From: an uncultured Candidatus Saccharibacteria bacterium
Lineage (GTDB): Bacteria > Patescibacteriota > Minisyncoccia > Phycocordibacterales > CAIRYW01
NCBI GenBank assembly: GCA_964577785.1
Contig: CAZOAK010000001.1
Coordinates: 22,398-86,397 of the forward strand
Reading direction: 5' to 3'
Length of the DNA stretch: 64,000 bases
Shown here: positions 1-64,000 of the stretch, piece by piece
How the letters are laid out: each line of letters opens with the position of its first letter
Position numbering within the stretch: the stretch's first letter is position 1
Notes under the pieces: model-generated
Seen by the model: only the letters and a program-made list of their open reading frames with translations
Database searches by the model: none
Told to the model about the DNA's origin: nothing
Translations under genes and position numbers: made by a program

Positions 1-664
1 CACAGAATTCCGTAAATGGGCAACTAAGACTCTCAAAGAACACATAACCAAAGGCTACACCATAAATCGTAAACAAATAACTAAAAACTACGATGCCTTC
101 ATGAAATCAGTAGGGGATATTCAAGCACTTCTACCCGAGCACATGAGTTTGGACCCAAAATCTATTCTAGAATTAGTTAAAGAGTTCGGTAGTACATGGA
201 TGTCTCTCGATGCTTATGACAAAGACGCTTTGACAACTGTCGGTAAAACTAAAAAATCAATCAAATTTACAGGTCAGGAATTAACAAATGCGATTCAAAA
301 TCTGCGTACTGAACTCATGAGGAAAGGTGAGGCGACAGATATATTTGCCCAAGAAAGAGCGAATGGGAATATTGAGGGCATAGTTGGTAACGTCATGCAA
401 TCATTCGGTGGTAAGCCGGTATATAAAACAGCTGAAGAAAAATCAGCCAACCTCCTGTATTTCATGGTCAAGAACCACCCATTTGTGGACGGCAACAAAC
501 GTTCAGGAGCTTTCGCATTTATTTGGTTTTTGCGTAAAGTTAAAGTTAAAACGATGAGAAATATTAATCCATCGGCACTGACAGCACTGACACTTCTTAT
601 TGCAGAAAGTGATCCAAGTAAAAAGGATCAAATGGTTGCGCTAGTGACTCAGATGTTGAAATAA
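1..664 (+). CDS. RhuM/Fic-DOC family protein, 5'-partial (reading frame is open from base 2)
   Basis: In-frame upstream translation 'EFRKWATKTLKEHITKGYTINRKQI' matches the RhuM N-region; the Doc-type motif 'HPFVDGNKRSG' is present; the ORF continues to the window edge. Confidence 0.7.
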   Translation, partial: TEFRKWATKTLKEHITKGYTINRKQITKNYDAFMKSVGDIQALLPEHMSLDPKSILELVKEFGSTWMSLDAYDKDALTTVGKTKKSIKFTGQELTNAIQNLRTELMRKGEATDIFAQERANGNIEGIVGNVMQSFGGKPVYKTAEEKSANLLYFMVKNHPFVDGNKRSGAFAFIWFLRKVKVKTMRNINPSALTALTLLIAESDPSKKDQMVALVTQMLK

Positions 665-671
665 ATTTTTT

Positions 672-701
672 CATTTACCCATTCATACGAATGGGTAAAT
701 G
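672..701. repeat. Perfect 30-nt palindrome, family C (catttacccattc-atac-gaatgggtaaatg). It acts as a terminator-like hairpin after the RhuM gene
   Basis: 13-bp stem with a 4-nt loop; a near-identical second copy lies at 48871-48900. Confidence 0.7.
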
Positions 702-742
702 CATTGTGGGTGTTTGTTGGGAGGGGAGAGTGTTTGTTTATT

Positions 743-772
743 GACGAAGTGCAATAAATGTGTAGTATTGAG
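743..772 (+). promoter_or_regulatory. Candidate sigma70-type promoter upstream of the P-II gene (TTGACG -35 with a TAGTAT-like -10)
   Basis: ttgacg(743-748), about 17 nt, tagtat. Judged by eye only. Confidence 0.3.
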
Positions 773-841
773 AGTGGTTAGCTTGCTCTTAAGACTGTGC
801 GTCTTGGCTATATCAGAACTCAGCAACCAAACGAAGCTTAA

Positions 842-1189
<348 letters not shown>

Positions 1190-1299
1190 CACTTTCTGCG
1201 TCCTTGTCATTAACTCATACCCTAGCGGTGTGAGTTTTTTTATTTTAATATTTTTTCATATGTTATAATTGCTATTATTAAATATTTACTAATTTTTAT

Positions 1300-1827
1300 A
1301 TGTCAAAAACAACAATTGGTATTTTTGCAGGAATAGTGGTGATTGTAGTTGCTGGATATTTTGGTTTTAGTTCTAAAAGTGATGATGTGAGTGATTCAGA
1401 AAAGGGTGAGATGATGGAGAATAATTCTGGTAAGAAAATGGCGTTCTCTGAATTTATTAAGCAGGGTGGGTCATATGAGTGTACAGTGAATCAGAATGTC
1501 TCTGGTACTGATACAAAAGGCACAACATTTATTTCTGGAGGAAATATCCGCGGTGAATATAATACAAAAACTCAAGGTATGAGTATCGATACTAATTTTA
1601 TTGTGAAGGACGGGTATAGTTATACATGGACTTCAATGATGCCAAATATTGGTTTTAAAACTAAGGTTGTAGCTAGTGCTGATGCTAATATAAATGCACC
1701 GACATCGGGGCAGTATAGCTTTAATGCAGAGCAAATAGGGGATTATGAATGTAAAGCGTGGAATGCAGACGAATCAAAATTTGCGATTCCAAGTACAATC
1801 AAGTTCCAGGATATGAGTGGGAAGTAG
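1300..1827 (+). CDS. Hypothetical membrane-anchored/secreted protein
   Basis: N-terminal hydrophobic helix 'IGIFAGIVVIVVAGYFGF'. No recognisable domain. Confidence 0.5.
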   Translation: MSKTTIGIFAGIVVIVVAGYFGFSSKSDDVSDSEKGEMMENNSGKKMAFSEFIKQGGSYECTVNQNVSGTDTKGTTFISGGNIRGEYNTKTQGMSIDTNFIVKDGYSYTWTSMMPNIGFKTKVVASADANINAPTSGQYSFNAEQIGDYECKAWNADESKFAIPSTIKFQDMSGK

Positions 1828-1852
1828 AGTGGGGGATAATTGAGAATGATTG

Positions 1853-1889
1853 AAGCCGGAGTTCTGTGCGCACAGAACTCCGGCTTTTG
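1853..1889 (+). terminator. Rho-independent terminator
   Basis: Perfect palindrome agccggagttctgtgcg/cgcacagaactccggct followed by TTT. Confidence 0.75.
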
Positions 1890-2166
1890 AAACCTACTTT
1901 CTCCTTTCTATCTCCTGTCGATTATATTCCATTCTCGACTGTTTATAGTCGCGCCTCGGAGCCTACAGTTGTAACTGTGTTCGTAACCACGAGACTGCAC
2001 CCAACAATTCTTCACAGGGGTATACCCTAGTTTCCACTGTGTTACCAGATCAGAAAGCGACTTCGTACATAGGAACGAACTTAAGCCAGTATTAAAATAG
2101 CATATTGGACCTCATACTCAAAATGTTAGAAATCTGTATGTTAGAGATTTATGATATTATTTATAT

Positions 2167-3942
2167 ATGAAATTTCAAAGACTTCAAAATAGAAAATTTA
2201 TAAGAAGAATTCAGATTTTGGCAGTATTAGTTGTATTTGTTTTGCCGTCTGCACTATCGGCTGAAGTTGTTCAATATGGATTGAATACCGCATCACTTTC
2301 AGAACAAGGAGAGAAAATATTAAATTTCTATAGTGATATTAATTTGAAAGCCGATGCGACAGTGGAAGTGGTTGAAACTATAAGAGTGATTGCATTAGGT
2401 CAAGAAATAAAACGCGGTATCTACCGAGATTTTCCAACCAAGTATCAAGACAGATATGGCAATAGTCATAATGTAGGATTCGAAATTCTCAGTGTCACGA
2501 GAGACGGAGTAACAGAAGATTATCATACTGAGAATATGGATAATGGAATTCGGGTGTATTTCGGTAATGCAGATGTTTATTTAACTCTGGGGGTTTATAC
2601 ATACCAATTTACTTATAAAACTGATAGACAGGTAGGATATTTTGAGGGTCATGATGAATTCTATTGGAATGTGACGGGTAATGGCTGGGTATTTCCTATT
2701 GATAATGCAAGTGCCCGCGTTACATTGCCTCAGATTGTAAATAAAGAATTATTGACCGCATCTGGATATACAGGTCCAGAAGGTTCCAAAGCGGCAGATC
2801 TAGTGACACTACCTGAAGAATCTTCGGCTACATTTATGACTACTAAACCACTTAATGCCCATGAAGGTCTGACGATTGTTTTGGAATTCCCAAAGGGAAT
2901 AATTCACGAGCCAACTAATTGGGAGAATTTTAAATATTTTTTGAGAGATAATTATGTCGTAGGGATAGATATAATTTTGCTTATTTTGGTATTTATGTAT
3001 TTTTATAATATATGGAATAAGGTAGGAAGGGATCCACGGTCTCGATCAATTATTCCACAGTATGAATCTCCAAGAGGATTATCTCCTGGGTCTGTTCGGT
3101 ATGTTTCAAAGATGGGATTTGATAAAAAGTCACTCGTTGCAATTATTATTAATTTAGCAGTAAAAGGATGTATAAAGATAGACGAAGAGAAAAGTAAGTA
3201 TAAGTTAACCTTATTTAATAAGGAAAATGTGAAATTAAGTGTTGAAGAGGAGATACTAATGAAACACTTTTTTGAAGGTGGAGATACTTTTGAAATAAAA
3301 CAGACAAATTATGAAAAGATGATGAAGTGTGAGAGAGATATAAGTATAGGTTTGAACAAGGAGCATGGAGATACTTTTTTTGAAAACAATGGTTGGTATA
3401 TAGCAAAAGGTGCAGGATTTGCGTTTATTGCAATATTTATAATTATAATACTAAGATCATTTCAAAGTGGAATAGTGACACTTATCACAGTGTTGTGCCT
3501 TATTGCTATAACATCAATTTTCTTTAGAATTATTCCTCGCCGTACAGTATTGGGTAGACAAGTTCAAGACGAGATAGAAGGATTCAAAATGTTTCTTGCT
3601 GTCACTGAAAAGGATCGAATGAATTTCCATAATCCACCAGAGAGAACTCCGGAATTATTTGAAAAGTTTTTGCCTTTTGCTTTAGCACTTGGAGTGGAGA
3701 ATAAATGGGCGGAACAATTCGAAGATGTATTTAATAAGCTTGGTCCAGATGGATATAGTCCTACTTGGTATCATGGGAATGCACTTTCTGTTGGGACTCT
3801 TAGTGGATTTACAAACAAAATGTCTAGCGGAATGAGTAGTACTATATCTTCTTCATCTACTCCTCCTGGGTCATCCTCTGGTTCTGGTGGAGGAGGTTCA
3901 AGTGGTGGTGGAGGCGGAGGAGGGGGTGGTGGGGGATGGTAA
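2167..3942 (+). CDS. DUF2207-family membrane protein with a Gly-rich C-terminal tail
   Basis: Signal peptide, then a large extracytoplasmic domain ('GIYRDFPTKY...YTYQFTYKTDRQVGYF...FYWNVTGNGW'), then two TM helices, ending in 'SSGGGGSSGGGGGGGGGGGW'. Confidence 0.7.
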   Translation: MKFQRLQNRKFIRRIQILAVLVVFVLPSALSAEVVQYGLNTASLSEQGEKILNFYSDINLKADATVEVVETIRVIALGQEIKRGIYRDFPTKYQDRYGNSHNVGFEILSVTRDGVTEDYHTENMDNGIRVYFGNADVYLTLGVYTYQFTYKTDRQVGYFEGHDEFYWNVTGNGWVFPIDNASARVTLPQIVNKELLTASGYTGPEGSKAADLVTLPEESSATFMTTKPLNAHEGLTIVLEFPKGIIHEPTNWENFKYFLRDNYVVGIDIILLILVFMYFYNIWNKVGRDPRSRSIIPQYESPRGLSPGSVRYVSKMGFDKKSLVAIIINLAVKGCIKIDEEKSKYKLTLFNKENVKLSVEEEILMKHFFEGGDTFEIKQTNYEKMMKCERDISIGLNKEHGDTFFENNGWYIAKGAGFAFIAIFIIIILRSFQSGIVTLITVLCLIAITSIFFRIIPRRTVLGRQVQDEIEGFKMFLAVTEKDRMNFHNPPERTPELFEKFLPFALALGVENKWAEQFEDVFNKLGPDGYSPTWYHGNALSVGTLSGFTNKMSSGMSSTISSSSTPPGSSSGSGGGGSSGGGGGGGGGGGW

Positions 3943-3943
3943 A

Positions 3944-3985
3944 TCCAGCACTAAATTTTTTGCAATAAAAATTTAGTGCTGGATA
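3944..3985. repeat. Palindromic repeat element, family B (atccagcactaaattttt...aaaaatttagtgctggat). Terminator-like
   Basis: 17-18-bp perfect stem. A second copy lies at 25415-25454. Confidence 0.7.
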
Positions 3986-3998
3986 AATATAAATAAAA

Positions 3999-4238
3999 AT
4001 GAGTACTAAACTTTTAATCGATGTTAGATCTGAAGATGAATTTGAGGGTGGGCACAGAGACGGTGCTGTGAATGTTCCAATTGAAAATATTATGTCTGGA
4101 GATCTTGGGGTCATTGCCACTTTGCCAAAGGATACAGAAATACAATGTTATTGTGCATCTGGTGCCAGATCGGCGGTAGTTAAACAAATTCTAAATCAGA
4201 ACGGATACATGAATGTTACAAATCTTGGAGGATTATGA
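3999..4238 (+). CDS. Single-domain rhodanese-like sulfurtransferase
   Basis: 'LIDVRSEDEFEGGH' and the active-site loop 'CYCASGARS'. Confidence 0.8.
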   Translation: MSTKLLIDVRSEDEFEGGHRDGAVNVPIENIMSGDLGVIATLPKDTEIQCYCASGARSAVVKQILNQNGYMNVTNLGGL

Positions 4239-4265
4239 TTCTGTAAATGGGTGTATAATTGAGAT

Positions 4266-4850
4266 ATGACTTATATTCTAAATCTTTTGAAAAAACACAG
4301 GTTCGCAATACTCAGCGCCATTATTATTTGTAGTCTTGTCGCAATTGTTGAACTCAGTACTGGGCGATCTCCATTAGGTCCTGATGGTAAATTCGGTTGG
4401 TGGGATGGAAATATTTGGGGTAGTGAGAATTCTCAACGAGTGGCTGATGCATATTCGTTTTCTCACATAATTCACGGAATCTTATTTTATGCTTTTCTTT
4501 GGCTTGTAGCACGGAAGCTCCCAATGAAATATCGTTTTGTCATTGCGCTTATTATGGAGGCCGGTTGGGAACTTCTAGAAAATTCTCCATTTATAATTAA
4601 TCGATATCGTGAGGCGACAATCGCACAGGGTTATATCGGAGATAGTGTTTTGAATTCTGTGTGCGATGTTCTAATGGTTGTTATAGGATTCCTTATTGCG
4701 CGATTCTATAAAGTCTGGGTAAGTATCGCGCTTATAATTATTATGGAGCTCGGTTGTCTGTTTTGGATTCGAGATAATTTAACTTTAAATGTGGTGATGC
4801 TAGTTCATCCAGTAGAATCAATCAGGGATTGGCAGTCTGAGGGACATTAA
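4266..4850 (+). CDS. DUF2585-like polytopic membrane protein
   Basis: Four to five TM helices. The 'GWELLENSPFIINRYREATIAQGYIGDS' region resembles UPF0314/DUF2585. Confidence 0.55.
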   Translation: MTYILNLLKKHRFAILSAIIICSLVAIVELSTGRSPLGPDGKFGWWDGNIWGSENSQRVADAYSFSHIIHGILFYAFLWLVARKLPMKYRFVIALIMEAGWELLENSPFIINRYREATIAQGYIGDSVLNSVCDVLMVVIGFLIARFYKVWVSIALIIIMELGCLFWIRDNLTLNVVMLVHPVESIRDWQSEGH

Positions 4851-4977
4851 ATTAAGTATTCAATTTTCAAGTTATCAATTTTCAATTCTGTAAGGGTAAC
4901 ATGATTAGTACGTCTTAAATTATGAGATATAAAATTATTACATAATTATTATTAACTACTTAACTTTTTCTAACGGG

Positions 4978-5832
4978 ATGAATAAAAACACAACATACAC
5001 GATTTTAGCTTTTTCAATCCTAATTACTTTAGGCCTACTTTTTGTTGGTATTTATAAGAATAAATCAGTTGCAGTAACTACATACAATGAATGTGTTTTG
5101 GCTGGTTATCCAATTCTAGAGACATATCCAGAGCAATGTAAAACTCCAGATGGTAAGACATTTGTACGACCAATAACACCCCCTGTAAATTCTGGAACTA
5201 CAAATAAAGATATAGGGGATGATTTGGTTCTTGATAACATCACATATAATCAAATAGTTACAAGTCCTCTAGTCATTACGGGTAAGGCACGCAATTTATA
5301 TTTTGAGGGATCATTCCCAATTAAACTTCTTGATTCTAAAGGAAATATTTTGGCACAGGTGCCTGCACAAGCACAGGGGGAATGGATGACTAATGAATTT
5401 GTTCCATTTAAGGCGAACATAACATTTAAGGCACCGGTTCAAGGTGGTGCGGGAACACTTATATTTCAAAACGATAATCCGTCAGGAATTCCAGAGAATC
5501 TAAGAGAGCTTATAATTCCAGTTAGATTTGCTTCTACTGTATCAAGTGTTGCTAAATTTGATACAAATATAAGTATGGAGATTGGAAACAAAATAACTTT
5601 TCCTGACACATTGGTTGTCGAGTTGGAAAACATTGAGGATTCTCTGTGTAAACCTGATGTTCAATGTATCTGGGCAGGAGAATTAAGTCCTGTACTCAGA
5701 GTAGGGAAAGCGCGTAGTATTGTCCGCCTTGGCACATCAACTAAAACTTCTGTTACATTTGGTAACTACACCTTCACCTTGAATAGTGCGACAGAGACAG
5801 TTGCAAATATATCTGTAAAGAAAAATAATTAA
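4978..5832 (+). CDS. Secreted protein with a Gmad2-like Ig domain (hypothetical)
   Basis: N-terminal signal anchor. 'VITGKARNLYFEGSFPIKLLDSKGNILAQ...GEWMTNEFVPFKANITF' resembles Gmad2/GerM-type Ig-like domains. Confidence 0.45.
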   Translation: MNKNTTYTILAFSILITLGLLFVGIYKNKSVAVTTYNECVLAGYPILETYPEQCKTPDGKTFVRPITPPVNSGTTNKDIGDDLVLDNITYNQIVTSPLVITGKARNLYFEGSFPIKLLDSKGNILAQVPAQAQGEWMTNEFVPFKANITFKAPVQGGAGTLIFQNDNPSGIPENLRELIIPVRFASTVSSVAKFDTNISMEIGNKITFPDTLVVELENIEDSLCKPDVQCIWAGELSPVLRVGKARSIVRLGTSTKTSVTFGNYTFTLNSATETVANISVKKNN

Positions 5833-5921
5833 TCTATATTATTTTAATATCCTACAGAATACTGGAATGATAAAACAAGGGGTGTGTATCAATAGAAGTG
5901 GTTTTTTGCTATGATTCAAGG

Positions 5922-6494
5922 ATGAAAATCAAATCAGCTGTATTCATGAGAGGGGTAAAGGGGGATAATGATATCCTGGACGATGGTGTGCCTCAGGTGG
6001 CCTTTATAGGGCGTTCTAATGCTGGTAAATCATCTCTCATCAATTCTTTTACAGGTATTAAGGATCTAGCAAGGACGAGTGCTACTCCGGGGCGGACTCA
6101 AGAATTAAATGTTTTTATGATTAATAAAAGCCACTATTTTATTGACCTTCCTGGGTATGGATTCGCTAAAACTACTTTTGAAGCATGGCAGAAGCTTAAC
6201 AAAATGATCTATTGGTATTTGTTTGATTCAAAACATAATCCAAAAGTAGTTTTGATTATTGATGCAGAGATAGGTCCGACATTGGATGACCTTGGTATGC
6301 TTAAATTCCTAGAGGAAAGAGGTAGAGAGATTGTAATCGTAGCAAACAAAGTGGATAAAATAAAAAAATCTCAGTATTTAAATCAGCTTAAAAAGATTGG
6401 TGAAAAAATTGTCGGTCACAAAATAATTCCTTATTCTTCTAAAACTAAAGTGGGAATTGGAGAGTTGTCTGATGAATTGTTAGGAAGAAGATAA
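5922..6494 (+). CDS. engB: Ribosome-biogenesis GTPase EngB/YsxC (YihA)
   Basis: 'VAFIGRSNAGKSSLINSF' G1 motif, 'DLPGYGFAK' G3 motif, and 'NKVDK'. The start is taken at MKIKSAVF; AAGGA lies 5 nt upstream. Confidence 0.85.
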   Translation: MKIKSAVFMRGVKGDNDILDDGVPQVAFIGRSNAGKSSLINSFTGIKDLARTSATPGRTQELNVFMINKSHYFIDLPGYGFAKTTFEAWQKLNKMIYWYLFDSKHNPKVVLIIDAEIGPTLDDLGMLKFLEERGREIVIVANKVDKIKKSQYLNQLKKIGEKIVGHKIIPYSSKTKVGIGELSDELLGRR

Positions 6495-6523
6495 ATAATA
6501 AAATATAAAAAAACTACTCGATA

Positions 6524-6871
6524 CTAGATCGAGTAGTCGTGCTCAATGGTCTGACTCATATCCCAAGTGTAATTATCACTGTCTTGCCACAATCGAATCA
6601 TGTACGGCACTCTGCCGACAATTTCTTGAAGAATTATTATCCTCGTCTTGTCTGGAAGTGTGAAAATCGCGTTGATAGCTATCGAATTTCCAAAACTTTT
6701 CATTTTCTGGTAGTAACGATACGTCAATTCGAAGTAAACTTCAGGAGTGATTTGTTCTATGATTTGATCAAACAGTAATCTATTGCAACGGCAGTCACCG
6801 TTTAGATATGCTCGGTTAGTGCCATTTTTCCAACCACCTGGTTCGGGAGAAGAACGAATTATTCTAGACAT
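6524..6871 (-). CDS. Hypothetical protein (115 aa)
   Basis: ORF followed on its own strand by a 10-bp hairpin (6517-6541) plus a T-run. No recognisable domain. Confidence 0.4.
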   Translation of the reverse strand: MSRIIRSSPEPGGWKNGTNRAYLNGDCRCNRLLFDQIIEQITPEVYFELTYRYYQKMKSFGNSIAINAIFTLPDKTRIIILQEIVGRVPYMIRLWQDSDNYTWDMSQTIEHDYSI

Positions 6872-6933
6872 ACTGTATACATAGTACCAATATGAGAGTA
6901 AAGAAACAAATTTTGTTTATTTGCTTTTAATTT

Positions 6934-7152
6934 GTGATTCATTCTATAATTACTATGTCAGATTTACTATTTAATCACACTAATTTTATGATGAAATATT
7001 ATGGACATGGATTTGAGTATGGTGGAATGATGGGGTCATCAATTATTTGTTCCTTGATTTCTGCGGTTGTATTTATTGATCTCGTACTTTTGGGAATTTG
7101 GCTTTGGAAGAAAATAGAAAATGAAAAGAGTAGAAATCACAAGTCAGAATAA
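6934..7152 (+). CDS. Small membrane protein
   Basis: One TM helix 'ICSLISAVVFIDLVLLGIWLW'. A terminator follows immediately. Confidence 0.4.
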   Translation: MIHSIITMSDLLFNHTNFMMKYYGHGFEYGGMMGSSIICSLISAVVFIDLVLLGIWLWKKIENEKSRNHKSE

Positions 7153-7187
7153 AAAACAAAACCGCCTTAAGGCGGTTTTGTTTTTTG
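7153..7187 (+). terminator. Rho-independent terminator
   Basis: aaaacaaaaccgcc-ttaa-ggcggttttgtttt followed by TT. Confidence 0.75.
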
Positions 7188-7206
7188 GGAATGATATAAT
7201 ATCCCA

Positions 7207-7791
7207 ATGAATATTTTTGGTAGTAATTTAACGCGAACTTTCTATGTTGGTCAAAGTGAAATACCAGTTTTGGTCTGTGCTAGAAAGGGGTCTAAAAAAA
7301 TAAATATTACAGTCAGGACAGACGGAACAGTTAGGGTTACTCACCCGCGTTTGGTCAGAAATAGTTATATTATGAAGTTCGTAGAATCAAAATCTGAATG
7401 GATTGAATCCAAGGTAAAATATTTTAAGAATAGAAACCCTATTTTAAGTCTTAAGCACAAAAGGTTAGAATACATAAAGTATTCTGAAAAGGCTATCGTT
7501 TTGGTAAAGGAAAGATTAAAATATTTTAATCAGTACTACAATTTAGAATATAAGAATATTTCAGTCAAAAATCAAAAGACTAGATGGGGGAGCTGTTCGT
7601 CTAGAAAAAACCTATCATTTAATTACAAAATAATTTTTTTACCGCCAGAGTTGCAAGACTATTTAGTAGTTCACGAATTATGCCATTTAAAAGAAATGAA
7701 TCACTCCAAAAAATTTTGGAATTTAGTGGGAGAGAAGATTTTGGATTATAAAAAGTTAAGTAAGTCACTTAGGATTGGTGATTTTAAATAA
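7207..7791 (+). CDS. YgjP-like (DUF45/M48-family) zinc metallohydrolase
   Basis: 'RWGSCS...LPPELQDYLVVHELCHLKEMNHSKKFW' carries the HExxH motif typical of DUF45/SprT-like hydrolases. Confidence 0.8.
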   Translation: MNIFGSNLTRTFYVGQSEIPVLVCARKGSKKINITVRTDGTVRVTHPRLVRNSYIMKFVESKSEWIESKVKYFKNRNPILSLKHKRLEYIKYSEKAIVLVKERLKYFNQYYNLEYKNISVKNQKTRWGSCSSRKNLSFNYKIIFLPPELQDYLVVHELCHLKEMNHSKKFWNLVGEKILDYKKLSKSLRIGDFK

Positions 7792-7792
7792 T

Positions 7793-8065
7793 ATGGACTA
7801 TTACGTTTATATTTTAGAATGCGCGGACAAGACTTTATATATTGGATCAACTAATGATCTTAAGAAAAGAGTTGTAGCTCACAATACTTTAAAAACTGGC
7901 GCGCATTACACAAAAATCAGAAGACCTGTAACACTTAAATATTCTGAGAAGTTTAAAACTAAAAGCGAGGCAATGAAAAGGGAGTGTGTTTTGAAGAAAT
8001 TAACTAGGAAAGAAAAATTGAAATTAATTAATAAAAAACCTCACTCGACGACGAATCGCGAGTGA
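7793..8065 (+). CDS. GIY-YIG nuclease-family protein (UPF0213-like)
   Basis: 'YYVYILECADKTLYIGSTNDLKKRVVAHN' is the GIY-YIG signature. The start overlaps the stop of the upstream gene. Confidence 0.8.
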   Translation: MDYYVYILECADKTLYIGSTNDLKKRVVAHNTLKTGAHYTKIRRPVTLKYSEKFKTKSEAMKRECVLKKLTRKEKLKLINKKPHSTTNRE

Positions 8066-8084
8066 GGGTTGATTGTTGAGGGTG

Positions 8085-8429
8085 TTACTCCTTGGGCTTA
8101 ATGACGTCGGAATGAAGCGAATCCCAAAGCGCTAGAATATCCAAACACTTTTTGGTAACGCGAGCGGTAACTTTTCTACGGTCATCCACGGCATGTATGC
8201 GTTCAACATAGCCCAGTTTCTCCATTCGGTCGATCATTCCGGTGGTAGCAGCTGTGGTGTGTCCCATTTTCCGAGCAATGTCGGTCATTGTGATTGATTT
8301 GTCATTTTCACTCGGTGAGGCCAGCCATTTTAGGAGGCACATTTGGCTTAATGTAATGCCTCCAGTTTTCTGCGACCATGCATTGAGTGAGAGCATGAAG
8401 ATGCTCATCTCGAGTGTCAGTGTTGTCAT
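8085..8429 (-). CDS. MarR-family transcriptional regulator
   Basis: Winged-HTH region 'LSQMCLLKWL...SITMTDIARKMGHTTAATTGMIDRMEKLGYVER...DRRKV'. Confidence 0.7.
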   Translation of the reverse strand: MTTLTLEMSIFMLSLNAWSQKTGGITLSQMCLLKWLASPSENDKSITMTDIARKMGHTTAATTGMIDRMEKLGYVERIHAVDDRRKVTARVTKKCLDILALWDSLHSDVIKPKE

Positions 8430-8858
8430 TTGTCAGTAAACCTCCAAAGGAGGATTTGGTATTTTGCTTGTGCGCTTCCTAGTGAGAGAAGCTTTGTGAC
8501 TAACCGCGCTCACTCGCGGGCCGCATCCGGGGATATGCTACAAATTACTCTGTAGCACTCCAAGTTTTTTATTGGGCAAGGGTTGTATTCTGATTTGAGA
8601 CCAGAGCAACTAGTTGTTTTACCCCAATTCACCTTGGTACAGACGGCTTTTTACTACCTCCTCAACAATTTTATATGAAGCGAAGGCAGAGATCGGTTTA
8701 CATATATTTCTACATATAAAACAAGCTCCACCTTCGCGTTAAAAAGAACATTGTTTAACCGCTAGTATTATGGCATTATTTTAACCAAAAATCAATAGTT
8801 CGAGCAAAAACTTAGTCCCTTTCAAAATGGAAACTATTTTAATTTGTACTATAATTGA

Positions 8859-9278
8859 GTGATGAATAAAGATAAAAAAATTGTGTCTCTGTTTATATTA
8901 TCAATTTTAGGTTTTTGGTTTTCTGGATATTTGAGCGGAATAAAGTTTTTGAGTGAGACGTGTGCATTCGGTGAGTCATGCCCATATTTTTTGGGATATC
9001 CTGCATGCTATTTTGGTTTTATAATGTTTACTTTATTATTAATATTTAGTTTTGGATTGACATTTGGCAGAGTAAATATTCAAACTGGGATAAAGGGAGT
9101 TATGTCTGTATCATTTCTTGGAATATTATTTGCTGGATATTTCACACTATATGAGATTCCGGTTTTATTCCAAAAAGGTTTGAGTGCTTATGTATTAGGG
9201 CTTCCTACTTGTGCATTAGGACTTATATTTTATGTTCTAGTATTCTGCATTGGGATATCTGCTAAGAAAAAATATTAA
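8859..9278 (+). CDS. Small polytopic membrane protein with a Cys-rich loop
   Basis: Four TM helices. The 'CAFGESCPYFLGYPAC' loop is loosely VKOR/DsbB-like, but no CxxC. Confidence 0.45.
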   Translation: MMNKDKKIVSLFILSILGFWFSGYLSGIKFLSETCAFGESCPYFLGYPACYFGFIMFTLLLIFSFGLTFGRVNIQTGIKGVMSVSFLGILFAGYFTLYEIPVLFQKGLSAYVLGLPTCALGLIFYVLVFCIGISAKKKY

Positions 9279-9585
9279 ATTATTTAAATTTTGGGTAACG
9301 AAAACCGCTCAACACAACGAAAGTTGGATGAGCGGCTCGATTTACCATTGTGGGTTTACACTTGTAAACCTATAGGAACTTCTTGGGACGTACTTCGTCC
9401 TCGGAGCGAATCTAGTCTCTGCTTTAGGGGCTTCGATAAGATCCATATCCTATTTCACAGTACGCGAGCTGCATACTGAGATAAGGGAATTGGTGATCCC
9501 TGGAATGTACAATGCGGAAAGTTAACCGCGTTTCTAATTATCATCCGGACTAGGGATAGGGGAAGGGAAAAAGTCCGAACTTAAA

Positions 9586-10773
9586 TTAGTTTGATGCTAC
9601 TTCACCAAGCGATTCTTCGAAAAGATTCGCTTCCCAATTTCTTCGTTTGATGAGACCGCTGACATTCTTATGACTGCCGGCGTTCACATATAAGCGAATT
9701 AGCTTGGGTGCACATTCAAGATTACCGCTGTTTAGGCGATTCTTGTAACATGCAAGCTTTTCAAGGTTACCTCCGCCAGTATTGTGACAGAAGGAAAGTA
9801 GAGCGAAACGCTGTTGAAGCGTCAGATCAACTTTCACCATATCCCGAACCATCGCATCGTAGGTAGGGATTGTTACTTCTTCCATCCATCGGTCTGCTTC
9901 ATCCTTGGTCATAGACTTCGGGAATTCCGCATCCTTTTTCAAGAATCCATAACGCTTTGCATCGGCGATTTCGCCGGGTGTTGTTCCGTATCCAACTTCG
10001 AGTACATCTGACCGAAGTTTGTCCTTGTGGACTGTGGATTCTTTGACATCACCATTATGCAGAGGTGAATTCTCAAAGGATTTGAGTTGGTCGATCCACT
10101 CGCGCGGATAACCACAAATCTCATCGTGAATTTTGATCACTTTCTCGAACTCTCGGGCGTTTTGGTAAATGCCCATGAAGAATTCTGTCACCTTCGTGAC
10201 AACCGTGATCGGCTTGGCAACAGGCAGGTTTACTGGTGTTGCTTTTGGTAATTCAAGCGTTTTCTCCTCAGTGGTTGTGACACCGCTTTTGGGGTTGTGC
10301 TTGAGTGAATACACATATCCTCCAATGCTAAACATCGAAAGAATAATGCACATTACCAATCTGCCGGTCATGACTCGATCAGTGATTTTTCCCAACTTGT
10401 TGAGGATTCTGTCCACACACAAGTCGTGAAATATCATAATGATAAAAGTCGCGACAATAACCATTTGATAATCCATCCTTTTTTCCGACTGCATCAGATT
10501 TGTATCCAATGCGAAGCCAATCAATGCGGCCAAAATGGCCTGCATCAAATAGCTATACATCACACCCCCGTAGCAACGGGCCACAAACACCACTAAGGTG
10601 TAGAGGATTGTAGCTGTGAGTGCGACGCTTGGTTTGAGCAGTGGGGTGAATGTCATTCCAGCGAATTGCTGGAGGATGACACCGATGCCGATTGAGAACA
10701 GAATCGTGCTCAGAATGAGCAGAGATTTGATCTGACGGTTCTTAACATTATCGATTTTTTTAACGTTTTTCAT
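9586..10773 (-). CDS. Polytopic-membrane domain fused to a GH24 (phage-type) lysozyme
   Basis: N-terminal 190 aa with about 5-6 TM helices. The C-terminus 'EVGYGTTPGE...LTLQQRFALLSFCHNTGGGNL...LIKRRNWEANLF' is GH24 lysozyme-like. The start is taken at MKNVKKID (10773). Confidence 0.7.
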   Translation of the reverse strand: MKNVKKIDNVKNRQIKSLLILSTILFSIGIGVILQQFAGMTFTPLLKPSVALTATILYTLVVFVARCYGGVMYSYLMQAILAALIGFALDTNLMQSEKRMDYQMVIVATFIIMIFHDLCVDRILNKLGKITDRVMTGRLVMCIILSMFSIGGYVYSLKHNPKSGVTTTEEKTLELPKATPVNLPVAKPITVVTKVTEFFMGIYQNAREFEKVIKIHDEICGYPREWIDQLKSFENSPLHNGDVKESTVHKDKLRSDVLEVGYGTTPGEIADAKRYGFLKKDAEFPKSMTKDEADRWMEEVTIPTYDAMVRDMVKVDLTLQQRFALLSFCHNTGGGNLEKLACYKNRLNSGNLECAPKLIRLYVNAGSHKNVSGLIKRRNWEANLFEESLGEVASN

Positions 10774-11001
10774 GACGTGTAACCTTTCTTGCTTTTTTGT
10801 TTTTCGATGAACATACCTTCTACTACATAGCAGAGGCATTCTGGCAATTGTATCATAGATTTGACATAATGTCAAACATGAGGGTAAGCTCGAAAGCTGG
10901 TTAGTTAATCAAAAAATCAAAACTATTCATAAATCTTAAATCCTAAATCTTACATCAGTTCAGCTATCCAGAACCCTAAAATAATGTTAAAGTAACGACT
11001 T

Positions 11002-12465
11002 ATGGCAAAAGCTGACAGTGTTATATCGTTTGAAAAGGCCTCGTTTGAATACGGGGTCAATAAGCCAATTCTCGACTCTGTGGATTTCACTATTCGTCGT
11101 GGGACCAAAATCACCATCATGGGTCAAAACGGTGCTGGTAAAAGCACTATTTTTCAAATAATTACAAAAGGAGTGCGTCTTGATTCAGGTAAGGTCAATA
11201 TTTCAAATCACATGACAATTGCTTTATCAAAACAAGTGATTGCTCGAGAAGATTTGGATTTAACTGTTCGAGCTTTTTTTGAAAAATGTTTTGCACAAAA
11301 AGTGTATGATATTGATCCGCGAATAGATGAAGTGTTAGAGGTTGTAAATTTAAAGGGTCATGAAAAGCTTCATGACAGAATTATTAGATCTTTTTCTGGT
11401 GGTCAACAAGCGAGATTACTTCTAGCATCGGCTCTTATTCAGAATCCTGATCTTTTGCTTCTTGATGAGCCAACAAATAATTTGGATAAAGCAGGTATTA
11501 AGCATCTAACAGATTTTCTAGTTAATTACAGAAAAACTGTTGTTGTTATTTCTCACGATGCGGAATTTTTGAATGCGTTTACTGACGGGGTTTTGTATTT
11601 AGATATTAACACTCGGAAGGTTGAGCAATATTCTGGTAACTATTTTGATGTGGTCAAAGAAATAAGTGCAAGAATAGAAAAGGAGAATAGAAAAAATGCC
11701 CAGCTCGCAAAAGAAATTCAAGACAATAAGGATAAAGCCAATTTCTTTGCTCAGAAAGGAGGACAAATGAGACTTGTAGCTAAAAGGATGCGTGACAAAG
11801 CAGAAGAATTAGAGGAAGAAAAGGTGGATGTGCGAAGAGAGGATAAAAGTATTAGACCATTTATAATTCCAGCCGAAAATGATCTATCCGGAGATATCAT
11901 AAGTATCACAGGATTTGGAATTATAGGAAAAAATCATAAACCAGTACAGAAAAAAGCAAATATAACATTACGGAAGGGTCAACATTTACTTTTAAAAGGT
12001 CCTAATGGAATTGGTAAAAGCACCCTGCTTGAATCTATCGCACAAGGTAAGGCAATGGGAGCAAAAATAAAGGATGGAACCAGAATTGGATATTACAGAC
12101 AGGATTTTTCTACTCTTGATTTTAATGCTAGCGTTTATGATTGTTTGATGTCTGCAATGGATAAAAAGGATGAACAAATAATGCGTGGGACAGCTGCAGG
12201 GTTTCTTATTACAGGAGAAATAATTAAAACAAAAGTGGGTGATCTATCAGAAGGGCAGAAGGGGTTAGTGGCATTTGCACGGCTTGTTCTAGAAAGACCA
12301 GGATTACTAATTCTCGATGAGCCAACTAACCACATAAACTTCCGACATCTTCCGGTTATTGCTGAGGCATTAAGTAAATTCCAAGGTGCCATGATTATGG
12401 TATCTCACGTACCGGAATTCGTGGCTCAAATAAAGATTGATGAGATTTTGGATTTGGAGAAATAA
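11002..12465 (+). CDS. ABC-F family ATPase (Uup/EttA-like; two ABC cassettes, no TMD)
   Basis: Two Walker A motifs ('GQNGAGKST', 'GPNGIGKST'), two 'LSGGQ' signatures, and an inter-domain linker. Confidence 0.85.
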   Translation: MAKADSVISFEKASFEYGVNKPILDSVDFTIRRGTKITIMGQNGAGKSTIFQIITKGVRLDSGKVNISNHMTIALSKQVIAREDLDLTVRAFFEKCFAQKVYDIDPRIDEVLEVVNLKGHEKLHDRIIRSFSGGQQARLLLASALIQNPDLLLLDEPTNNLDKAGIKHLTDFLVNYRKTVVVISHDAEFLNAFTDGVLYLDINTRKVEQYSGNYFDVVKEISARIEKENRKNAQLAKEIQDNKDKANFFAQKGGQMRLVAKRMRDKAEELEEEKVDVRREDKSIRPFIIPAENDLSGDIISITGFGIIGKNHKPVQKKANITLRKGQHLLLKGPNGIGKSTLLESIAQGKAMGAKIKDGTRIGYYRQDFSTLDFNASVYDCLMSAMDKKDEQIMRGTAAGFLITGEIIKTKVGDLSEGQKGLVAFARLVLERPGLLILDEPTNHINFRHLPVIAEALSKFQGAMIMVSHVPEFVAQIKIDEILDLEK

Positions 12466-12504
12466 AGAGTTTGTCATTTTTATAATGAAATATATAATTA
12501 AAGT

Positions 12505-13518
12505 ATGAATGGGTTATTAGATAGTAAGCTATTGGATCAAACTCCCGAGGAGAAAATTTTTCACGAAATTGAAAAAACTTTGGAAGTTATAACTGAATCA
12601 AAGACTGCATCACCTGCAATAAAACTTGCACTATATAATTTTTTTAAACAGAATCCGGATTACAAGACTGAGGATTTGGATAGAGAGATTGCCAAACTGG
12701 ATGAATTGGCAATGAAGGAGGAATCGTATAAAAACAACAATAAGGTTCCAACTGTTGGGACAGAACTTGAGTTTCCAATTGAGTGGATTACAAAAAATGA
12801 ATCTGATACTCTGACAATCTTGGGAGTTAAAAATGAACCAGAGCCACAGTATGACCATCTTCATGAAGTCAATCAACATTTTTCATACAGCTCAGAGACT
12901 CAGGCAAGAGTTATTGAAGAACTAAAAAAAGCTAGAATTATTAGAGTAAGTGATGACCAGAGTTTATCTCTTCATGTTAATTTTGGTGTTCCTAAAAATT
13001 TAATCAGTCGTGAGGATTTCCAGGATGTAACTAACCTTGCTGATTTTTTTGTTAATGTATCAACAATTACATATGCTTCTGTGCAACGAATAGATACTCG
13101 CAAATCTGCCAATACATTTATTGCACATGCAACTGATGTAGAGAAAAACGAAAAAACAGGTAATCTTAGATTTGAAATTAAAACATTAGGATTTGAAAAT
13201 CTTGTTGCTTATAGAGCTGTAGAAGAATTACAAATGATTTGTGCAGCATACTTCGCATCTATAAAGAAAAAGTATGATTCAGGTCAGTGTGATGGCGAAG
13301 ATAATAAATTGCAAACCATTTGGGATGAGTTTGTGGATGAATTTATCCAATTAATTGATAAATATCACCCTAGAGGGGATTCACCGATTGGTATATATTC
13401 AAATTATGGGCAGTGCGTTTTATTACTGAAAGAACACCCTGAAATAAATGAGGAGGCCAGACTTATTTTCAGTAAATACGCGAGGGAGGTCAAAAGTCTA
13501 CTCTTTGGAGATAAATAA
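12505..13518 (+). CDS. Hypothetical protein (337 aa)
   Basis: Long ORF with no recognisable motif. Confidence 0.5.
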   Translation: MNGLLDSKLLDQTPEEKIFHEIEKTLEVITESKTASPAIKLALYNFFKQNPDYKTEDLDREIAKLDELAMKEESYKNNNKVPTVGTELEFPIEWITKNESDTLTILGVKNEPEPQYDHLHEVNQHFSYSSETQARVIEELKKARIIRVSDDQSLSLHVNFGVPKNLISREDFQDVTNLADFFVNVSTITYASVQRIDTRKSANTFIAHATDVEKNEKTGNLRFEIKTLGFENLVAYRAVEELQMICAAYFASIKKKYDSGQCDGEDNKLQTIWDEFVDEFIQLIDKYHPRGDSPIGIYSNYGQCVLLLKEHPEINEEARLIFSKYAREVKSLLFGDK

Positions 13519-13569
13519 AAATACCCTCAAGCCGAAGCTTTTGGGTATAGAAAATTGAGATCCTGAAAT

Positions 13570-13968
13570 CTAGAAGATGCGGATTTGGCTCAGTCCAGTT
13601 TTTTCCACCTTTTTTCGTGCGAGTATTTCAAGAGTTCTCCGGGTAACCTTTGCTTTAGGTGCAAGAGTGTTTGTGACAATCTTCACGGACAAATCAAAGC
13701 TTTGGTGGGCAATAATGAATGTCACTGCCTGATCGTCTAGATCCAATGTAATCTGAGGTGACTTATAGATGAATCGCCCAATACGGATTACTTTGCTTTT
13801 CGATTCATCCAACTCCAACCTTGCGGTCTTCTTGTCATTGGTCGGGAGACTGCATTGAACGATTTCATCATTGCTGTCTAGAACCGTAATGCAGATCACC
13901 TGGAACCTGCTCAGCACTTTGGGGTCCTTTTTAGCTTTCTTCCTTTTCCAATTTTTCCTTTTAGCCAT
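13570..13968 (-). CDS. Small basic hypothetical protein, divergent from lexA (possible SOS-regulated gene)
   Basis: The start is taken at MAKRKNWKRKKAKK. The MFLRIEYL N-extension in the ORF track is an artefact of an 18-bp inverted repeat. Confidence 0.4.
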   Translation of the reverse strand: MAKRKNWKRKKAKKDPKVLSRFQVICITVLDSNDEIVQCSLPTNDKKTARLELDESKSKVIRIGRFIYKSPQITLDLDDQAVTFIIAHQSFDLSVKIVTNTLAPKAKVTRRTLEILARKKVEKTGLSQIRIF

Positions 13969-14002
13969 AATTTTCTGGGTTGTTGGTTTGATAGGGAATG
14001 AG

Positions 14003-14057
14003 GGTAAATATTCTATCCTTAAAAACACATTATAAATGTTCTTAAGGATAGAATATT
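14003..14057. repeat. Perfect 17-18-bp inverted repeat (aaatattctatccttaa N21 ttaaggatagaatattt) in the divergent lexA intergenic region
   Basis: Seen directly in the sequence. It is why both flanking ORF predictions start with the same peptide. Confidence 0.8.
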
Positions 14058-14159
14058 TAAGGAATCGAATTCGTCACAAACTACTGCAGAAAGTCTCTTT
14101 AAAGGTACATGTTCAGACGAACTATACATTAGTGTTTTGTATTAATCAAACAAAATCTC

Positions 14160-14188
14160 TTGCATATCGAACAATCGTTCGATATAAT
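14160..14188 (+). promoter_or_regulatory. lexA promoter TTGCAT-N17-TATAAT with a Cheo-type SOS box (CGAACAATCGTTCG, 14168-14181) in the spacer
   Basis: Perfect CGAAC-N4-GTTCG palindrome between consensus-like -35 and -10 hexamers. The ATG at 14195 lies about 7 nt after the -10, so the mRNA may be leaderless. Confidence 0.55.
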
Positions 14189-14194
14189 TGGAGT

Positions 14195-14809
14195 ATGAAA
14201 AAGAAAGGGAAACCATTCACATTCTATATATCTGCAATTGAAGCCTTTTATACCAAGCATCGAAGGATGCCTTCTTATGAAGAATCTGCCAAAATATTTG
14301 GATTTAAATCTAAAGATTCGGCATTTAGAATTATTAAGCAAATGATTCTAAAAGGAAATTTAGATAAAGATAAGAATGGTAAACTCATACCAATAAAATC
14401 TAAAGTATTTAAAACAAAACCTCAGAGTATTAATGAAGGATTGGCACTCCTTGGTCTTGTGGAGGCAGGATTTCCAACGCCAGCGGAAGAAAACAATCTA
14501 GATAGAATTACACTCGATGAGTGGCTTATAGATGACAGAGATTCATCATTTATGCTCAAAGTTAAGGGTGAATCTATGCAGGACGCTGGTATACATGCCG
14601 GTGATTTCGTTATCGTAGAAAGAACTAATGTTCCAAAGGTTGGTGCAATAATTATCGCAGAAGTTGACCACGAGTGGACCATTAAATATTTACGCAAAGA
14701 TTCTAAAGGATATTATCTAGAACCAGCTAATCCAAATTTTAAAATAATTCGTCCAAAAGAAGATTTGAAAATAAGTGCCATAGTTAAGGCTGTTATCAGG
14801 AAGTATTAA
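14195..14809 (+). CDS. lexA: LexA repressor (N-terminal wHTH plus S24 peptidase)
   Basis: N-terminus 'ISAIEAFYTKHRRMPSYEESAKIFGFKSKDSAFRIIKQMILKG'. C-terminus 'LKVKGESMQDAGIHAGDFVIV...IIIAEVDHEWTIKYL' includes the Ser-Lys dyad region. Confidence 0.85.
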   Translation: MKKKGKPFTFYISAIEAFYTKHRRMPSYEESAKIFGFKSKDSAFRIIKQMILKGNLDKDKNGKLIPIKSKVFKTKPQSINEGLALLGLVEAGFPTPAEENNLDRITLDEWLIDDRDSSFMLKVKGESMQDAGIHAGDFVIVERTNVPKVGAIIIAEVDHEWTIKYLRKDSKGYYLEPANPNFKIIRPKEDLKISAIVKAVIRKY

Positions 14810-14815
14810 TCCGTC

Positions 14816-14997
14816 CCGTTCGAAATCCTTCAGTTGAACAGAGTTACATATTCAAATTAAGCAAAAGCATGATAATCAGTTTAGATTTAAATATACTACG
14901 GAAGCGCTTAACTTTATTGCAAAACAAGCTAGAGATTAACGATTTATTAATTATTAAATAATATTGGGACGGCGGTAAGCGCTTCCTATTTCGAACG
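14816..14997. repeat. Nested inverted repeats: outer cccgttcgaaat/atttcgaacggg and inner ggaagcgctta/taagcgcttcc. They bracket the 180-nt region upstream of the Y-family polymerase
   Basis: Seen directly in the sequence. Confidence 0.6.
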
Positions 14998-14999
14998 GG

Positions 15000-16253
15000 A
15001 TGAGGAATTACATTATTCACATTGATGGTGATGCATACTTTGCATCATGTGAAGTAGCTAGACGGCCTGATCTTTTTGGTCAGCCTGTTGTTGTAGGTGA
15101 AGAAAAAGGTATTGCATGTGCTATGACCTACGAGGCCAAGGCGCTTGGTGTTTATCGTGGAATGCCGGTGTTTAAGATACGACAAGAATTTCCACAAGTG
15201 ACCGTAATATCATCGCATTTTGAACTCTATCATGAGTATAATAATAAATTGGTAGAGATTCTCAAACAATATTTACCAAAGGTAGAAAGATATAGTGTGG
15301 ATGAATGTTTCGCCGTAACTCCTAAAATGGATGAAGAAAATATTCAACCATTTGTAGAAATGCTAAAAAATAAAGTTCAAACTTCGCTTGGGATTACTTT
15401 TTCTTTTGGAGTTGCTACTACCAAAACTTTGGCTAAAATCGCCTCAAAAAAGGACAAACCAGATGGGCTAGTGGTACTCTTACATCCTAATTTCATAGAA
15501 AAAACTCTCACAGAGACTCCTGTGGCTTCGATTTGGGGTGTTGGTAGACAAACTAGTGCTAAACTAATTGGAATAAATATTCTGACTGCTAAACAATTTA
15601 TTGATGTACCTAAGGACCAAATCCTTTCTTTATTTTCTGAACCGGTATTTAATACTCACGAGGAATTACTTGGAAATAAAATATTTGATGTTAGTGATAC
15701 ATATGAACCGCAGAAAAGTGTCCAAGCCACTAGATCAATGGATAAATCAACCTCATCCGAAAATGTTCTTTGGAGTGAATTATCTAGGAATGTTGAAATG
15801 GCTTGTGAGGATATTAGAAGGATGAATCTTTTGGCCGGCTCTGTAGGATTCTTTTATAAAAAAGCTGTGACAAAGTATCGAGTGTCTCATGCTTTTAAAT
15901 TATCTTTACATTCTGATGATCCGACAATGATCTTAAAAGAAATAAAAATCTTTCTGTCCAAGGTCTATGAAAAAAATGAGCGCTACAAGGGGACTGGTGT
16001 CAGTCTTTATGATTTAAGGTCCAAAGACATGGTCACAAATGACCTTTTTGGCGAAAGTAGGTGTATGGATATATCCTCTAATTTGCGATTAAAGGCCGTC
16101 GATGGATTAAACCGAAAATTTGGAAAATGGACAATTATGCATGCGTCGAGTTTGAACTCTGTTTTGAGAAGAAATAAAGAAGGGGAAGAAAGAAATAAAA
16201 AAGATAATTTTATTTATGGTTTGCCATTACCGTATATGGGTGAAGTTAACTAG
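15000..16253 (+). CDS. dinB: Y-family DNA polymerase (DinB/Pol IV-like)
   Basis: 'IIHIDGDAYFASCE', 'SVDECF', 'GVATTKTLAKIASKKDKPDG' and the 'IWGVGRQT' HhH region. Confidence 0.85.
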   Translation: MRNYIIHIDGDAYFASCEVARRPDLFGQPVVVGEEKGIACAMTYEAKALGVYRGMPVFKIRQEFPQVTVISSHFELYHEYNNKLVEILKQYLPKVERYSVDECFAVTPKMDEENIQPFVEMLKNKVQTSLGITFSFGVATTKTLAKIASKKDKPDGLVVLLHPNFIEKTLTETPVASIWGVGRQTSAKLIGINILTAKQFIDVPKDQILSLFSEPVFNTHEELLGNKIFDVSDTYEPQKSVQATRSMDKSTSSENVLWSELSRNVEMACEDIRRMNLLAGSVGFFYKKAVTKYRVSHAFKLSLHSDDPTMILKEIKIFLSKVYEKNERYKGTGVSLYDLRSKDMVTNDLFGESRCMDISSNLRLKAVDGLNRKFGKWTIMHASSLNSVLRRNKEGEERNKKDNFIYGLPLPYMGEVN

Positions 16254-16510
16254 CCAAAATTTTAAAATTTGTAAGGGGAAGTGCTTCCTTAAAGTCCCTA
16301 TAGTATTATTACCGAAAAGATATATTGTGCGACATGCATACAATCGGAAGGACCTGTATTCCCGACCGCTAAACATCATTAAAATTTTGGACTTGGTTAG
16401 AACTATATAATTATTTATATAAAGATTTAAGTATTCAATTATTTAAGAATAAGAAATAAAAAACTGTCCGCACTTTTTACAAAGCGGGACAGGTACGAAT
16501 TCCGGGATGA

Positions 16511-16885
16511 TCAGATGACTGTGATGGCTACACCGCTCAATGGATTTGGTGAGCCAAATCCCCTGTTGCTAGGTATGAGCGAATCAGCAATGGGTTGTTC
16601 GGATTGGGCACACACCTCATGGGAGAAAAAAGGTGTCTTTTCAACCCAGAAATTCGGATGCACTGATGATGGTTCGAATGGGATTTGTTGCCTGTAGTGT
16701 GTCTGACAGTCAGCACCTTTAAGGCAGGTGCCGTCATGCGAGTCGATTGGGCCACCGCAATGGGGGCATTCTTCATTCTTTGGATCAGGGAGTGAACAGC
16801 ACATGGTATTACTTTTTCTTTGGCTTGTTGTTGGTTGCGTTGTTTTTGGAGTCAATCCTACCCTTCTCATTCCACTGGAATTCAA
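16511..16885 (-). CDS. Cys-rich hypothetical protein in a locally GC-rich segment
   Basis: ORF with 'CPHCGGPIDSHDGTCLKGADC'. A strong terminator (ctgtccgc...gcgggacag plus T6 on the minus strand, 16464-16495) lies just downstream. Confidence 0.35.
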   Translation of the reverse strand: MNSSGMRRVGLTPKTTQPTTSQRKSNTMCCSLPDPKNEECPHCGGPIDSHDGTCLKGADCQTHYRQQIPFEPSSVHPNFWVEKTPFFSHEVCAQSEQPIADSLIPSNRGFGSPNPLSGVAITVI

Positions 16886-16974
16886 AGAGCAGGTTATCCA
16901 GATAATGTTACAACTGGGTTTAGGTTTTGTCTATAGTAGTTATGAACAGCGAGTTTGTCTGGTATAATCTATAA

Positions 16975-18060
16975 ATGCAAGACATATCTAAATGGGAATT
17001 TCATACTGACTCAAAGCAGGCCTGGGACGCTATGCTTCTTGATATTTCTACCGCCAAAGAAAGCATTGATCTAGAGCAATTTATTCTCGGGTATGATGCT
17101 ATTGGAATAAAGTTCCTTGATGCGCTAAAAGCCAAATCTCTGGTCGGAGTAAAGGTTCGAATCTTTTGTGATGAAGTAGGAAGTCTTTCTTTACGTAGAT
17201 CAGGTATTGCTACTTCCCTTTCTGAAGCTGGGATAGAAATAAAGTTTTTTAATTCTGTAATACCTTGGAGTCCAAATAAGGAAAGTTTATGGTTTTTTCG
17301 TGATCACAAAAAACTTTTAATAATTGATAAAAAGATTGGGTTTACTGGAGGTGTCTGTTTAGGTGATGAAATGCGTGATTGGAGAGAAAGCTCTGTTAGA
17401 ATCGAGGGACCTGTGGTTGCTCAGATGACAGAATCTTTTGACGTTATGTGGAATAAGAAGTATCACGAGTTTAAGTTTTATTTTAAGAAAAAAAATAAAA
17501 ATTTAACACAAAACTACAGCTTTAATTATATTACTAATGCTCCCTTGCCTCGAAAAAGATATATGTACAGGGAGCTTATTAGAGCAATTAAAAGTGCCAA
17601 ACATTATATTTATCTTACGACCCCTTATCTACTCCCAGACTCTCGCCTACTTAGAAACATAAAAAGAGCAGCTCGAAGTGGTGTTATGGTACGTATTCTT
17701 GTTCCGATGAATACAAACAGTCGTCTAGTTAATGTTGGATCTGGGACCTTCTTTGACGATATGCTCGAGGCTGGGATTCAAATATTTAGATACAATGGAG
17801 CAATGATTCATTCTAAAACCGGTGTGATAGATGGAGTGTGGTCTACGATTGGGAGTCTTAATCTAGATAACCTGAGTCTCAGATATAATTTTGAGGGTAA
17901 TATTGTGTCGACTGATAAGAGTTTTGCTTTTGAGCTTGAAAGGCAGTTTCTCGATGATTTAAAGATTTCTACTAGATTAACTAAGGAGGAATGGAATAAG
18001 CGGGGCTTGATCAGAAGAATATTTGAGATTCTGATTTGGCCGCTTAGGAAACTGCTTTAA
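16975..18060 (+). CDS. Phospholipase D / cardiolipin-synthase-family protein (two HKD motifs)
   Basis: 'RDHKKLLIIDKKIGFTGGVCLGD' and 'HSKTGVIDGVWSTIGSLNLD'. Confidence 0.8.
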   Translation: MQDISKWEFHTDSKQAWDAMLLDISTAKESIDLEQFILGYDAIGIKFLDALKAKSLVGVKVRIFCDEVGSLSLRRSGIATSLSEAGIEIKFFNSVIPWSPNKESLWFFRDHKKLLIIDKKIGFTGGVCLGDEMRDWRESSVRIEGPVVAQMTESFDVMWNKKYHEFKFYFKKKNKNLTQNYSFNYITNAPLPRKRYMYRELIRAIKSAKHYIYLTTPYLLPDSRLLRNIKRAARSGVMVRILVPMNTNSRLVNVGSGTFFDDMLEAGIQIFRYNGAMIHSKTGVIDGVWSTIGSLNLDNLSLRYNFEGNIVSTDKSFAFELERQFLDDLKISTRLTKEEWNKRGLIRRIFEILIWPLRKLL

Positions 18061-18107
18061 AATACAGGTGGTAAGTTGGTTAGCTAGTTAGGTTGCAAGG
18101 AAAAACA

Positions 18108-18138
18108 AACAGCACCGCGGCTTTGCCGCGGTGCTGTT
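18108..18138. terminator. Palindromic terminator, family A (aacagcaccgcggc-ttt-gccgcggtgctgtt); bidirectional
   Basis: 14-bp GC-rich stem flanked by A-run and T-run. An identical 31-nt copy lies at 21768-21798. Confidence 0.8.
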
Positions 18139-18185
18139 TTTGAGTTTAAAAGCTTCTAAGCTCTAAGCTTATTCCTTTCTAAGCT

Positions 18186-18608
18186 TTATTTAGTATTCAA
18201 CGCAACTTCTGTTGATCTCCAACAAGGGCTAGATGAGTTCCACGGTACTGTACCTTCTCTGTCATAAAGATATTTAGCATAAGCTAAGTTACCTTCTAGA
18301 GTCATGATATCCATACCAAGCTTTTGTGATGTTTTCAGGTGATAGTAGGTGTTAACCTGCATCACTCCTACGTCATCATTGTTCACTTTTCCTCGAAAGA
18401 CAGTTACTCCGTCTTTTTCGAATTGTCGGTTCCTTGATTCGCACCAAGCAACTTTCGCCATTATAGGATCATTCTTGAAATACTCCTTAACCATTTCCTC
18501 GACTGATTTCGGTACTTTAACAACAGGAGTTGATGCTAAAATATTCACACTTGTTGATGCCGTGGCATCGATAGGATTGGTGTTTGGTATCATAAAAGAT
18601 GAAGCCAT
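18186..18608 (-). CDS. Lytic transglycosylase (SLT-domain) protein
   Basis: 'AWCESRNRQF...GVMQVNTYYH...AYAKYLYD' matches the SLT catalytic-Glu and GxMQ motifs. Confidence 0.6.
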   Translation of the reverse strand: MASSFMIPNTNPIDATASTSVNILASTPVVKVPKSVEEMVKEYFKNDPIMAKVAWCESRNRQFEKDGVTVFRGKVNNDDVGVMQVNTYYHLKTSQKLGMDIMTLEGNLAYAKYLYDREGTVPWNSSSPCWRSTEVALNTK

Positions 18609-18859
18609 AAGACCAATACCTGCTAAGAAACTAACGATAAGCTATTTTATTATATTTTAATTCTGGAATGCAGACCTGTTCTGGAGGTGTCGGTATAAAA
18701 ACAAAAAATCAGTGACTACTGATTTATGCTTAATATACTAGCACATCTTGGCCATAAAGTCAACTTAAACCATTGATTTTTGAACCTGTAAAGCTTTAAA
18801 ATATGTTGTAAAATAAGGGCATTTTGGAATCGTACAATTGACAAAATACGAGCTTTATT

Positions 18860-20119
18860 TTAAAATATTTGCCACAAAACAGCGCCTGCGACAACAATCA
18901 TCAAAATTGTGGTAAACCAGCCCAAAAATTGCCCTACCCTACCGTTTTTATAGGGTCCCATAATACTAGAATTGCCTGCCAAAAGCATTATAAAGACCAA
19001 AGCAATGGGTGCAACAAGTGCATTGGCAACAGATGTGTATACCAAAGCTTTCATAGGATTCACTCCAAAGAAATTAAATAGTAATCCAAAGAGAACAGAG
19101 AGACCTATAATAAAATAAAACATTTTAGCATCCGAAGGTTTACGGTAGAGACCCTCCTTGTAGTCAAAGGTTTCAGTAAATATGTATGCTGAGGATGCGG
19201 CGAGTACCGGTATTGCCAAGAGTCCTGTACTTATAATTCCAAAGGCGAATAGTATGTATGAGAAATTACCAGCAAGAGGTCTCAGTGCTTCAGCTGCTTC
19301 TTTGGCACTTGTGATGTTTGTAATTCCTGCTTTAAACAGTGTTGAGGCACAAACGGTAATAATAAAAAACATAACGATATTAGAAAGAAACATTCCTCCC
19401 CAAACATCTATGCGCATTTGCTTCATGTTCTTCGGTCCATCTTCAATTCTAGACTCTACCGTCGTTTCTCCCTTACTTATTTCATCCTCAACCTCTTGCG
19501 ATGTTTGCCAGAAGAATAAATAAGGAGAAATAGTTGTTCCAAGTATGGCCGCAATTATAATCACACTATCTCTATTCCATTCAAATGAAGGTATGAAAGT
19601 ATTGTAAACCAACTCCGTCAAATCGAGATGGAGTATCAAACCGCAAAATATGTATGCCAAAAGTGACATTGCAAGCCATTTAAGATATCTCGCATATTTG
19701 TCATATGTCACAAATATTTCCAAGTAAACTGTGAGGAGGGAGATTATTAAGAGCGGAATCCAGAATGGTGATGCTGGAATAAACATGGTGACTACTTCTG
19801 CCATAGCCCCGAGATCTGCCCCAATATTTAAGGTGTTTGCAAGTATTACAAAGAATCCACAAAAATACAGCCACTTCTTTGAGAAGTTTAGACGGATATT
19901 CTCAGCGAGTCCGCGTCCTGTAACAAGAGCGATTCGCGCACAAATTTCTTGTACCACTCCCATAAGAATGAATGAGTAAGGGGCAAGCCAAAGAAATTTG
20001 AATCCAAACTGTGCTCCGGTTTGTGAATAAGTGGCAATCCCAGATGGGTCGTCATCAGCCGCTCCAGTTGTGACACCAGGACCAATCATTCCCCACCATT
20101 TTTTGATTTTATTAAGCAT
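18860..20119 (-). CDS. mntH: NRAMP-family divalent metal (Mn2+/Fe2+) transporter
   Basis: 'GPGVTTGAADDDPSGIATYSQTGAQFGF' Nramp signature; about 11 TM helices. Confidence 0.85.
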   Translation of the reverse strand: MLNKIKKWWGMIGPGVTTGAADDDPSGIATYSQTGAQFGFKFLWLAPYSFILMGVVQEICARIALVTGRGLAENIRLNFSKKWLYFCGFFVILANTLNIGADLGAMAEVVTMFIPASPFWIPLLIISLLTVYLEIFVTYDKYARYLKWLAMSLLAYIFCGLILHLDLTELVYNTFIPSFEWNRDSVIIIAAILGTTISPYLFFWQTSQEVEDEISKGETTVESRIEDGPKNMKQMRIDVWGGMFLSNIVMFFIITVCASTLFKAGITNITSAKEAAEALRPLAGNFSYILFAFGIISTGLLAIPVLAASSAYIFTETFDYKEGLYRKPSDAKMFYFIIGLSVLFGLLFNFFGVNPMKALVYTSVANALVAPIALVFIMLLAGNSSIMGPYKNGRVGQFLGWFTTILMIVVAGAVLWQIF

Positions 20120-20148
20120 GCCTTATTATAGCAAAGATTACATTTTAT

Positions 20149-20742
20149 TTATTTTTGCAGCCATGGAATCTTAAATTCTTTAAATTCAGGGAACATTGGT
20201 TTGTCATTAAATAATCTTGAGAAAGCTTCTACTTCCCATTTGGCACCGTTTATTGCAATATGAGGTTTTGGTTCTGTGGGTATACCCACATATTCCATTA
20301 TCTTATCTGAATCTAGGTCTGTTCTATGGTTTGCATGTGGCACAGCAAGTCCTCGCTTGTTCATGTGGAAATATACGATTGAGTGAAGGTCAATAACTCT
20401 TTTTGGAATTGAGATATTGATTCCTGCCCTTTCAGCGCCTGCGATGAGAAATGCTACATCGAAAGAAGGGTTTTGGCCAGCAACAGTGTGGTCATTTTTA
20501 TCCTTAATCCAATCTAAAAAATCTTTAACAATTTCTGCCTCACTTTGTTTAGATTTATCTAGCAGCTGTTCGTGTGTCATGCCATTCACCATCAGTGACT
20601 CTTCTTCAATTCTAGCTCCCTCAAAGATATAACACTCCTTGAAGAAAGTATCCTTAGGATTATCAAAATCAATTGCTCCAATAGATACCAATGAATGGTA
20701 TCGTGGATCTGTGCCTGAAGTTTCTACGTCAACGATTAGCAT
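20149..20742 (-). CDS. DEDDh 3'-5' exonuclease (DnaQ-like fold)
   Basis: 'LIVDVETSG' Exo I and 'HTVAGQNPSFDVAFL' Exo II-like motifs. Confidence 0.65.
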   Translation of the reverse strand: MLIVDVETSGTDPRYHSLVSIGAIDFDNPKDTFFKECYIFEGARIEEESLMVNGMTHEQLLDKSKQSEAEIVKDFLDWIKDKNDHTVAGQNPSFDVAFLIAGAERAGINISIPKRVIDLHSIVYFHMNKRGLAVPHANHRTDLDSDKIMEYVGIPTEPKPHIAINGAKWEVEAFSRLFNDKPMFPEFKEFKIPWLQK

Positions 20743-20865
20743 TTGGGTTCAGGAATTAAGTATTAAGAATTATGTATTAATTATAGATTAGAAAATGGAA
20801 TGTGGAAAGCAGGTTAAATAGTAACTATGTTGCAATTTAAGTTGAGTGTAAGATACGTTGACCAC

Positions 20866-21360
20866 CTACATCCCTTTACAATTACTCGCCTTCGCAAACC
20901 CTGCTTTCTCAGCTTCGAGAGCGCTTGCAAAAAATACTTTGTTTTTAGCCAAAATTCTTTCCGCTGAACCACACCAAGGGAGGTAGTATTTTGTTCCATT
21001 TTTGGATGCTACTACCTGCCCGCCATTGTTTGAGACTGCAGTCGATGGCAGGCGGGCCTGTCCGCCATCGGCCGAGTCAGCAGGCGACGACAGGCGGGCC
21101 TGCCCAGTGATAGTCTTATCCGAATTATCGATTTTGGTTAGTGGTACAGTATTCGAAGAGGTTTGTTTCGCGGATGTGTCTAGGGTGTTGTTTTCGAATG
21201 TTATATCACTGCTATCGCCTACCCCTTTTAATACGGAATATTTACCCAATAGGAATGAGGAGATTGCCACCGTAGCTATAATAATTGACACCCCTATCTC
21301 TTCTGGGTGTCTTATTATAAACAGCTTGATTTTGTTCAAATATCGGGTTATTATACTCAC
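20866..21360 (-). CDS. Membrane-anchored protein with a C-terminal Ada-type Zn-binding-like domain, interrupted by a GC-rich repeat insert
   Basis: N-terminal TM. C-terminus 'YYLPWCGSAERILAKNKVFFASALEAEKAGFAKASNC'. Internal 'GQARLSSPADSADGGQARLPST' is encoded by GC-rich tandem units. Confidence 0.45.
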   Translation of the reverse strand: MSIITRYLNKIKLFIIRHPEEIGVSIIIATVAISSFLLGKYSVLKGVGDSSDITFENNTLDTSAKQTSSNTVPLTKIDNSDKTITGQARLSSPADSADGGQARLPSTAVSNNGGQVVASKNGTKYYLPWCGSAERILAKNKVFFASALEAEKAGFAKASNCKGM

Positions 21361-21449
21361 TAAGTTAAGTTAGATCCTATAAGGTTACTTTTATGGTGTA
21401 TCTATTATAAACGAGAAAACAATTTTAAGATAATTATAATTTAAATCAT

Positions 21450-21725
21450 ATGGCAACCAAAAAAGCCGGCGGTACCGCCAAAAACCTGACAGATTCAAAT
21501 CCAAAGTTCCTTGGAGTGAAGCTGTCGGATGGAGAAACAGCAAAAATCGGGGACATCATAGTTCGCCAGAGAGGAACAGCAGTTATGGCGGGAAAGAATA
21601 TAGGTGTAGGAAAGGATCATACACTATTCGCACTTAAGCCAGGGATTGTAGAATTCAAAAACAAAAGAAAACTAAATTTTGATGGAACAAAGACTGTGAG
21701 AAAGATTGTTAACATTAAAGCTTAG
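21450..21725 (+). CDS. rpmA: 50S ribosomal protein L27
   Basis: '[21 protein letters not shown]...VRQRGT...GKDHTLFAL'. Confidence 0.9.
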
Positions 21726-21767
21726 CAGGAAAGAAGCTTAGGGGCTTAGAAGGAAAACAAAATAAAA

Positions 21768-21798
21768 ACAGCACCGCGGCTTTGCCGCGGTGCTGTTT
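21768..21798. terminator. Palindromic terminator, family A (identical copy)
   Basis: Identical 31-nt sequence to 18108-18138. Confidence 0.8.
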
Positions 21799-21801
21799 TT
21801 G

Positions 21802-21839
21802 ATTGAATACTTGAAAATTGAGACTTGAATACTTCAATT
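21802..21839. repeat. Solo copy of the 33-nt element attgaatacttgaaaattg-N-gacttgaatactt
   Basis: Same element as the inverted pair flanking the four-helix-bundle gene (26777-26805, 27181-27213). Confidence 0.7.
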
Positions 21840-22281
21840 AAATTGCTTCAACAGTCAATTTAATAACTGCTTTCTTATCCCCCACCCTAACCACAAGATC
21901 ATGTGGTCCTGTTTCTTTGATATGTTTATCTAGTACAAGAAAATCAGGATGGATATCTGCGCCAATAGATTTTTTGATTGCTTCAATAATCTCGTTCGCA
22001 TGGAGTTGTGCGAACAGGTGACCTTTACTATTAGCTTTGGCTTTTATAACAACCTCTTTCTCGTTAATTTGAGCTAGATTTTTGATCAACAAATCTTCTT
22101 GTATTTTCTTTTCAGCAAGCATTATTGTTTTGAGGCTCTCAATCTTTTTTATCTCAGAATCTGTTGCAATTTTTGCAGATCCTTGCGGTATTAGATGGTT
22201 TAGAGCAAACCCATCAGCCACATTTTTGATATCAAATTTTCTTCCAATTTTCGCAACGTCTTTAAGTAGTATTACTTTCAT
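21838..22281 (-). CDS. rplI: 50S ribosomal protein L9
   Basis: 'MKVILLKDVAKIGRKFDIKNVADGFALNHLIP'. Confidence 0.85.
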   Translation of the reverse strand: MKVILLKDVAKIGRKFDIKNVADGFALNHLIPQGSAKIATDSEIKKIESLKTIMLAEKKIQEDLLIKNLAQINEKEVVIKAKANSKGHLFAQLHANEIIEAIKKSIGADIHPDFLVLDKHIKETGPHDLVVRVGDKKAVIKLTVEAI

Positions 22282-22292
22282 TTCGATTATAT

Positions 22293-23516
22293 TTAATTTT
22301 TCTTTGCTAATTCTAACGCTTTGTCTAACTGAGGATCTTTTTTTGCAGCAATATCCTCTGGTGTTAACTCAACGATGTGATCCGGTACAATCCCGTTATG
22401 AGATATTGAAGTTCCTTTCGGTGTTAGCCATCTTGCGATTGTAACCTTTAACATTGAATCGTCTGTAAGTGGTATTAATTCTTGTACAGATCCTTTACCG
22501 TAAGTTTTTGTTCCAACAAGGACTGCTTTGTCATAATCCCTCAAGGCACCAGCAAATATTTCCGATGCAGATGCAGAATTTTCATTTACCAACATCACTA
22601 TTTTTACATTGTTGTTAAATAGGTTGTATCCTTTACTTCTATATGATTTAGGATCCTCTTTTTTACCAAAATCTTCAGTCACAATTACTTTACCTGTTCC
22701 TAAAAACCAACTTGATATATCAACAGCTGCTTCTAGGTATCCTCCTGTATTATTTCGGAGGTCTATTATTAGTTTTGAGTCTTTGTTATCAACGAATTCT
22801 CTGAGTGCAGATCTAAATAGTTCAGGAGAATTAGATGTGAAGCTTGTAAGCTTGATGAGGAAAACACCATCCTCTAATCTCTCTGTCTCAATAACTGGTA
22901 CAGTCACGGAGTCTCTCTTTATGGCCATCTCAACTTTAGACTTACTACTTCCTCTAACAATAACTAAATTTACTATTGTCCCCTTTTTTCCTCTAATTAG
23001 AGACACGGCCTCATCAATATCAATTCCTGACATATTTTTTCCATTAACCTCTGTTATGATATCTCCCTCTGTAACACCATTTTTTTCTGCTGGGGAATTT
23101 TTAATTACCGAAGTTACTGTTAAAACACCTGTTTTCATTGAAAGTACTGCTCCAATTCCATCCACACTACCTGATAGGTCGGTGTTGAAGCTTTTTGTTT
23201 CCTCTGGTGGAAGATATGTTGTGTATGGATCACCCAATGACTCAGCCAATCCCTTAATTGCTCCATAGATTTTATCTTGCTCGCTAGTTGTTGTAGCCGT
23301 ATCAATGTATCTATCTTCTAGTATGTCCCACGCTTTCCAAAAGGCTGACATGTCGATACTATTTCGGTCACTTGTTAAATTATTTGTATAGGTACTTGCA
23401 ATTGCTGTTTTGTTTGCGTCAACATATAGTCCAGCAAAAAAAGAAACTGTTACTAAAAAAGTGGTTCCTACTATAATTCCAGCTCTTTTCCCCAAGTTTT
23501 TTATTGTTTGATTCAT
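22293..23516 (-). CDS. ctpA: S41 carboxyl-terminal processing protease with a PDZ domain
   Basis: N-terminal TM, a PDZ ('GDIITEVNGKNMSGIDIDEAVSLIRGKKGT') and the S41 catalytic region 'LVNENSASASEIFAGALRD'. Confidence 0.85.
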   Translation of the reverse strand: MNQTIKNLGKRAGIIVGTTFLVTVSFFAGLYVDANKTAIASTYTNNLTSDRNSIDMSAFWKAWDILEDRYIDTATTTSEQDKIYGAIKGLAESLGDPYTTYLPPEETKSFNTDLSGSVDGIGAVLSMKTGVLTVTSVIKNSPAEKNGVTEGDIITEVNGKNMSGIDIDEAVSLIRGKKGTIVNLVIVRGSSKSKVEMAIKRDSVTVPVIETERLEDGVFLIKLTSFTSNSPELFRSALREFVDNKDSKLIIDLRNNTGGYLEAAVDISSWFLGTGKVIVTEDFGKKEDPKSYRSKGYNLFNNNVKIVMLVNENSASASEIFAGALRDYDKAVLVGTKTYGKGSVQELIPLTDDSMLKVTIARWLTPKGTSISHNGIVPDHIVELTPEDIAAKKDPQLDKALELAKKN

Positions 23517-23596
23517 TAGGCAATTATGTCAAAAAAAACGTGCCTGTGCAACTTATTCAAATAATAGTATAATTCTCTTTATCTACAGAAACTTGT

Positions 23597-25072
23597 ATGA
23601 CAATACATCTATACAACACATTAGGTAAAACTAAGCAAGAATTCAAACCGATAAACGAATCTGAGGTTCGTTTGTATTCTTGTGGACCGACTGTCTATTA
23701 TGATGCTCATATTGGCAATTTACGCGCTTATGTGTTTGTTGATATATTGAAAAGAACTCTCAAATACAATGGGTACAAAGTTAAGCATATTATGAATGTG
23801 ACAGATATTGGGCACCTGACGAGTGATGCAGATGATGGTGAGGATAAAATGGTCAAAGCACTCAAACGAGAAGGTAAAGAAATGACTTTAGAAAATATGC
23901 GTGGAGTTGCTGACTTCTATTTTGAAAAATTTAAAGTAGATCTAGAAAAACTAAATATAGAATTCCCAGATAAATTCCCTTTTGCAAGTGATCATATTAA
24001 AGAAAGTGCTGGCATGATTTCTGTTTTAATTCAGAAGGGATTTGCTTACCAAACTAGTGATGGAATATATTTTGATACTTCAAAAGACGAGAATTATGGC
24101 AAACTTGGTGGAATTTCAAGCGACAATGACCACTCTCGAATCGAACAGAATACTGAAAAGAAAGATTACAGAGATTTTGCGTTGTGGAAATTCACCCGCC
24201 TGTCACCCGCCCGACATGCCTCAGACGGCAAGTCTTTGGCGGACGGGTCGCCTGCAGGCTCAGTCAATGGCGGACAGGGTGACGAAAGTGGGCTTGGATT
24301 TGATGCTTCGTTCGGTAAAGGCTTTCCTGGATGGCATATAGAGTGTTCAGCAATGAGTGAAAAATATCTCGGTGTGCCTTTTGATATTCATACAGGAGGG
24401 ATTGATCATATACCCGTTCATCATAATAATGAGATTGCCCAGACAGAGTGTTCCACAGGTAAAACTATGGCGAATTTTTGGATGCATAATGCTCATGTGA
24501 CCATAGGTACGGACAAAATGGCAAAATCCGGCGAAAATTTTATAACTTTAAAAACTCTAGGTGAAAACGGGATCCATTCTCTCGCCTATCGTTACTGGCT
24601 TTTGACTTCTAGATATTCCACGAGAGTGGACTATTCATTAGAAGCGATCAAAGCTTCTCAGACTGCATATGAAAAATTACAATCATATTTTAATACTTTA
24701 GAAAATAATGGTAGTCAGACTACCGTAGATAAAGGGTACGGCGATAGATTTGTTGAAGCAATAAATGATGATTTGGATACCCCAAAAGCTTTGGCTCTGG
24801 TTTGGGAATTGGTGAAGGATTCTAATATAGGTGATGCTGAGAAAAGAGCAATCTTGCTAGATTTTGATAAAGTTTTAGGACTCATGTTTGGGTCAGTGGT
24901 TAAAGAAGAAATAGTGGTTCCAGAAGATGTAAAGAGGCTCCTAGAGGTGCGTTTAAAGGCGCGCAGTGAAAAGAATTGGGCGGAATCAGACAGAATTCGA
25001 GATCAAATAAAATCTCTTGGATTTGAGGTAAAGGACGTCGGAGACATTCAAGAGTTGACAAAATCAATATAA
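23597..25072 (+). CDS. cysS: Cysteinyl-tRNA synthetase carrying an in-frame GC-rich insert of about 25 aa
   Basis: 'HIGNLRAYVFVD' (HIGH), 'KMAKSGENF' (KMSKS), the 'GWHIECSAM' zinc site, and a C-terminal DALR region. The insert 24190-24285 encodes 'SPARHASDGKSLADGSPAGSVNGGQGDESG' between FALWK and GWHIECS. Confidence 0.9.
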   Translation: MTIHLYNTLGKTKQEFKPINESEVRLYSCGPTVYYDAHIGNLRAYVFVDILKRTLKYNGYKVKHIMNVTDIGHLTSDADDGEDKMVKALKREGKEMTLENMRGVADFYFEKFKVDLEKLNIEFPDKFPFASDHIKESAGMISVLIQKGFAYQTSDGIYFDTSKDENYGKLGGISSDNDHSRIEQNTEKKDYRDFALWKFTRLSPARHASDGKSLADGSPAGSVNGGQGDESGLGFDASFGKGFPGWHIECSAMSEKYLGVPFDIHTGGIDHIPVHHNNEIAQTECSTGKTMANFWMHNAHVTIGTDKMAKSGENFITLKTLGENGIHSLAYRYWLLTSRYSTRVDYSLEAIKASQTAYEKLQSYFNTLENNGSQTTVDKGYGDRFVEAINDDLDTPKALALVWELVKDSNIGDAEKRAILLDFDKVLGLMFGSVVKEEIVVPEDVKRLLEVRLKARSEKNWAESDRIRDQIKSLGFEVKDVGDIQELTKSI

Positions 25073-25377
25073 TCAGTTAAAATGTTGGCTAGTGAATAAA
25101 TGGTTCACACACGTAGTGCTGTGAGGTCTCCAAGGAGGGTTGTTGTTGGTTGCGTCATGGGACGTGAGCCTAGGTATTGTTACCTCTTAGGATAGATCTT
25201 AACCTGCGTGTGTGGACCACCATACGATCTTTTTTCTCTGTACTTGTAGTACTCATATTGTGTTCGGTTCGAATCATTGAGTAAGAAAACTCTGATTTGA
25301 TTAAAAATGTGGTGTGGTAATATAAATCCACACACATCATGAGACACATAACTGTAAGGATCAGAGAAATTTAAAAT

Positions 25378-25403
25378 GGTACAAGGGAACTCCACCTTGT
25401 ACC
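25378..25403 (+). terminator. Terminator hairpin (ggtacaaggg-aactcca-ccttgtacc plus T-rich run) after cysS
   Basis: 10-bp stem followed by attttcgtttt. Confidence 0.6.
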
Positions 25404-25414
25404 ATTTTCGTTTT

Positions 25415-25454
25415 ATCCAGCACTAAATTTTTTCAAGAAAATTTAGTGCTGGAT
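25415..25454. repeat. Palindromic repeat element, family B (second copy)
   Basis: atccagcactaaatttt-ttcaag-aaaatttagtgctggat. Arms identical to 3944-3985. Confidence 0.7.
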
Positions 25455-26147
25455 TTATTTTTTATGATTTAGATTTAGAAATTGTTCAGCCAAGACTAAG
25501 TCTTCTGGTGCAGTTATTTGGAGCCAGAAGTTTGCTGTAACAGCTTTTATTGACACATCACTTTTCATTGAAAGAATTGTCTGGGGTAGACCATATTCCC
25601 CACCCGGGATTTGTACCATTTCATAACCAAAATATTTTGGGGTGAGTGAATACATTCCGGCACATACGAACCCTGCTATATCTTCTGGGTATTTTTCGAT
25701 AATATCTTTTATTACTCCGTCATTATCAAAAATAACTTTGGCCTTACCTTTTAAACTTTCTGTTTCTCTAATTAGAATTGAATAATCCTCCCTAATACAA
25801 CTCTCCATGTCTTCCTTTGAATAAATATCATCACCCATCATGACTAGGAATTTTTCTTCGTTTAGAAGTTTGTCTTTACATACACTTAAAGAATGGGCAG
25901 TCCCTAGTAGTTCTTCTTGTAGAATGTAGGTAATTTTGAGTCTGCCATATTTATCTCCCAATACTTCAGTAATTTTATCCTTCAAATAACCAACAACAAT
26001 TATTACTTCAGTAATAATTTCGGGCATCATATCAAGCTTATGTTCAATAAGAGTCTTACCCAACACCTTTAGCATTGGTTTTGGAGTTGTGATAGATAAT
26101 TCACCCATACGAGTTCCCTTCCCGGCGGCTAGTATAACTGCAATCAT
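25455..26147 (-). CDS. Sugar-phosphate nucleotidyltransferase (NTP-transferase family)
   Basis: 'MIAVILAAGKGTRMGELSITTPKPMLKV' matches the G-x-G-T-R-x motif. Confidence 0.7.
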   Translation of the reverse strand: MIAVILAAGKGTRMGELSITTPKPMLKVLGKTLIEHKLDMMPEIITEVIIVVGYLKDKITEVLGDKYGRLKITYILQEELLGTAHSLSVCKDKLLNEEKFLVMMGDDIYSKEDMESCIREDYSILIRETESLKGKAKVIFDNDGVIKDIIEKYPEDIAGFVCAGMYSLTPKYFGYEMVQIPGGEYGLPQTILSMKSDVSIKAVTANFWLQITAPEDLVLAEQFLNLNHKK

Positions 26148-26149
26148 GT

Positions 26150-26758
26150 TTAGTTTGTTGATTTATTTTTTAATGCTTCCTTAATCGTATCGATATCGGA
26201 GTATTCTATTTCAAGTCCGGTAGAAAGTCCACGCCCGAGCCGAGAGACCCTTATTTCAGAATTTACTTCCTTTATTATTTTCTCAATTATGTCAGATGTA
26301 TTCTCGCCTTCGTGGGTTGCCGAAAGCGCCAATATTACTTCAGTTAGATTTTTGCTGTTCTCTATTTTTGATTTTAGTTGGTTAAGTCTGACTCTTTTTT
26401 CAGGAACTTTTTCTAGAATTGGCACAAGTCCTCCAAGAATAAAATATTTACCAGAAAACACTCCACTCTTTTCTACGGCAATAAGATCGTTATCTTTGGC
26501 CACAAGCATAAGTGTTAAATCATCTCTGTTTGGGTTACTACAAATTGAACAAATCGAGAGATTATTTTTCTTTGCAAAATACCTCATGCATTCTGTACAT
26601 TGAGTAACATCTCTTTTAAGTGTCGTGAGGAGTGATTTTAATTCCTCTAAATAATTCTGATCTCGTCCCAACAAATAATAAGCAAACCTCTCCGCCTGGC
26701 GAGGACCTATTCCTGGGAAATGACCAAATATTTCTTTTAATTTCTCAAATGAGTCCAT
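26150..26758 (-). CDS. recR: Recombination protein RecR
   Basis: 'FPGIGPRQAERFAYYLL' HhH, a C4 zinc finger 'CTEC...CSIC', and a Toprim domain. Confidence 0.9.
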   Translation of the reverse strand: MDSFEKLKEIFGHFPGIGPRQAERFAYYLLGRDQNYLEELKSLLTTLKRDVTQCTECMRYFAKKNNLSICSICSNPNRDDLTLMLVAKDNDLIAVEKSGVFSGKYFILGGLVPILEKVPEKRVRLNQLKSKIENSKNLTEVILALSATHEGENTSDIIEKIIKEVNSEIRVSRLGRGLSTGLEIEYSDIDTIKEALKNKSTN

Positions 26759-26776
26759 ATGCGCTTCGCTTAATTA

Positions 26777-26805
26777 TTCAAGTTTCAATTTTCAAGTATT
26801 CAATA
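26777..26805. repeat. 33-nt element, left copy, in inverse orientation
   Basis: Its reverse complement reads attgaatacttgaaaattgaaacttgaat. Confidence 0.7.
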
Positions 26806-26813
26806 AATACGAA

Positions 26814-27173
26814 TTAATTGTTTTTTGAAGTGTGAATAATTTTAGAAAATATTAATAATAATTCGTGACATTCTGTAAATAATACACTGAAATCCGAATC
26901 CAATTCTGGATGAGCAGTCTTTAACAATTCTATCCAGTGTTCAGTTTCCTTAATTTCCTTCTTGGCTATCAATATTTTGTGTATAAAATCTTTCTTACTC
27001 TCGGCTTCAATAGCTTCACAATAATTTGCACCAATTGATCCTGAAGATCCTACTAACTGACTAATTAACCTCCTATTAATTGAATCCTCCCTCAATCTTT
27101 TTAACAACACTATAATATTCTTTGCAAAATTTCTAGTCCTTTCGCTCAAATCAAATTTATTGTTATTTTGCAT
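26814..27173 (-). CDS. Four-helix-bundle protein ('23S rRNA intervening-sequence protein' family)
   Basis: 'IGANYCEAIEAESKKDFIHKILIAKKEIKETEHWIELL' is typical of PF05635-type proteins. Confidence 0.75.
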   Translation of the reverse strand: MQNNNKFDLSERTRNFAKNIIVLLKRLREDSINRRLISQLVGSSGSIGANYCEAIEAESKKDFIHKILIAKKEIKETEHWIELLKTAHPELDSDFSVLFTECHELLLIFSKIIHTSKNN

Positions 27174-27180
27174 TTATATT

Positions 27181-27213
27181 ATTGAATACTTGAAAATTGT
27201 GACTTGAATACTT
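27181..27213. repeat. 33-nt element, right copy
   Basis: attgaatacttgaaaattgtgacttgaatactt. Confidence 0.7.
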
Positions 27214-27217
27214 GGGC

Positions 27218-28600
27218 TTAAAAAGCCCCATCATCCTTTGTAAAATCTCCAATGTTTGATTTCTCTACACTCAGGAATGTTGTACGTTCAGCATCAAAGT
27301 ATAGTTCTATACTGCCTACTGGACCATTTCTGTGTTTGTCCACATGTATCTGGGCAATATTTTGTTTGTCAGAATCCTCCCTATATTTATCTTCACGGTG
27401 AATAAACATAACAACGTCAGCATCCTGTTCGATTGATCCAGAGTCTCTAAGGTCGGAAAGCTTTGGTCGCCCTGAGCCACCTCTTTTTTCAACGTCTCGA
27501 GAAAGCTGAGATAGTGCAAGTACCGGCACTTCAAGCTCACGAGCTAGCTGTTTTAGTGAACGAGAAATTTCAGTAATCTGCTGAACAACATTATCATTAT
27601 TCTTACTACCTGTCGGTGTTATTAGTTGTAGATAATCCACAACAATCATGCCAAGTCCTTTTTCTATCTTGAGTTTTCTGGCCACTGAACGCATTTTAAG
27701 GATATTATTCCCAGGCTGGTCATCAATATAAATAGGTGCTTTAGATAGCCGTTCAATAGAACCTCGGAGCTTTTCAAAATCGTGCTCGATAGATAATTTA
27801 CCTGTTCTGAGCTTCCATGCATTAACCATCGAATCAGCAGACAACATACGATCTACAAGTTGTTGGGAACTCATTTCCAGAGAAAATATTCCCACTGGAA
27901 TGTTGTGATGTACCGCCGCTTGTCGAGCAATGTCCAAAGCTAGAGCAGTCTTACCCATCGAAGGACGCGCTGCTAGAATTATTAGATCAGCCTTTTGAAA
28001 ACCAGAAAGCATATCGTCGAGTGCCTTGAATCCTGTTGGCACTCCACGAAGTTCATCCGTGGATTGATGAAGTCTTTCAAGTCTCTCCCATGCTTCATCC
28101 AGAGTTCCACTAAGTGGTATGAATTTTGCAATGTTAGATGAATTGCTAATATCAAAAATTTGTTTTTCTGCCCTGTCTAAAAGATCATCTGTATTTCCAC
28201 CTTCATCATAACCAAGCTCACTAATATCCTCCGCAGCAGAAATGAGACGGCGATGTGTATGTTTCTTTTTGACTAGCTCAGCATAGTGTCTAATGTTAGA
28301 TGCTGGAGGAATACTTTGGACAAGTTCTGCGAGATAACTTCTACCGCCAATTTTTTCTAAAATATTTTTATCAGAAAGCCTAGATGACATTGATATCATA
28401 TCTATAGGATCGCCTCTTCCGTTTAGCTCAAGCATTGTTTCAAAAATTGCTTTATGTTTATCAGCATAAAACGTTTCTGGAGTTAGAATATCTGTCACCT
28501 CATGGATAGCATCACTGCTCCGCATGATACCACCAAGAAGTGCCATCTCACTTTCTAGATGTTGAGGAGGGACGCGCATGTTTTTTTGAACTTTTTGCAT
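27218..28600 (-). CDS. dnaB: Replicative DNA helicase DnaB
   Basis: The canonical N-terminus 'MRVPPQHLESEMALLGG' begins at the internal Met (start set to MQKVQKNMRVPPQ at 28600). Walker A 'ARPSMGKT', plus 'HREDKY' and 'QLSR' motifs. Confidence 0.85.
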   Translation of the reverse strand: MQKVQKNMRVPPQHLESEMALLGGIMRSSDAIHEVTDILTPETFYADKHKAIFETMLELNGRGDPIDMISMSSRLSDKNILEKIGGRSYLAELVQSIPPASNIRHYAELVKKKHTHRRLISAAEDISELGYDEGGNTDDLLDRAEKQIFDISNSSNIAKFIPLSGTLDEAWERLERLHQSTDELRGVPTGFKALDDMLSGFQKADLIILAARPSMGKTALALDIARQAAVHHNIPVGIFSLEMSSQQLVDRMLSADSMVNAWKLRTGKLSIEHDFEKLRGSIERLSKAPIYIDDQPGNNILKMRSVARKLKIEKGLGMIVVDYLQLITPTGSKNNDNVVQQITEISRSLKQLARELEVPVLALSQLSRDVEKRGGSGRPKLSDLRDSGSIEQDADVVMFIHREDKYREDSDKQNIAQIHVDKHRNGPVGSIELYFDAERTTFLSVEKSNIGDFTKDDGAF

Positions 28601-28802
28601 AGGTCTAATTTTAGCACATCGACAAAATATGGAAGTATTGAAAGTCTCACAAACTGTGGGAGAAATGGGGACAACTGGTACTCCAGATTGCACACTTTGT
28701 GAAAACACGAAAATTTCTGGCTCAAAATTTTCTCCGTACGTCGCCGTCGCTCCTCTCGAGGTTTTCAAAAGTATGTAATCTTCCGTTTGAAGGTTTAATA
28801 CA

Positions 28803-28833
28803 AACAGCACCGTGGCAAAGTCACGGTGCTGTT
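28803..28833. terminator. Terminator-like hairpin, family A variant (aacagcaccgtg-gcaaagt-cacggtgctgtt)
   Basis: 12-bp stem. Confidence 0.5.
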
Positions 28834-28913
28834 TGTAATCATAGAGCTCAGAAAGTTTATTAAAAAACACCACACTTCTTGAGGAAATGGGTGCTTGAGA
28901 TTTTGATCTGTGT

Positions 28914-29369
28914 TCAGTCATGATTCGGTCCAGGTTTTTGAACCCAAACACCCTCAAGGATAGAATCACTATTCAGTCTGACGTACTTCGGCTCATTTCC
29001 TACGGTGAAATCTGCGCTTTCATAATTGAAGCAGAAGTACGTTACGCTTTTGTCGTAGCAAGTACACCCATTCGTATCGACATGTGTTTCCTGTAATCCA
29101 AATATGCGCCATCCCAATTCTGCTGTTGCAAGTTTTGGGTATGGATAAACCCTGTATACCCTACCTCGTTTCAGCACATTGATTGAAAATAGAAATCCAT
29201 TCTCCTTTAGGTAAGATGTACGAGACCGGGCCTGGCAGAAAAAAGTTATTGCCAAGACCAAGATGGGAATTATCACATCCCAGTAGGATGATGGCGTGAA
29301 CATGATGAATAAGCCTGCTAATGCGAATATTGAGAGAAGAAAAAGCCAGATTGCGTTAATAGTTCTCAT
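28914..29369 (-). CDS. Hypothetical membrane protein
   Basis: Two N-terminal TM helices. No domain recognised. Confidence 0.45.
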   Translation of the reverse strand: MRTINAIWLFLLSIFALAGLFIMFTPSSYWDVIIPILVLAITFFCQARSRTSYLKENGFLFSINVLKRGRVYRVYPYPKLATAELGWRIFGLQETHVDTNGCTCYDKSVTYFCFNYESADFTVGNEPKYVRLNSDSILEGVWVQKPGPNHD

Positions 29370-29533
29370 CTGAGTAAATAGACCAAAATGTTAACGAACA
29401 GTACACCAATCGCGGTGGACTTTGCCGTCAGCACCCTGGATTTGGTTTGAATTACAGCAATACTACATAACAGGTTGTAAGTTAGCAAGCTGGTCAGCCT
29501 GCCTGTCGGCAGACAGGGTTGTGGAAAAACAAA

Positions 29534-29563
29534 ATAATACAGCACCTTTGGGTGCTGTATTAT
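29534..29563. terminator. Terminator, family A variant (ataatacagcacc-tttg-ggtgctgtattat), after rplU
   Basis: 13-bp stem, T-rich on the minus strand. Confidence 0.65.
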
Positions 29564-29614
29564 TTATATTTGAGTTTTAAAGCTGTAACCTCTAACCTGA
29601 AACCTATAAGCTAA

Positions 29615-29902
29615 TTATTTAATTTCTGTAATTTTTACCTTAAAGAATGGTTGTCTGTGTCCGTTTTTCTTAAAATATCTACTTTTTTGTTTGTATTTGA
29701 TTACTATGACTTTAGCGTTTCTCCCGATCTCTTCTAGGGTTCCTGAGACCTTAGCACCTTCAATATAAGGAGTTCCAATTGTGGTATTTGAGCCATCATC
29801 AACTAATAGGACTTTGTCAAAAGTGATTTTATCACCTTCTTTTAAATCTCCTTTGATTTTCTCGATTTTTACTGACTCTCCAACAGACACTTTGTAAAGC
29901 AT
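29615..29902 (-). CDS. rplU: 50S ribosomal protein L21. The true start is probably a non-AUG codon a few codons upstream
   Basis: 'YKVSVGESVKIEKI...ITFDKVLLV...GHRQPFFKVKITEI'. The upstream in-frame 'VIPNGG' also matches the L21 N-terminus, but no ATG is there. Confidence 0.8.
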   Translation of the reverse strand: MLYKVSVGESVKIEKIKGDLKEGDKITFDKVLLVDDGSNTTIGTPYIEGAKVSGTLEEIGRNAKVIVIKYKQKSRYFKKNGHRQPFFKVKITEIK

Positions 29903-30027
29903 ACCCCCATTAGGAATAACATCGAATTATGAAGCTGTTTCCACCTTTTTTTCTTTAGTTTTTGCTGTTTTTGTAGGCATAGGACACATATTACGAAATA
30001 ATCACCAAAAAAGCAAGGGTTTAGAGC

Positions 30028-31104
30028 TTATTCAACTTCTTCCGGCTTCTCTATCGTATCCATTTCAAATCCAATAGATTCTTCCTTTTCTGTAATACGC
30101 ATGACATCCTTATCTATTTTCTTAAATTCCTTTGATGAATTATTATAGTGATTAACTACGGTTGTAATGCTCTGCCCCATTTTTTCATGCACCTCTGAAT
30201 ATTTTTTAAGGTGTGTGACTAGTTCTCCAACTCGCTTAATAATATCCTTCGCCTGCTCCTCTATTTGCATTGCCTTTAGTCCTTGAAGAATTGTCTGTAG
30301 ATATGCCAGAAATGATGTTGGAGAAACAATAATTACATGATATTTACTTGCAGCGCGTTGAATCAGATTTTCATTATCATCCTTGAGTGCTCCGATCTTA
30401 TTTATAATTAGGTCATAATATATAGACTCGTGAGGAATAAACATCATTGCGAAATCCATTGTTCCTTTACCTGGTTGGATGTATTTTGAAGTCTCAGTGA
30501 TTCTGTTCTTTAGATCGTTCACGAATATCTTTTCTAATTTCTCCTTTTCTGCAGGATTTTTTTCCTCAATAATTCTATTGTAGTTTTCTAAACTAAATTT
30601 CGAATCAATTGGAATTATTTTGTCTTTTACACGAACAATGGCGTCAGGAATAAGATCTCTACCCTCCTCATCTTTACCTAGCTGGTATTGCATCTCGTAC
30701 GAACCCGGCGGCAATACATTTTTGAGTAATGTTTCAAGATAATATTCCCCTAGAATTCCACGCTGTTTTGGGTTTTTCAGAATATCTTGAAGCCCTTGGA
30801 GTTGGTCAGCAAATGACACCACCTGCCTATTAGTCTCATCAAGTTTGGTTAGACCCACTGTCACATCCTTAATCATTTTTTGTGATTCTGAAAACTGAGT
30901 TTTCATAGAGTCCTGCATCATTGATGAAGTGTCGCGCATCTTTTCATCAACCACCTTAGATAATGTATTCATTTGCTCTAAAAGTAATTTGAATCCAATA
31001 TGGTCATCTTGCCCTGATTTCTTCTTGTTGCCTAGTATGACAAACAAAATATTGGCAATTATAAGGATTGCAATGACAATGAGTAAAATTGATGTTAATT
31101 CCAT
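30028..31104 (-). CDS. rmuC: DNA recombination protein RmuC
   Basis: N-terminal TM helix followed by a coiled coil and the RmuC C-terminal domain ('FAMMFIPHESIYYD...YHVIIVSPTSFLAYL'). The start is chosen at MELTSILL; the ORF is open to 31149. Confidence 0.75.
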   Translation of the reverse strand: MELTSILLIVIAILIIANILFVILGNKKKSGQDDHIGFKLLLEQMNTLSKVVDEKMRDTSSMMQDSMKTQFSESQKMIKDVTVGLTKLDETNRQVVSFADQLQGLQDILKNPKQRGILGEYYLETLLKNVLPPGSYEMQYQLGKDEEGRDLIPDAIVRVKDKIIPIDSKFSLENYNRIIEEKNPAEKEKLEKIFVNDLKNRITETSKYIQPGKGTMDFAMMFIPHESIYYDLIINKIGALKDDNENLIQRAASKYHVIIVSPTSFLAYLQTILQGLKAMQIEEQAKDIIKRVGELVTHLKKYSEVHEKMGQSITTVVNHYNNSSKEFKKIDKDVMRITEKEESIGFEMDTIEKPEEVE

Positions 31105-31207
31105 GTCAGTAAGTATAAAGTATAAAGTGGAAAGTAGAAAGTGTCCCAAAATTCATGATATAATGCCTAAATAAGGATTTAACTCCTTTTCACTTATAAC
31201 TAAATTC

Positions 31208-31654
31208 ATGCACGAACAAATTAAAGCCAAAATAAAAGAAGCAATGCTCGCCAAAGATTCTCTAAGATTAAATGTATACAGAGGTATTTCCGCAGCATTT
31301 ACAAGTGAAGTAATGGCAAAGGGCAAAACTCCACAGGATATGCTCGGAGATGATGATTGTCTCGTTGTACTTAAAAGACTATCAAAGCAGAGAAAGGATA
31401 GCATCGAGCAATTTGAAAAAGGTGGACGCCCAGAACTTGCTGAATCAGAAAAAGAAGAATTGGCAGTTATTGAAACATTTCTTCCAAAAGCGCTAGGTAA
31501 AGATGAGATAAGAAAAGTTGCAGAAGCTAAAAAAGCAGAGCTAAATATTACAGATAAATCTAAAGTAGGAATACTGACAGGTGCAGTGATGAAAGAACTA
31601 AAAGGTCAAGCGGATGGTGCTGATGTGAAGGAAGTTGTTGAGAGTTTATTTTAA
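31208..31654 (+). CDS. GatB/YqeY-domain protein
   Basis: 'IKEAMLAKDSLRLNVYRGISAAF...ELAVIETFLP...GILTGAVMKELKGQADGADVKEVV'. Confidence 0.8.
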   Translation: MHEQIKAKIKEAMLAKDSLRLNVYRGISAAFTSEVMAKGKTPQDMLGDDDCLVVLKRLSKQRKDSIEQFEKGGRPELAESEKEELAVIETFLPKALGKDEIRKVAEAKKAELNITDKSKVGILTGAVMKELKGQADGADVKEVVESLF

Positions 31655-32875
31655 AAAATTTATTTTTCTGATTTTTTTGTGATATCTTATCGCAAATCTA
31701 TGTGCTTCTGCGTTAGAAAGTAATATTTCTTTTCTATATTTAATTGCAAGAGTCTGATCACCCAGAACATCTTTTGGTTGATGTCTTGAATCCTTAACTA
31801 CTGAAACGACTGGAATTGTTAAATTATTTTTTTCTAAAATACTATTCATGGTATTTAATTGAGCTACACCTCCGTCTACTACAATGAGATTTGGCATTGG
31901 CCATTCTGTATGTTTTAATCGTCTTTCTAGTATTTCTGACAATGCTTTTGGATCATTTGATGATGAAACTGTTTTAATTTTGAATTTTCTATATTGGTTT
32001 TTATCGGCTACTCCATCAGACACAACGGTCATTACTCCCACCATATTATCTCCTGACATATGAGCAATGTCATAACTTTCTATACGAAAATTATGAGCTT
32101 TAAGTTTTTGGTTGTTATTTGTTGGGAAATAATCATTCTTAATCAGTGCAATATCCTGAATATGAGTCAGTGCATATATTCTATCTCGAAGTATTTTTGC
32201 CACTTCGAACTTTTGCTCTTTCGCTAACTTTTTCATATCTTTCTCCAGTTCTTTTACCACACCTTTAACATCACCTTTCAAAAATTTCTCAATTCTTTTT
32301 ACGCGCACCTCATAATAATGCTTTTCTATAGCACCGATACACGTCCCAGGACAGAGTCCTATTGTGTAATTAAAGCAAGGGCGTTTTGAATTCAAGTGAC
32401 ACTTTGCATCTCTGTAAGGAAAAATTTTCTGGACTATCTTAAGAGCCTCTCTGAGCTGTGCTCCATTAGTAAAAGGACCGAAAACAGATCGAGCAGTTAC
32501 ACTTTTCAAATCCTTTTTACGAATTACTAAAATCTGCGGGAAGTCTTCCTTGGTGATAACAACACAATTAAAACTTTTATCATCTTTTTCTTTTGTATTA
32601 TAAACTGGACGGAATTTTTTGATTAAATCTGCCTCAAGCAAAAGCGCCTCCAGAACTGAATCTGTTGGTTTAAAATCTATAGAATGAGCTTCTTCAAACA
32701 TTTTGACCAGCAATTTCCCTCTTGTTTGGATTAAATCTGAAGAAAAATAACTCCTAACTCTGTCTCTTAGTGATGTTGCTTTACCAATATAAAGAATCTT
32801 TTTTCGTTTGTTTAAGAAAAAGTATACTCCGGGAGTATCAGGAAGTTTGATTTTTTTAAAATTCTCAATAGTCAT
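31646..32875 (-). CDS. uvrC: Excinuclease ABC subunit C, short form (409 aa, no C-terminal HhH2)
   Basis: GIY-YIG 'PGVYFFLNKRKKILYIGKATSLRDRV', a UVR-like segment, and the endonuclease region 'RIESYDIAHMSGDNMVGVMTVV...YRKFKIKT'. Confidence 0.8.
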   Translation of the reverse strand: MTIENFKKIKLPDTPGVYFFLNKRKKILYIGKATSLRDRVRSYFSSDLIQTRGKLLVKMFEEAHSIDFKPTDSVLEALLLEADLIKKFRPVYNTKEKDDKSFNCVVITKEDFPQILVIRKKDLKSVTARSVFGPFTNGAQLREALKIVQKIFPYRDAKCHLNSKRPCFNYTIGLCPGTCIGAIEKHYYEVRVKRIEKFLKGDVKGVVKELEKDMKKLAKEQKFEVAKILRDRIYALTHIQDIALIKNDYFPTNNNQKLKAHNFRIESYDIAHMSGDNMVGVMTVVSDGVADKNQYRKFKIKTVSSSNDPKALSEILERRLKHTEWPMPNLIVVDGGVAQLNTMNSILEKNNLTIPVVSVVKDSRHQPKDVLGDQTLAIKYRKEILLSNAEAHRFAIRYHKKIRKINFLK

Positions 32876-33140
32876 ATATCTATATTATCAGTAAGTTGTA
32901 GTATTTCATAAAACGTAAACAGGACACCTTCAAATAATGATAAGTGTCCTGTCTGTGAAAATAAAAGAGCTTCCCACTTTGGTTATCACCTACCAAAAGG
33001 TTAGAAGATGGCTGGCATCTCCCATCAATTCTAGTGAGGTACTGGTATGTACGCCACCCCTCCCATAAGGTTGCCAGATCAGGCAATGAATTAATGTCAT
33101 CTGCATTTAAGCATGTTTATTCACAGATGTAAATACTAAC

Positions 33141-35762
33141 CTATTTATTTAAAACTTTTTTCAAATATTGGCCGGTGTATGATTTTTTGTTATTAGCAAC
33201 TTCCTCTGGAGTTCCTTTTGCCACCAATTGTCCCCCGCCATCTCCACCATCAGGACCTATATCAATTATAAAATCTGAACATTTAATAAGATCCATATTA
33301 TGCTCAATGACAACTACAGTATTGCCTTTGTTTACAAGAGTTTGAAGTATTTCGATTAATTTTTTAACGTCTTCATAGTGTAGTCCTACAGTCGGCTCAT
33401 CTAATAGATAAATTGTTTTTTGAATGTGACTTCTATAAAGTTCTGAAGAGATTTTGACTCTTTGCGCCTCTCCACCTGAAAGTGTTGTAGCGCTTTGCCC
33501 AAGTTTTACATACCCAAGCCCCACTTCATCTAGTGTCCTGAGTCTGTCATAAACAGTTGGAATATCTTCAAAAAATGCCAAAGCTTCTTCGATGGTCATT
33601 TCTAGAACATCAAAAATACTTTTCTTTTTATATTTTATTTCTAGAGTCTCTTTCATAAACCTCTTACCATTACAAACATCGCATGTGACATAAACTGTTG
33701 GTAAGAAGTGCATTTCTACTTCTATCATTCCATTACCTTCACAAGTCTCACATCGTCCGCCTTTGCGGTTAAATGAGAATCTGCCAGCATTCCATCCTCG
33801 CACACGAGCCTCTGATGATGCGGCAAATAGGTCTCGTATATGAGTCCACGCCCCTGTATAAGTGACAGGATTAGAACGGGGTGTGCGTCCGATTGGAGAC
33901 TGATCAATTAAGATTGTGCGATTTATATACTCTGTACCTGTAAATGATGAACAATTAAATGTTTGTGCAGTTCTGTGTTTTCTTTCAAGTTTTGCTTGTA
34001 AATTTTTGTGTAATATTTCATAAACAAAAGATGATTTACCAGATCCTGATACACCTGTTACTGTAACAAGTCTTCCTAGAGGAATCTCTACATTCATATT
34101 TGTGATATTAAAAATTTTACCTCCTGCAATTTTTATTTTACCTTTGTCTTGTGTTCGTCTTTCATCTGGAATTTCTACTTTTTCTTCTTCACGGAGATAT
34201 GCGAGGGTCAAGGATTCTGAATCGTTTTTCTTTGCAGTAATAAGATCATCCAAATATCCTGACACCACAACATTACCACCATGAACACCAGCTCCTGGGC
34301 CAATATCAATAATGAAATCAGAGGCGAACATTGTGTCTTCATCATGTTCTACAACGAGAATTGTATTACCTAAATCACGCAAATGAAGCAGTGTTTTAAT
34401 GAGTCTGTCGTTATCTCGTTGATGCAGACCAATTGTTGGCTCATCAAGCACATATAAAGCTCCTACAAGTCCAGAACCGAGCTGCGAAGCAAGTCTTATT
34501 CGCTGAGCCTCACCACCAGACAGAGTATTTGCTCGCCTATCGAGTGATAAATACTCGATACCAACATTTACCATGAATTTGAGTCGTGCTTGAATTTCCT
34601 TTATAACAACTTTAGAAATTTCTATATCTTTTTCACTTAGATCCAAATTATCAAAAAATTCCACAGCGTTTTTGATGGACATTTCAACTAAATTAACTAT
34701 GTTTATTTTGTGGCCAATATAAACATGGAGTGCTTCCGGTCTGAGACGTGCACCATTACAAACCTTACATAATTCATTTACAAAAAATTCTCGTGTACCC
34801 AAACCATTACACTCAGGACATGCGCCGTATGGGGAGTTAAAAGAAAATAATCGTGGTTCTATCTCAGGATATGAGAATCCATCGTAGGGACACATAAATT
34901 TAGAGGAAATTAAATGACTGTCAGTAGGAGTCTTAATGCGGAGTAGTCCCTCTGATTCAGTAAGAGCTCGCTCGATTGCCTCACTTAATCTTTCTTTGAA
35001 ACTTGGAGTATTTTCTTTTAGTTCTGAGAAATAAAATTCGTCCACCAGAACATCAATGTCATGCTTTTTGGTTTTAGATAATTCAATTCTTTCGCGTAGG
35101 TTCTTTTCTACTCCATCAACCATAACTTTTTCATATCCTTTACCTAAAAGATCATAAAGCATTTGATAGTATTCGCCCTTTCGTCCTACAACTATTGGAG
35201 AATAAATTTGAAAAGTTAATGAATCAATTTTAACTCCTAATATTTCTTTCGATCGCTTGCCATCTAGCAGTTTTGAATTGCTATCAGGGTCAATAGAATT
35301 AACTGTATGTAAAATCGTTTCAAATATTTCTTCTTTAGAAAGTTTTTTTATCTCTCTACCGCATTCTAGACAATGAGGCTTCCCTATTCGAGCAAACAAT
35401 ATTCTCAGATAATCATAAATTTCAGTGATTGTAGCGACGGTTGAACGAGGATTATTAGAACGAGACTTTTGATCAATAGAAATGGCTGGAGAAAGGCCTG
35501 TGATTTCATCCACGTCAGGTTTCTGCATTTGTCGAAGAAATTGTCGCGCGTAAGATGATAGTGATTCTACATATCTGCGCTGACCTTCAGCAAATACAGT
35601 ATCGAATGCAAAAGATGATTTACCAGAACCAGAAAGTCCTGTAACAGCAATCATTTTGTTGCGAGGAATCTCTACTGTAATGTTTTTGAGGTTATGAGTT
35701 CGGGCACCCTTAACAACAATTTTTTCTACATCCCTATCTAATTTTTTGACGTGTTTATGCAT
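33141..35762 (-). CDS. uvrA: Excinuclease ABC subunit A
   Basis: Two ABC ATPase modules ('GLSGSGKSS', 'GVSGSGKSS') with zinc-finger CxxC pairs. Confidence 0.9.
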
Positions 35763-35835
35763 TTGAGCTACATATTATAGCAGAAAAACATGACTTTGAC
35801 AAAATGTAGATTTATGATTATATAACTAAGGAAAA

Positions 35836-36150
35836 TTGCAATCTCAACACTACTCAATTATGAACCCAAATGATGAGCAGATTACACTCTATGTTCTTCT
35901 AACTATCGCACTGGCCGCACTCTTCATTCGTGGCTGCTGGCACTTTTACAACAAATACGTTGAGGAGGAATGTTGCCCTATATGCAAAACACGACTGGAA
36001 ACTAAAGCAAAAAGCTCACATGTCATTCAAAGAGGGATCAAAACCATTAAAATCGCAACCTGTCCAAAGTGTAAAGTTACTTTTCGCAGAACAGACATGA
36101 ATTGGACAGCGAGAAAGAAAATACTTCTGGGTGCGTGGGAGCGAAAGTAA
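35836..36150 (+). CDS. Small membrane protein with a zinc ribbon (CPIC...CPKC)
   Basis: One TM helix plus C4 cysteines. Confidence 0.4.
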   Translation: MQSQHYSIMNPNDEQITLYVLLTIALAALFIRGCWHFYNKYVEEECCPICKTRLETKAKSSHVIQRGIKTIKIATCPKCKVTFRRTDMNWTARKKILLGAWERK

Positions 36151-36207
36151 GCAATCGTCTGGCCTGTGGTCTGGCGATTTTTTATTTCTAAATTTTGACA
36201 AAATAGA

Positions 36208-36574
36208 TATGGGATGGTTATATAGTAAAAGATTAAAGAAACCACGATCTGAAACCAAAAAAACCACATTCATGAGTGCAATTCAGATGACATCAATCTT
36301 GGAACATAGACCTGCAGTTGGAGATCTTTTCTTCTTTCAGTACAGTATCATGCCTCGTAGGCTAGACCTCATCATAACTGATAACGGCTATAAGCCATAC
36401 ATATTTTCTGACACACGGGAAGTGGATGGGGCTGTGAACGTAACCACTGAATGCTTCTCACTTTCAACAAGAGAGGTTGTTGAAACGTATTTCAGTTGGT
36501 CTAGAGAAGTGAGGTTGACCCTGACCCTGTTTAATGGACCAAACTTTAGCATCTGGCGAGCTGTATTTAGGTAA
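36208..36574 (+). CDS. Hypothetical protein
   Basis: ORF with a terminator-like hairpin plus T9 downstream (36591-36630). Confidence 0.35.
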
Positions 36575-36620
36575 TAGAAGGTTCTTCCTCTAGAGTCTGA
36601 AACCACACCTGGTCTCAGCT

Positions 36621-38648
36621 CTATTTTTTTGCCTCTAACTTTTTATTTAATTCAATAATTTCATCCCGTAGTATGGCAGCTGTTTCAAAGTCTAACTCTT
36701 TTACAGCGAGTGACATTTGCTTTTCTTTTTCCTTTATAAATTTCTTTGGATCTTTTTCAAATAAGAAACTATCAACTGATAATAAGGAATCAATAGTATT
36801 TTTCCTTTCCGATTGAATCGTCTCAGTAATATCTTTAATATTTTTTAAAATTGTTTTTGGGGTTATTCCGTGTTCAGTATTGTAAGCAATTTGGATATTT
36901 CTTCTCCTATTTGTTTCGCCAATCGCCTTTTCCATTGATTTGGTCATGTGATCAGCATATAAAATAACCCTGCCCTCAACATTTCTTGCAGCTCTACCTA
37001 TAGTTTGAATGAGTGATGTTTCGGAACGCAGGAATCCTTCTTTATCAGCATCCAATATTCCAATGAGTGCTACTTCAGGCAGATCCAATCCTTCTCGAAG
37101 TAGGTTTACTCCCACAAGCACATCGAACTTCCCTCTTCGAAATTCTGTAAGAATTTGAATTCTATCCAAAGTCATTATGTCGCTATGCAAATATTCTGCT
37201 TTTATCTTTTTTTCCTTCAAAAATTCTGAAAGGTCCTCTGCCATTTTCTTAGTAAGGGTTGTTGCAATAACTCTAAAGCCTTTTTTGATAGTTTTTTCCG
37301 CCTCTTCAATAAAATCTTTTATTTGACCCTTGTAGTTTCCATTTTCAGTTACTGGTTTGATATCAATCTGAGGATCAATGAGTCCAGTTGGACGAATAAC
37401 TTGCTCCGCGATATTCTCACTATGTTCCTTTTCATATACACCAGGAGTTGCAGAAGTATAAATAACCTGTCCAACACTTTCCTCAAATTCATTAAACTTA
37501 AGAGGTCTGTTGTCAGCCGCTGATGGAAGTCTAAATCCGAAATCAATTAAATTCTTCTTTCTTGAAGCATCGCCAGCATACATTCCACCAATTTGGGACA
37601 CTGTCACATGTGATTCATCAATGATTGTTAAGAAATCAGGGCTACCGTCTGCCTTGTGTGGGAAATATGAAAGCAGCGTTTCTGGAGCCTCACCAGTTTT
37701 TTTATCAGAAAAATGTCGTGAGTAGTTTTCAATACCATTACAATATCCAACTTCGCGAATAAGTGCCAAATCATATGTTGTTCGTCTTTTTAATCTTTCT
37801 GCTTCAATATTTTTACCTTCTTTTTCTAATTCTTTTAAACGAGCTTTTAATTCTTGACTTATACTTTCTATTGCACGCTTCTGTCCAGCTTCGTCAGTGA
37901 TAAAGTGCTTGGCTGGAAATAAAAAGAAGACATCTATTTCTTCAATAATTTCTCTTGTAACAGCATCCACCTTAAAAATTCTAAGTATTTCATCTCCCTT
38001 AAAATCAATTTTGAATATTACTCTTTCATTAACTGGCATTATCTCTACCGTATTACCGAGAGCTCTGAATTGTCCGGGACTAAGATCTGCTATTGTTCTA
38101 TCAAAGTGTATGTCGATAAATTTACGCGCAAGATCATTCCGACTTATTTTTTGTCCAACATCCACTCTGACATTTACCTTTTCGTATTCTTTTGGAGATC
38201 CTAAACCATAAATGCACGATACAGATGAGACTATGATTACATCTTTGCGAGTCAGAAGCGCTTGAGTTGATGCATGCCGGAGACGCTCAATCTCTTCGTT
38301 TATTTGAGCCTCTTTTTCAATGTAGGTATCGGATGCACTCATGTATGCTTCTGGTTGATAGTAATCATAATAAGAAACAAAATAATGAACAGCATTTTCT
38401 GGGAAGAATTCTCGATATTCTTGAGCAAGCTGAGCCGCGAGAGTTTTGTTGTGTGCAATAACCAATGTTGGTTTACCAACATTATGTATTACATTCGCAG
38501 CAGTGTAAGTCTTACCAGAACCAGTCACCCCTAAAAGAGTCTGGTGCTTAAAACCTTTTTTAATTCCCTCCGTTAATGACTCTATGGCTTTCGGCTGGTC
38601 TCCAGCCGGAAGATATTCGCTCCTAATTTTAAATAGATTTGATTGCAT
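36621..38648 (-). CDS. uvrB: Excinuclease ABC subunit B
   Basis: 'LLGVTGSGKTYTAANVI', DEAD-like helicase motifs, and a C-terminal UVR domain 'ELDFETAAILRDEI'. Confidence 0.9.
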   Translation of the reverse strand: MQSNLFKIRSEYLPAGDQPKAIESLTEGIKKGFKHQTLLGVTGSGKTYTAANVIHNVGKPTLVIAHNKTLAAQLAQEYREFFPENAVHYFVSYYDYYQPEAYMSASDTYIEKEAQINEEIERLRHASTQALLTRKDVIIVSSVSCIYGLGSPKEYEKVNVRVDVGQKISRNDLARKFIDIHFDRTIADLSPGQFRALGNTVEIMPVNERVIFKIDFKGDEILRIFKVDAVTREIIEEIDVFFLFPAKHFITDEAGQKRAIESISQELKARLKELEKEGKNIEAERLKRRTTYDLALIREVGYCNGIENYSRHFSDKKTGEAPETLLSYFPHKADGSPDFLTIIDESHVTVSQIGGMYAGDASRKKNLIDFGFRLPSAADNRPLKFNEFEESVGQVIYTSATPGVYEKEHSENIAEQVIRPTGLIDPQIDIKPVTENGNYKGQIKDFIEEAEKTIKKGFRVIATTLTKKMAEDLSEFLKEKKIKAEYLHSDIMTLDRIQILTEFRRGKFDVLVGVNLLREGLDLPEVALIGILDADKEGFLRSETSLIQTIGRAARNVEGRVILYADHMTKSMEKAIGETNRRRNIQIAYNTEHGITPKTILKNIKDITETIQSERKNTIDSLLSVDSFLFEKDPKKFIKEKEKQMSLAVKELDFETAAILRDEIIELNKKLEAKK

Positions 38649-38705
38649 AGATAAATATTAATATAGCACTTCGCGCCCCGTAGCAAATTTGTAATCAAAT
38701 TTTAC

Positions 38706-38762
38706 TTTGGGGTCTCCAGCCGGAGAGTATTCACTCTTAATTTTGAATAAGTTTCCCTTCAT
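38706..38762. repeat. Roughly 55-bp duplicate of the uvrB start region (start codon plus about 17 codons), located 60 bp upstream of the real uvrB start
   Basis: About 80% identical to 38592-38648. It carries its own ATG and would encode MKGNLFKIKSEYSPAGDPKV..., compared with the authentic MQSNLFKIRSEYLPAGDQPK. Confidence 0.75.
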
Positions 38763-38856
38763 AGAAGATGATATTACAATAAAAACAGCGTCTTGCCCAT
38801 GGCCACGAAACACGCAAAGGTGTACGGGCAAGCAAGACGCTTCATAAAGAACAATT

Positions 38857-39048
38857 TTACCGCATTTCACTCTTGAATCTGCGCCTCCTCCTGGTTTCAT
38901 TTTTATCTGCAGAAATCCACAGACACATACCAAACTGGAGTTTAATTTCTCCAAACGGTACGTCAGGAAATTCCTTTCTGACTTTTGCTAGCATTTCTGC
39001 CAGAGTTTTAACTCCGTCGACTGGGAAAATACCTATTTCTTTTTTCAT
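38857..39048 (-). CDS. Small hypothetical protein (63 aa)
   Basis: ORF followed by a strong GC-rich hairpin plus T-run (38797-38851, minus strand). Confidence 0.3.
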   Translation of the reverse strand: MKKEIGIFPVDGVKTLAEMLAKVRKEFPDVPFGEIKLQFGMCLWISADKNETRRRRRFKSEMR

Positions 39049-39370
39049 AATGATTGTTGGTTAGAGTACAGAACCTTCCGTACTCGTATTTACAATCATT
39101 AGAAACAATTACAAATAGAAACACAGAAAGATTTGTGGCTTTTGGTTTTCTTTGTAGTTTTTAAAAATAAATTCATAATTTGTATCATAATCGTTGGTTG
39201 TAGGTTTTATAAAAAGTTGGCGGATTTTTAGGTCCGCCAAGTTATCAAAAGAACATTGTTCACCTACCCGTTGTAGTTCCAGATTTCTTCGTCACTAAAC
39301 AGGATTTTGATTGGTGGTTTAGGATCTGATTTTGCAAGAGTTTGAGCAGTCATTTTATTGGATTTCTGGG

Positions 39371-39643
39371 TCAAAAGAACACATAAACATAATTGTGGGC
39401 ATCCTCACGACAAAACTCACATTCAGTCGTGTGATCATCACAATTCCTTAATTTAATTTCGTTCACAAGCCACCTGAGTGGAATTGGGCTCGGAGAACGA
39501 ACAGTCAGTCCAGAACCATGCTCAAATATTTCAACTGGGAATTCATCACAGTTTCCTGTTAAAATTCCTCGGCCGACAATTTGAACTAGAGCACTTAGAC
39601 TATTCAATCCTGTTTTCAGTTTGGTTAATGGTATTCGTGCCAT
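39371..39643 (-). CDS. Hypothetical Cys-containing small protein
   Basis: ORF with a terminator hairpin (ttggcgga...tccgccaa, 39219-39246) downstream on the minus strand. Confidence 0.35.
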   Translation of the reverse strand: MARIPLTKLKTGLNSLSALVQIVGRGILTGNCDEFPVEIFEHGSGLTVRSPSPIPLRWLVNEIKLRNCDDHTTECEFCREDAHNYVYVFF

Positions 39644-39937
39644 AACAAAAGAGCTCCCTTCGCTTTATGCTTGAGAGCTCGTTTTTGGTGTAAATAGTTT
39701 AGATTAACAACAAAGACCAACTCTCAAACTGTTTTGAGAATCTTTGGCTAGAATGACCTTTGTTGTTTTGAAATTCATAGATGTAATTATATATCACCCT
39801 ATTTAAAATGCAAATAACAAACAAAAGGTTGTTAGATAGTAAGTTTGTGAGTTGGTTAGAAAAATCACGGCACCATAGGTGCCGTGATTTTGCGTCTTCT
39901 TTACAACCTCACCATCTTACCAACTAACCAGCTTCTT

Positions 39938-42466
39938 TTAATTTACCTCCACCGCACTCCAGTTCACTCTACATGCAGTTTCTATTGAAGAGACATCTCC
40001 ACTATCTATCTGAGTACATGTCATTTTTGGTACAGTATCTTTGATAATATTGTCTATTGAATGGGATACTGGTGCCGTAGTTGATCCTGGTGAGAAGCTA
40101 ACAGTTTCTGTTGCTGTACTGAATACACATCTTGTAAAGTAGTCATATGTTTTGAAAACATCAGTACTCCAATCAATAACACAACTGTATCCCTTATTTC
40201 CTAATTCAGGATCAGCTTCTAATGATTTGAATGATACAGATCCAACCTCATCAGCGGCAATATTTGGATTTAGTTCAAAGTATTCTGCAGCTGTGCCAGA
40301 GTTGCATGCATCAGCATTAGATAAACATTGCTGAACTAACTCACAGTAATATGTACCAGATGGACATCCTCCACCTCCTCCACCTCCACCACCATTACAT
40401 CCAACACATGGAACATCAGGATTGTCTTCATTCAAAGAATCAGTCGTTAGACTACAGTTTGCATTTGATCCGCCATATGTGCCAAGACATGACCATGCGT
40501 AAGTAGTCCCAGATAGAACACCTCCCGACATTGACCCTACTGAACAGTAGGACGAATATGCTGGCCATGATGTTATTTTATTTAATCCATTGACACCTCC
40601 ACAAACTCCAGGTACTGGAGGTGGTACACTACAAACACCATAACTATTTGGGACCCTGCCTGTTGCACAATGCACATAATACGGTACATAACCACTAATA
40701 ATGTAGCACCCATCAGTAATATAAAAACTTATTTTCTGCGCACCCGCTTTATCACCTACAGAAACTGATCTGGTGGTAAAGGTATCTGAATCCTGATAGG
40801 TAGTATGTCCTCCTGAAACTTCTGTGTAATGGAACTGTCTGTCTCCGGTAGAGCCATCACCACTGTTATAGAAATTTAGAATTAAATGATTTGTACTATT
40901 GGTACATGCCTCAAAAGTAACATTTCCTGAAAGTGCAATCGTAGACCCTTCTACATAATGAGAGTTGTCATAGGGTGTATAAATAGTTATACCAGGTGGT
41001 GAATACATTTCTATTGTGCATCCATAATATGTATTTGTGTATATCCATCCGTTCGCAGTTATTGGTAATGCAACCGCTGATGCAAAAATAATAAGTGATA
41101 GTGTGGAAATGTTTATTTTTCTCCTTCTAAATAAAACAATCCCAATTATAATAATCAAAGTAATAACGATTATAATGGTAACACTTCTCACAGTCTTGGC
41201 AGACTTTTCCTCGTTAGAAACTTTGTCATAATCATTAGACAATTTTGACTCTTGTCTCATAAGCAAAACCCCATCTTTATTATAAACAGATACAACAGCC
41301 TTCATAACTTTAGCATCCTTTAGGGCACTTAGCGTTATTGGACCTTTTTTATCTTGAGACAGGTCAAATGTATCGGAATAACTAGCAACTAAATCATCCA
41401 ATTCATTTAAGACCACTATATTTATTTTACCGATCCCGGGTTTCTCGGGCTTGGCAACAGATGCACCATTCTTTTTGAGCATCTGATTCACAATTTCAAT
41501 ATCAAAAGGTCTGCCAGATACTAAGAAATTAAGAATAAATTCATCACCAAATTTTACCTGAGATTTATTAGATGATAAGTCGTGCAATGCGGCAATGTCC
41601 CCAGCAACGATATATCTAACACCAATTCTGGTTGCAAGCTGATTACCTTTTTCATCATTTAATAATATCTCAGCAAAATAGACCGCTGGTGTATACTCAA
41701 ATACTGGTAAATCTATCGAAACCTTTTTTAATTCACCAGCCTTTAGGATAATCGGATTCTGCTTGATATCTAACTTCTCACTTTTGTCATGCTGATTGTA
41801 TACATTAATTAGAGGATTGATTGATAATTGATTCAAAGAGTTATTTTCTAGATTAACTGAAAGGTGTGCGGTTTTAGGATCCTTATCTTTATAAATTGTT
41901 GGACCCTCAGTTAAATCATATTCTTTATTATTATCTAGAATTAATTTTGCATTGGTTACCGAAAGCCTGTTTGAATTATTTGCGACAGTAATATAATGAC
42001 TACTACCCTGATTCATGATCACTGAATTAATGGAATACAAATTAATATGTACAGCTAACTTGGAGCCTTTTATGAATTGAGGCACTTTGTACTTAAAAAT
42101 AATTTTTTTTGTTTCACCTCCACTAACGTCACCAACAGAACTTAATGAAGTAGCATCAAGAAAGGTGTTTGTTATCTTCAGATCCTTATTAATTTCTTCA
42201 TAGTCACTTCCAATTAGAACTCTGTATGATAAATTCTTTAGAACAGAATCTCCATGGTTCGTCACGGTAAAACTACCGTTTACTTCATCGCCGGCCTTGT
42301 ACTCCGTGTCATTTATTAAAACATTATCAACCGAAGCACTCGACATTTGAATATTTACACCACTCACACTATTTTGTGGAATGGTATTAGCAGGATTTAC
42401 TTCAACACCAAAAGCTGTGGTTGAAACAAACAATATTGATAAAACTGAAAAAAAAATCTTTTTCAT
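39938..42466 (-). CDS. Large cell-surface protein, paralog 1. Domain order is signal peptide, N-ectodomain, TM plus an internal signal-like segment, poly-Gly, Cys-rich C-domain
   Basis: Signal peptide 'MKKIFFSVLSILFVSTTAFG', 'TIYKDKDPKTA', mid-protein 'IIIVITLIIIIGIVLFRRRKINISTLSLIIFASAVALPITANG', 'CNGGGGGGGGGCPSG', and the C-terminus 'CRVNWSAVEVN'. Confidence 0.6.
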   Translation of the reverse strand: MKKIFFSVLSILFVSTTAFGVEVNPANTIPQNSVSGVNIQMSSASVDNVLINDTEYKAGDEVNGSFTVTNHGDSVLKNLSYRVLIGSDYEEINKDLKITNTFLDATSLSSVGDVSGGETKKIIFKYKVPQFIKGSKLAVHINLYSINSVIMNQGSSHYITVANNSNRLSVTNAKLILDNNKEYDLTEGPTIYKDKDPKTAHLSVNLENNSLNQLSINPLINVYNQHDKSEKLDIKQNPIILKAGELKKVSIDLPVFEYTPAVYFAEILLNDEKGNQLATRIGVRYIVAGDIAALHDLSSNKSQVKFGDEFILNFLVSGRPFDIEIVNQMLKKNGASVAKPEKPGIGKINIVVLNELDDLVASYSDTFDLSQDKKGPITLSALKDAKVMKAVVSVYNKDGVLLMRQESKLSNDYDKVSNEEKSAKTVRSVTIIIVITLIIIIGIVLFRRRKINISTLSLIIFASAVALPITANGWIYTNTYYGCTIEMYSPPGITIYTPYDNSHYVEGSTIALSGNVTFEACTNSTNHLILNFYNSGDGSTGDRQFHYTEVSGGHTTYQDSDTFTTRSVSVGDKAGAQKISFYITDGCYIISGYVPYYVHCATGRVPNSYGVCSVPPPVPGVCGGVNGLNKITSWPAYSSYCSVGSMSGGVLSGTTYAWSCLGTYGGSNANCSLTTDSLNEDNPDVPCVGCNGGGGGGGGGCPSGTYYCELVQQCLSNADACNSGTAAEYFELNPNIAADEVGSVSFKSLEADPELGNKGYSCVIDWSTDVFKTYDYFTRCVFSTATETVSFSPGSTTAPVSHSIDNIIKDTVPKMTCTQIDSGDVSSIETACRVNWSAVEVN

Positions 42467-42621
42467 GAATAAAATATTAATTAATAATTATTATAATTTA
42501 TGTTTACGTATAACATGTTAATTCTATCACCTATGCTATTTAAAATCATCAATTAATGTTAACAAATACACCGCGCCTAAAGGCGCGGTGTTGATTGTAT
42601 TCATAATTCTTATTCCTTACC

Positions 42622-45036
42622 TTAATTAACTTCTACAGCACTCCAGTTCACCCTGCAGATTGCCTCCTTGGAGGCAGTAGCAGTACCGTCTATTTGAACA
42701 CAGCTCATTTTAGTTAGTGTGTCTACTTGAACATCGTATATTGTTTGTGAAGTAGGGGCTGTAGTCGATGCTGGAGAAAAATTGATTGTATTCAAAGGGG
42801 TGGTGAATGTACATCTGGTGTAATTGTCATATGATTTGAATACATCGTCACTCCAATCAATGACGCAACTATAACCTTTATTACCTATTAAGGGTGATGG
42901 AACTAAAGTTTTTAAAGATACTGGACCCTCATTATCAAGTTTAATGTTTGGATTTGGAACGAAGTCTGCTGTACAAGTTTCTCCGCTTAGTAGACACACA
43001 CCGTCACAATATTTACCTGAAGCACAAGAACTGCTACCACCACCAGTAATTCCACCCCCTGTATTATCCCCATTAGTTTTGGAAGCAAGACATGAAGATA
43101 TATTATTTGCACCACTTACATTTGTTCCAGTACATGACCATGACCATTTACCATTTTGTGTTGTAACAGAGGATGCTGTCCCTGAAGAGCACAGGTTTGT
43201 TGATGGTTGTGCCGATGTTCCAACACCATTAGCAGATCCGCAAATTCCATCGTATGTCAAAACTGGGGGGACAGGAGGCTCTGGGACGACAATGTGGACC
43301 CATTTATTATCCACTACTTGACCGCCATACACTGTATCTGTATTTATACCCTGATATAGGAGCCAGTATGAGCCAGGGGTTGTAGGTGCATAAAATGGTC
43401 CAGCAACAAAAGTTGTGTTGTGGGGATAGAAACCATGATCCTTTAAGTTAAGTCCGCCGGCAGTATCTATAACACCAAGACGATGGACCTCTCCCCAACT
43501 GCTTGATACATTTACTCTAATATTAGATGCTGCATTGGTGCATGCTGTGTACCACACACTTCCAGTAGTATAAAATGCCTGTCCTGGATTCAAAACCTGC
43601 CAATCATACGGTGAGGCAGGACTAAGTGTGATAGCAAGACTATCTGCCGCACGAGCATTGGTTGGTGTGAATAAGGTCATAGCAGATATAAGTATAAATA
43701 ATCCCATCATACCCGCATTAGAAGCTCTATTTTTTTTCATCATAAAAAAGATAATCACTCCAATAATTAGCAGCAATGTTGCAAAGAGTAACTTGTTGAG
43801 TGGTCTCGTATGGTTTTTTTCAAATTCAGCAGCTTTAATATCATAATCAGCACTAAGATTTTTCTTGTAATCTAATATTAGTTCTCCTAAATCGTTGTGC
43901 ACTGTAACAGATACTCTTAGAGCTTGAGCTGAAGCAGATGATTTAATGTATTTCTTTAAAACCGTATTACCTGAAATAAGAAACGTATCTTTTACAGAAG
44001 CCACAAGTTGATTCTTTTCATTATAAATATTTACAGTTACGGTACCTTTTTCTTCAGAATCAGTAGAAGAAGGTTTACCACTTCTTATTTCTGACATATC
44101 AGGAGCTGTGCCAGTAAGGAGTGCGTCGAGCGCAAATAGTTCATTATTATTCAAAATTTCTTTGTCAACAGAAATACTTTGAACTGTCGCAATATTGCCT
44201 CCGACTATGTACCGAGCTTCAACAAATGATTCGAGCTGACGACCGCTGGAATCTTTAAGTATTATATCTGTTAGGTAAATTCCCGGCTTATATAGGGCTG
44301 TAGGCAATGGAATAGCTACTTGCTTAGTCTCCTTTGCCTTTAAGTCAAAGGATGTTCCTTTGCTTTCTTGAATTTCAAGCATGTCACTTTGCTTATATAG
44401 ATTTATTTGTGGAATGATTGTTATAGAAGTGTCATTTGGGTTTGTGACTGAGAGAACTATAGAAGCACTCTTTGGATCTTTGTCTTTATATATCGTGGGA
44501 CCATCTCCAAGACCAAATGACTCTCCATTACTCAAAACAACCGCAGCACTATTAATCATGATACCCTCCCCACCCTTTTTTATATTAAAGTAATCACTAT
44601 CCCCCCATGTTATAAGCTGTCCTGATTGTGTGTAGATATCGATGTGTATTGCCAATTCATCACCCCCAACAAAAGCTGGTATAATATATTTGAATGGGAT
44701 ACTTACTGATTTATCTTTTGCTATAGAAATATCTCCTTGTCTGGGACTAAAATCAAGGATATTACTTGAAGATTTTATACCTGGAGCAATTTCTACATAA
44801 TCTGTACCGATCAACAGTTGGAACATAAGTCCAGTTACAGCAAACTGAGAGTGATTTTCTAAGACGAATGATCCGTTTACTGTCTCACCAGCGTTATAAG
44901 AGGTTTTGTCTGTGATGATACTGGCTACGTGTAAACTCGTCTGATTATCCTTGCTTATCGAAACCACTTCAGCATTTGTGAATATGGATAATGAAAAAAG
45001 TATAAACAATAAAATTGGGGTAATGTATTTTTTCAT
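42622..45036 (-). CDS. Large cell-surface protein, paralog 2, with the same architecture
   Basis: Signal peptide, 'TIYKDKDPKSA', mid-protein 'LLLIIGVIIFFMMKKNRASNAGMMGLFILISAMTLFTPTNARAAD', a Gly/Cys-rich segment, and the C-terminus 'CRVNWSAVEVN'. Confidence 0.6.
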   Translation of the reverse strand: MKKYITPILLFILFSLSIFTNAEVVSISKDNQTSLHVASIITDKTSYNAGETVNGSFVLENHSQFAVTGLMFQLLIGTDYVEIAPGIKSSSNILDFSPRQGDISIAKDKSVSIPFKYIIPAFVGGDELAIHIDIYTQSGQLITWGDSDYFNIKKGGEGIMINSAAVVLSNGESFGLGDGPTIYKDKDPKSASIVLSVTNPNDTSITIIPQINLYKQSDMLEIQESKGTSFDLKAKETKQVAIPLPTALYKPGIYLTDIILKDSSGRQLESFVEARYIVGGNIATVQSISVDKEILNNNELFALDALLTGTAPDMSEIRSGKPSSTDSEEKGTVTVNIYNEKNQLVASVKDTFLISGNTVLKKYIKSSASAQALRVSVTVHNDLGELILDYKKNLSADYDIKAAEFEKNHTRPLNKLLFATLLLIIGVIIFFMMKKNRASNAGMMGLFILISAMTLFTPTNARAADSLAITLSPASPYDWQVLNPGQAFYTTGSVWYTACTNAASNIRVNVSSSWGEVHRLGVIDTAGGLNLKDHGFYPHNTTFVAGPFYAPTTPGSYWLLYQGINTDTVYGGQVVDNKWVHIVVPEPPVPPVLTYDGICGSANGVGTSAQPSTNLCSSGTASSVTTQNGKWSWSCTGTNVSGANNISSCLASKTNGDNTGGGITGGGSSSCASGKYCDGVCLLSGETCTADFVPNPNIKLDNEGPVSLKTLVPSPLIGNKGYSCVIDWSDDVFKSYDNYTRCTFTTPLNTINFSPASTTAPTSQTIYDVQVDTLTKMSCVQIDGTATASKEAICRVNWSAVEVN

Positions 45037-45140
45037 TAAAATTAAATATTATTATAAAATAAAAGTGCAGTATAATTGTAGCACTAATACAAATTTAGAA
45101 AGGAATGTATGTGTGTGGATAAACACTAACTAATCAATAT

Positions 45141-46349
<1,209 letters not shown>

Positions 46350-46811
46350 TTATCCATGTAGGTGTATTTCTACAGCTTCAATCTCAAATATTAAAACACT
46401 ATTCGCAGGAATAAGATTTGGTATTGCCCTATCACCATACGCCATAGCAGGAGGTATAGTTAATTTTCTCTTTTCTCCTATTTTAATACCCTGCAATCCC
46501 TGTTCCCAACCCTTAATTACCCTACCTTCACCAATGGTTACGGGAAATGGCGCACCTCTCTTGTATGAATTATCAAATTCAAAACCATTCTCCAGTGTCC
46601 CAATATAGTTAACGACGACTTCATCACCAACTCTAGCCGAGACACCAGATCCCTCACTCAAAATCTCTATTTTTACATCATTTAACATAATATCCTTTTT
46701 AAAATTTTTTAAAAAACCAAATAAATAAATAGCTAATCCAGTAACAATAATCACAACGATAAGAGATGCTATTTTACCCAATGTATTGTGAATTTTATCC
46801 CCTTCTATCAT
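46350..46811 (-). CDS. FKBP-type peptidyl-prolyl isomerase, membrane-anchored
   Basis: 'VVVNYIGTLENGFEFDNSYKRGAPFPVTIGEGRVIKGWEQGL'. Confidence 0.85.
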   Translation of the reverse strand: MIEGDKIHNTLGKIASLIVVIIVTGLAIYLFGFLKNFKKDIMLNDVKIEILSEGSGVSARVGDEVVVNYIGTLENGFEFDNSYKRGAPFPVTIGEGRVIKGWEQGLQGIKIGEKRKLTIPPAMAYGDRAIPNLIPANSVLIFEIEAVEIHLHG

Positions 46812-46868
46812 GATAATTAATATAGCAGATTTTTGTTAATTTAAACAGGTTTACTGTATAATTGCCAG

Positions 46869-48221
46869 ATGCATGAAAATAACCTAACAAATGGCTCAAT
46901 ATCAAAACAAATTTTAATGATAACTATTCCTGCTTCCATTGGATTTTTCTTCAACACAATGTTCAATGTTGTGGATACTTATTTTGGCGGGAAGCTAGGT
47001 GACTCAGCCCTTGCAGGATTATCCGCCGCCTTTCCTGCGTTTTTTATTATTTTGGCTATTTCTACTGGTATTTCTAGTGCCACGACAGCCCTTGTTGCCA
47101 ATTATATGGGAAAAAAAGATGAGAAAAGGGCTAAAGAATATTATGTTCAAGGAATATTTCTCGGAGTAATTTTTGGGATTGCCCTCACTATAATTGGGCT
47201 TGCTTTTGGCAGACCACTTTTATCACTACTCAATCTCCCAGACCCTGTTATGAGTTATGCTCTTGATTACCTAAATATAATTTTCTTAGGTACTACTTTT
47301 TTTGTATTAGCTAGCGTTCTGAATTCATATTTAAATGCACAAGGTAAAACTAAAATATTTAGAAACCTACTCGTAACGGCTTTTTTCTTGAACGTTATAT
47401 TCGATCCATGGTTTATGTATGGAGGATTTGGTGTACCAAAAATGGGAATCCAAGGAATAGCGTTTGCAACTGTTTTAGTGCAAGCCATAGAATGTCTGTA
47501 CCTAGCATATTATCTAAAGAAAAGAGAAATATTAAGTGGTAAATGGAAAAACTTTACTCTTAAATTAGACATTTCAAAACAAATACTTATTCAGGCTTTG
47601 CCATCAAGTTTGAACATGATGAACATTGCTATTGGAAGTTTTATTATAAATTATTTTATATCTGTATATGGTGCTGATGCTATTGCAGGATATGGTGTCG
47701 CAGTCCGCATTGAACAAATTGCACTGATACCAACAATTGGATTAAATATTGCCGCACTTTCGCTTGCTGGACAGAATAATGGTGCACATAAATTTGATAG
47801 AGTAAGAGAGACTGTAAAAATATCGATCAAATATGGATTATGTGCAATGATATTTTCTATTCTTGTGACTGTAGTATTCGGTAAAATCCTGATAGGACTT
47901 TTCACTACAAGTAACAACATTTCCAGCATTGGAATGAATTATTTGTACGTTGCAATACTCATATTTATGGCTTATGTGATTTCTTTTGTTTCTAGCTCTA
48001 CACTCCAAGGTATTAAATATCCCAACCGCGCACTAATAGCTGGCGTCCTGCGCCAAATCATCCTGCCTATTATTATTTTTCCAATTGTTGTTTACAAATT
48101 AAATTTAGGAATTGAATCGATCTGGTGGTCACTGCTCATTATAAACTGGATAGGAGCAATTCTATCGCTTATAATTGCGAACAAGAGTATTAATCAAAGA
48201 GAAAAAGAAGTCATAATATAA
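46869..48221 (+). CDS. MATE-family efflux transporter
   Basis: 12 TM helices and a MATE-like N-terminus 'ILMITIPASIGFFFNTMFNVVDTYFGGKLG'. Confidence 0.85.
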   Translation: MHENNLTNGSISKQILMITIPASIGFFFNTMFNVVDTYFGGKLGDSALAGLSAAFPAFFIILAISTGISSATTALVANYMGKKDEKRAKEYYVQGIFLGVIFGIALTIIGLAFGRPLLSLLNLPDPVMSYALDYLNIIFLGTTFFVLASVLNSYLNAQGKTKIFRNLLVTAFFLNVIFDPWFMYGGFGVPKMGIQGIAFATVLVQAIECLYLAYYLKKREILSGKWKNFTLKLDISKQILIQALPSSLNMMNIAIGSFIINYFISVYGADAIAGYGVAVRIEQIALIPTIGLNIAALSLAGQNNGAHKFDRVRETVKISIKYGLCAMIFSILVTVVFGKILIGLFTTSNNISSIGMNYLYVAILIFMAYVISFVSSSTLQGIKYPNRALIAGVLRQIILPIIIFPIVVYKLNLGIESIWWSLLIINWIGAILSLIIANKSINQREKEVII

Positions 48222-48247
48222 ATTAAATACTTATAACAAACCAATAT

Positions 48248-48856
48248 ATGAAAAAACAAAAACAGATATTAATTATAAATGGCGGTATGACCTTTAAAAG
48301 CAAAAAGGATTATTTAGATTTTCTAAGAAAAAGAGAAGTATCTATGGGTAAAAGATCCAAATGGAGTGATGATTATTTAGATAAAAAACTCGGCAAGAAT
48401 TTTGAGATCACTCGCCCTCGCATGCCACTTCAGGATGATGCTAAATATGAAGAATGGAAAATTCATTTTGAGAGATATATACCTCATCTTCGAAACGGCA
48501 CAATCCTTATTGGCACTTCTTTGGGTGGAATATTCCTTGCACAATACCTGTCCGAAAATAAATTTCCAAAAAGGCTTGGCGGAGTATTCCTTGTATGTCC
48601 CCCATTTGATGGAACATTAAGTAGTGAAGATTTGGTGGGTGGATTCCGACTCCAAAGTGATTTATCACTTCTTGCAAAATCTTCAAAAAATCTTTATTTA
48701 TTGTTTTCAGCAGATGACGACGTGGTACCAGTGGAGCATGCAGAAAAATATAGAAAAAAACTTCCAAATGCAAAAATTCTAATTTATAAAAGCAAAAACG
48801 GACATTTCTTGGTTAAAGAATTTCCAGAGATTATTAAACTGATTCAGAAATTGTAA
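48248..48856 (+). CDS. Alpha/beta-hydrolase-fold protein (YdeN/RBBP9-like serine hydrolase)
   Basis: 'ILIGTSLGG' GxSxG nucleophile elbow. Confidence 0.6.
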   Translation: MKKQKQILIINGGMTFKSKKDYLDFLRKREVSMGKRSKWSDDYLDKKLGKNFEITRPRMPLQDDAKYEEWKIHFERYIPHLRNGTILIGTSLGGIFLAQYLSENKFPKRLGGVFLVCPPFDGTLSSEDLVGGFRLQSDLSLLAKSSKNLYLLFSADDDVVPVEHAEKYRKKLPNAKILIYKSKNGHFLVKEFPEIIKLIQKL

Positions 48857-48870
48857 GATTCTGATCGAAG

Positions 48871-48900
48871 CATTTACCCATTCGTACGAATGGGTAAATG
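48871..48900. repeat. Palindromic repeat element, family C (second copy)
   Basis: catttacccattcg-ta-cgaatgggtaaatg. One substitution compared with 672-701. Confidence 0.7.
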
Positions 48901-48946
48901 CCCTAGTTCATAAAAGGCCATCAGTAGATGATACCCGTGAGCGGTA

Positions 48947-50194
48947 CTAAGCTGAAACCTGAAAGCTTTCCCCCATTGCATCATTCACTTTTTTGATCGC
49001 AATCATATAACAGGCTGTCCTCATATCAACATTTTTATCCATCATCATTTTATAACAATCATCGAACGCTTTCTCGATATTAATTTTTAGCTTCTCCAAT
49101 ACACTGTCCTTGTCCCATTTTTCGCTGTGAATATTTTGATACCATTCAAAATATGACACCGTCACACCTCCACTGTTAGATAAAATATCTGGAACAAACA
49201 AAATACCTTTTTTATGTAAAATAATGTCTGCCTCTGGAGTTAATGGCCCATTAGCCATTTCAATAATAAATTTAGCCTTAATTTTACTTGCATTATCTGA
49301 CGTTATTACATTTTCCAAAGCTGCAGGCACCAAAACATCAACATCTAACTCCAGTAATTCACGATTTGTAATGTATGAAGCACCTTCAAAGCCCATAAGA
49401 CTACCATTTGTCTTTTTATACTCAATTACCTTTTTAATATCTAGGCCATTTGGGTTGTATAGTGCACCCTTAGAATCTGACAGCGTCACAACTTTGTAAC
49501 CATGATATTCCGCACTAATAGCAAAATATTCGGCAACATTACCCAACCCCTGTATTGCAATCTTTAAATCTTTTGGATTTAGTTGCTTCTCTTCCATTAA
49601 TTTATTCAATACGTGAACACCCCCATACCCTGTCGCCTCTGTACGACCTTCACTCCCACCGTTATTAAGAGTCTTGCCTGTAAATGTTGCTAATTCATTT
49701 TTACCAACTATTTTTGAATACTCATCAGTCATCCAATTCATTATTTCGCCTGTAGTATACATATCAGGTGCTGGAACATCTTTGTTGGGCCCAATGACGT
49801 CAGAGATTGCACGAACAAATGACCGAGAAAGATTTTCTAATTCAGTTTTTGACAAAGTTTTTGTATCAACAATTACACCCCCTTTACCACCACCAAACGG
49901 AATATCAGCAACCGCACACTTCCATGTCATCCAACTAGAAAGTGCCTTAACTTCTGATTCTGTAACCTCAGGACTAAATCTGAGTCCACCCTTATATGGT
50001 CCTCTGGCATTGTTATGCTGAGACCTAAATCCTACAAATGTTTTAATATCCCCATTATCCATTTTCACTGAAAAATTTACCCTAACAACTCTTTGTGGTT
50101 CTAATATTCTATTTAATTCATTCTCATTCAAACCAAGAATACCGCCAGCCTTTTTAATCTGTATAATTGAATTTTCAAATGGATCGTTTGTCAT
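48947..50194 (-). CDS. gdhA: Glutamate dehydrogenase
   Basis: 'KGGLRFSPEV...KCAVADIPFGGGKGG' and the Rossmann motif 'IQGLGNVA'. Confidence 0.9.
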   Translation of the reverse strand: MTNDPFENSIIQIKKAGGILGLNENELNRILEPQRVVRVNFSVKMDNGDIKTFVGFRSQHNNARGPYKGGLRFSPEVTESEVKALSSWMTWKCAVADIPFGGGKGGVIVDTKTLSKTELENLSRSFVRAISDVIGPNKDVPAPDMYTTGEIMNWMTDEYSKIVGKNELATFTGKTLNNGGSEGRTEATGYGGVHVLNKLMEEKQLNPKDLKIAIQGLGNVAEYFAISAEYHGYKVVTLSDSKGALYNPNGLDIKKVIEYKKTNGSLMGFEGASYITNRELLELDVDVLVPAALENVITSDNASKIKAKFIIEMANGPLTPEADIILHKKGILFVPDILSNSGGVTVSYFEWYQNIHSEKWDKDSVLEKLKINIEKAFDDCYKMMMDKNVDMRTACYMIAIKKVNDAMGESFQVSA

Positions 50195-50257
50195 TTTTTT
50201 AAAAAATATTTTTAATCAAATAATTATATCACTCAATCAGAAAAGTGATTAATCAAT

Positions 50258-50761
50258 TCAAATCTTCCTACTATCGTATGCCCAGTGCAGAAGAGCTTGA
50301 CGTTGTTTTGGTCGACAATAGATGTCACATGCCCTGCAGTTATTTGCCACCTGTGCACAATGACGTTTCATTTGTCTCCAACGCCTTATTTGACGAGCAT
50401 CCTCATCGGGAATTCTTCTACCCATGTAATAGCGACAATACCACTCAAACCAACCACGAGGGTCGTATTTTGATATCCATCCTTTATTTCGCCAAACCGA
50501 AATGCTCTGGCTTGCATTGACTCCAAAATAATTTTTATTCTTCTTGTTTGATAATTTGGCATTAAGAAACCAGTCGCTTGGGTATTCATCTACCGCACTA
50601 TTTAAATATTTACCCCCAAAAATACCTAGGCCTAACATTTGTTTAGGTGTTAAATCTGGTTTAAATTCAACATCAAAATTTTTACCCATCGGTTCTTCCA
50701 ATTTATATTTATACTTTTTCTGCATCAAATTATTAGCTTTGACAATCTTGCCCTTAAACAT
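50258..50761 (-). CDS. Conserved-looking hypothetical protein, basic and Trp/Cys-rich
   Basis: 'LTPKQMLGLGIFGGKYL...GWFEWYCRYYMGRRIPDEDARQIRRW'. No family assigned. Confidence 0.45.
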   Translation of the reverse strand: MFKGKIVKANNLMQKKYKYKLEEPMGKNFDVEFKPDLTPKQMLGLGIFGGKYLNSAVDEYPSDWFLNAKLSNKKNKNYFGVNASQSISVWRNKGWISKYDPRGWFEWYCRYYMGRRIPDEDARQIRRWRQMKRHCAQVANNCRACDIYCRPKQRQALLHWAYDSRKI

Positions 50762-50796
50762 GTTATAATATTTTTTAATAATTAATTTGAAATTGC

Positions 50797-51243
50797 ATGA
50801 ATAAGATAATCATACTATTAGTATCAATAATAATCATTGTTGCTGGAATTTTAACATACAAACAGGTCAGTTTGGAATCTAGAGAAGATGAAATAAATAT
50901 TGAAAAGAGTACAGGCAATGTAATCAAACAGGATGTCATTCCTGTCACTGAAACAAAAGTGAGCGAGCCAATAGCAGAACCAAAATCAGTTACTGCACCA
51001 TCAGGACCAAAGGTATTTACAATGACAGAAGTACAGGCAAACAACACAGAATCAAATTGTTTGACAGCTATTAACGGCAAAGTTTATGATTTGACTGCAT
51101 TCGTGACAAAACATCCAGGTGGAGACAGAAACATTCTAAGAATATGTGGCAAGGACGGATCAAGCACATTTGAAGGTCAGCATGGTGGTGAAGGTAAACC
51201 AGAAAAAATATTAGCTGGTTTTGAAATAGGTATTTTAAAATAA
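50797..51243 (+). CDS. Membrane-anchored cytochrome b5-like heme-binding-domain protein
   Basis: N-terminal TM. 'INGKVYDLTAFVTKHPGG' HPGG motif. Confidence 0.7.
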   Translation: MNKIIILLVSIIIIVAGILTYKQVSLESREDEINIEKSTGNVIKQDVIPVTETKVSEPIAEPKSVTAPSGPKVFTMTEVQANNTESNCLTAINGKVYDLTAFVTKHPGGDRNILRICGKDGSSTFEGQHGGEGKPEKILAGFEIGILK

Positions 51244-51246
51244 CTT

Positions 51247-51289
51247 AAACAAATAACCTCGAGCTTCTAGCTTGAGGTTATTTGTTTAT
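51247..51289. terminator. Bidirectional terminator (aaacaaataacctcgagc...gcttgaggttatttgttt)
   Basis: 18-bp stem. Confidence 0.7.
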
Positions 51290-52390
51290 TCTACTCACCT
51301 TGAACGGCTCAGCTACATTTTTGACATCGAACTTCAATCTACCAATTACTCTATGATCAGAAGTTAAAACATTCACTCTCCATAAACCCTCTGCAACATT
51401 ACTTTTTACGGAATAAAGCCTGTAACCATCCTGTCTGCCCCCACGTATTGGCACATTAATATTACTAATTGTGATCCATTTATTACTTTTATTATCAAAT
51501 TTCTGCCAATTATGCGTAATATTTATATTCAGATCAATTGGTGAGTATATGGCTGTCATAATATAAACAGGTTCAAAATTATATCTATGAAATACATTGC
51601 CAGAAAGGAAATTATTAAACCGATTGTATATTTCCTCATCAACTAAATATCCACCATCGCCAGTTTGCTTTAGATTATGATACACGCCAGCATCCTTCTG
51701 GATTAATGGTAGAGGTGGTATCAAATTTAAGAAATAAAAGATATTAACTATAACTAAAATTACAAGTGCATTTTGAGCAATTACTTTTTTATTTGATTTT
51801 AGACTTATTTTTGAAACAATTTCAGTAAACCAAAGAAATAAAATAAAGATAATTATTGTCACAATTGAGCTTACTATAAAAACCCATCTATCTATACTAT
51901 TTAATAAGATTGGGATTGTAATTATTAAATAAGATAGCAATGCAAAGAAATAAACACTAACTCTAAAACTAAATTTTTCGTAATGTTTTTTTAGAAACTC
52001 ATTGCCCAGTAAATAAATAACCAATAATAATAAAAAAGGCCAACTAGATTCCAAGGTAGAGCTTCTTGTATAGAATACGACGAACGCACTGAACAAGGCA
52101 CCCAATGAAAACTGCATAAATAATGTCATCCAAAAATGCATTCTACCTCTAATCTTTTCTTTGATTGAATCTGACTCATACAAGCTAAGCATTATTATAC
52201 AGAATCCAGAAATCAAAATATAAATACTCAAAATTAGCTGATCAGCCAAGGCGTCCACCCTGCCGAGAGATAAATTATCCAAAACGAAACCAAAAACTAA
52301 TGCGAGTGAGGAAATACGATTCTCGTATTTTTGGTACCAGTTTTTAATTTTTGGTGGATTAAGAATGCTCCTGATTTTATTTAAAACCAT
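51278..52390 (-). CDS. Hypothetical polytopic membrane protein
   Basis: About 7 TM helices and a C-terminal soluble domain. No family recognised. Confidence 0.45.
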   Translation of the reverse strand: MVLNKIRSILNPPKIKNWYQKYENRISSLALVFGFVLDNLSLGRVDALADQLILSIYILISGFCIIMLSLYESDSIKEKIRGRMHFWMTLFMQFSLGALFSAFVVFYTRSSTLESSWPFLLLLVIYLLGNEFLKKHYEKFSFRVSVYFFALLSYLIITIPILLNSIDRWVFIVSSIVTIIIFILFLWFTEIVSKISLKSNKKVIAQNALVILVIVNIFYFLNLIPPLPLIQKDAGVYHNLKQTGDGGYLVDEEIYNRFNNFLSGNVFHRYNFEPVYIMTAIYSPIDLNINITHNWQKFDNKSNKWITISNINVPIRGGRQDGYRLYSVKSNVAEGLWRVNVLTSDHRVIGRLKFDVKNVAEPFKVSRINK

Positions 52391-52403
52391 TTAAGTAACT
52401 AGA

Positions 52404-52733
52404 CTATTTCAATCCCCTCCCAAATACCATTGTGACTAATGACAAAATTATTGAAAACCATAATGCTGACCAAAACGATGCAACCGTAAATCCTGGAACT
52501 ATCTCTGCTGCAAGCATAATAAGTGCAGCATTTATAACCAATGAAAATAATCCGAGCGTTAGAATATTAATAGGTAAAGTCAAAACAAATATTAACGGTT
52601 TGATAAAAATATTGATTAGAGCCAACACTACTGCTAAAGCAATTGCCCCAAAGAGAGTAACTCCAACTCCTGGTAAAAGATATGAACTAATCATGATCGC
52701 AACGGTTCCAACGAGCCAATGTGTAAAATTCAT
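52404..52733 (-). CDS. Phage-holin-family-4 / DUF360 (YvlD-like) membrane protein
   Basis: Four TM helices. 'LLPGVGVTLFGAIALAVVLALINIFIKPLIFVLTLPINILTLGLFSLVINA'. Confidence 0.65.
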   Translation of the reverse strand: MNFTHWLVGTVAIMISSYLLPGVGVTLFGAIALAVVLALINIFIKPLIFVLTLPINILTLGLFSLVINAALIMLAAEIVPGFTVASFWSALWFSIILSLVTMVFGRGLK

Positions 52734-52757
52734 TTGAATTAATAATTAACTAATAAT

Positions 52758-53090
52758 TTAATACGAACTTTGATTACTGCTCTTTATTGAATTTTCTGCT
52801 ATTTTGTTATTCAGATCAGCAACCATATTCTTATATGAATCAACCTCATTCTGTAGTTTTTCTTTTTCCTTTATCATGCCTTTAAATTTAAAATAGTCAC
52901 CAATCACTTCTGGAATGGAAACCAAAAAACTCGCAATCATTCCTGATAATATTGCGAGAACGAGTACAACAGCGAGAGACGCATCCACCTGCCAAAACAA
53001 GAAAGTTACTGTTATTGCTACAGCATTTTGGAGTGCAAATATCACCGCCACAGCACCTAATACCAAACCTATTATTACAAATATAATCAT
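52758..53090 (-). CDS. LapA-domain (DUF1049) membrane protein
   Basis: Two TM helices followed by a C-terminal coiled coil. Confidence 0.6.
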   Translation of the reverse strand: MIIFVIIGLVLGAVAVIFALQNAVAITVTFLFWQVDASLAVVLVLAILSGMIASFLVSIPEVIGDYFKFKGMIKEKEKLQNEVDSYKNMVADLNNKIAENSIKSSNQSSY

Positions 53091-53187
53091 ATTATTTAAG
53101 TTACTTAATAAATAAACTCAACTTAATTAGACGTAGAAACCAATCATTCCTTACAGATTTATTAATTGTATTATAACATAATTAAGA

Positions 53188-54261
53188 CTATTTCTTTACA
53201 ACAAGATGGATTGCTGGCAATTCTAGACCTAGTGCCCAAGCAGAAAATCCATGTAGCTTATACCTATTTATCAATTCCAATTTTTCACTTATACTAATTT
53301 CATTTTCATACCAAATTGTATTTGCTTTCTTATTCCGTACATATTTTAGATAAGGAGCCTTATCAATCTCACTATATCCGAGTGTTGGATTATATGTACT
53401 TAGAGCAATTTTTAAACCCTCAAACCCACCAATCCCAGTTATTTTACCTCGAGCATCATCCCATTTCCAATAGTAGAGAGGAATGCCTAGTGATAATTTG
53501 TTTGCAGGTATAAATTTTAACGAATAATCTAAAACATTAACTAGCCAAGGGTAGGGGGAAATAGCACCTTTAGAATCTGGAGCATCATAAGACATAATAC
53601 TCACAAAATCTGATGAATCGCTTATTTTTTTATAGTCATAAACACCAATAAGATCGTTCCATAAGGTATTCTTATAATCACTTGGATTATCACTTATTTT
53701 AGCTATAACAGCCACGCTAAGAATCAAACCTTTCTTGTGAAAATCCTTGCTCGCCAACTCCACAAACTCAGAAAACTTATCCTTATACTCAACATTCATC
53801 TGTTCGAAATCAATCTGCCAACCAATAAAATCATTCTTTTTTGCTTCACTTATCATCTGCTTTATCGCACTTTTTTGATTTTTCTTATTATTTAGGAGTG
53901 CCACAAGACTCATTTGACCAAAACTTCCATTAGTAACAAGTGGCATCACTCTAATATTTTTTTCTTTAGTAAATTTTAGTACCTCCTCATTAATAGATCC
54001 TTGAAGTTTGGCATTTTCATCGAAGGCATATGATTGTGGGGCAAGTATGTCTATAGATTCTGGATATGAAAATAAAGATTCTCGCGCGTTTATCCCCTCT
54101 CGGTAGTAAAAAATCCTTGAGTAATCAAAATTATTGTATTTAATATCTAGACTTGTATCAGAAGTAAAAGCAAAAACAGGAAGACATCCAGAGAACAACC
54201 CAACTAGAACCAAGGTGAGGTTAAATTTTAATATTTTTCCAATTATCGTATTCTTACTCAT
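53188..54261 (-). CDS. Secreted glycoside hydrolase family 18-like protein
   Basis: Signal peptide. 'FIGWQIDFEQM' retains the D-x-E core of the GH18 DxxDxDxE motif. Confidence 0.65.
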   Translation of the reverse strand: MSKNTIIGKILKFNLTLVLVGLFSGCLPVFAFTSDTSLDIKYNNFDYSRIFYYREGINARESLFSYPESIDILAPQSYAFDENAKLQGSINEEVLKFTKEKNIRVMPLVTNGSFGQMSLVALLNNKKNQKSAIKQMISEAKKNDFIGWQIDFEQMNVEYKDKFSEFVELASKDFHKKGLILSVAVIAKISDNPSDYKNTLWNDLIGVYDYKKISDSSDFVSIMSYDAPDSKGAISPYPWLVNVLDYSLKFIPANKLSLGIPLYYWKWDDARGKITGIGGFEGLKIALSTYNPTLGYSEIDKAPYLKYVRNKKANTIWYENEISISEKLELINRYKLHGFSAWALGLELPAIHLVVKK

Positions 54262-54385
54262 ACACCTATCATACCACTTGTCCTGTCAAAAAAATAATGC
54301 GACTTCCTTGGATAATGATATACTCTATTCTGCAAACAGGTATTTTGGTTACCCTAATTATTCATTATTTTTTACTAAAATAATC

Positions 54386-54634
54386 ATGTCAAACATAATT
54401 TTATATTCAAAAATCGGCTGTCCTTGGGGAGACGAAGTTAGAGACTTTCTAAATTCAAAAAATATCACATTCACTGAAAAAGAAATGCTCAGCAATCCTC
54501 AGTTTAAGGACGAATGTATTACCAAGTCTGGTCAGTGGAAATGTCCTACACTAGATATTGATGGGCATATACTTGCCGACAGTGATGCGGACCAAGTACA
54601 GAAGTACTTGGAAAGTTTACAAGTATCCAAGTAA
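54386..54634 (+). CDS. Glutaredoxin-like protein
   Basis: 'IILYSKIGCPWGDEVRDFL...KCPTLDIDGHIL' has a thioredoxin-fold layout. Confidence 0.6.
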   Translation: MSNIILYSKIGCPWGDEVRDFLNSKNITFTEKEMLSNPQFKDECITKSGQWKCPTLDIDGHILADSDADQVQKYLESLQVSK

Positions 54635-54718
54635 CAATTAATCAATATCGATGATAGGAACTACTTGACCCTAATTGGAAATTGATAATTGAATACTTCT
54701 GCTTAAGTGCTTAAAAAC

Positions 54719-55096
54719 TTAAGCAGTTTTTCTCCTATGTATCATTACTCTATTACCATCCGGATCTTCAATTGTCACCATTTGGCATGATGGAAAATCC
54801 ATTATTTCACCAACAAATATAATATTATTTTCTTTAAGAATTTTGACGGCTTCTTCAAAATCAATAACCTCTAGTGCTACCACGCCTCCTTCTCTGCCTG
54901 GCATAAAATTAGTAGCTCCTTTACCTATTGCAAGTGTATGAGGGCCAATTTCATATTCAATAAATACCATTTCAGTTGTATCATCACCAAAAACACTTGT
55001 AGGCTTTAAACCTAAAATATCTTCATAAAAATATTTGGCTTTTGAGACATCTGTAATTGAGTAACTTACAAACGCTATTTCTTTTACCTGTATCAT
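54719..55096 (-). CDS. VOC (glyoxalase/bleomycin-resistance) family protein
   Basis: 'IAFVSYSITDVSKAKYFYEDILGLKP...MVTIEDPDGNRVMI'. Confidence 0.8.
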   Translation of the reverse strand: MIQVKEIAFVSYSITDVSKAKYFYEDILGLKPTSVFGDDTTEMVFIEYEIGPHTLAIGKGATNFMPGREGGVVALEVIDFEEAVKILKENNIIFVGEIMDFPSCQMVTIEDPDGNRVMIHRRKTA

Positions 55097-55106
55097 TTAT
55101 ATTAGA

Positions 55107-55775
55107 TTAAAAGCTAATACTCTCAATTACGATAGGTTCTAGTGGTATATCTCTATCTCCAACTGCTACATTCTGTATAGCATTTACTACATCCATACCA
55201 CTTGTCACTTTACCAAAAACAGTATGTTTTGTGTCCAAAAAATTATTATCCTTAACATTGATAAAGAACTGACTGCCATTGGTGTCTGGCCCTGAATTCG
55301 CCATAGAGATTGTTCCGGTATCATTTCTATTTTCGGGTGTTATCTCATCCTCAAATTTATATCCCGGACCCCCAGTTCCCCATCTAAACATATCCTCATC
55401 ATTTTTCGATAAAGGATCCCCACCTTGAATCATAAAGTCTTTTATCACTCTGTGGAATTTTACATCATCATAAAACCCTGACTCGGCCAATTTTCTAAAA
55501 TTAGCAACCGTATTAGGTGTTACCTTGTCATAAAATTCAATTTTAATATCTCCTTTATTTGTATGTAATGTTGCCATAGTTATTTTGTCTTTATTAATTA
55601 CTAAAACCTTCTCTTTTTCCGGTATTAATGAATCAGTAGTTGATGCATAGGTTACCTCCGAATCAATAGCTTTTATCACATCCCTATGCTTTGACCCAAC
55701 GCCGGTTCTAAATGATAAATATACTGATACCAGTATAATAATTATTACCACAATTATTATTTTTATTTTTGACAT
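55107..55775 (-). CDS. Cyclophilin-type peptidyl-prolyl isomerase, membrane-anchored
   Basis: 'FHRVIKDFMIQGGDP', 'GTISMANSGPDTNGSQFFI' and 'HTVFGKV'. Confidence 0.9.
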   Translation of the reverse strand: MSKIKIIIVVIIIILVSVYLSFRTGVGSKHRDVIKAIDSEVTYASTTDSLIPEKEKVLVINKDKITMATLHTNKGDIKIEFYDKVTPNTVANFRKLAESGFYDDVKFHRVIKDFMIQGGDPLSKNDEDMFRWGTGGPGYKFEDEITPENRNDTGTISMANSGPDTNGSQFFINVKDNNFLDTKHTVFGKVTSGMDVVNAIQNVAVGDRDIPLEPIVIESISF

Positions 55776-55891
55776 AGAAGAAATTATACCCTAAAACATT
55801 TTGCATTCAAAATGTTCGGTCTAGCCCGGTTGACACCGTCGACCTAGGGGCGAACAATCATTAGATTGTTCTATCCAAATTATTCAAATTC

Positions 55892-55926
55892 ATAAAATAA
55901 AAAACAGCCGTCTTCGCAATGCGAAG
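55892..55926. terminator. Terminator (aaacagccgtcttcgc-aat-gcgaagacggctgttt)
   Basis: 16-bp stem with flanking A-run and T-run. Confidence 0.75.
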
Positions 55927-55966
55927 ACGGCTGTTTGCAGGAGGTTGTATCATGTGAACTTGGTGC

Positions 55967-56455
55967 CTATGTCTTGTCAGGCGATTCGCCGTTAGGCCCT
56001 GGCTTCACGCTTGAAGCCGCAGGATTTACAGGCCTGACTAGCACGAGCTGGCCAGTGACCGTATCAACAATCAATCCGCTGAACCCTTTGGGGTGGGCAC
56101 CTTTGAGCAACACGGCCTGTTGGTCAGTGAGGCCAAATTTTGCTGGGCTCCCTGACACCAATGTGACGATCTGGGCGAGACCCTGATCAGCTTCATGCTT
56201 TGTGTCACCCTTGATGATGGCATCATTCCAAGCAACCATCAGAATGTGTGCGACATCACCCGCTGCCTGAGCTGTAGCGAGTTCTGCAGCATTCGACGTC
56301 TTAGCCTGGCGTTTTGCCTGGTTTTTCTTTGCAGTCTCGCTGATGACTTTGATATTCGGAATGGCAATGACGGCAATCCCACCAATGAGGGCGAGAACGA
56401 CGAGTAATTCCACGAGACTGAAGCCGATTTTCTTTGACAATTTAGCGTTTTTCAT
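55967..56455 (-). CDS. Type IV pilin / pseudopilin-like protein; GC-rich relative to its surroundings
   Basis: Class-III signal peptide 'KKIGFSLVELLVVLALIGGIAVIAIP'. The start is taken at MKNAKLSKK. Confidence 0.7.
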   Translation of the reverse strand: MKNAKLSKKIGFSLVELLVVLALIGGIAVIAIPNIKVISETAKKNQAKRQAKTSNAAELATAQAAGDVAHILMVAWNDAIIKGDTKHEADQGLAQIVTLVSGSPAKFGLTDQQAVLLKGAHPKGFSGLIVDTVTGQLVLVRPVNPAASSVKPGPNGESPDKT

Positions 56456-56666
56456 GGTTTGGGTATGGGTTTGGATGTTTACTTGATTGCACATGACACA
56501 CAGAATTTTATGGTCAATGCGCAGTCAAAGTTTGATATTTCAAACACTGGCTGCGCACTGCCATAACCTCTTTTAAAGAACGAAGTTTATTATTATCACA
56601 CAATTAAAACAATATCAAACAACCTATCTAGGTTAGGTTTTAGATAATTAAACATATATATTAGAA

Positions 56667-57689
56667 TTATTTCCTAAATAATCTTCTGATCGTCCTTGTG
56701 TGTAGAAATGATTCTGGCAATATAAAATGAAAAAATTTCGTTTTACCATGCCCATAAAATATAAATAGAATTGCAGCAGAATAAACAACTAAATCCTCTA
56801 CTTCCCATTGACCAAACTGTACTGCCATAGTTATTACAGAAGCGGCAAAAAAACTCGCAATCAAAACCGTATTAATTCTAGTTAAATAACCCAGAATAAA
56901 TATTACTCCGAATATCATTTCAGCAAATCCAGTGCTTAAAACAAATAGATTATTGGTAAACCATGTCAGTCCAAAATTGTACATAAAGTTCCAATTATGA
57001 ACATCAAGAAACGATAGTCCTAACTCTGGGTATGAAAGCTTCTCAGAAAACGCCATTATAATTAGTGAAATACCAGTACCTATTCGTACAATCTCAACTG
57101 CATGCTTATTAAGTTTATTTAGGCACGCTCCTTTTGGAGAATGTTTTATTAAGAAGTAAAAGGCTAGCGTCAAAAGCATTATATTTTCAAAAAATGCTTC
57201 GGGACCAACTTTAAACAGTAGTGTTGTGTATAAAATTATGAGAGCACATGATGCCATTCTCGGATACATTCCAATTACAAACATCACACCCAGAGCTATC
57301 TCTATGGATGCCAGCAAGGCAGACAACGAATCAGTAACAGGAAATTCTGGTATAAGCACAACCTTCCATATAACTCCCACAGTAACCAGGAATAGACCGA
57401 GTACACCTTGAGCCACCCTATCTATTATTACTTCATATTTTTCTCCAAATGACAGAAGTTTTTTTGGTTCCCTTATAATTCTATCCAAAATACTAAATAC
57501 CAAAACAACAATAATAGAAATAATAGCCCAAATAATCACCTCCTTACTACTTAAATAATAAAATGGTGTTTGATTATGTGACTCACCAATCACCTTCTCA
57601 GTATCAACAAACCATTTAACATGTGCAGATACAAAAGAAACAATTGATAGTAATAATATTGGGACGAATATAATTATTTTTTGTATCAT
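56667..57689 (-). CDS. Polytopic membrane protein (DoxX/HTTM-like, two repeated halves)
   Basis: At least 8 TM helices; 'HVKWF' lies near the first TM. Confidence 0.45.
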   Translation of the reverse strand: MIQKIIIFVPILLLSIVSFVSAHVKWFVDTEKVIGESHNQTPFYYLSSKEVIIWAIISIIVVLVFSILDRIIREPKKLLSFGEKYEVIIDRVAQGVLGLFLVTVGVIWKVVLIPEFPVTDSLSALLASIEIALGVMFVIGMYPRMASCALIILYTTLLFKVGPEAFFENIMLLTLAFYFLIKHSPKGACLNKLNKHAVEIVRIGTGISLIIMAFSEKLSYPELGLSFLDVHNWNFMYNFGLTWFTNNLFVLSTGFAEMIFGVIFILGYLTRINTVLIASFFAASVITMAVQFGQWEVEDLVVYSAAILFIFYGHGKTKFFHFILPESFLHTRTIRRLFRK

Positions 57690-57707
57690 TAAATTTGTTT
57701 TGTGAAT

Positions 57708-58847
57708 TTATAGAGCATCTTCCGCATCCTCAGCTTTTTGCTCTGCCCTCTTTGCCAAACTTTCTGCATCCTTAAAATTATCATCATCAAACTCTGTTCT
57801 AGCGTCGTCAAACAAATCCTCTGCGTCATCAAGTAAGTTTTCTGCAGAATCAGTGTCATCATTATCATCTTGCGCCTCACCGATCTTAGCTTTTGCATCC
57901 TTAATGGCATCTTTTGCTTCAGCTATTGCATCTTCTGCATCAGCTTTGTCACCCCTACTGTCACCAATCGCATCTTCTGCATCTTCGGCTTTATTTTCAG
58001 CATCATCTACGTACTCCCTCGCATTATCATAATCTTTATCATCCAAATAATCCTCAGCCTTTTGCAATAAATCTCTTGCATCATCGAGCAAATCATCAGC
58101 ATCACATACATCATCACCGTCATCATTTGCTTTATTTATTTTATCATCCACATCATCAATCAACTGATCAACATCATCCAATCCTTCTTCTATCTCGTCT
58201 TTCTCCGTTTTACCGCCAGCCTGTCCATACGCATCCTCTGCACTGTCAAACGCATCATCAGCATAAGTTTTTGCTTTGGCATAATCAGAATTCAAATAAA
58301 ATTTGATTGATTTATAGAAATATTCTCTTGCGTCCTTAAGATCATCTTCTGCACTATTAATATTAGATGACATATCATCCACCTGATCCTCAGCATCTTC
58401 AATTTGTTCTAGAGCCTTTTGTATTGCTGTCTTTGCTGTAGAAGATGATCCTGTAGATACAGATGGAGTTGATACAGTACTTGGTATTACATTAGAGGTT
58501 GGACCTACAACAGTACCCGTGATTAACTTTGTATATATTTGCCTTGATAATGGACCAAAAAAACCGCTTGTAGGGCTAATACCGTTTGATGACTGCCATT
58601 TAATCACAGCTTCCTTGGTTTTAGTCTTAAATGTGTCAGTTTCCTTGCCAGGTGAACCGGCACCAGACGTTGAAATTATAAATCCAGAATCATTCAAGTA
58701 TTTCTGGAGACAGCGGACATCTTCACCTTCATCATCAATATCAAGGCTACGGGTAAAATCACATGATGATGCATTTGATATTTGATAAGATACAAAAAAA
58801 ACAAAAACAAACAATGAAATCATTCTTAAAATTTTTCTAAAATTCAT
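57708..58847 (-). CDS. Secreted protein with a PG_binding_1-like domain followed by a long acidic low-complexity region
   Basis: Signal peptide. 'CLQKYLNDSGF...GSPGKETDTFKTKTKEAVIKWQSSNGISPTSGFFGPLS' is the PG-binding domain. The C-terminal half is D/E/A/K-rich with DDAEDA-type repeats. Confidence 0.55.
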   Translation of the reverse strand: MNFRKILRMISLFVFVFFVSYQISNASSCDFTRSLDIDDEGEDVRCLQKYLNDSGFIISTSGAGSPGKETDTFKTKTKEAVIKWQSSNGISPTSGFFGPLSRQIYTKLITGTVVGPTSNVIPSTVSTPSVSTGSSSTAKTAIQKALEQIEDAEDQVDDMSSNINSAEDDLKDAREYFYKSIKFYLNSDYAKAKTYADDAFDSAEDAYGQAGGKTEKDEIEEGLDDVDQLIDDVDDKINKANDDGDDVCDADDLLDDARDLLQKAEDYLDDKDYDNAREYVDDAENKAEDAEDAIGDSRGDKADAEDAIAEAKDAIKDAKAKIGEAQDDNDDTDSAENLLDDAEDLFDDARTEFDDDNFKDAESLAKRAEQKAEDAEDAL

Positions 58848-58936
58848 AATTGATTTTATTATAAATAAATCGAGTAAATTAAAATACAGTTCGTACTCTA
58901 ATTATATTACACAATCAAAATTAGAACAATAAAAAA

Positions 58937-59797
58937 TTATTTTTCTTCCGATTTCAAAGAATATAATTTTCTAGCATCCTCTAATGTTCTAGGGTAACGT
59001 TGAGTGCTACCTAAGCCGTTCTCATACAATTCTGCAGTCTCGACAAGATCTGACCATATTCTCTCTCCATCAGCACCGAGATTATTTAGTTTTTCAATTA
59101 GCATTGATCTATATTTCTTGATACCACCACCCACATCAAGATTAAACATTTGACCGAGATCGGTTTTTGTATATTCAGGTCTTTTAGGTTGAGATTTTTC
59201 ATGATTGATCAAATCATCAATCGAGCACCCTCGTTTTGGACGAGATTTAACCCAGTTATCATAATCGGAATCATACGCATCTTTTGCTCGATAATATTTC
59301 AATGATTTATTTATATCCATATCAATTACAGCCTCTGAAATTGGAGAGGTTCTAATATCAGAAACAAATTCATCACTTAATCCGGTTTTTTCCTTTAATC
59401 CATTTCTCATGGCTAAAGTATATTCCTTGGCAATATCTTGAGATAGAACTAGATGCCCTCTCTCATTGTATTTAATCAGTTCATCCTCATTTAACCCAAT
59501 CCTTTTAGCAATAATATCAGTATCAACAAAAACCACCCCATCAATATCACTCTTTTCATGAGCAGTGCCTTTAATCATTGACCCGAACAAATTCATTGAT
59601 AGAAATTCTGGATACTTATCTTTCATTTCTTTTACCTGTTCCTTAACAGCCAAAATTCTATCTCTAGAAAATTGTTCCTTGGATAATACAAAACGGTGAT
59701 CTGTTTCATTTTTTGGGCGAGCAGGTATGATTGGCTTTTGGGCCAATTCTTCTAGTAGAGCTGCACCACTCTTTGGAGATTCAGATGGCTGTTCCAT
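58937..59797 (-). CDS. Pol-beta-superfamily nucleotidyltransferase. KNTase/ANT-like is favoured; a minimal CD-NTase cannot be excluded
   Basis: 'LFGSMIKGTAHEKSDIDGVVFVDTD' is a GS-x9-D-h-D nucleotidyltransferase motif, with a later acidic 'VIDMD'. Confidence 0.55.
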   Translation of the reverse strand: MEQPSESPKSGAALLEELAQKPIIPARPKNETDHRFVLSKEQFSRDRILAVKEQVKEMKDKYPEFLSMNLFGSMIKGTAHEKSDIDGVVFVDTDIIAKRIGLNEDELIKYNERGHLVLSQDIAKEYTLAMRNGLKEKTGLSDEFVSDIRTSPISEAVIDMDINKSLKYYRAKDAYDSDYDNWVKSRPKRGCSIDDLINHEKSQPKRPEYTKTDLGQMFNLDVGGGIKKYRSMLIEKLNNLGADGERIWSDLVETAELYENGLGSTQRYPRTLEDARKLYSLKSEEK

Positions 59798-60029
59798 GAT
59801 TAGGTAATGCCGACAGTTAAAAGTTTTATAAAAGCTAAAATCGATTATTCTGTAGTTTTCCTATATTTTACACCGAGATAATATGGCCAGAAATATCCAA
59901 TAGTAAAAATCCACCCGATGATCCATAGAGTTCCAAGCCCATTGCTATCTGTGATTATTGTTTGTCTCATACCCCAATTGTACCATGTTTAATATTATTA
60001 AGTCCAAAGTTTAGAAATTAAGATTGGAA

Positions 60030-60905
60030 TCATTTTTCACTATAATAATCGATTAGAGCTTTAACACCAGCTAAATTTTTATCGAACTCTACAGTCTCAT
60101 GTGTCTTAAGCTCTACTGAAATAGAAGGAATATTCAAAGTTGCAAGCCAGTCACCCGCATCACCAGTAATTTCATAACTATCAAATGATTTCACAGGTGG
60201 GTAACCAGATGCTTTTGAATAAGCGTTCATTATGGCGGTAGTTTCTGGAAGGATTCCATTCTTACACGCAGACGCATATACAGCATTAGATTGACTATGC
60301 CAGAAAATAACAGCAATTGGATTATTTTTATCTACAAAATTTTTAATGGCCATTGCTTCCGGTTCAGAGAATACTGATGTTCCCGCACTCACCGTCTTTG
60401 ATCTCCATTTACTTTCTGGTTGCCATTTGCAATCAAAATTACGATTTATATCTACATTATTATTATTAAACCGACCTGAAGCTAAAATATTTTGATCTGT
60501 TGACACATCACTAATATTAAACCTGCCTTCTTTACCAACAACTTTATATAACCCATCAGGGTTTAGAGACGGGATCACTGTTATAGCTATGTTTGGCGGA
60601 ATGACTGCTACATTTTTATCCAAATAATCCATAATCTGATACGCAAGAATGACACTGTTCCATTCATAGCCACCATGAATACCTCCAACAAATACTAAAT
60701 TATATTTACCCTTTCCATAGGTAAAGCTTTCAATTTTCCGTCCTTCTACTGATGTCCCTATAACTTTATAGATAAGCTTATCAACTTTAACTTCTTCTAC
60801 CAAAATTTCCTTCGGAACCTCTTTTTTATTGTTATAGAAATACACAAAACCAGCAATTGCTATTAAGATAATTGCTACAAAATATTTAGAACGAAAAAAT
60901 CTCAT
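60030..60905 (-). CDS. M14-family zinc carboxypeptidase-like protein (paralog A)
   Basis: N-terminal anchor. 'VGGIHGGYEWNS' and 'VDINRNFDCKW' motifs. Confidence 0.65.
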   Translation of the reverse strand: MRFFRSKYFVAIILIAIAGFVYFYNNKKEVPKEILVEEVKVDKLIYKVIGTSVEGRKIESFTYGKGKYNLVFVGGIHGGYEWNSVILAYQIMDYLDKNVAVIPPNIAITVIPSLNPDGLYKVVGKEGRFNISDVSTDQNILASGRFNNNNVDINRNFDCKWQPESKWRSKTVSAGTSVFSEPEAMAIKNFVDKNNPIAVIFWHSQSNAVYASACKNGILPETTAIMNAYSKASGYPPVKSFDSYEITGDAGDWLATLNIPSISVELKTHETVEFDKNLAGVKALIDYYSEK

Positions 60906-61801
60906 TACTTAGTGTAGTATTTTAGAATCGCTTCTATACCTGCCTTATTCTTGGACCATTCAACGTCTGTATGATTTGTAAGTAGAACACTTATCGCTGG
61001 AATATTATTTTTTGCAAACCAATTCACCATGTCTCCAGTTAGTTCGTAGTAATCGAAATCTTCATATGCTTTATATCCTGAAGCTTTCGCAAATGCTTTT
61101 GTAAGTAGAGATGTATCTGTTGACACACCATTATGGCAGTTTGAAGCATACACACCACCCGCCGCACTATACCAAGCAATAACTGCTGTCGGCTTATTTT
61201 TTTCCACATAATTTTTAAGTGCCAAACTTTCTGGCTCAGAGAAAGCACTGTCACCTCCACTAACTGTTTTGTTCTGCCATTTGCCCGAAGCTTGCCAATC
61301 ACAATCAAAGTTTCTGTTTATGTCCACATCATCTGCATTAAATCTTCCTGAAACAACCACCTTCTGATCCTCCGAAACATCTGATGCTTCAAATTTACCT
61401 GAAGTTCCCACAACCTTGTTTAGACCATCTGGATTTAACACAGGAATAACTGTTACTTTTATATTTTCAGGAACTATACTAGGATTCTTTTTTAGATAAT
61501 CCATAAGCTCAAATGCTACCAATGATGTATTCCAAGAATATCCACCATGAATACCTCCAACAAAAAGTATTTCTTTCTCACCTGTTCCAAATCGATATGC
61601 AGTGATATCTCTACTTTCGATAGATTTACCAATCACCACTTCTGGAGCATTTGTATCATCTACTTTTACCTCCTCTGTCTTTGGAGTGGTGTCAGTAGTT
61701 GGAGCAACCACAACTTCATTATTTGAATAATTTTTAGTAATAAAATAAACGCCAAAACCTGCAATAACCAAAACGATAATTACTATTATTGATTTTTTCA
61801 T
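60905..61801 (-). CDS. M14-family zinc carboxypeptidase-like protein (paralog B, tandem)
   Basis: 'VGGIHGGYSWNTS' and 'VDINRNFDCDW'. About 55% identical to paralog A; the stop and start overlap. Confidence 0.65.
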   Translation of the reverse strand: MKKSIIVIIVLVIAGFGVYFITKNYSNNEVVVAPTTDTTPKTEEVKVDDTNAPEVVIGKSIESRDITAYRFGTGEKEILFVGGIHGGYSWNTSLVAFELMDYLKKNPSIVPENIKVTVIPVLNPDGLNKVVGTSGKFEASDVSEDQKVVVSGRFNADDVDINRNFDCDWQASGKWQNKTVSGGDSAFSEPESLALKNYVEKNKPTAVIAWYSAAGGVYASNCHNGVSTDTSLLTKAFAKASGYKAYEDFDYYELTGDMVNWFAKNNIPAISVLLTNHTDVEWSKNKAGIEAILKYYTK

Positions 61802-61869
61802 ATAGTGTTAATTATAGCACGCTATTCAAAACGAGTTTTCCACCCTGAAAAGGGTTATTTTGTATGCTG

Positions 61870-62205
61870 TTAAAACAATCTTCCACCAATTACAGGGTCT
61901 GCTTTGTCTGGAGTAATGAGAATAACTTTACCATCCGCATCAGGCACACCAAGTGTCAAAACCTCAGATTCGAACGGACCGATTTTTCGGGGTGGAAAAT
62001 TAACAACTCCCAAAACCAGTTTTCCAATCAATTCTTCTTTTGTGTATAAAGCCACAATTTGAACAGAAGAATTCTTGATACCAATTTCAGGACCAAAATC
62101 AATCTTCAATTTGTATGCAGGTTTACGAGCTTCTGGGAAATCATTAATTTCAATTATTTTTCCTACTCTAATATCTAATTTTTGAAAGTCTTCTATGGTT
62201 GTCAT
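61870..62205 (-). CDS. tRNA-binding-domain protein (CsaA/Trbp111-like)
   Basis: 'DIRVGKIIEINDFPEARKPAYKLKIDFG'. Confidence 0.8.
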   Translation of the reverse strand: MTTIEDFQKLDIRVGKIIEINDFPEARKPAYKLKIDFGPEIGIKNSSVQIVALYTKEELIGKLVLGVVNFPPRKIGPFESEVLTLGVPDADGKVILITPDKADPVIGGRLF

Positions 62206-62286
62206 GAATTAATTATAACAAATTGGCCCATTCTTCCCAATACCTTGCTTTTATCAAACCCTTTGCTAATGTAATCTCGACCCGAA

Positions 62287-62865
62287 TTGTACATGAAAAA
62301 CCGCATTTTCGATCTGTTCTTTTCAATTTCCTTGCTTTTGGTCACTTCCCCCATCCTTCTCTTTATTGCCACCATCCTCAAACTGACTTCTCACAGATCG
62401 GTGATTTTCCGACAACAAAGACTCGGGCTTAACAAAGTTCCGTTTGTCATTTACAAGTTTCGCACTCTTGTAGATGTGTCAGAATTTTCTGAAGACGCTA
62501 TAAAAACAAATGAGGATCCCAGGATAACAAGGTTTGGGAGACTCCTGCGTCAAACTCATCTTGATGAACTTCCACAACTATGGAATGTAATCAGAGGTGA
62601 TATGCGTCTGGTTGGTCCGCGTCCACTCCAAAATATTCTAGTGGGTAAACGGACACTGACTCTGCCCTGTTACGACAATAGGTTTAGAGTTAAACCAGGA
62701 TTAACAGGACTAGTACAGATTAAAGGAAGAATTAAGGAATACTCTATGGGGCCATCCAAAAGCCTGCGACTGGAGATGTTTTACATCCAAAAGCAAAACA
62801 TTTTGTTTGATCTTAGTATCCTACTCCACACAATGCTTGTAGTGTTGAGGAGAAAAGGAATCTAA
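62287..62865 (+). CDS. Bacterial sugar transferase (small PglC/WbaP-type phosphoglycosyl transferase)
   Basis: N-terminal re-entrant helix. 'RFGRLLRQTHLDELPQLWNVIRGDMRLVGPRP'. Confidence 0.85.
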   Translation: MYMKNRIFDLFFSISLLLVTSPILLFIATILKLTSHRSVIFRQQRLGLNKVPFVIYKFRTLVDVSEFSEDAIKTNEDPRITRFGRLLRQTHLDELPQLWNVIRGDMRLVGPRPLQNILVGKRTLTLPCYDNRFRVKPGLTGLVQIKGRIKEYSMGPSKSLRLEMFYIQKQNILFDLSILLHTMLVVLRRKGI

Positions 62866-62911
62866 GAACCAAACATTGCAACCAACACCTGAGACGAAAG
62901 TCTCAGGTTTT

Positions 62912-63463
62912 TTAATTTCTAGCTTTGACTATTAAATCAGCACGTTTCCAAGGTTCTGTTTTTGCATACTCTTGTTCTTCTTTTATCCAAATTTGTTCCC
63001 ACTTTTCATCATTATCGACTTTGTATTCATTTTTATCTCTATTCATACCACGTTTCGAAGCTATTTCATGTGGACAATCTATCCAAATACGAAAATCATA
63101 GTATGGATTAAAATCTTCACCGAGCATGGACACTCCCTCGATTATAATTAGTCCTTCTGGCTTAACCACTTTCCAATCAGTGAGTTTCTGCTCTGACCAA
63201 TCAAATTTTTGATAATTAGCTTCTTTGCTATTTGAAAGTGGAATAAGTACTTGTTCAAGAAATCTTTTTCTATCTGCTCCATTATTAGTAGAAGTTGCGA
63301 AATCATCAAGAGTAATAATTTCTGAACCTGGAAATTCACTTTGAATTTCTTTTGCAAGTGTACTTTTCCCAGATCCTCCATAACCATCTATTGCAAGTAG
63401 GACTAATGACTTTTGTGCAAGTAGTTCAGTGATATTTTCTTTTATGATTTGTAATTCACTCAT
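62912..63463 (-). CDS. P-loop nucleoside/nucleotide-kinase-like protein
   Basis: Walker A 'GYGGSGKST'. Confidence 0.55.
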   Translation of the reverse strand: MSELQIIKENITELLAQKSLVLLAIDGYGGSGKSTLAKEIQSEFPGSEIITLDDFATSTNNGADRKRFLEQVLIPLSNSKEANYQKFDWSEQKLTDWKVVKPEGLIIIEGVSMLGEDFNPYYDFRIWIDCPHEIASKRGMNRDKNEYKVDNDEKWEQIWIKEEQEYAKTEPWKRADLIVKARN

Positions 63464-63993
63464 TCTTGTATGATTTTTAAGATGGCTTCTGCAACTTCCT
63501 TAGAGTCTGGATTAGCATCAATAGGAATCATTCCAGATTTTATCATTCTCTCTTCAAACTCGTCCTTCCAACTCAAAACTCTTTCACGCCCCGCTTTTGT
63601 ATTTGCGAAATCATCTGTACCTTCTCGAGTTTTTAATCTTTTATCAAGTATATCTGGAGTTGTACGTAGGAGAATGGATGTATCAAAAAATGACATCACT
63701 TCTGCATTATTACTTGCAATACCACAATAAAAAACTATGTCTTCAGTTTGTTTATCCAAAAATTCTTTTAATTTATCAATGTCGCAAACCCAGCGAGAAT
63801 TATTTACTTTGTCCAGATCAGAATTATCATAATCCACATAGCGTTCTCCTGTATCCTTTCTAATCATCATAAATAATCCATAACTATCGTCTTCAATATC
63901 GTATGCTTTATATCCTAATTCATTCAGTGCCTTACTCATTATCGTTTTACCAGAACCAGCAACCCCTGTAATAAATATCTTTTCCATAAACAA
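63460..63993 (-). CDS. P-loop kinase / AAA-like ATPase
   Basis: Walker A 'GVAGSGKT'. 4-nt overlap with the downstream gene. Confidence 0.55.
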   Translation of the reverse strand: MFMEKIFITGVAGSGKTIMSKALNELGYKAYDIEDDSYGLFMMIRKDTGERYVDYDNSDLDKVNNSRWVCDIDKLKEFLDKQTEDIVFYCGIASNNAEVMSFFDTSILLRTTPDILDKRLKTREGTDDFANTKAGRERVLSWKDEFEERMIKSGMIPIDANPDSKEVAEAILKIIQE

Positions 63994-64000
63994 AATTGTA

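Follow-up and report, generated by a model that had tools for sequence, protein, structure and literature searches.

In the 23S rRNA intervening sequences (IVSs) of Coxiella burnetii (in helix 45) and of Leptospira, an open reading frame of the PF05635 family occupies the loop of a stem formed by terminal inverted repeats (PMC4990558). The same arrangement is found in the 64,000-nucleotide stretch of DNA from an uncultured Candidatus Saccharibacteria bacterium that was analysed here (hereafter the window), in which a gene for a four-helix-bundle protein of this family lies between dnaB and recR, enclosed by inverted arms of 33–35 nt. The locus raises the question of what such a gene and such repeats do in a protein-coding operon.

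The cassette and its putative operon

The gene (26814–27173, minus strand) encodes a protein of 119 amino acids that belongs to the S23p / 23S rRNA IVS protein family, with an Avd-like fold, as indicated by Pfam PF05635 (E 9.2e-17; 61.6 bits, cut-off 33.8), by TIGR02436 (80.1 bits, cut-off 24) and by a match to PDB 2rld (E 5.9e-19). Modelled as a monomer with AlphaFold (pLDDT 94.8), the protein is predicted to consist of four long helices, and in Foldseek the model resembles 2rld (TM 0.78–0.86), 2gsc (TM 0.78–0.84) and Avd (4dwl and 8ube; TM 0.75–0.83). Avd, an RNA-binding pentamer with the same four-helix-bundle fold as the cassette protein, is the accessory protein of diversity-generating retroelements and a partner of their reverse transcriptase; it binds RNA within a retroelement ribonucleoprotein (see also PDB 8ube). 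No sequence similarity of the cassette protein to Avd is detectable; one paralogue in a related locus gives a sub-threshold match to the bAvd Pfam model. Over about 9 kb to each side of the cassette, no gene annotated by Pfam is a reverse transcriptase. Solved relatives assemble as homopentameric toroids, the pentamer being known for both Xcc0516 and Avd (PMC4990558; PMC10053308). With 983 homologues, about 60% identical across Patescibacteria, the protein is by sequence comparison strongly conserved in this group. A phage or defence origin was rejected, since PHROGs and PADLOC returned nothing and a homologue was present in only 2 of 50,697 phage records.

The first-pass annotation of this DNA had described the gene as bracketed by inverted repeats between recR and dnaB, and repeat search and Pfam both agree. 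Searching the window for the 33-mer ATTGAATACTTGAAAATTGNGACTTGAATACTT with up to three mismatches gives three matches, at 21802–21834 (plus strand, no mismatch), 27181–27213 (plus strand, no mismatch) and 26772–26804 (minus strand, two mismatches), against none in shuffled sequence, and a repeat finder delimits arms of 35 nt that are 91% complementary and 372 nt apart. In the sense of the dnaB–recR transcript, the 5' arm (27179–27213, minus strand), delimited by repeat search and fold, reads AAGTATTC-AAGTCAC-AATTTTC-AAGTATTC-AAT; 4 nt separate it from the stop codon of dnaB, and 5 nt from the four-helix-bundle ATG. The 3' arm (26772–26806, minus strand), recognized by repeat search and duplex energy as the same array in opposite orientation, reads ATTGAATA-CTTGAAA-ATTGAAA-CTTGAATA-ATT; 7 nt lie between it and the stop codon of the four-helix-bundle gene, and 13 nt between it and the ATG of recR. 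The left arm had been drawn too short, at 26777–26805, and the spacing of 9 bp assigned to each side of the gene becomes 7 nt on the stop side and 5 nt on the start side when measured from the 35-nt arms; measured from the 33-mer, it is 9 and 7 nt. The 33-mer itself does recur, though not as a unitary element: each arm is an array of 4–5 units of 7–8 nt (TTGAATAC, TTGAAAA, TTGAGAC), which vary by lineage and paralogue. An 11-nt period, the initial reading of the arms, was ruled out, since the autocorrelation is highest at lags of 7 and 14. The exact 29-mer found no match in a search of one genome per species, which indicates that the unit sequence is lineage-specific, and no Rfam family matches the cassette, the sole Rfam match in the window being unrelated. 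Two public assemblies that are independent of each other (L001 and L002) show no difference in either arm or in the solo copy at 21802–21834.

Upstream of the cassette lies dnaB (27218–28600, minus strand; Pfam DnaB and DnaB_C), which likely starts, judging from its sequence, at the ATG at 28598–28600 and not at the GTG at 28969; an orthologue of DnaB in a related locus (L086) has 456 amino acids. Downstream lie recR (26150–26758, minus strand; Pfam RecR_HhH and Toprim_4) and a nucleotidyltransferase gene (25455–26147), followed by terminator-like hairpins at 25373–25454 (strand not assigned) that likely mark the end of a putative dnaB–cassette–recR–NTP-transferase operon. The candidate promoter of this operon, recognized as a sequence pattern, is an extended –10 box, TGCTAAAAT (TGnTAAAAT; 28608–28616, minus strand), situated 7 nt before the dnaB ATG in a leaderless-type layout common in the window, whose promoter idiom is TGnTATAAT 5–9 nt before the ATG. 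No extended –10 box precedes the four-helix-bundle gene or recR, and a Shine-Dalgarno motif is present in only 1 of the 61 genes of the window. A motif search found no RNase III gene in the window; rnc and rnj are kept in at least 90% of CPR genomes (PMC12641178).

The array also occurs away from the gene. The solo copy at 21802–21834 (plus strand), in which 32 of 33 bases are as in the 27181–27213 arm, lies between rpmA (L27) and rplI (L9), with the L27 terminator hairpin on one side and the L9 stop codon 3 nt away, and within the mRNA of L9 it is oriented like a 5' arm; the first-pass annotation had recorded this third copy at the same place, with an end at 21839 that is corrected here to 21834. 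A degenerate solo array, ATTGAAAATTGATAACTTGAAAATTGAATACTT (4854–4890, minus strand), lies 3 nt past the stop codon of a plus-strand DUF2585 gene, another, AATTGGAAATTGATAATTGAATACTT (54672–54698, plus strand), adjoins the terminator hairpin of a glyoxalase-family gene, and a half-site, ATTGAATACTT (16429–16439, minus strand), which is possibly a remnant, follows a terminator hairpin. Over the whole window, the array thus flanks the gene twice, stands alone once and recurs in two to three degenerate forms, and the same pattern of dispersal is seen in relatives.

Arrays and predicted stems in relatives

In the flanks of 74 homologues, autocorrelation at lag 7 is 0.515, against 0.264 in controls, and period-7 arrays abut gene ends in 90 cases and lie elsewhere in 71, with none in shuffled sequences. 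A lack of preference for flanking this gene, which the first-pass annotation had named as counter-evidence, is not seen; the arrays strongly prefer the ends of PF05635 genes. The number of units per array peaks at five and drops sharply above it. Units are 7 nt long in most relatives and 7–8 nt here, their sequence differs among lineages, and paralogues within one locus carry different units. Among 85 inverted array pairs, 15 are spaced by less than 150 nt and are ORF-less, and 57 are spaced by 342–530 nt; of the latter, 53 hold a PF05635 gene (52 by HMM and 1 more by Pfam), the remaining 4 have no called ORF, and none (0/57) carries other cargo. Inverted array pairs are linked exclusively to PF05635 genes, enclosing that gene or nothing. 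The upstream neighbour is co-directional with the cassette gene in 73 of 73 cases, compared with a baseline of 78% (P ~1.5e-8).

At the dnaB–recR site, the cassette is found in relatives down to 63% protein identity and diverges about as its neighbours do. Since the same site is occupied over this range, the cassette is not a recent insertion, although it is missing from a closer relative, and the shared site together with the neighbour-like divergence indicates vertical inheritance. Outside Patescibacteria, the arrays flank all six plasmid-borne homologues that were inspected (from cyanobacteria, Bacteroidota, Chloroflexota and Spirochaetota); PF05635 genes of Planktothrix, Nostoc and Dolichospermum have heptanucleotide arrays of the Xanthomonas and cyanobacterial kind at their flanks, and the anatomy of gene plus repeats is conserved across every phylum sampled, six or more. 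Arrays outside Patescibacteria have 4 to 15 units, a range over which the match between about five units and a pentamer is weaker.

The folding of a transcript spanning both repeats had been expected to give a long stem, and a long-range stem is indeed predicted, with pairing probability near 1. The arms pair in both the MFE and centroid folds (z = –5.6), the 5' arm pairs with the 3' arm at a probability of ~1.0 for 28–30 of 35 nt in a 1-kb fold, and the duplex of the two arms is calculated at –35.6 kcal/mol. In relatives, at least 15 flank-to-flank pairs are present in the MFE fold of 58 of 75 cassettes, with a mean of 25 such pairs per cassette against 8 when the flanks are shuffled (n = 75). 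At orthologous dnaB–recR sites, cognate arms give –29.7 kcal/mol and non-cognate arms –18.8 kcal/mol, and the two arms change together between orthologues, a co-variation that is coarse only. Pair-specific covariation is absent, as arm complementarity within a locus is 14.9 against 14.6 for the most similar other locus (p = 0.77), and so the complementarity could merely reflect shared units in opposite orientation; among the mismatches in the arms, G-U is not favoured on the sense strand (14 vs 14). Pair-specific covariation and G-U strand bias were dropped as proofs of an RNA stem, the tests being negative or uninformative.

A proposed IVS-type unit in an mRNA and its alternatives

The proposal of the first-pass annotation, that the locus is an IVS-like cassette outside rRNA, is borne out by the protein family, the terminal inverted repeats, the predicted stem and the heptamers at the start codon. 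The 35-nt arms are terminal inverted repeats predicted to form a closing stem; in Coxiella the IVS has a terminal stem of 28 bp, cut by RNase III mid-stem, and 3–4 heptamers just before the S23p ATG (PMC4990558). Short tandem units, of 7–8 nt here and with a 7-nt period in the 74 relatives, stand directly before the start codon in the cassette, as the heptamers do in the Coxiella IVS. The 23S IVS is transcribed within its host transcript and has no promoter of its own; the cassette, with no promoter box before its gene and with a co-directional upstream gene in 73 of 73 relatives, may be transcribed likewise. In both, the ORF has at best a poor Shine-Dalgarno site. There are also differences. 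IVSs lie within a helix of 16S or 23S rRNA, whereas the cassette lies between dnaB and recR in a window without rRNA, and rRNA was found in none of the 40 relatives' loci scanned out of 80; the host transcript here is an mRNA operon rather than an rRNA. The protein is strongly conserved here, in contrast to the decaying ORF of Coxiella, where the IVS RNA is quickly broken down once it has been cut out and S23p is seemingly not made (PMC4990558). RNase III cleavage has been shown for the Coxiella IVS and is inferred for the dnaB–recR cassette. A further difference is that the genome with the cassette also has scattered copies of the arms, solo or without an ORF.

The reading that we favour, with a probability of roughly 55%, is that the cassette is an IVS-type stem-loop unit in a protein-coding operon, which would be co-transcribed with its neighbours, cut by RNase III and recognized at its heptads by its own pentamer. 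The gene order and sequence suggest co-transcription of the cassette with dnaB and recR, its stem is probably cut by RNase III, and the heptads may be recognized by the pentameric protein encoded within. Read-through from dnaB would transcribe the promoterless cassette into a dnaB–cassette–recR–nucleotidyltransferase message, in which the two arrays would pair to form a duplex of ~33 bp closing a loop of ~370 nt that contains the ORF. By homology with the 23S IVSs of Coxiella and Leptospira, RNase III would cut this duplex, and the cut would free the four-helix-bundle mRNA and part the dnaB message from that of recR. It would also make new 5' ends near the two start codons, in a cell that has no Shine-Dalgarno sites to rely on and uses leaderless starts. 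The units of the arrays would, in addition, serve the pentamer encoded in the cassette as recognition sites, as suggested by their strict periodicity, their lineage- and paralogue-specific sequence and the existence of solo and ORF-less copies. The 7-nt period is left unexplained by a pure stem model, and solo arrays can form no stem in cis.

Two alternatives place the arrays at the level of DNA. In REP/BIME sequences and RAYT genes, a small gene is flanked by inverted short repeats that are also dispersed after gene ends, alone or as hairpin-forming pairs. The cassette is similar in that its gene lies between inverted copies of a repeat also dispersed intergenically; it differs in encoding a PF05635 four-helix bundle and not a HUH/Y1 transposase, and in having 7-nt units in tandem as its repeat in place of the imperfect palindrome of a REP. 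A mobile or once-mobile DNA element of the REP/RAYT or transposon-plus-MITE kind, with the arrays as terminal inverted repeats, the protein as propagation factor and the ORF-less and solo arrays as derivatives, is an unlikely explanation, even though it would account for the near-identity of the solo copy to an arm, for inverted pairs that share its type of unit but enclose no ORF in the same genomes, for the many gene contexts of cassettes across lineages, with two cassettes in 10 of 80 relatives' loci, and for a close relative (DnaB 93% and RecR 80% identical) in which dnaB and recR adjoin without any cassette. It is also in keeping with the scatter of 23S_rRNA_IVP ORFs over several insertion sites in CPR 16S and 23S genes (PMC11270868) and with the horizontal transfer long suspected for IVSs (PMC4990558). 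Against it stand the vertical inheritance at the dnaB–recR site, the lack of a target-site duplication (no direct repeat abuts the cassette in its flanks, cttcgctt and gggcttaa) and of any nuclease, recombinase or transposase domain recognizable by profile searches in the 119-aa protein, so that neither mark of a transposon or MITE is present, and the co-orientation with the upstream gene in every case, which is unexpected for a DNA transposon.

Heptad operators are an established mode of DNA recognition, exemplified by the omega repressor of pSM19035, which polymerizes on heptad arrays. With this precedent, the arrays could be double-stranded DNA operators on which a protein, possibly the four-helix-bundle pentamer, polymerizes to regulate or loop the locus and others with solo arrays, RNA pairing being incidental; the strict period, the lineage-specific units, the absence of pair-specific covariation and solo arrays that cannot pair in cis would all fit. 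We nevertheless regard this as rather improbable, because arrays avoid promoter regions, none of 73 cassettes follows a divergent gene, the arrays do not overlap the TGnTATAAT promoters of the genome, and the sole characterized relative, Avd, binds RNA; in Xanthomonas, too, only 8% of heptamer arrays lie between divergent ORFs (PMC4692102).

Passive heptanucleotide microsatellites, generated by polymerase slippage and without function in their position, are a far less credible source of the arrays. Heptamers are over-represented among bacterial simple repeats, for which slippage has been proposed as the cause (PMC4692102), and the number of heptamer units varies among Coxiella strains (PMC4990558), but slippage would not be expected to produce an inverted, two-sided layout that hugs start and stop codons and is kept in six or more phyla, a cargo exclusive to PF05635 genes, a sharp fall in unit number above five, or two arms that change together between orthologues. 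Finally, that the 33-mer is simply one of the organism's usual promoter or terminator motifs can hardly be believed, for in spite of TTGAAA- or TTGAAT-like hexamers in the units, an AATAAT 14 nt before the recR ATG in the recR-proximal copy and terminator hairpins beside solo copies, the arrays lack the TGnTATAAT idiom of the window and a G+C-rich stem with U-tract, are directed away from the gene, into its neighbours' 3' ends, and are blank in a consensus promoter scan.

Heptamer arrays beyond the rRNA

The cassette arrays resemble heptamer arrays described elsewhere, which have no known function. Like the cassette arrays, those of Xanthomonas (GGGAATC) and of cyanobacteria (GGGGATT-type) have about four heptamers, are intergenic and near the 3' end of the upstream ORF (in Xanthomonas, the 5' neighbouring ORF ends 28 nt before the array on average), are rare between divergent genes and often form convergent inverted pairs (PMC4692102). 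In Xanthomonas, four GGGAATC units form an array 6 nt past bccP that extends over the start codon of Xcc0516, the gene of the crystallized pentamer (PMC4692102, supplement). The units of the cassette are A+T-rich (TTGAAAA or TTGAATAC), and therefore the G-quadruplex explanation proposed for the repeats of Xanthomonas and cyanobacteria is inapplicable here. The cyanobacterial GGGGATT-type arrays are known as STRR. No link between heptamer arrays and the four-helix-bundle gene was drawn in the study of these repeats (PMC4692102), and no literature linking heptamer arrays in general to PF05635 genes was found in a search that lay largely outside subscription journals, so that an earlier description is possible.

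We tentatively extend the IVS-type reading to a broader one, in which PF05635 pentamers might be dedicated trans-acting partners of bacterial heptamer arrays, each gene being nested in its own type of unit, with ORF-less hairpins and solo arrays as further targets; rRNA IVSs would in that case represent one of the insertion contexts of a wider system, REP/RAYT-like but working via RNA stems and RNase III. The array types concerned are the TTGAAAA type of Patescibacteria, the STRR type of cyanobacteria, GGGAATC in Xanthomonas and GACAGAT in Coxiella. Given so small a protein and such short arrays, cognate and non-cognate binding and RNase III cleavage are directly testable in vitro. In Patescibacteria, where Shine-Dalgarno sequences are almost lacking and starts are leaderless, cassettes and ORF-less hairpins could therefore serve to divide operon transcripts into translatable pieces. 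If the broader reading is true, it would join three old questions in a single system: the function of the S23p/four-helix-bundle family, for which, in spite of thousands of genes and of solved structures, a role is known in retroelements only; the excess of heptamer arrays that has repeatedly been remarked on in cyanobacteria and Xanthomonas and left unexplained; and the origin and purpose of rRNA intervening sequences.

The cassette and its probable operon

The first-pass annotation had described a four-helix-bundle gene bracketed by inverted 33-nt repeats between recR and dnaB, and a third, solo copy between rpmA and rplI, and both are borne out. The gene is a 119-aa ORF at 26814-27173 (–) matching PF05635 (E 9.2e-17) and TIGR02436 (80 bits), both above the curated cut-offs, with the DnaB gene upstream and the RecR gene downstream on the same strand. 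Its modelled fold (pLDDT 94.8) matches 2rld and 2gsc, which are pentameric toroids, and Avd, which is RNA-binding. The 33-mer matches at 21802-21834 (+), between the L27 and L9 ribosomal-protein genes, at 27181-27213 (+) and at 26772-26804 (–), with no match in 100 shuffles; the repeat is real and far exceeds chance. A repeat finder delimits the inverted arms at 26772-26806 and 27179-27213 (35 nt each, 91% complementary), and arms and solo copy are identical across two independent public assemblies. Weaker matches lie at 4854-4890 (–) and 54672-54698 (+), and a half-site at 16429-16439. The recR-proximal arm (26772-26804) differs by two bases from the other two copies; one change, TACTT to TAATT, puts an AATAAT 14 nt upstream of the ATG of recR, perhaps a weak secondary promoter and perhaps chance.

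The repeat is, however, not one 33-mer, as had been proposed, but a tandem array, ATTGAATA-CTTGAAA-ATTGnGA-CTTGAATA-CTT, with TTG cores spaced 8, 7, 7 and 8 nt. On both sides of the gene the array (ATTGAATA...CTT) points outward, so that in minus-strand RNA the 5' and 3' arms are complementary. Folding across both repeats predicts the long stem anticipated in the annotation: the arms pair in 476-nt and 1001-nt folds, in MFE and centroid structures (z = –5.6), with a predicted pairing probability of ~1.0 for 28-30 of 35 nt and a predicted duplex energy of –35.6 kcal/mol.

Only one of the 61 long ORFs in the window has an upstream Shine-Dalgarno motif (GGAG, GAGG or AGGA), and TGnTATAAT stands 5-9 nt before the ATG at many window genes, for example those starting at 4266, 7207, 8862, 12505, 16975 and 46869 and, on the minus strand, at 20119, 35762, 55775 and 61801. 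This box just before ATG is a signature of leaderless mRNAs, which, judging from the sequence, seem to be the main mode of translation initiation in this organism. For dnaB, a TGCTAAAAT box (28608-28616) lies 7 nt upstream of the ATG at 28598-28600, most likely the true start. The mechanical ORF, from GTG at 28969 (583 aa), is probably over-extended: its Pfam DnaB domain begins at residue 134, the orthologue has 456 aa, and the extension (28600-28969) holds this box and a terminator-like palindrome (28796-28838). No TGnTATAAT-type box precedes the four-helix-bundle gene or recR, and terminator-like hairpins (25373-25454) follow the gene downstream of recR; on these sequence grounds the cassette seems to be part of a dnaB-cassette-recR-nucleotidyltransferase operon.

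Other repeats occur in the window. The G+C-rich palindrome AAACAGCACCGCGGCTTTGCCGCGGTGCTGTTT recurs, 77-95% identical to the reference copy, at 18101-18143, 21760-21802 and 28796-28838, with a weaker copy at 7145-7187. It adjoins the solo heptad array at one site and resembles either a bidirectional terminator hairpin in shared use or an element of REP type. A 31-nt palindrome, CATTTACCCATTCATACGAATGGGTAAATGC, has copies 97% identical and 48 kb apart (672-702 and 48871-48901). A ~42-nt G+C-rich unit (CCTGCCCGCCATTG...) is tandemly duplicated at 21015-21098 inside the ORF 20866-21360, with an 84% inverted match at 24247-24278, in a low-complexity protein insert of cysS. Adjacent large paralogous genes (39938-42466 and 42622-45036; 842 and 804 aa) share stretches 79-83% identical. 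An Rfam match to Rickettsia sRNA47 at 22466-22607 (+; 62.4 bits, threshold 60), within the coordinates of an S41 peptidase gene on the opposite strand, is probably a compositional false positive.

Heptad arrays across the family and other phyla

In total 983 homologues were detected, mainly in Patescibacteria, at ~60% identity and with many invariant residues. Eighty loci were surveyed from one-genome-per-species contigs picked for encoding the protein; genes were called by a simple ORF rule, taxon labels are unreliable for many metagenome bins, and second cassettes and ORF-less pairs inside these loci are only partly independent samples. Lag-7 autocorrelation is 0.515 in the 50-nt flanks of the gene versus 0.264 in control segments, and a period-7 detector called 90 arrays abutting gene ends, 71 elsewhere and none in shuffles. 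The arrays are overwhelmingly intergenic, usually touch or overlap the start (..TTTTCA|ATG) and stop (TGA|AAATTG) codons, and peak at five units, falling steeply above five; paralogues sharing one locus carry differing units. At least 15 flank-to-flank MFE pairs are predicted in 58 of 75 cassettes (mean 25, versus 8 with shuffled flanks). The upstream neighbour is co-directional in all 73 cases (baseline 78%; P about 1.5e-8), and downstream orientation does not depart from baseline. The window and 76 loci together contain 85 inverted array pairs. Fifteen are less than 150 nt apart and without an ORF, and 57 are spaced 342-530 nt, 53 of which enclose a PF05635 gene (52 by HMM, one more by Pfam) and four no called ORF; none of these 57 carries other cargo. 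One PF05635 paralogue (L047, 1023-1464) departs from the inverted layout: its arrays are direct and a TATAAT box stands immediately upstream of its ATG, so it may have its own promoter. The contig of locus L002 (Logan SRR11088367) stops at 2749, precisely at the outer boundary of the 3' arm, in keeping with the array acting as a repeat that interrupts assembly from short reads.

A translated plasmid search returned homologues in Nostoc, Planktothrix, Dolichospermum, Bernardetia, Treponema, Chlorohelix and others, and every one of the six examined carries arrays of period 7 at its gene ends, in most cases inverted: AATTCAA x4 and TTTTGAA x4 in Nostoc, AATTCGT x4 + AATTTGG x6 and TTACGAA x4 in Dolichospermum, AATCCCC x4 + AATCGTA x3 and CGATTTA-type units in Planktothrix, ATGAAGG x4 overlapping the ATG and TCATAAT-type units in Chlorohelix, TAGTGAT x15 in Bernardetia, with scattered ATCACTA units that were recognised visually but did not register as an array, and CTCTCCG arrays in Treponema. 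Within a 40-kb stretch of Nostoc there is, in addition, an ORF-less pair whose units match the Nostoc cassette in type. In Xanthomonas campestris, Rehm et al. described 186 GGGAATC heptamer arrays, mostly of 4 units, with no known function, lying on average 28 nt downstream of the neighbouring ORF on their 5' side, rare between divergent genes and in 70 cases within convergent pairs (PMC4692102). Their supplementary table places a 4-unit array 6 nt downstream of bccP, overlapping the start codon of XCC0516; the PF05635 family is unmentioned there (PMC4692102). The XCC0516 product belongs to the S23p family and has been crystallised as a pentamer (2gsc); pentamers are known for this protein and for Avd (PMC4990558; PMC10053308).

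History of the site and alternative explanations

The arrangement dnaB-cassette-recR recurs in three relatives' loci (L086, L087 and L007), with cassette proteins 74%, 66% and 63% identical, a divergence similar to that of the neighbouring genes. A closer relative (L083, metagenome contig Ga0172380_10058070, 812-968; DnaB 93% and RecR 80% identical) has no cassette or arrays in its 145-nt dnaB-recR spacer, which holds a different small hairpin. By this comparison the cassette is old at the site, with at least one loss or replacement since. Unit sequences have drifted among orthologues (CTTGTAAA, ATTGGGT, TTGAAAA), both arms changing jointly, and cognate arms pair at –29.7 versus –18.8 kcal/mol for non-cognate ones (four orthologues only); no pair-specific covariation between the arms and no G-U strand bias was found.

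A REP/RAYT-like element mobile at the DNA level would account for near-identical solo copies, ORF-less pairs, varied genomic contexts and presence or absence between close relatives, but is unlikely: inheritance at this site has been vertical over deep divergences, cassettes are strictly co-oriented with their upstream genes, the protein lacks a catalytic domain and there is no target-site duplication at the cassette. Slightly less probable still are double-stranded DNA operators, which would explain the periodicity but not why arrays avoid promoter regions. Passive slippage microsatellites, a distant candidate, leave unexplained the two-sided inverted layout, the exclusive cargo and the conservation across phyla. 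Least credible is a promoter or terminator motif, since the arrays match neither the promoter idiom nor the terminator form of the organism.

A proposed intervening-sequence-type cassette in mRNA

The Coxiella burnetii 23S rRNA IVS carries an S23p ORF, with three tandem GACAGAT heptamers and a degenerate one just before its ATG, and its termini form a 28-bp stem that RNase III cuts midway along, where the first heptamer begins (PMC4990558). Insertions in CPR 16S and 23S genes also bear 23S_rRNA_IVP ORFs (PMC11270868), and at least 90% of CPR genomes keep RNase III and RNase J (PMC12641178). The S23p-family gene, the predicted arm-arm stem and the dnaB-recR location uphold the earlier proposal of an IVS-like cassette outside rRNA; rRNA was absent from all 40 relatives' loci scanned. 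The cassette probably acts like, and is almost certainly homologous to, S23p-bearing IVSs, but the defining feature of these is location in an rRNA helix, so it is a variant of that kind and not a member. No literature linking heptamer arrays to S23p/PF05635 genes was found, in a search whose coverage of subscription journals was thin, making an earlier description possible; the searchable literature notes heptamers for Coxiella only, and heptamer arrays only as unexplained repeats.

The 7-nt period, the unit types private to lineages or paralogues and the solo copies are not accounted for by a stem on its own. The simplest addition to it would be recognition of the units by the cassette's own protein, a tentative step with about one chance in three of being right. 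The modal five units would fit a pentamer, but arrays elsewhere have 4-15.

The reading with the most support is an IVS-type cassette carried in mRNA, for which we infer transcription, cleavage and binding from sequence. The cassette would be co-transcribed with dnaB, the arms would pair as a ~33-bp duplex in the transcript, and RNase III would cut this duplex, freeing the cassette mRNA and separating the dnaB and recR messages. More speculatively, the new monophosphate 5' ends near both start codons could make internal cistrons translatable in a genome without Shine-Dalgarno sites.

Follow-up and report, generated by a model that had tools for sequence, protein, structure and literature searches.

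A 114-nt insertion and a probable stranded gene start upstream of uvrB in a Patescibacteria genome

The uvrB gene in the analysed DNA (the window, a stretch of 64,000 nucleotides from an uncultivated Patescibacteria bacterium of the Parcubacteria type) is preceded by a second, similar start codon with a short open frame of its own, which raises the question of which of the two starts is the original one, and whether the short frame controls uvrB or is a by-product of the event that duplicated the start. Relatives used for comparison are denoted by L numbers. The features of the locus are as follows:

36621..38648, minus strand: uvrB, 675 aa (Pfam UvrB, UvrB_inter, ResIII, Helicase_C, UVR)
38598..38648, minus strand: downstream repeat copy, current uvrB ATG and codons 2-17
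38598..38711, minus strand: insertion of 114 nt (38 codons) with respect to L089, from a three-way alignment; within the repeat it could be placed in more than one way
38649..38711, minus strand: filler of 63 nt, not uvrB, with a palindrome, -10-like boxes and an in-frame TAA
38655..38668, minus strand: candidate new promoter, read from the sequence, TGcTATATT (hexamer 38665-38660) overlapping TAATAT (38660-38655)
38658..38762, minus strand: mini-ORF, 34 codons and TAA, with 17 apparently ancestral uvrB codons followed by 17 filler codons
38676..38712, minus strand: extended palindrome/hairpin CCCCAAAGTAAAATTTGATTACAAATTTGCTACGGGG, with the perfect core AAATTTG-ATTA-CAAATTT at 38685-38702
38712..38762, minus strand: upstream repeat copy, collinear with the functional L089 uvrB start and on that ground the ancestral uvrB ATG and codons 2-17, severed from the gene
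38771..38776, minus strand: -10-like box TAATAT, 8 nt before the ancestral ATG (putative old promoter); the same box and spacing are present at the L089 uvrB ATG
38778..38841, minus strand: intrinsic terminator of the 63-aa gene from the RNA fold, hairpin 38841-38787, then GUUUUUAUU
38857..39048, minus strand: 63-aa gene directly upstream of uvrB, with same-position homologues in L082, L083, L085, L086, L089, L094 and L095

The two starts and their surroundings

The direct repeat consists of two segments of 55 nt (38597-38651 and 38711-38765, 114 nt from start to start) with 78% identity, in agreement with the preliminary description, which gave an about 80% repeat of the uvrB start just upstream of the gene. 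These are the only two copies in the window; a degenerate 36-nt pattern of the repeat has 2 matches in 64 kb, where 0 are expected (100 shuffles). Both copies end in an identical run of 12 nt (CCGGCTGGAGAC). The ATG and the 34-codon frame reported for the upstream copy are also found, read on the minus strand from 38762 (MKGNLFKIKSEYSPAGDPKVKFDYKFATGREVLY). The stop codon of this mini-ORF (TAA, 38660-38658) lies 9 nt upstream of the uvrB ATG (38648), so its end was correctly placed next to the gene, but the ribosome-binding site at which it was said to terminate is absent from uvrB. Used as a protein query, the mini-ORF has as its sole match the counterpart in L082 (MKENSFKIKSEHSPAGDPKAKFDYKFATGREVLC), which is equal in length and in stop position. 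The 98-aa ORF (38658..38954) that incorporates the mini-ORF had been called spurious and is a mechanical artefact: out of frame with the real 63-aa gene, it takes a TTG within that gene as its start and crosses the terminator hairpin that follows the gene. An assembly artefact as the source of the duplication itself was ruled out, since independent assemblies of two diverged genomes carry it (the window, L001 and L088 on one side, L082/L090 on the other).

Judged from its alignment with solved UvrB chains, in which residue 5 is aligned with residue 4 of those chains, the protein read from the downstream ATG has a complete and normal N-terminus. The possibility of an extended UvrB, made by translational bypass or by read-through of the stop, was dismissed: the putative take-off codon is not followed by a stop, and the N-terminus is already complete when read from the downstream ATG. 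On the other side of the mini-ORF, neither the 63-aa protein nor the small neighbouring proteins have a Pfam, NCBIfam or PHROGs match, the AlphaFold model of the 63-aa protein is of low confidence (pLDDT 66.6), and a metagenome scan with its alignment returned no further contig beyond the one known. A hairpin and T-run equivalent to the terminator of this gene precede uvrB in L082, L083, L085, L086, L089, L094 and L095.

No Shine-Dalgarno-like 4-mer was seen at any of the 44 long ORFs of the window. In 22 of the 44, a -10-like hexamer (at least 5 of 6 positions) is present 5-11 nt upstream of the ATG, as compared with 7.2% of all ATG triplets, and the spacing between this box and the ATG of the long ORFs has a mode of 6 nt. 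These counts point to a genome devoid of Shine-Dalgarno sites and with largely leaderless mRNAs. In such a genome even a short duplicated segment can bring along everything that a gene start needs and, with about 6 nt from the -10 box to the ATG, promoter and start codon would form a single module of roughly 20 nt.

The insertion and its filler

The alignment of the window, L082 and L089 contains a clean gap, with exactly 114 columns in which L089 has no sequence. In L089, the 63-aa gene, the terminator and the TAATAT box are all present, and ATG AAG GAA AAC... leads straight into uvrB (MKENLFKIKSEYSPAGDQPKAIESL...). The upstream copy in the window is identical to this functional start at 45/51 positions and the downstream copy at 36/51. 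Because the uvrB gene of L089 begins at an ATG matching the upstream copy, and does so without the 114 nt, what had been described as a pseudo-start is, on the evidence of the alignment, the ancestral uvrB start, and the present start is the new copy within the insertion. The insertion, as aligned, is of in-frame length and placed after uvrB codon 17, and is made up of the 63-nt filler and a second ATG/17-codon copy. The earlier suggestion that the repeat is a remnant of a local duplication was essentially right, except that the copies have to be exchanged, with the upstream one as the original and the current start as the new one, and that the event was an insertion of 114 nt which includes 63 nt unrelated to uvrB. 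This history is drawn from three informative genomes, with L089 represented by a 1.1-kb contig from k-mer assembly. The L089-type junction without the cassette reads GGCGACCAACCGAAGG.

The filler is identical in the window and L082 at 58/63 positions, including one fully identical stretch of 36 nt. Its 39-nt core shows no similarity to uvrB codons 18-58 (1716/2000 shuffles score as well). The same core matches L085:1681-1706 (23/24 positions; 0/2000 shuffles), a site that follows tgt and precedes a tiny ORF, and the uvrB promoter motif of L084 at 14/15, with weaker matches at L084:5961, L082:4716 and 39190-39160 of the window. By these matches, the filler is related to a palindromic element near other promoters of the small-gene/uvrB cluster. 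When the cassette was compared by blastn-short with all fetched DNA, no source emerged for the 3' part of the filler, and a scan of viral contigs with the filler core gave 0 exact matches.

The predicted fold energy of the palindrome in the filler is -13 kcal/mol for the window and -14.7 kcal/mol for L082 (z = -2.8 and -3.5, respectively). The palindrome is not followed by a U-run, and its core pattern occurs once in the window. In the case of the candidate new promoter, the TAATAT box is located 6 nt before the uvrB ATG and includes the stop codon of the mini-ORF; both box and spacing are kept in L082. A generic promoter/terminator scan at the locus returned the neighbouring terminators only and no promoter in the filler, and Rfam searches of 38400-40100 (E up to 1) and of the whole window (gathering thresholds) gave nothing at the locus.

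Distribution, age and the rival readings

The cassette with its mini-ORF is carried by 2 of 11 lineages at 85% UvrB identity or more (10 relatives and the window), namely the window and L082. The comparison of uvrB upstream regions proposed earlier has a divided outcome: the duplicate is present in L082 and absent from the nearest relative, L089, and from seven others with 85-88% UvrB identity (L083-L086, L092, L094 and L095). No cassette was found in the 80 species-representative genomes fetched, the Patescibacteria members of which have 57-75% UvrB identity, and the UvrB scan of a genome collection reached relatives of up to 75% identity only, none with a second copy.

Between the window and L082, uvrB has only 53% identity at third codon positions. 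Yet the stranded copies of the two differ at 10/51 positions (1, 2 and 7 at codon positions 1, 2 and 3), and the stranded copy of L082 differs from the functional L089 start at 1, 1 and 8. The downstream copy of L082 has 3/42 differences from the upstream copy of the window and 10/42 from its own upstream copy, and the relative-rate test gives unique changes of 1 vs 8 (P about 0.02-0.04); the substitution tests are based on 42-63 sites each, and their P values lie close to 0.02. Segment by segment, the window and L082 are 92% identical over the filler and 86% over the new copy, and the identity drops to about 76% over the 38 nt that follow; in the 243 nt past the junction the window groups with the insertion-free L089 (9 shared derived sites vs 3 and 2). 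That the new copy of L082 is nearer to the start of the window lineage than to its own stranded copy suggests a recent spread by recombination. A target-site duplication in place in L082 was rejected, as the new copy is not derived from the old L082 start.

A leader peptide or uORF regulating uvrB, as had been proposed, is unsupported as a dedicated device, and a functional role of the mini-ORF as regulatory uORF, leader peptide or small protein, acting by termination-reinitiation coupling or by melting of the filler hairpin, is in our judgement doubtful. In its favour, the ATG, the 34-codon length and the stop position are kept between the window and L082 even though the synonymous sites of uvrB are near saturation, the uvrB-derived half differs mostly at third codon positions (1, 2, 7), a conserved hairpin is located within the ORF, and in a leaderless organism translation from an AUG at the 5' end is likely; the identical 36-nt stretch of filler together with the kept length and stop is likewise compatible with a functional element or peptide. 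The coding-like pattern is, however, equally explained if each copy was a real uvrB start until recently. The ORF is missing from L089 and from the seven relatives at 85-88%, and its filler half is conserved at all codon positions (2/17 third and 2/34 first and second positions differ), which is not peptide-like and points to a constraint at the nucleotide level or to recency. At an aromatic position, where all fetched UvrB starts have Phe, Tyr or Trp, L082 has His. No terminator, attenuator or antiterminator is located between the copies or ahead of uvrB (38762-38648), and the sole strong hairpin (38712-38676) is inside the ORF and lacks a U-run. The Gram-positive-type SOS box GAAC-N4-GTTC is absent near uvrB and uvrA, and its hits elsewhere are at chance level; a crude motif search of the window found neither lexA nor recA.

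With regard to the origin of the cassette, an old insertion, inherited vertically from an ancestor that the window, L082 and L089 share and later lost from L089 through precise deletion between the direct repeats, is unlikely, somewhat more so than the regulatory uORF. The identical 12-nt run at the repeat ends is a plausible substrate for such a deletion, and the grouping of the window with L089 despite the cassette in L082 requires either loss or transfer. Yet the stranded copies would then have been neutral throughout the divergence of the window and L082 (third positions 47% different), and only 3/34 of their first and second positions differ; the closeness of the new L082 copy to the old copy of the window (3/42, against 10/42 to its own) is left unexplained. 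Less probable still is that about 114 nt of uvrB were simply duplicated in tandem and that the first copy decayed in place. Such a history would fit the head-to-tail copies with a spacing of 38 codons, and the homology that extends from the ATG as far as about codon 20 if one missing codon is allowed. However, the filler core is unlike the uvrB codons expected there and has a significant homologue elsewhere, decay in place conflicts with the coding-type substitution pattern, and no intermediate allele with a filler recognisable as uvrB codons 21-32 was found. Upstream of the two ATGs the only shared sequence is TAATAT, which is not significant (693/2000 shuffles score as well). The least probable account is that of a scar left by a site-specific integrating element that supplied a surrogate uvrB 5' end and has since been mostly deleted, in the style of e14 or phage 21 at icd. 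It agrees with a duplicated gene end, with a displaced copy that differs mainly at synonymous sites and with a replacement copy that brings its own putative promoter, and is opposed by the 63 nt that separate the copies, the lack of a third copy in the window, of an integrase or recombinase domain in the neighbouring ORFs tested and of an exact match of the filler core in the viral contig collection, and the resemblance of the filler to a palindrome native to the uvrB gene cluster.

Proposed course of events and comparison with known systems

The reading that we favour, with moderate confidence, is that an insertion re-headed uvrB and left the ancestral start stranded as a by-product mini-ORF and not as a dedicated regulator. 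The insertion would have been tolerated because it brings a promoter-start module (TAATAT, 6 nt, ATG), from which the gene may now be expressed to give a UvrB with a normal N-terminus. Transcription from the old promoter (TAATAT, 8 nt, ATG) probably continues; on the resulting transcript the mini-peptide would be translated and, with a stop 9 nt before the uvrB ATG, reinitiation may follow. By the predicted leaderless architecture the mini-ORF is probably translated, as a by-product. With less certainty, the cassette may have arisen recently in a lineage similar to the window and L089, and may have passed to the L082 lineage by homologous recombination over a short tract. A bolder proposal, which we regard as speculative, takes the 114-nt segment as a self-contained leaderless start cassette (palindromic operator, -10 box, ATG and N-terminal codons) that would be mobile across diverged Patescibacteria by means of its own duplicated codons and would re-head uvrB, with a 34-aa uORF coupling transcripts of the old promoter by termination-reinitiation, resulting in two-promoter, operator-controlled expression.

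In general, the locus offers a concrete case of how a gene start may be rebuilt in the absence of ribosome-binding sites: with a promoter-start module of about 20 nt, an insertion of roughly 100 nt can decapitate and re-head a gene in one step, with a small ORF as the residue. The locus also calls for caution in annotation, as gene callers gave a spurious ORF of 80-98 aa here, and, if the lateral spread is true, it would be a small example of promoter/start exchange among diverged members of the candidate phyla radiation. The knowledge of UvrB and of nucleotide excision repair is not changed by it.

Duplicated gene ends are known from icd of E. coli, where the attachment of e14 and phage 21 leaves a surrogate gene end. 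Similarly, the duplicated end keeps uvrB intact, and the displaced copy adjoins it and differs mainly at synonymous sites; unlike in icd, it is the 5' and not the 3' end that is duplicated, and in place of an element body or integrase there are just 63 nt. Homology-facilitated illegitimate recombination, reportedly described in natural transformation by de Vries and Wackernagel in 2002, is anchored by homology on one side and joined illegitimately on the other, so that a short foreign insert with a partial duplicate of the anchor is possible. Such a mechanism would fit both the filler with the duplicate and the short tract in L082.

In mycobacteria, leaderless transcripts with translated short upstream ORFs were reportedly found by Shell et al. 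in 2015, and many of the leaderless small ORFs there are by-products of promoter placement. The mini-ORF is predicted to resemble them in its 5'-terminal AUG just past a -10 box and in the absence of a Shine-Dalgarno site, and what sets it apart is that it is itself the cut-off N-terminus of the gene that follows. Tandem promoters, one of them repressed by LexA, are said to precede uvrB of E. coli (Sancar et al. in 1982 reportedly); two putative tandem promoters are likewise present here, with the palindrome in between, but unlike in the LexA-controlled gene no GAAC-N4-GTTC box accompanies them. The filler palindrome, TTTG-N4-CAAA, merely resembles the LexA box of Leptospira, TTTGN5CAAA (PMC4756842).

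The cassette may also be compared with putative mobile promoters and promoter capture (Matus-Garcia, Nijveen and van Passel, 'Promoter propagation in prokaryotes', PMC3488235). As in those cases, a short putative promoter segment, akin to sequences upstream of other genes, now heads uvrB and would rewire its transcription, and the filler core recurs at L085:1681-1706, at the L084 uvrB promoter and at L082:4716; with the L085 site after tgt (23/24), a homologous segment is found upstream of non-homologous genes. Unlike mobile promoters, the uvrB segment is located inside the coding region, where it adds an ATG and 17 codons and decapitates the old start.

Duplicated uvrB start in the window

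A repeat search of the window finds a direct repeat of 55 nt (38597-38651 and 38711-38765, 78% identity, spacing 114 nt), and a degenerate pattern derived from it matches at these two copies only, with no match expected by chance. The duplicated start segment claimed in the preliminary description is therefore real. The region is composed as follows:

39048..38857, minus strand: a real gene of 63 aa, directly upstream of uvrB
38841-38787, minus strand: terminator of the 63-aa gene, hairpin plus U-run
38776-38771, minus strand: TAATAT box, 8 nt from the upstream ATG
38762 (ATG) to 38660-38658 (TAA), minus strand: upstream copy opening a mini-ORF of 34 codons (MKGNLFKIKSEYSPAGDPKVKFDYKFATGREVLY)
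38712-38676: palindrome (hairpin) of 37 nt, made of the filler core and the last bases of the upstream copy
38711-38649, minus strand: filler of 63 nt, first part of the insertion
38660-38655, minus strand: TAATAT box that shares bases with the mini-ORF stop codon, 6 nt from the uvrB ATG
38648-38598, minus strand: second ATG with 17 codons, second part of the insertion
38648..36621, minus strand: uvrB, 675 aa, with all UvrB Pfam domains

The ATG and the 34-codon open frame were correctly described. The 98-aa ORF, already regarded as spurious, is a mechanical artefact that starts at a TTG within the 63-aa gene, in another frame, and reads through the terminator hairpin of that gene. The mini-ORF was said to end at the uvrB RBS region; its stop does lie 9 nt before the uvrB ATG, but there is no RBS region, since none of the 44 long ORFs of the window has a Shine-Dalgarno-like 4-mer at positions -18 to -4 and -10 boxes lie near the ATG instead. 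Such hexamers (at least 5/6 match to TATAAT) are found 5-11 nt before the first ATG in 22 of the 44 (mode 6 nt), against 7.2% of all ATG triplets, and often read TGnTATAAT. Both repeat copies keep the TAATAT box. The pattern, in a genome apparently devoid of Shine-Dalgarno sites, indicates widespread leaderless mRNAs in this Patescibacteria bacterium; the mRNAs of operon-first genes are inferred to have no leader, or almost none. A Patescibacteria MAG contig (GCA_020049755.1) encodes an identical UvrB; among genomes, the closest are MAGs of the Parcubacteria/Paceibacteria type.

The insertion and its history

None of the 80 species-representative genomes fetched, in which the Patescibacteria UvrB are 57-75% identical to that of the window, has a second N-terminal uvrB copy; closer sequences came from a large protein database. 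The proposed comparison of uvrB upstream regions located the duplicate in one relative's locus, L082 (UvrB 93% identical), with the same order of 63-aa gene, terminator, TAATAT, 34-codon ORF (MKENSFKIKSEHSPAGDPKAKFDYKFATGREVLC), 9 nt and uvrB. It is absent from L089 and from seven relatives with 85-88% identical UvrB (L083, L084, L085, L086, L092, L094, L095), most of which show a small gene and terminator, then directly a -10 box and the uvrB ATG. The decisive locus for the interpretation is L089, reached via the 63-aa protein. Like the window, it carries the 63-aa gene, the long form of the terminator hairpin and the TAATAT box, and its ATG AAG GAA AAC... runs straight on into uvrB (MKENLFKIKSEYSPAGDQPKAIESLTEGIKK...). 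In the three-way alignment of window, L082 and L089, exactly 114 columns are missing from L089.

The upstream "pseudo-start" is the ancestral start of uvrB, in its original place: it matches the L089 uvrB start at 45/51 positions, against 36/51 for the downstream copy. Both the window and L082 have, after codon 17, an insertion of 114 nt, equal in length to 38 codons. An in-frame TAA in the filler cuts off the old start, so uvrB must begin at the new ATG; residue 5 of the resulting protein aligns with residue 4 of solved UvrB chains, hence the N-terminus is complete.

Between the window and L082, uvrB is 81% identical in nucleotides and 53% at third codon positions, so neutral sequence shared by descent should be near random. 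The fillers differ at 5/63 sites, across all codon positions, with one 36-nt stretch identical, and identity falls from 92% in the filler through 86% for the new copy to about 76% over the 38 nt that follow. The stranded upstream copies differ at 10/51 sites (1, 2 and 7 at first, second and third codon positions); the corresponding counts for the L082 copy against the functional L089 start are 1, 1 and 8. Given this third-position bias, both evolved like coding sequence under purifying selection. In codons 4-17, the L082 downstream copy shows 3/42 differences from the window upstream copy, 5/42 from the L089 start and 10/42 from its own upstream copy. The relative-rate test gave 1 vs 8 unique changes (P about 0.02-0.04), the 8 being all transitions, 6 of them at third positions. 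In the 243 nt after the junction, derived sites are shared 9 times by window and L089, 3 times by window and L082, and twice by L082 and L089.

These data speak against a relic that both lineages simply inherited vertically. On the simplest reading, the cassette (filler and second start) would have been born from a uvrB start of the window/L089 type and would have entered the L082 lineage by homologous recombination over a short tract; each stranded copy would have served as the genuine uvrB start until a fairly recent time. That one assumption covers the patchy occurrence, the substitutions of coding type and the small divergence of the filler. An old insertion later lost in L089, or selection on the mini-ORF peptide, is conceivable on tests that draw on three genomes and roughly 50 sites each, but either needs several extra assumptions.

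Filler sequence and expression of uvrB

The filler core is not diverged uvrB sequence (1716 of 2000 shuffles align equally well with uvrB codons 18-58), so the structure is not a simple tandem duplication. It is significantly similar, by shuffling, to a palindromic element elsewhere in the relatives' copies of the gene cluster, matching L085:1681-1706 at 23/24 positions (0/2000 shuffles) and, within the uvrB promoter of L084, the motif AATTTGTTACAAAT at 14/15 (2/2000), with weaker matches at L082:4716 and window 39190-39160. Folding of the 37-nt palindrome yields -13 kcal/mol for the window and -14.7 kcal/mol for L082; it is not followed by a U-run. The filler carries TGcTATATT and TAATAT upstream of the new ATG. 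A generic scan called no promoter in it, and its putative promoter function is therefore judged from the genome's own architecture.

In the working model, the conserved old promoter, which adjoins the terminator of the 63-aa gene, would give a transcript starting at or next to the old ATG and translated into the 34-aa peptide; with translation ending 9 nt short of the uvrB ATG, reinitiation would be possible. Another -10 box, spaced at the modal 6 nt, would come from the filler, so that uvrB could be made from its own leaderless transcript. A regulator could bind the palindrome 38-55 nt upstream of the new ATG. Its resemblance to the Leptospira LexA box, TTTGN5CAAA (PMC4756842), is only a lead, and no GAAC-N4-GTTC SOS box occurs near uvrB. 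Terminator scan and folding detected no terminator or attenuator between the copies. Of the elements suggested for that interval, neither a GAAC-N4-GTTC SOS box nor a terminator was found. Tested as a leader peptide of the attenuation type, the locus fails.

Surrounding genes and comparison with known systems

The 13-14-nt palindrome AATTTGTTACAAAT is exact in four relatives (L083:5573, L085:2356, L086:2351, L084 (5961)). It belongs to the promoter region of the 63-aa gene except in L084, where it immediately precedes uvrB; at the corresponding position (39163-39176, minus) the window carries a degenerate form (ATTATGATACAAAT). The palindrome is a candidate operator for a regulator of the cluster. 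The motif (A)ATTGTTCTTT directly follows small-gene stop codons, just before terminator hairpins, in the window (38846-38856, minus, and around 39257, there as GAACAATGTTC) and in L082-L086, L092, L094 and L095. The pre-uvrB hairpin is ~30 nt longer in the window (38787-38841), L089 and L095 than in L082 (5831-5866), and the GC-rich loop region is conserved among the long versions.

The 63-aa protein (38857-39048, minus), conserved directly upstream of uvrB in the clade, has an Arg/Lys-rich tail and no family match; its low-confidence AlphaFold model (pLDDT 66.6) suggests a beta-alpha-beta-beta layout. Another small gene (78-93 aa) comes next in some relatives. A leaderless-looking ORF of 24-27 codons ending ...SLRVxxCC* (window 39704-39778, minus, MNFKTTKVILAKDSQNSLRVGLCC) is conserved in six genomes (window, L082:4764, L085:1758, L086:2046, L083 about 4907, L084 about 5432). 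Downstream of it come a near-invariant stretch, TTGTTGTTAATCT...ATTTACACCAAAA, and then a terminator that immediately precedes a gene of 90-102 aa. The ORF has no Rfam or protein-family match and may represent a small peptide of Cys-Cys type or a leader RNA.

Two adjacent large genes of the window (39938-42466 and 42622-45036, minus; 842 and 804 aa, the former with a poly-Gly run) lack a firm Pfam domain. The 12-mer GCACTCCAGTTC occurs at both 3' ends (39954, 42638), which suggests paralogous surface-type proteins. At this position, upstream of the small-gene cluster, relatives have tgt (L083-L086) or a Mur ligase gene (L092). The sole Rfam match at gathering threshold, Rp_sR47 (Rickettsia sRNA47; 22466-22607, plus; 62.4 bits, cut-off 60), is antisense to a 407-aa ORF (22293-23516, minus) and probably represents conserved coding sequence, not an sRNA.

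We rate the uvrB duplicate as a real, lineage-restricted evolutionary scar. The suggested remnant of a local duplication holds for the duplicated start, but the filler is not uvrB-derived and the upstream copy is the original. Where genes are leaderless, such "re-heading" is easy, and recombination may have spread the cassette. Three known systems are similar: promoter capture ("mobile promoters", PMC3488235), the surrogate gene ends of prophage attachment sites, and what homology-facilitated illegitimate recombination produces. Unlike in all three, the inserted piece lies within the coding region and brings a putative promoter, a start codon and N-terminal codons together, without an element body.
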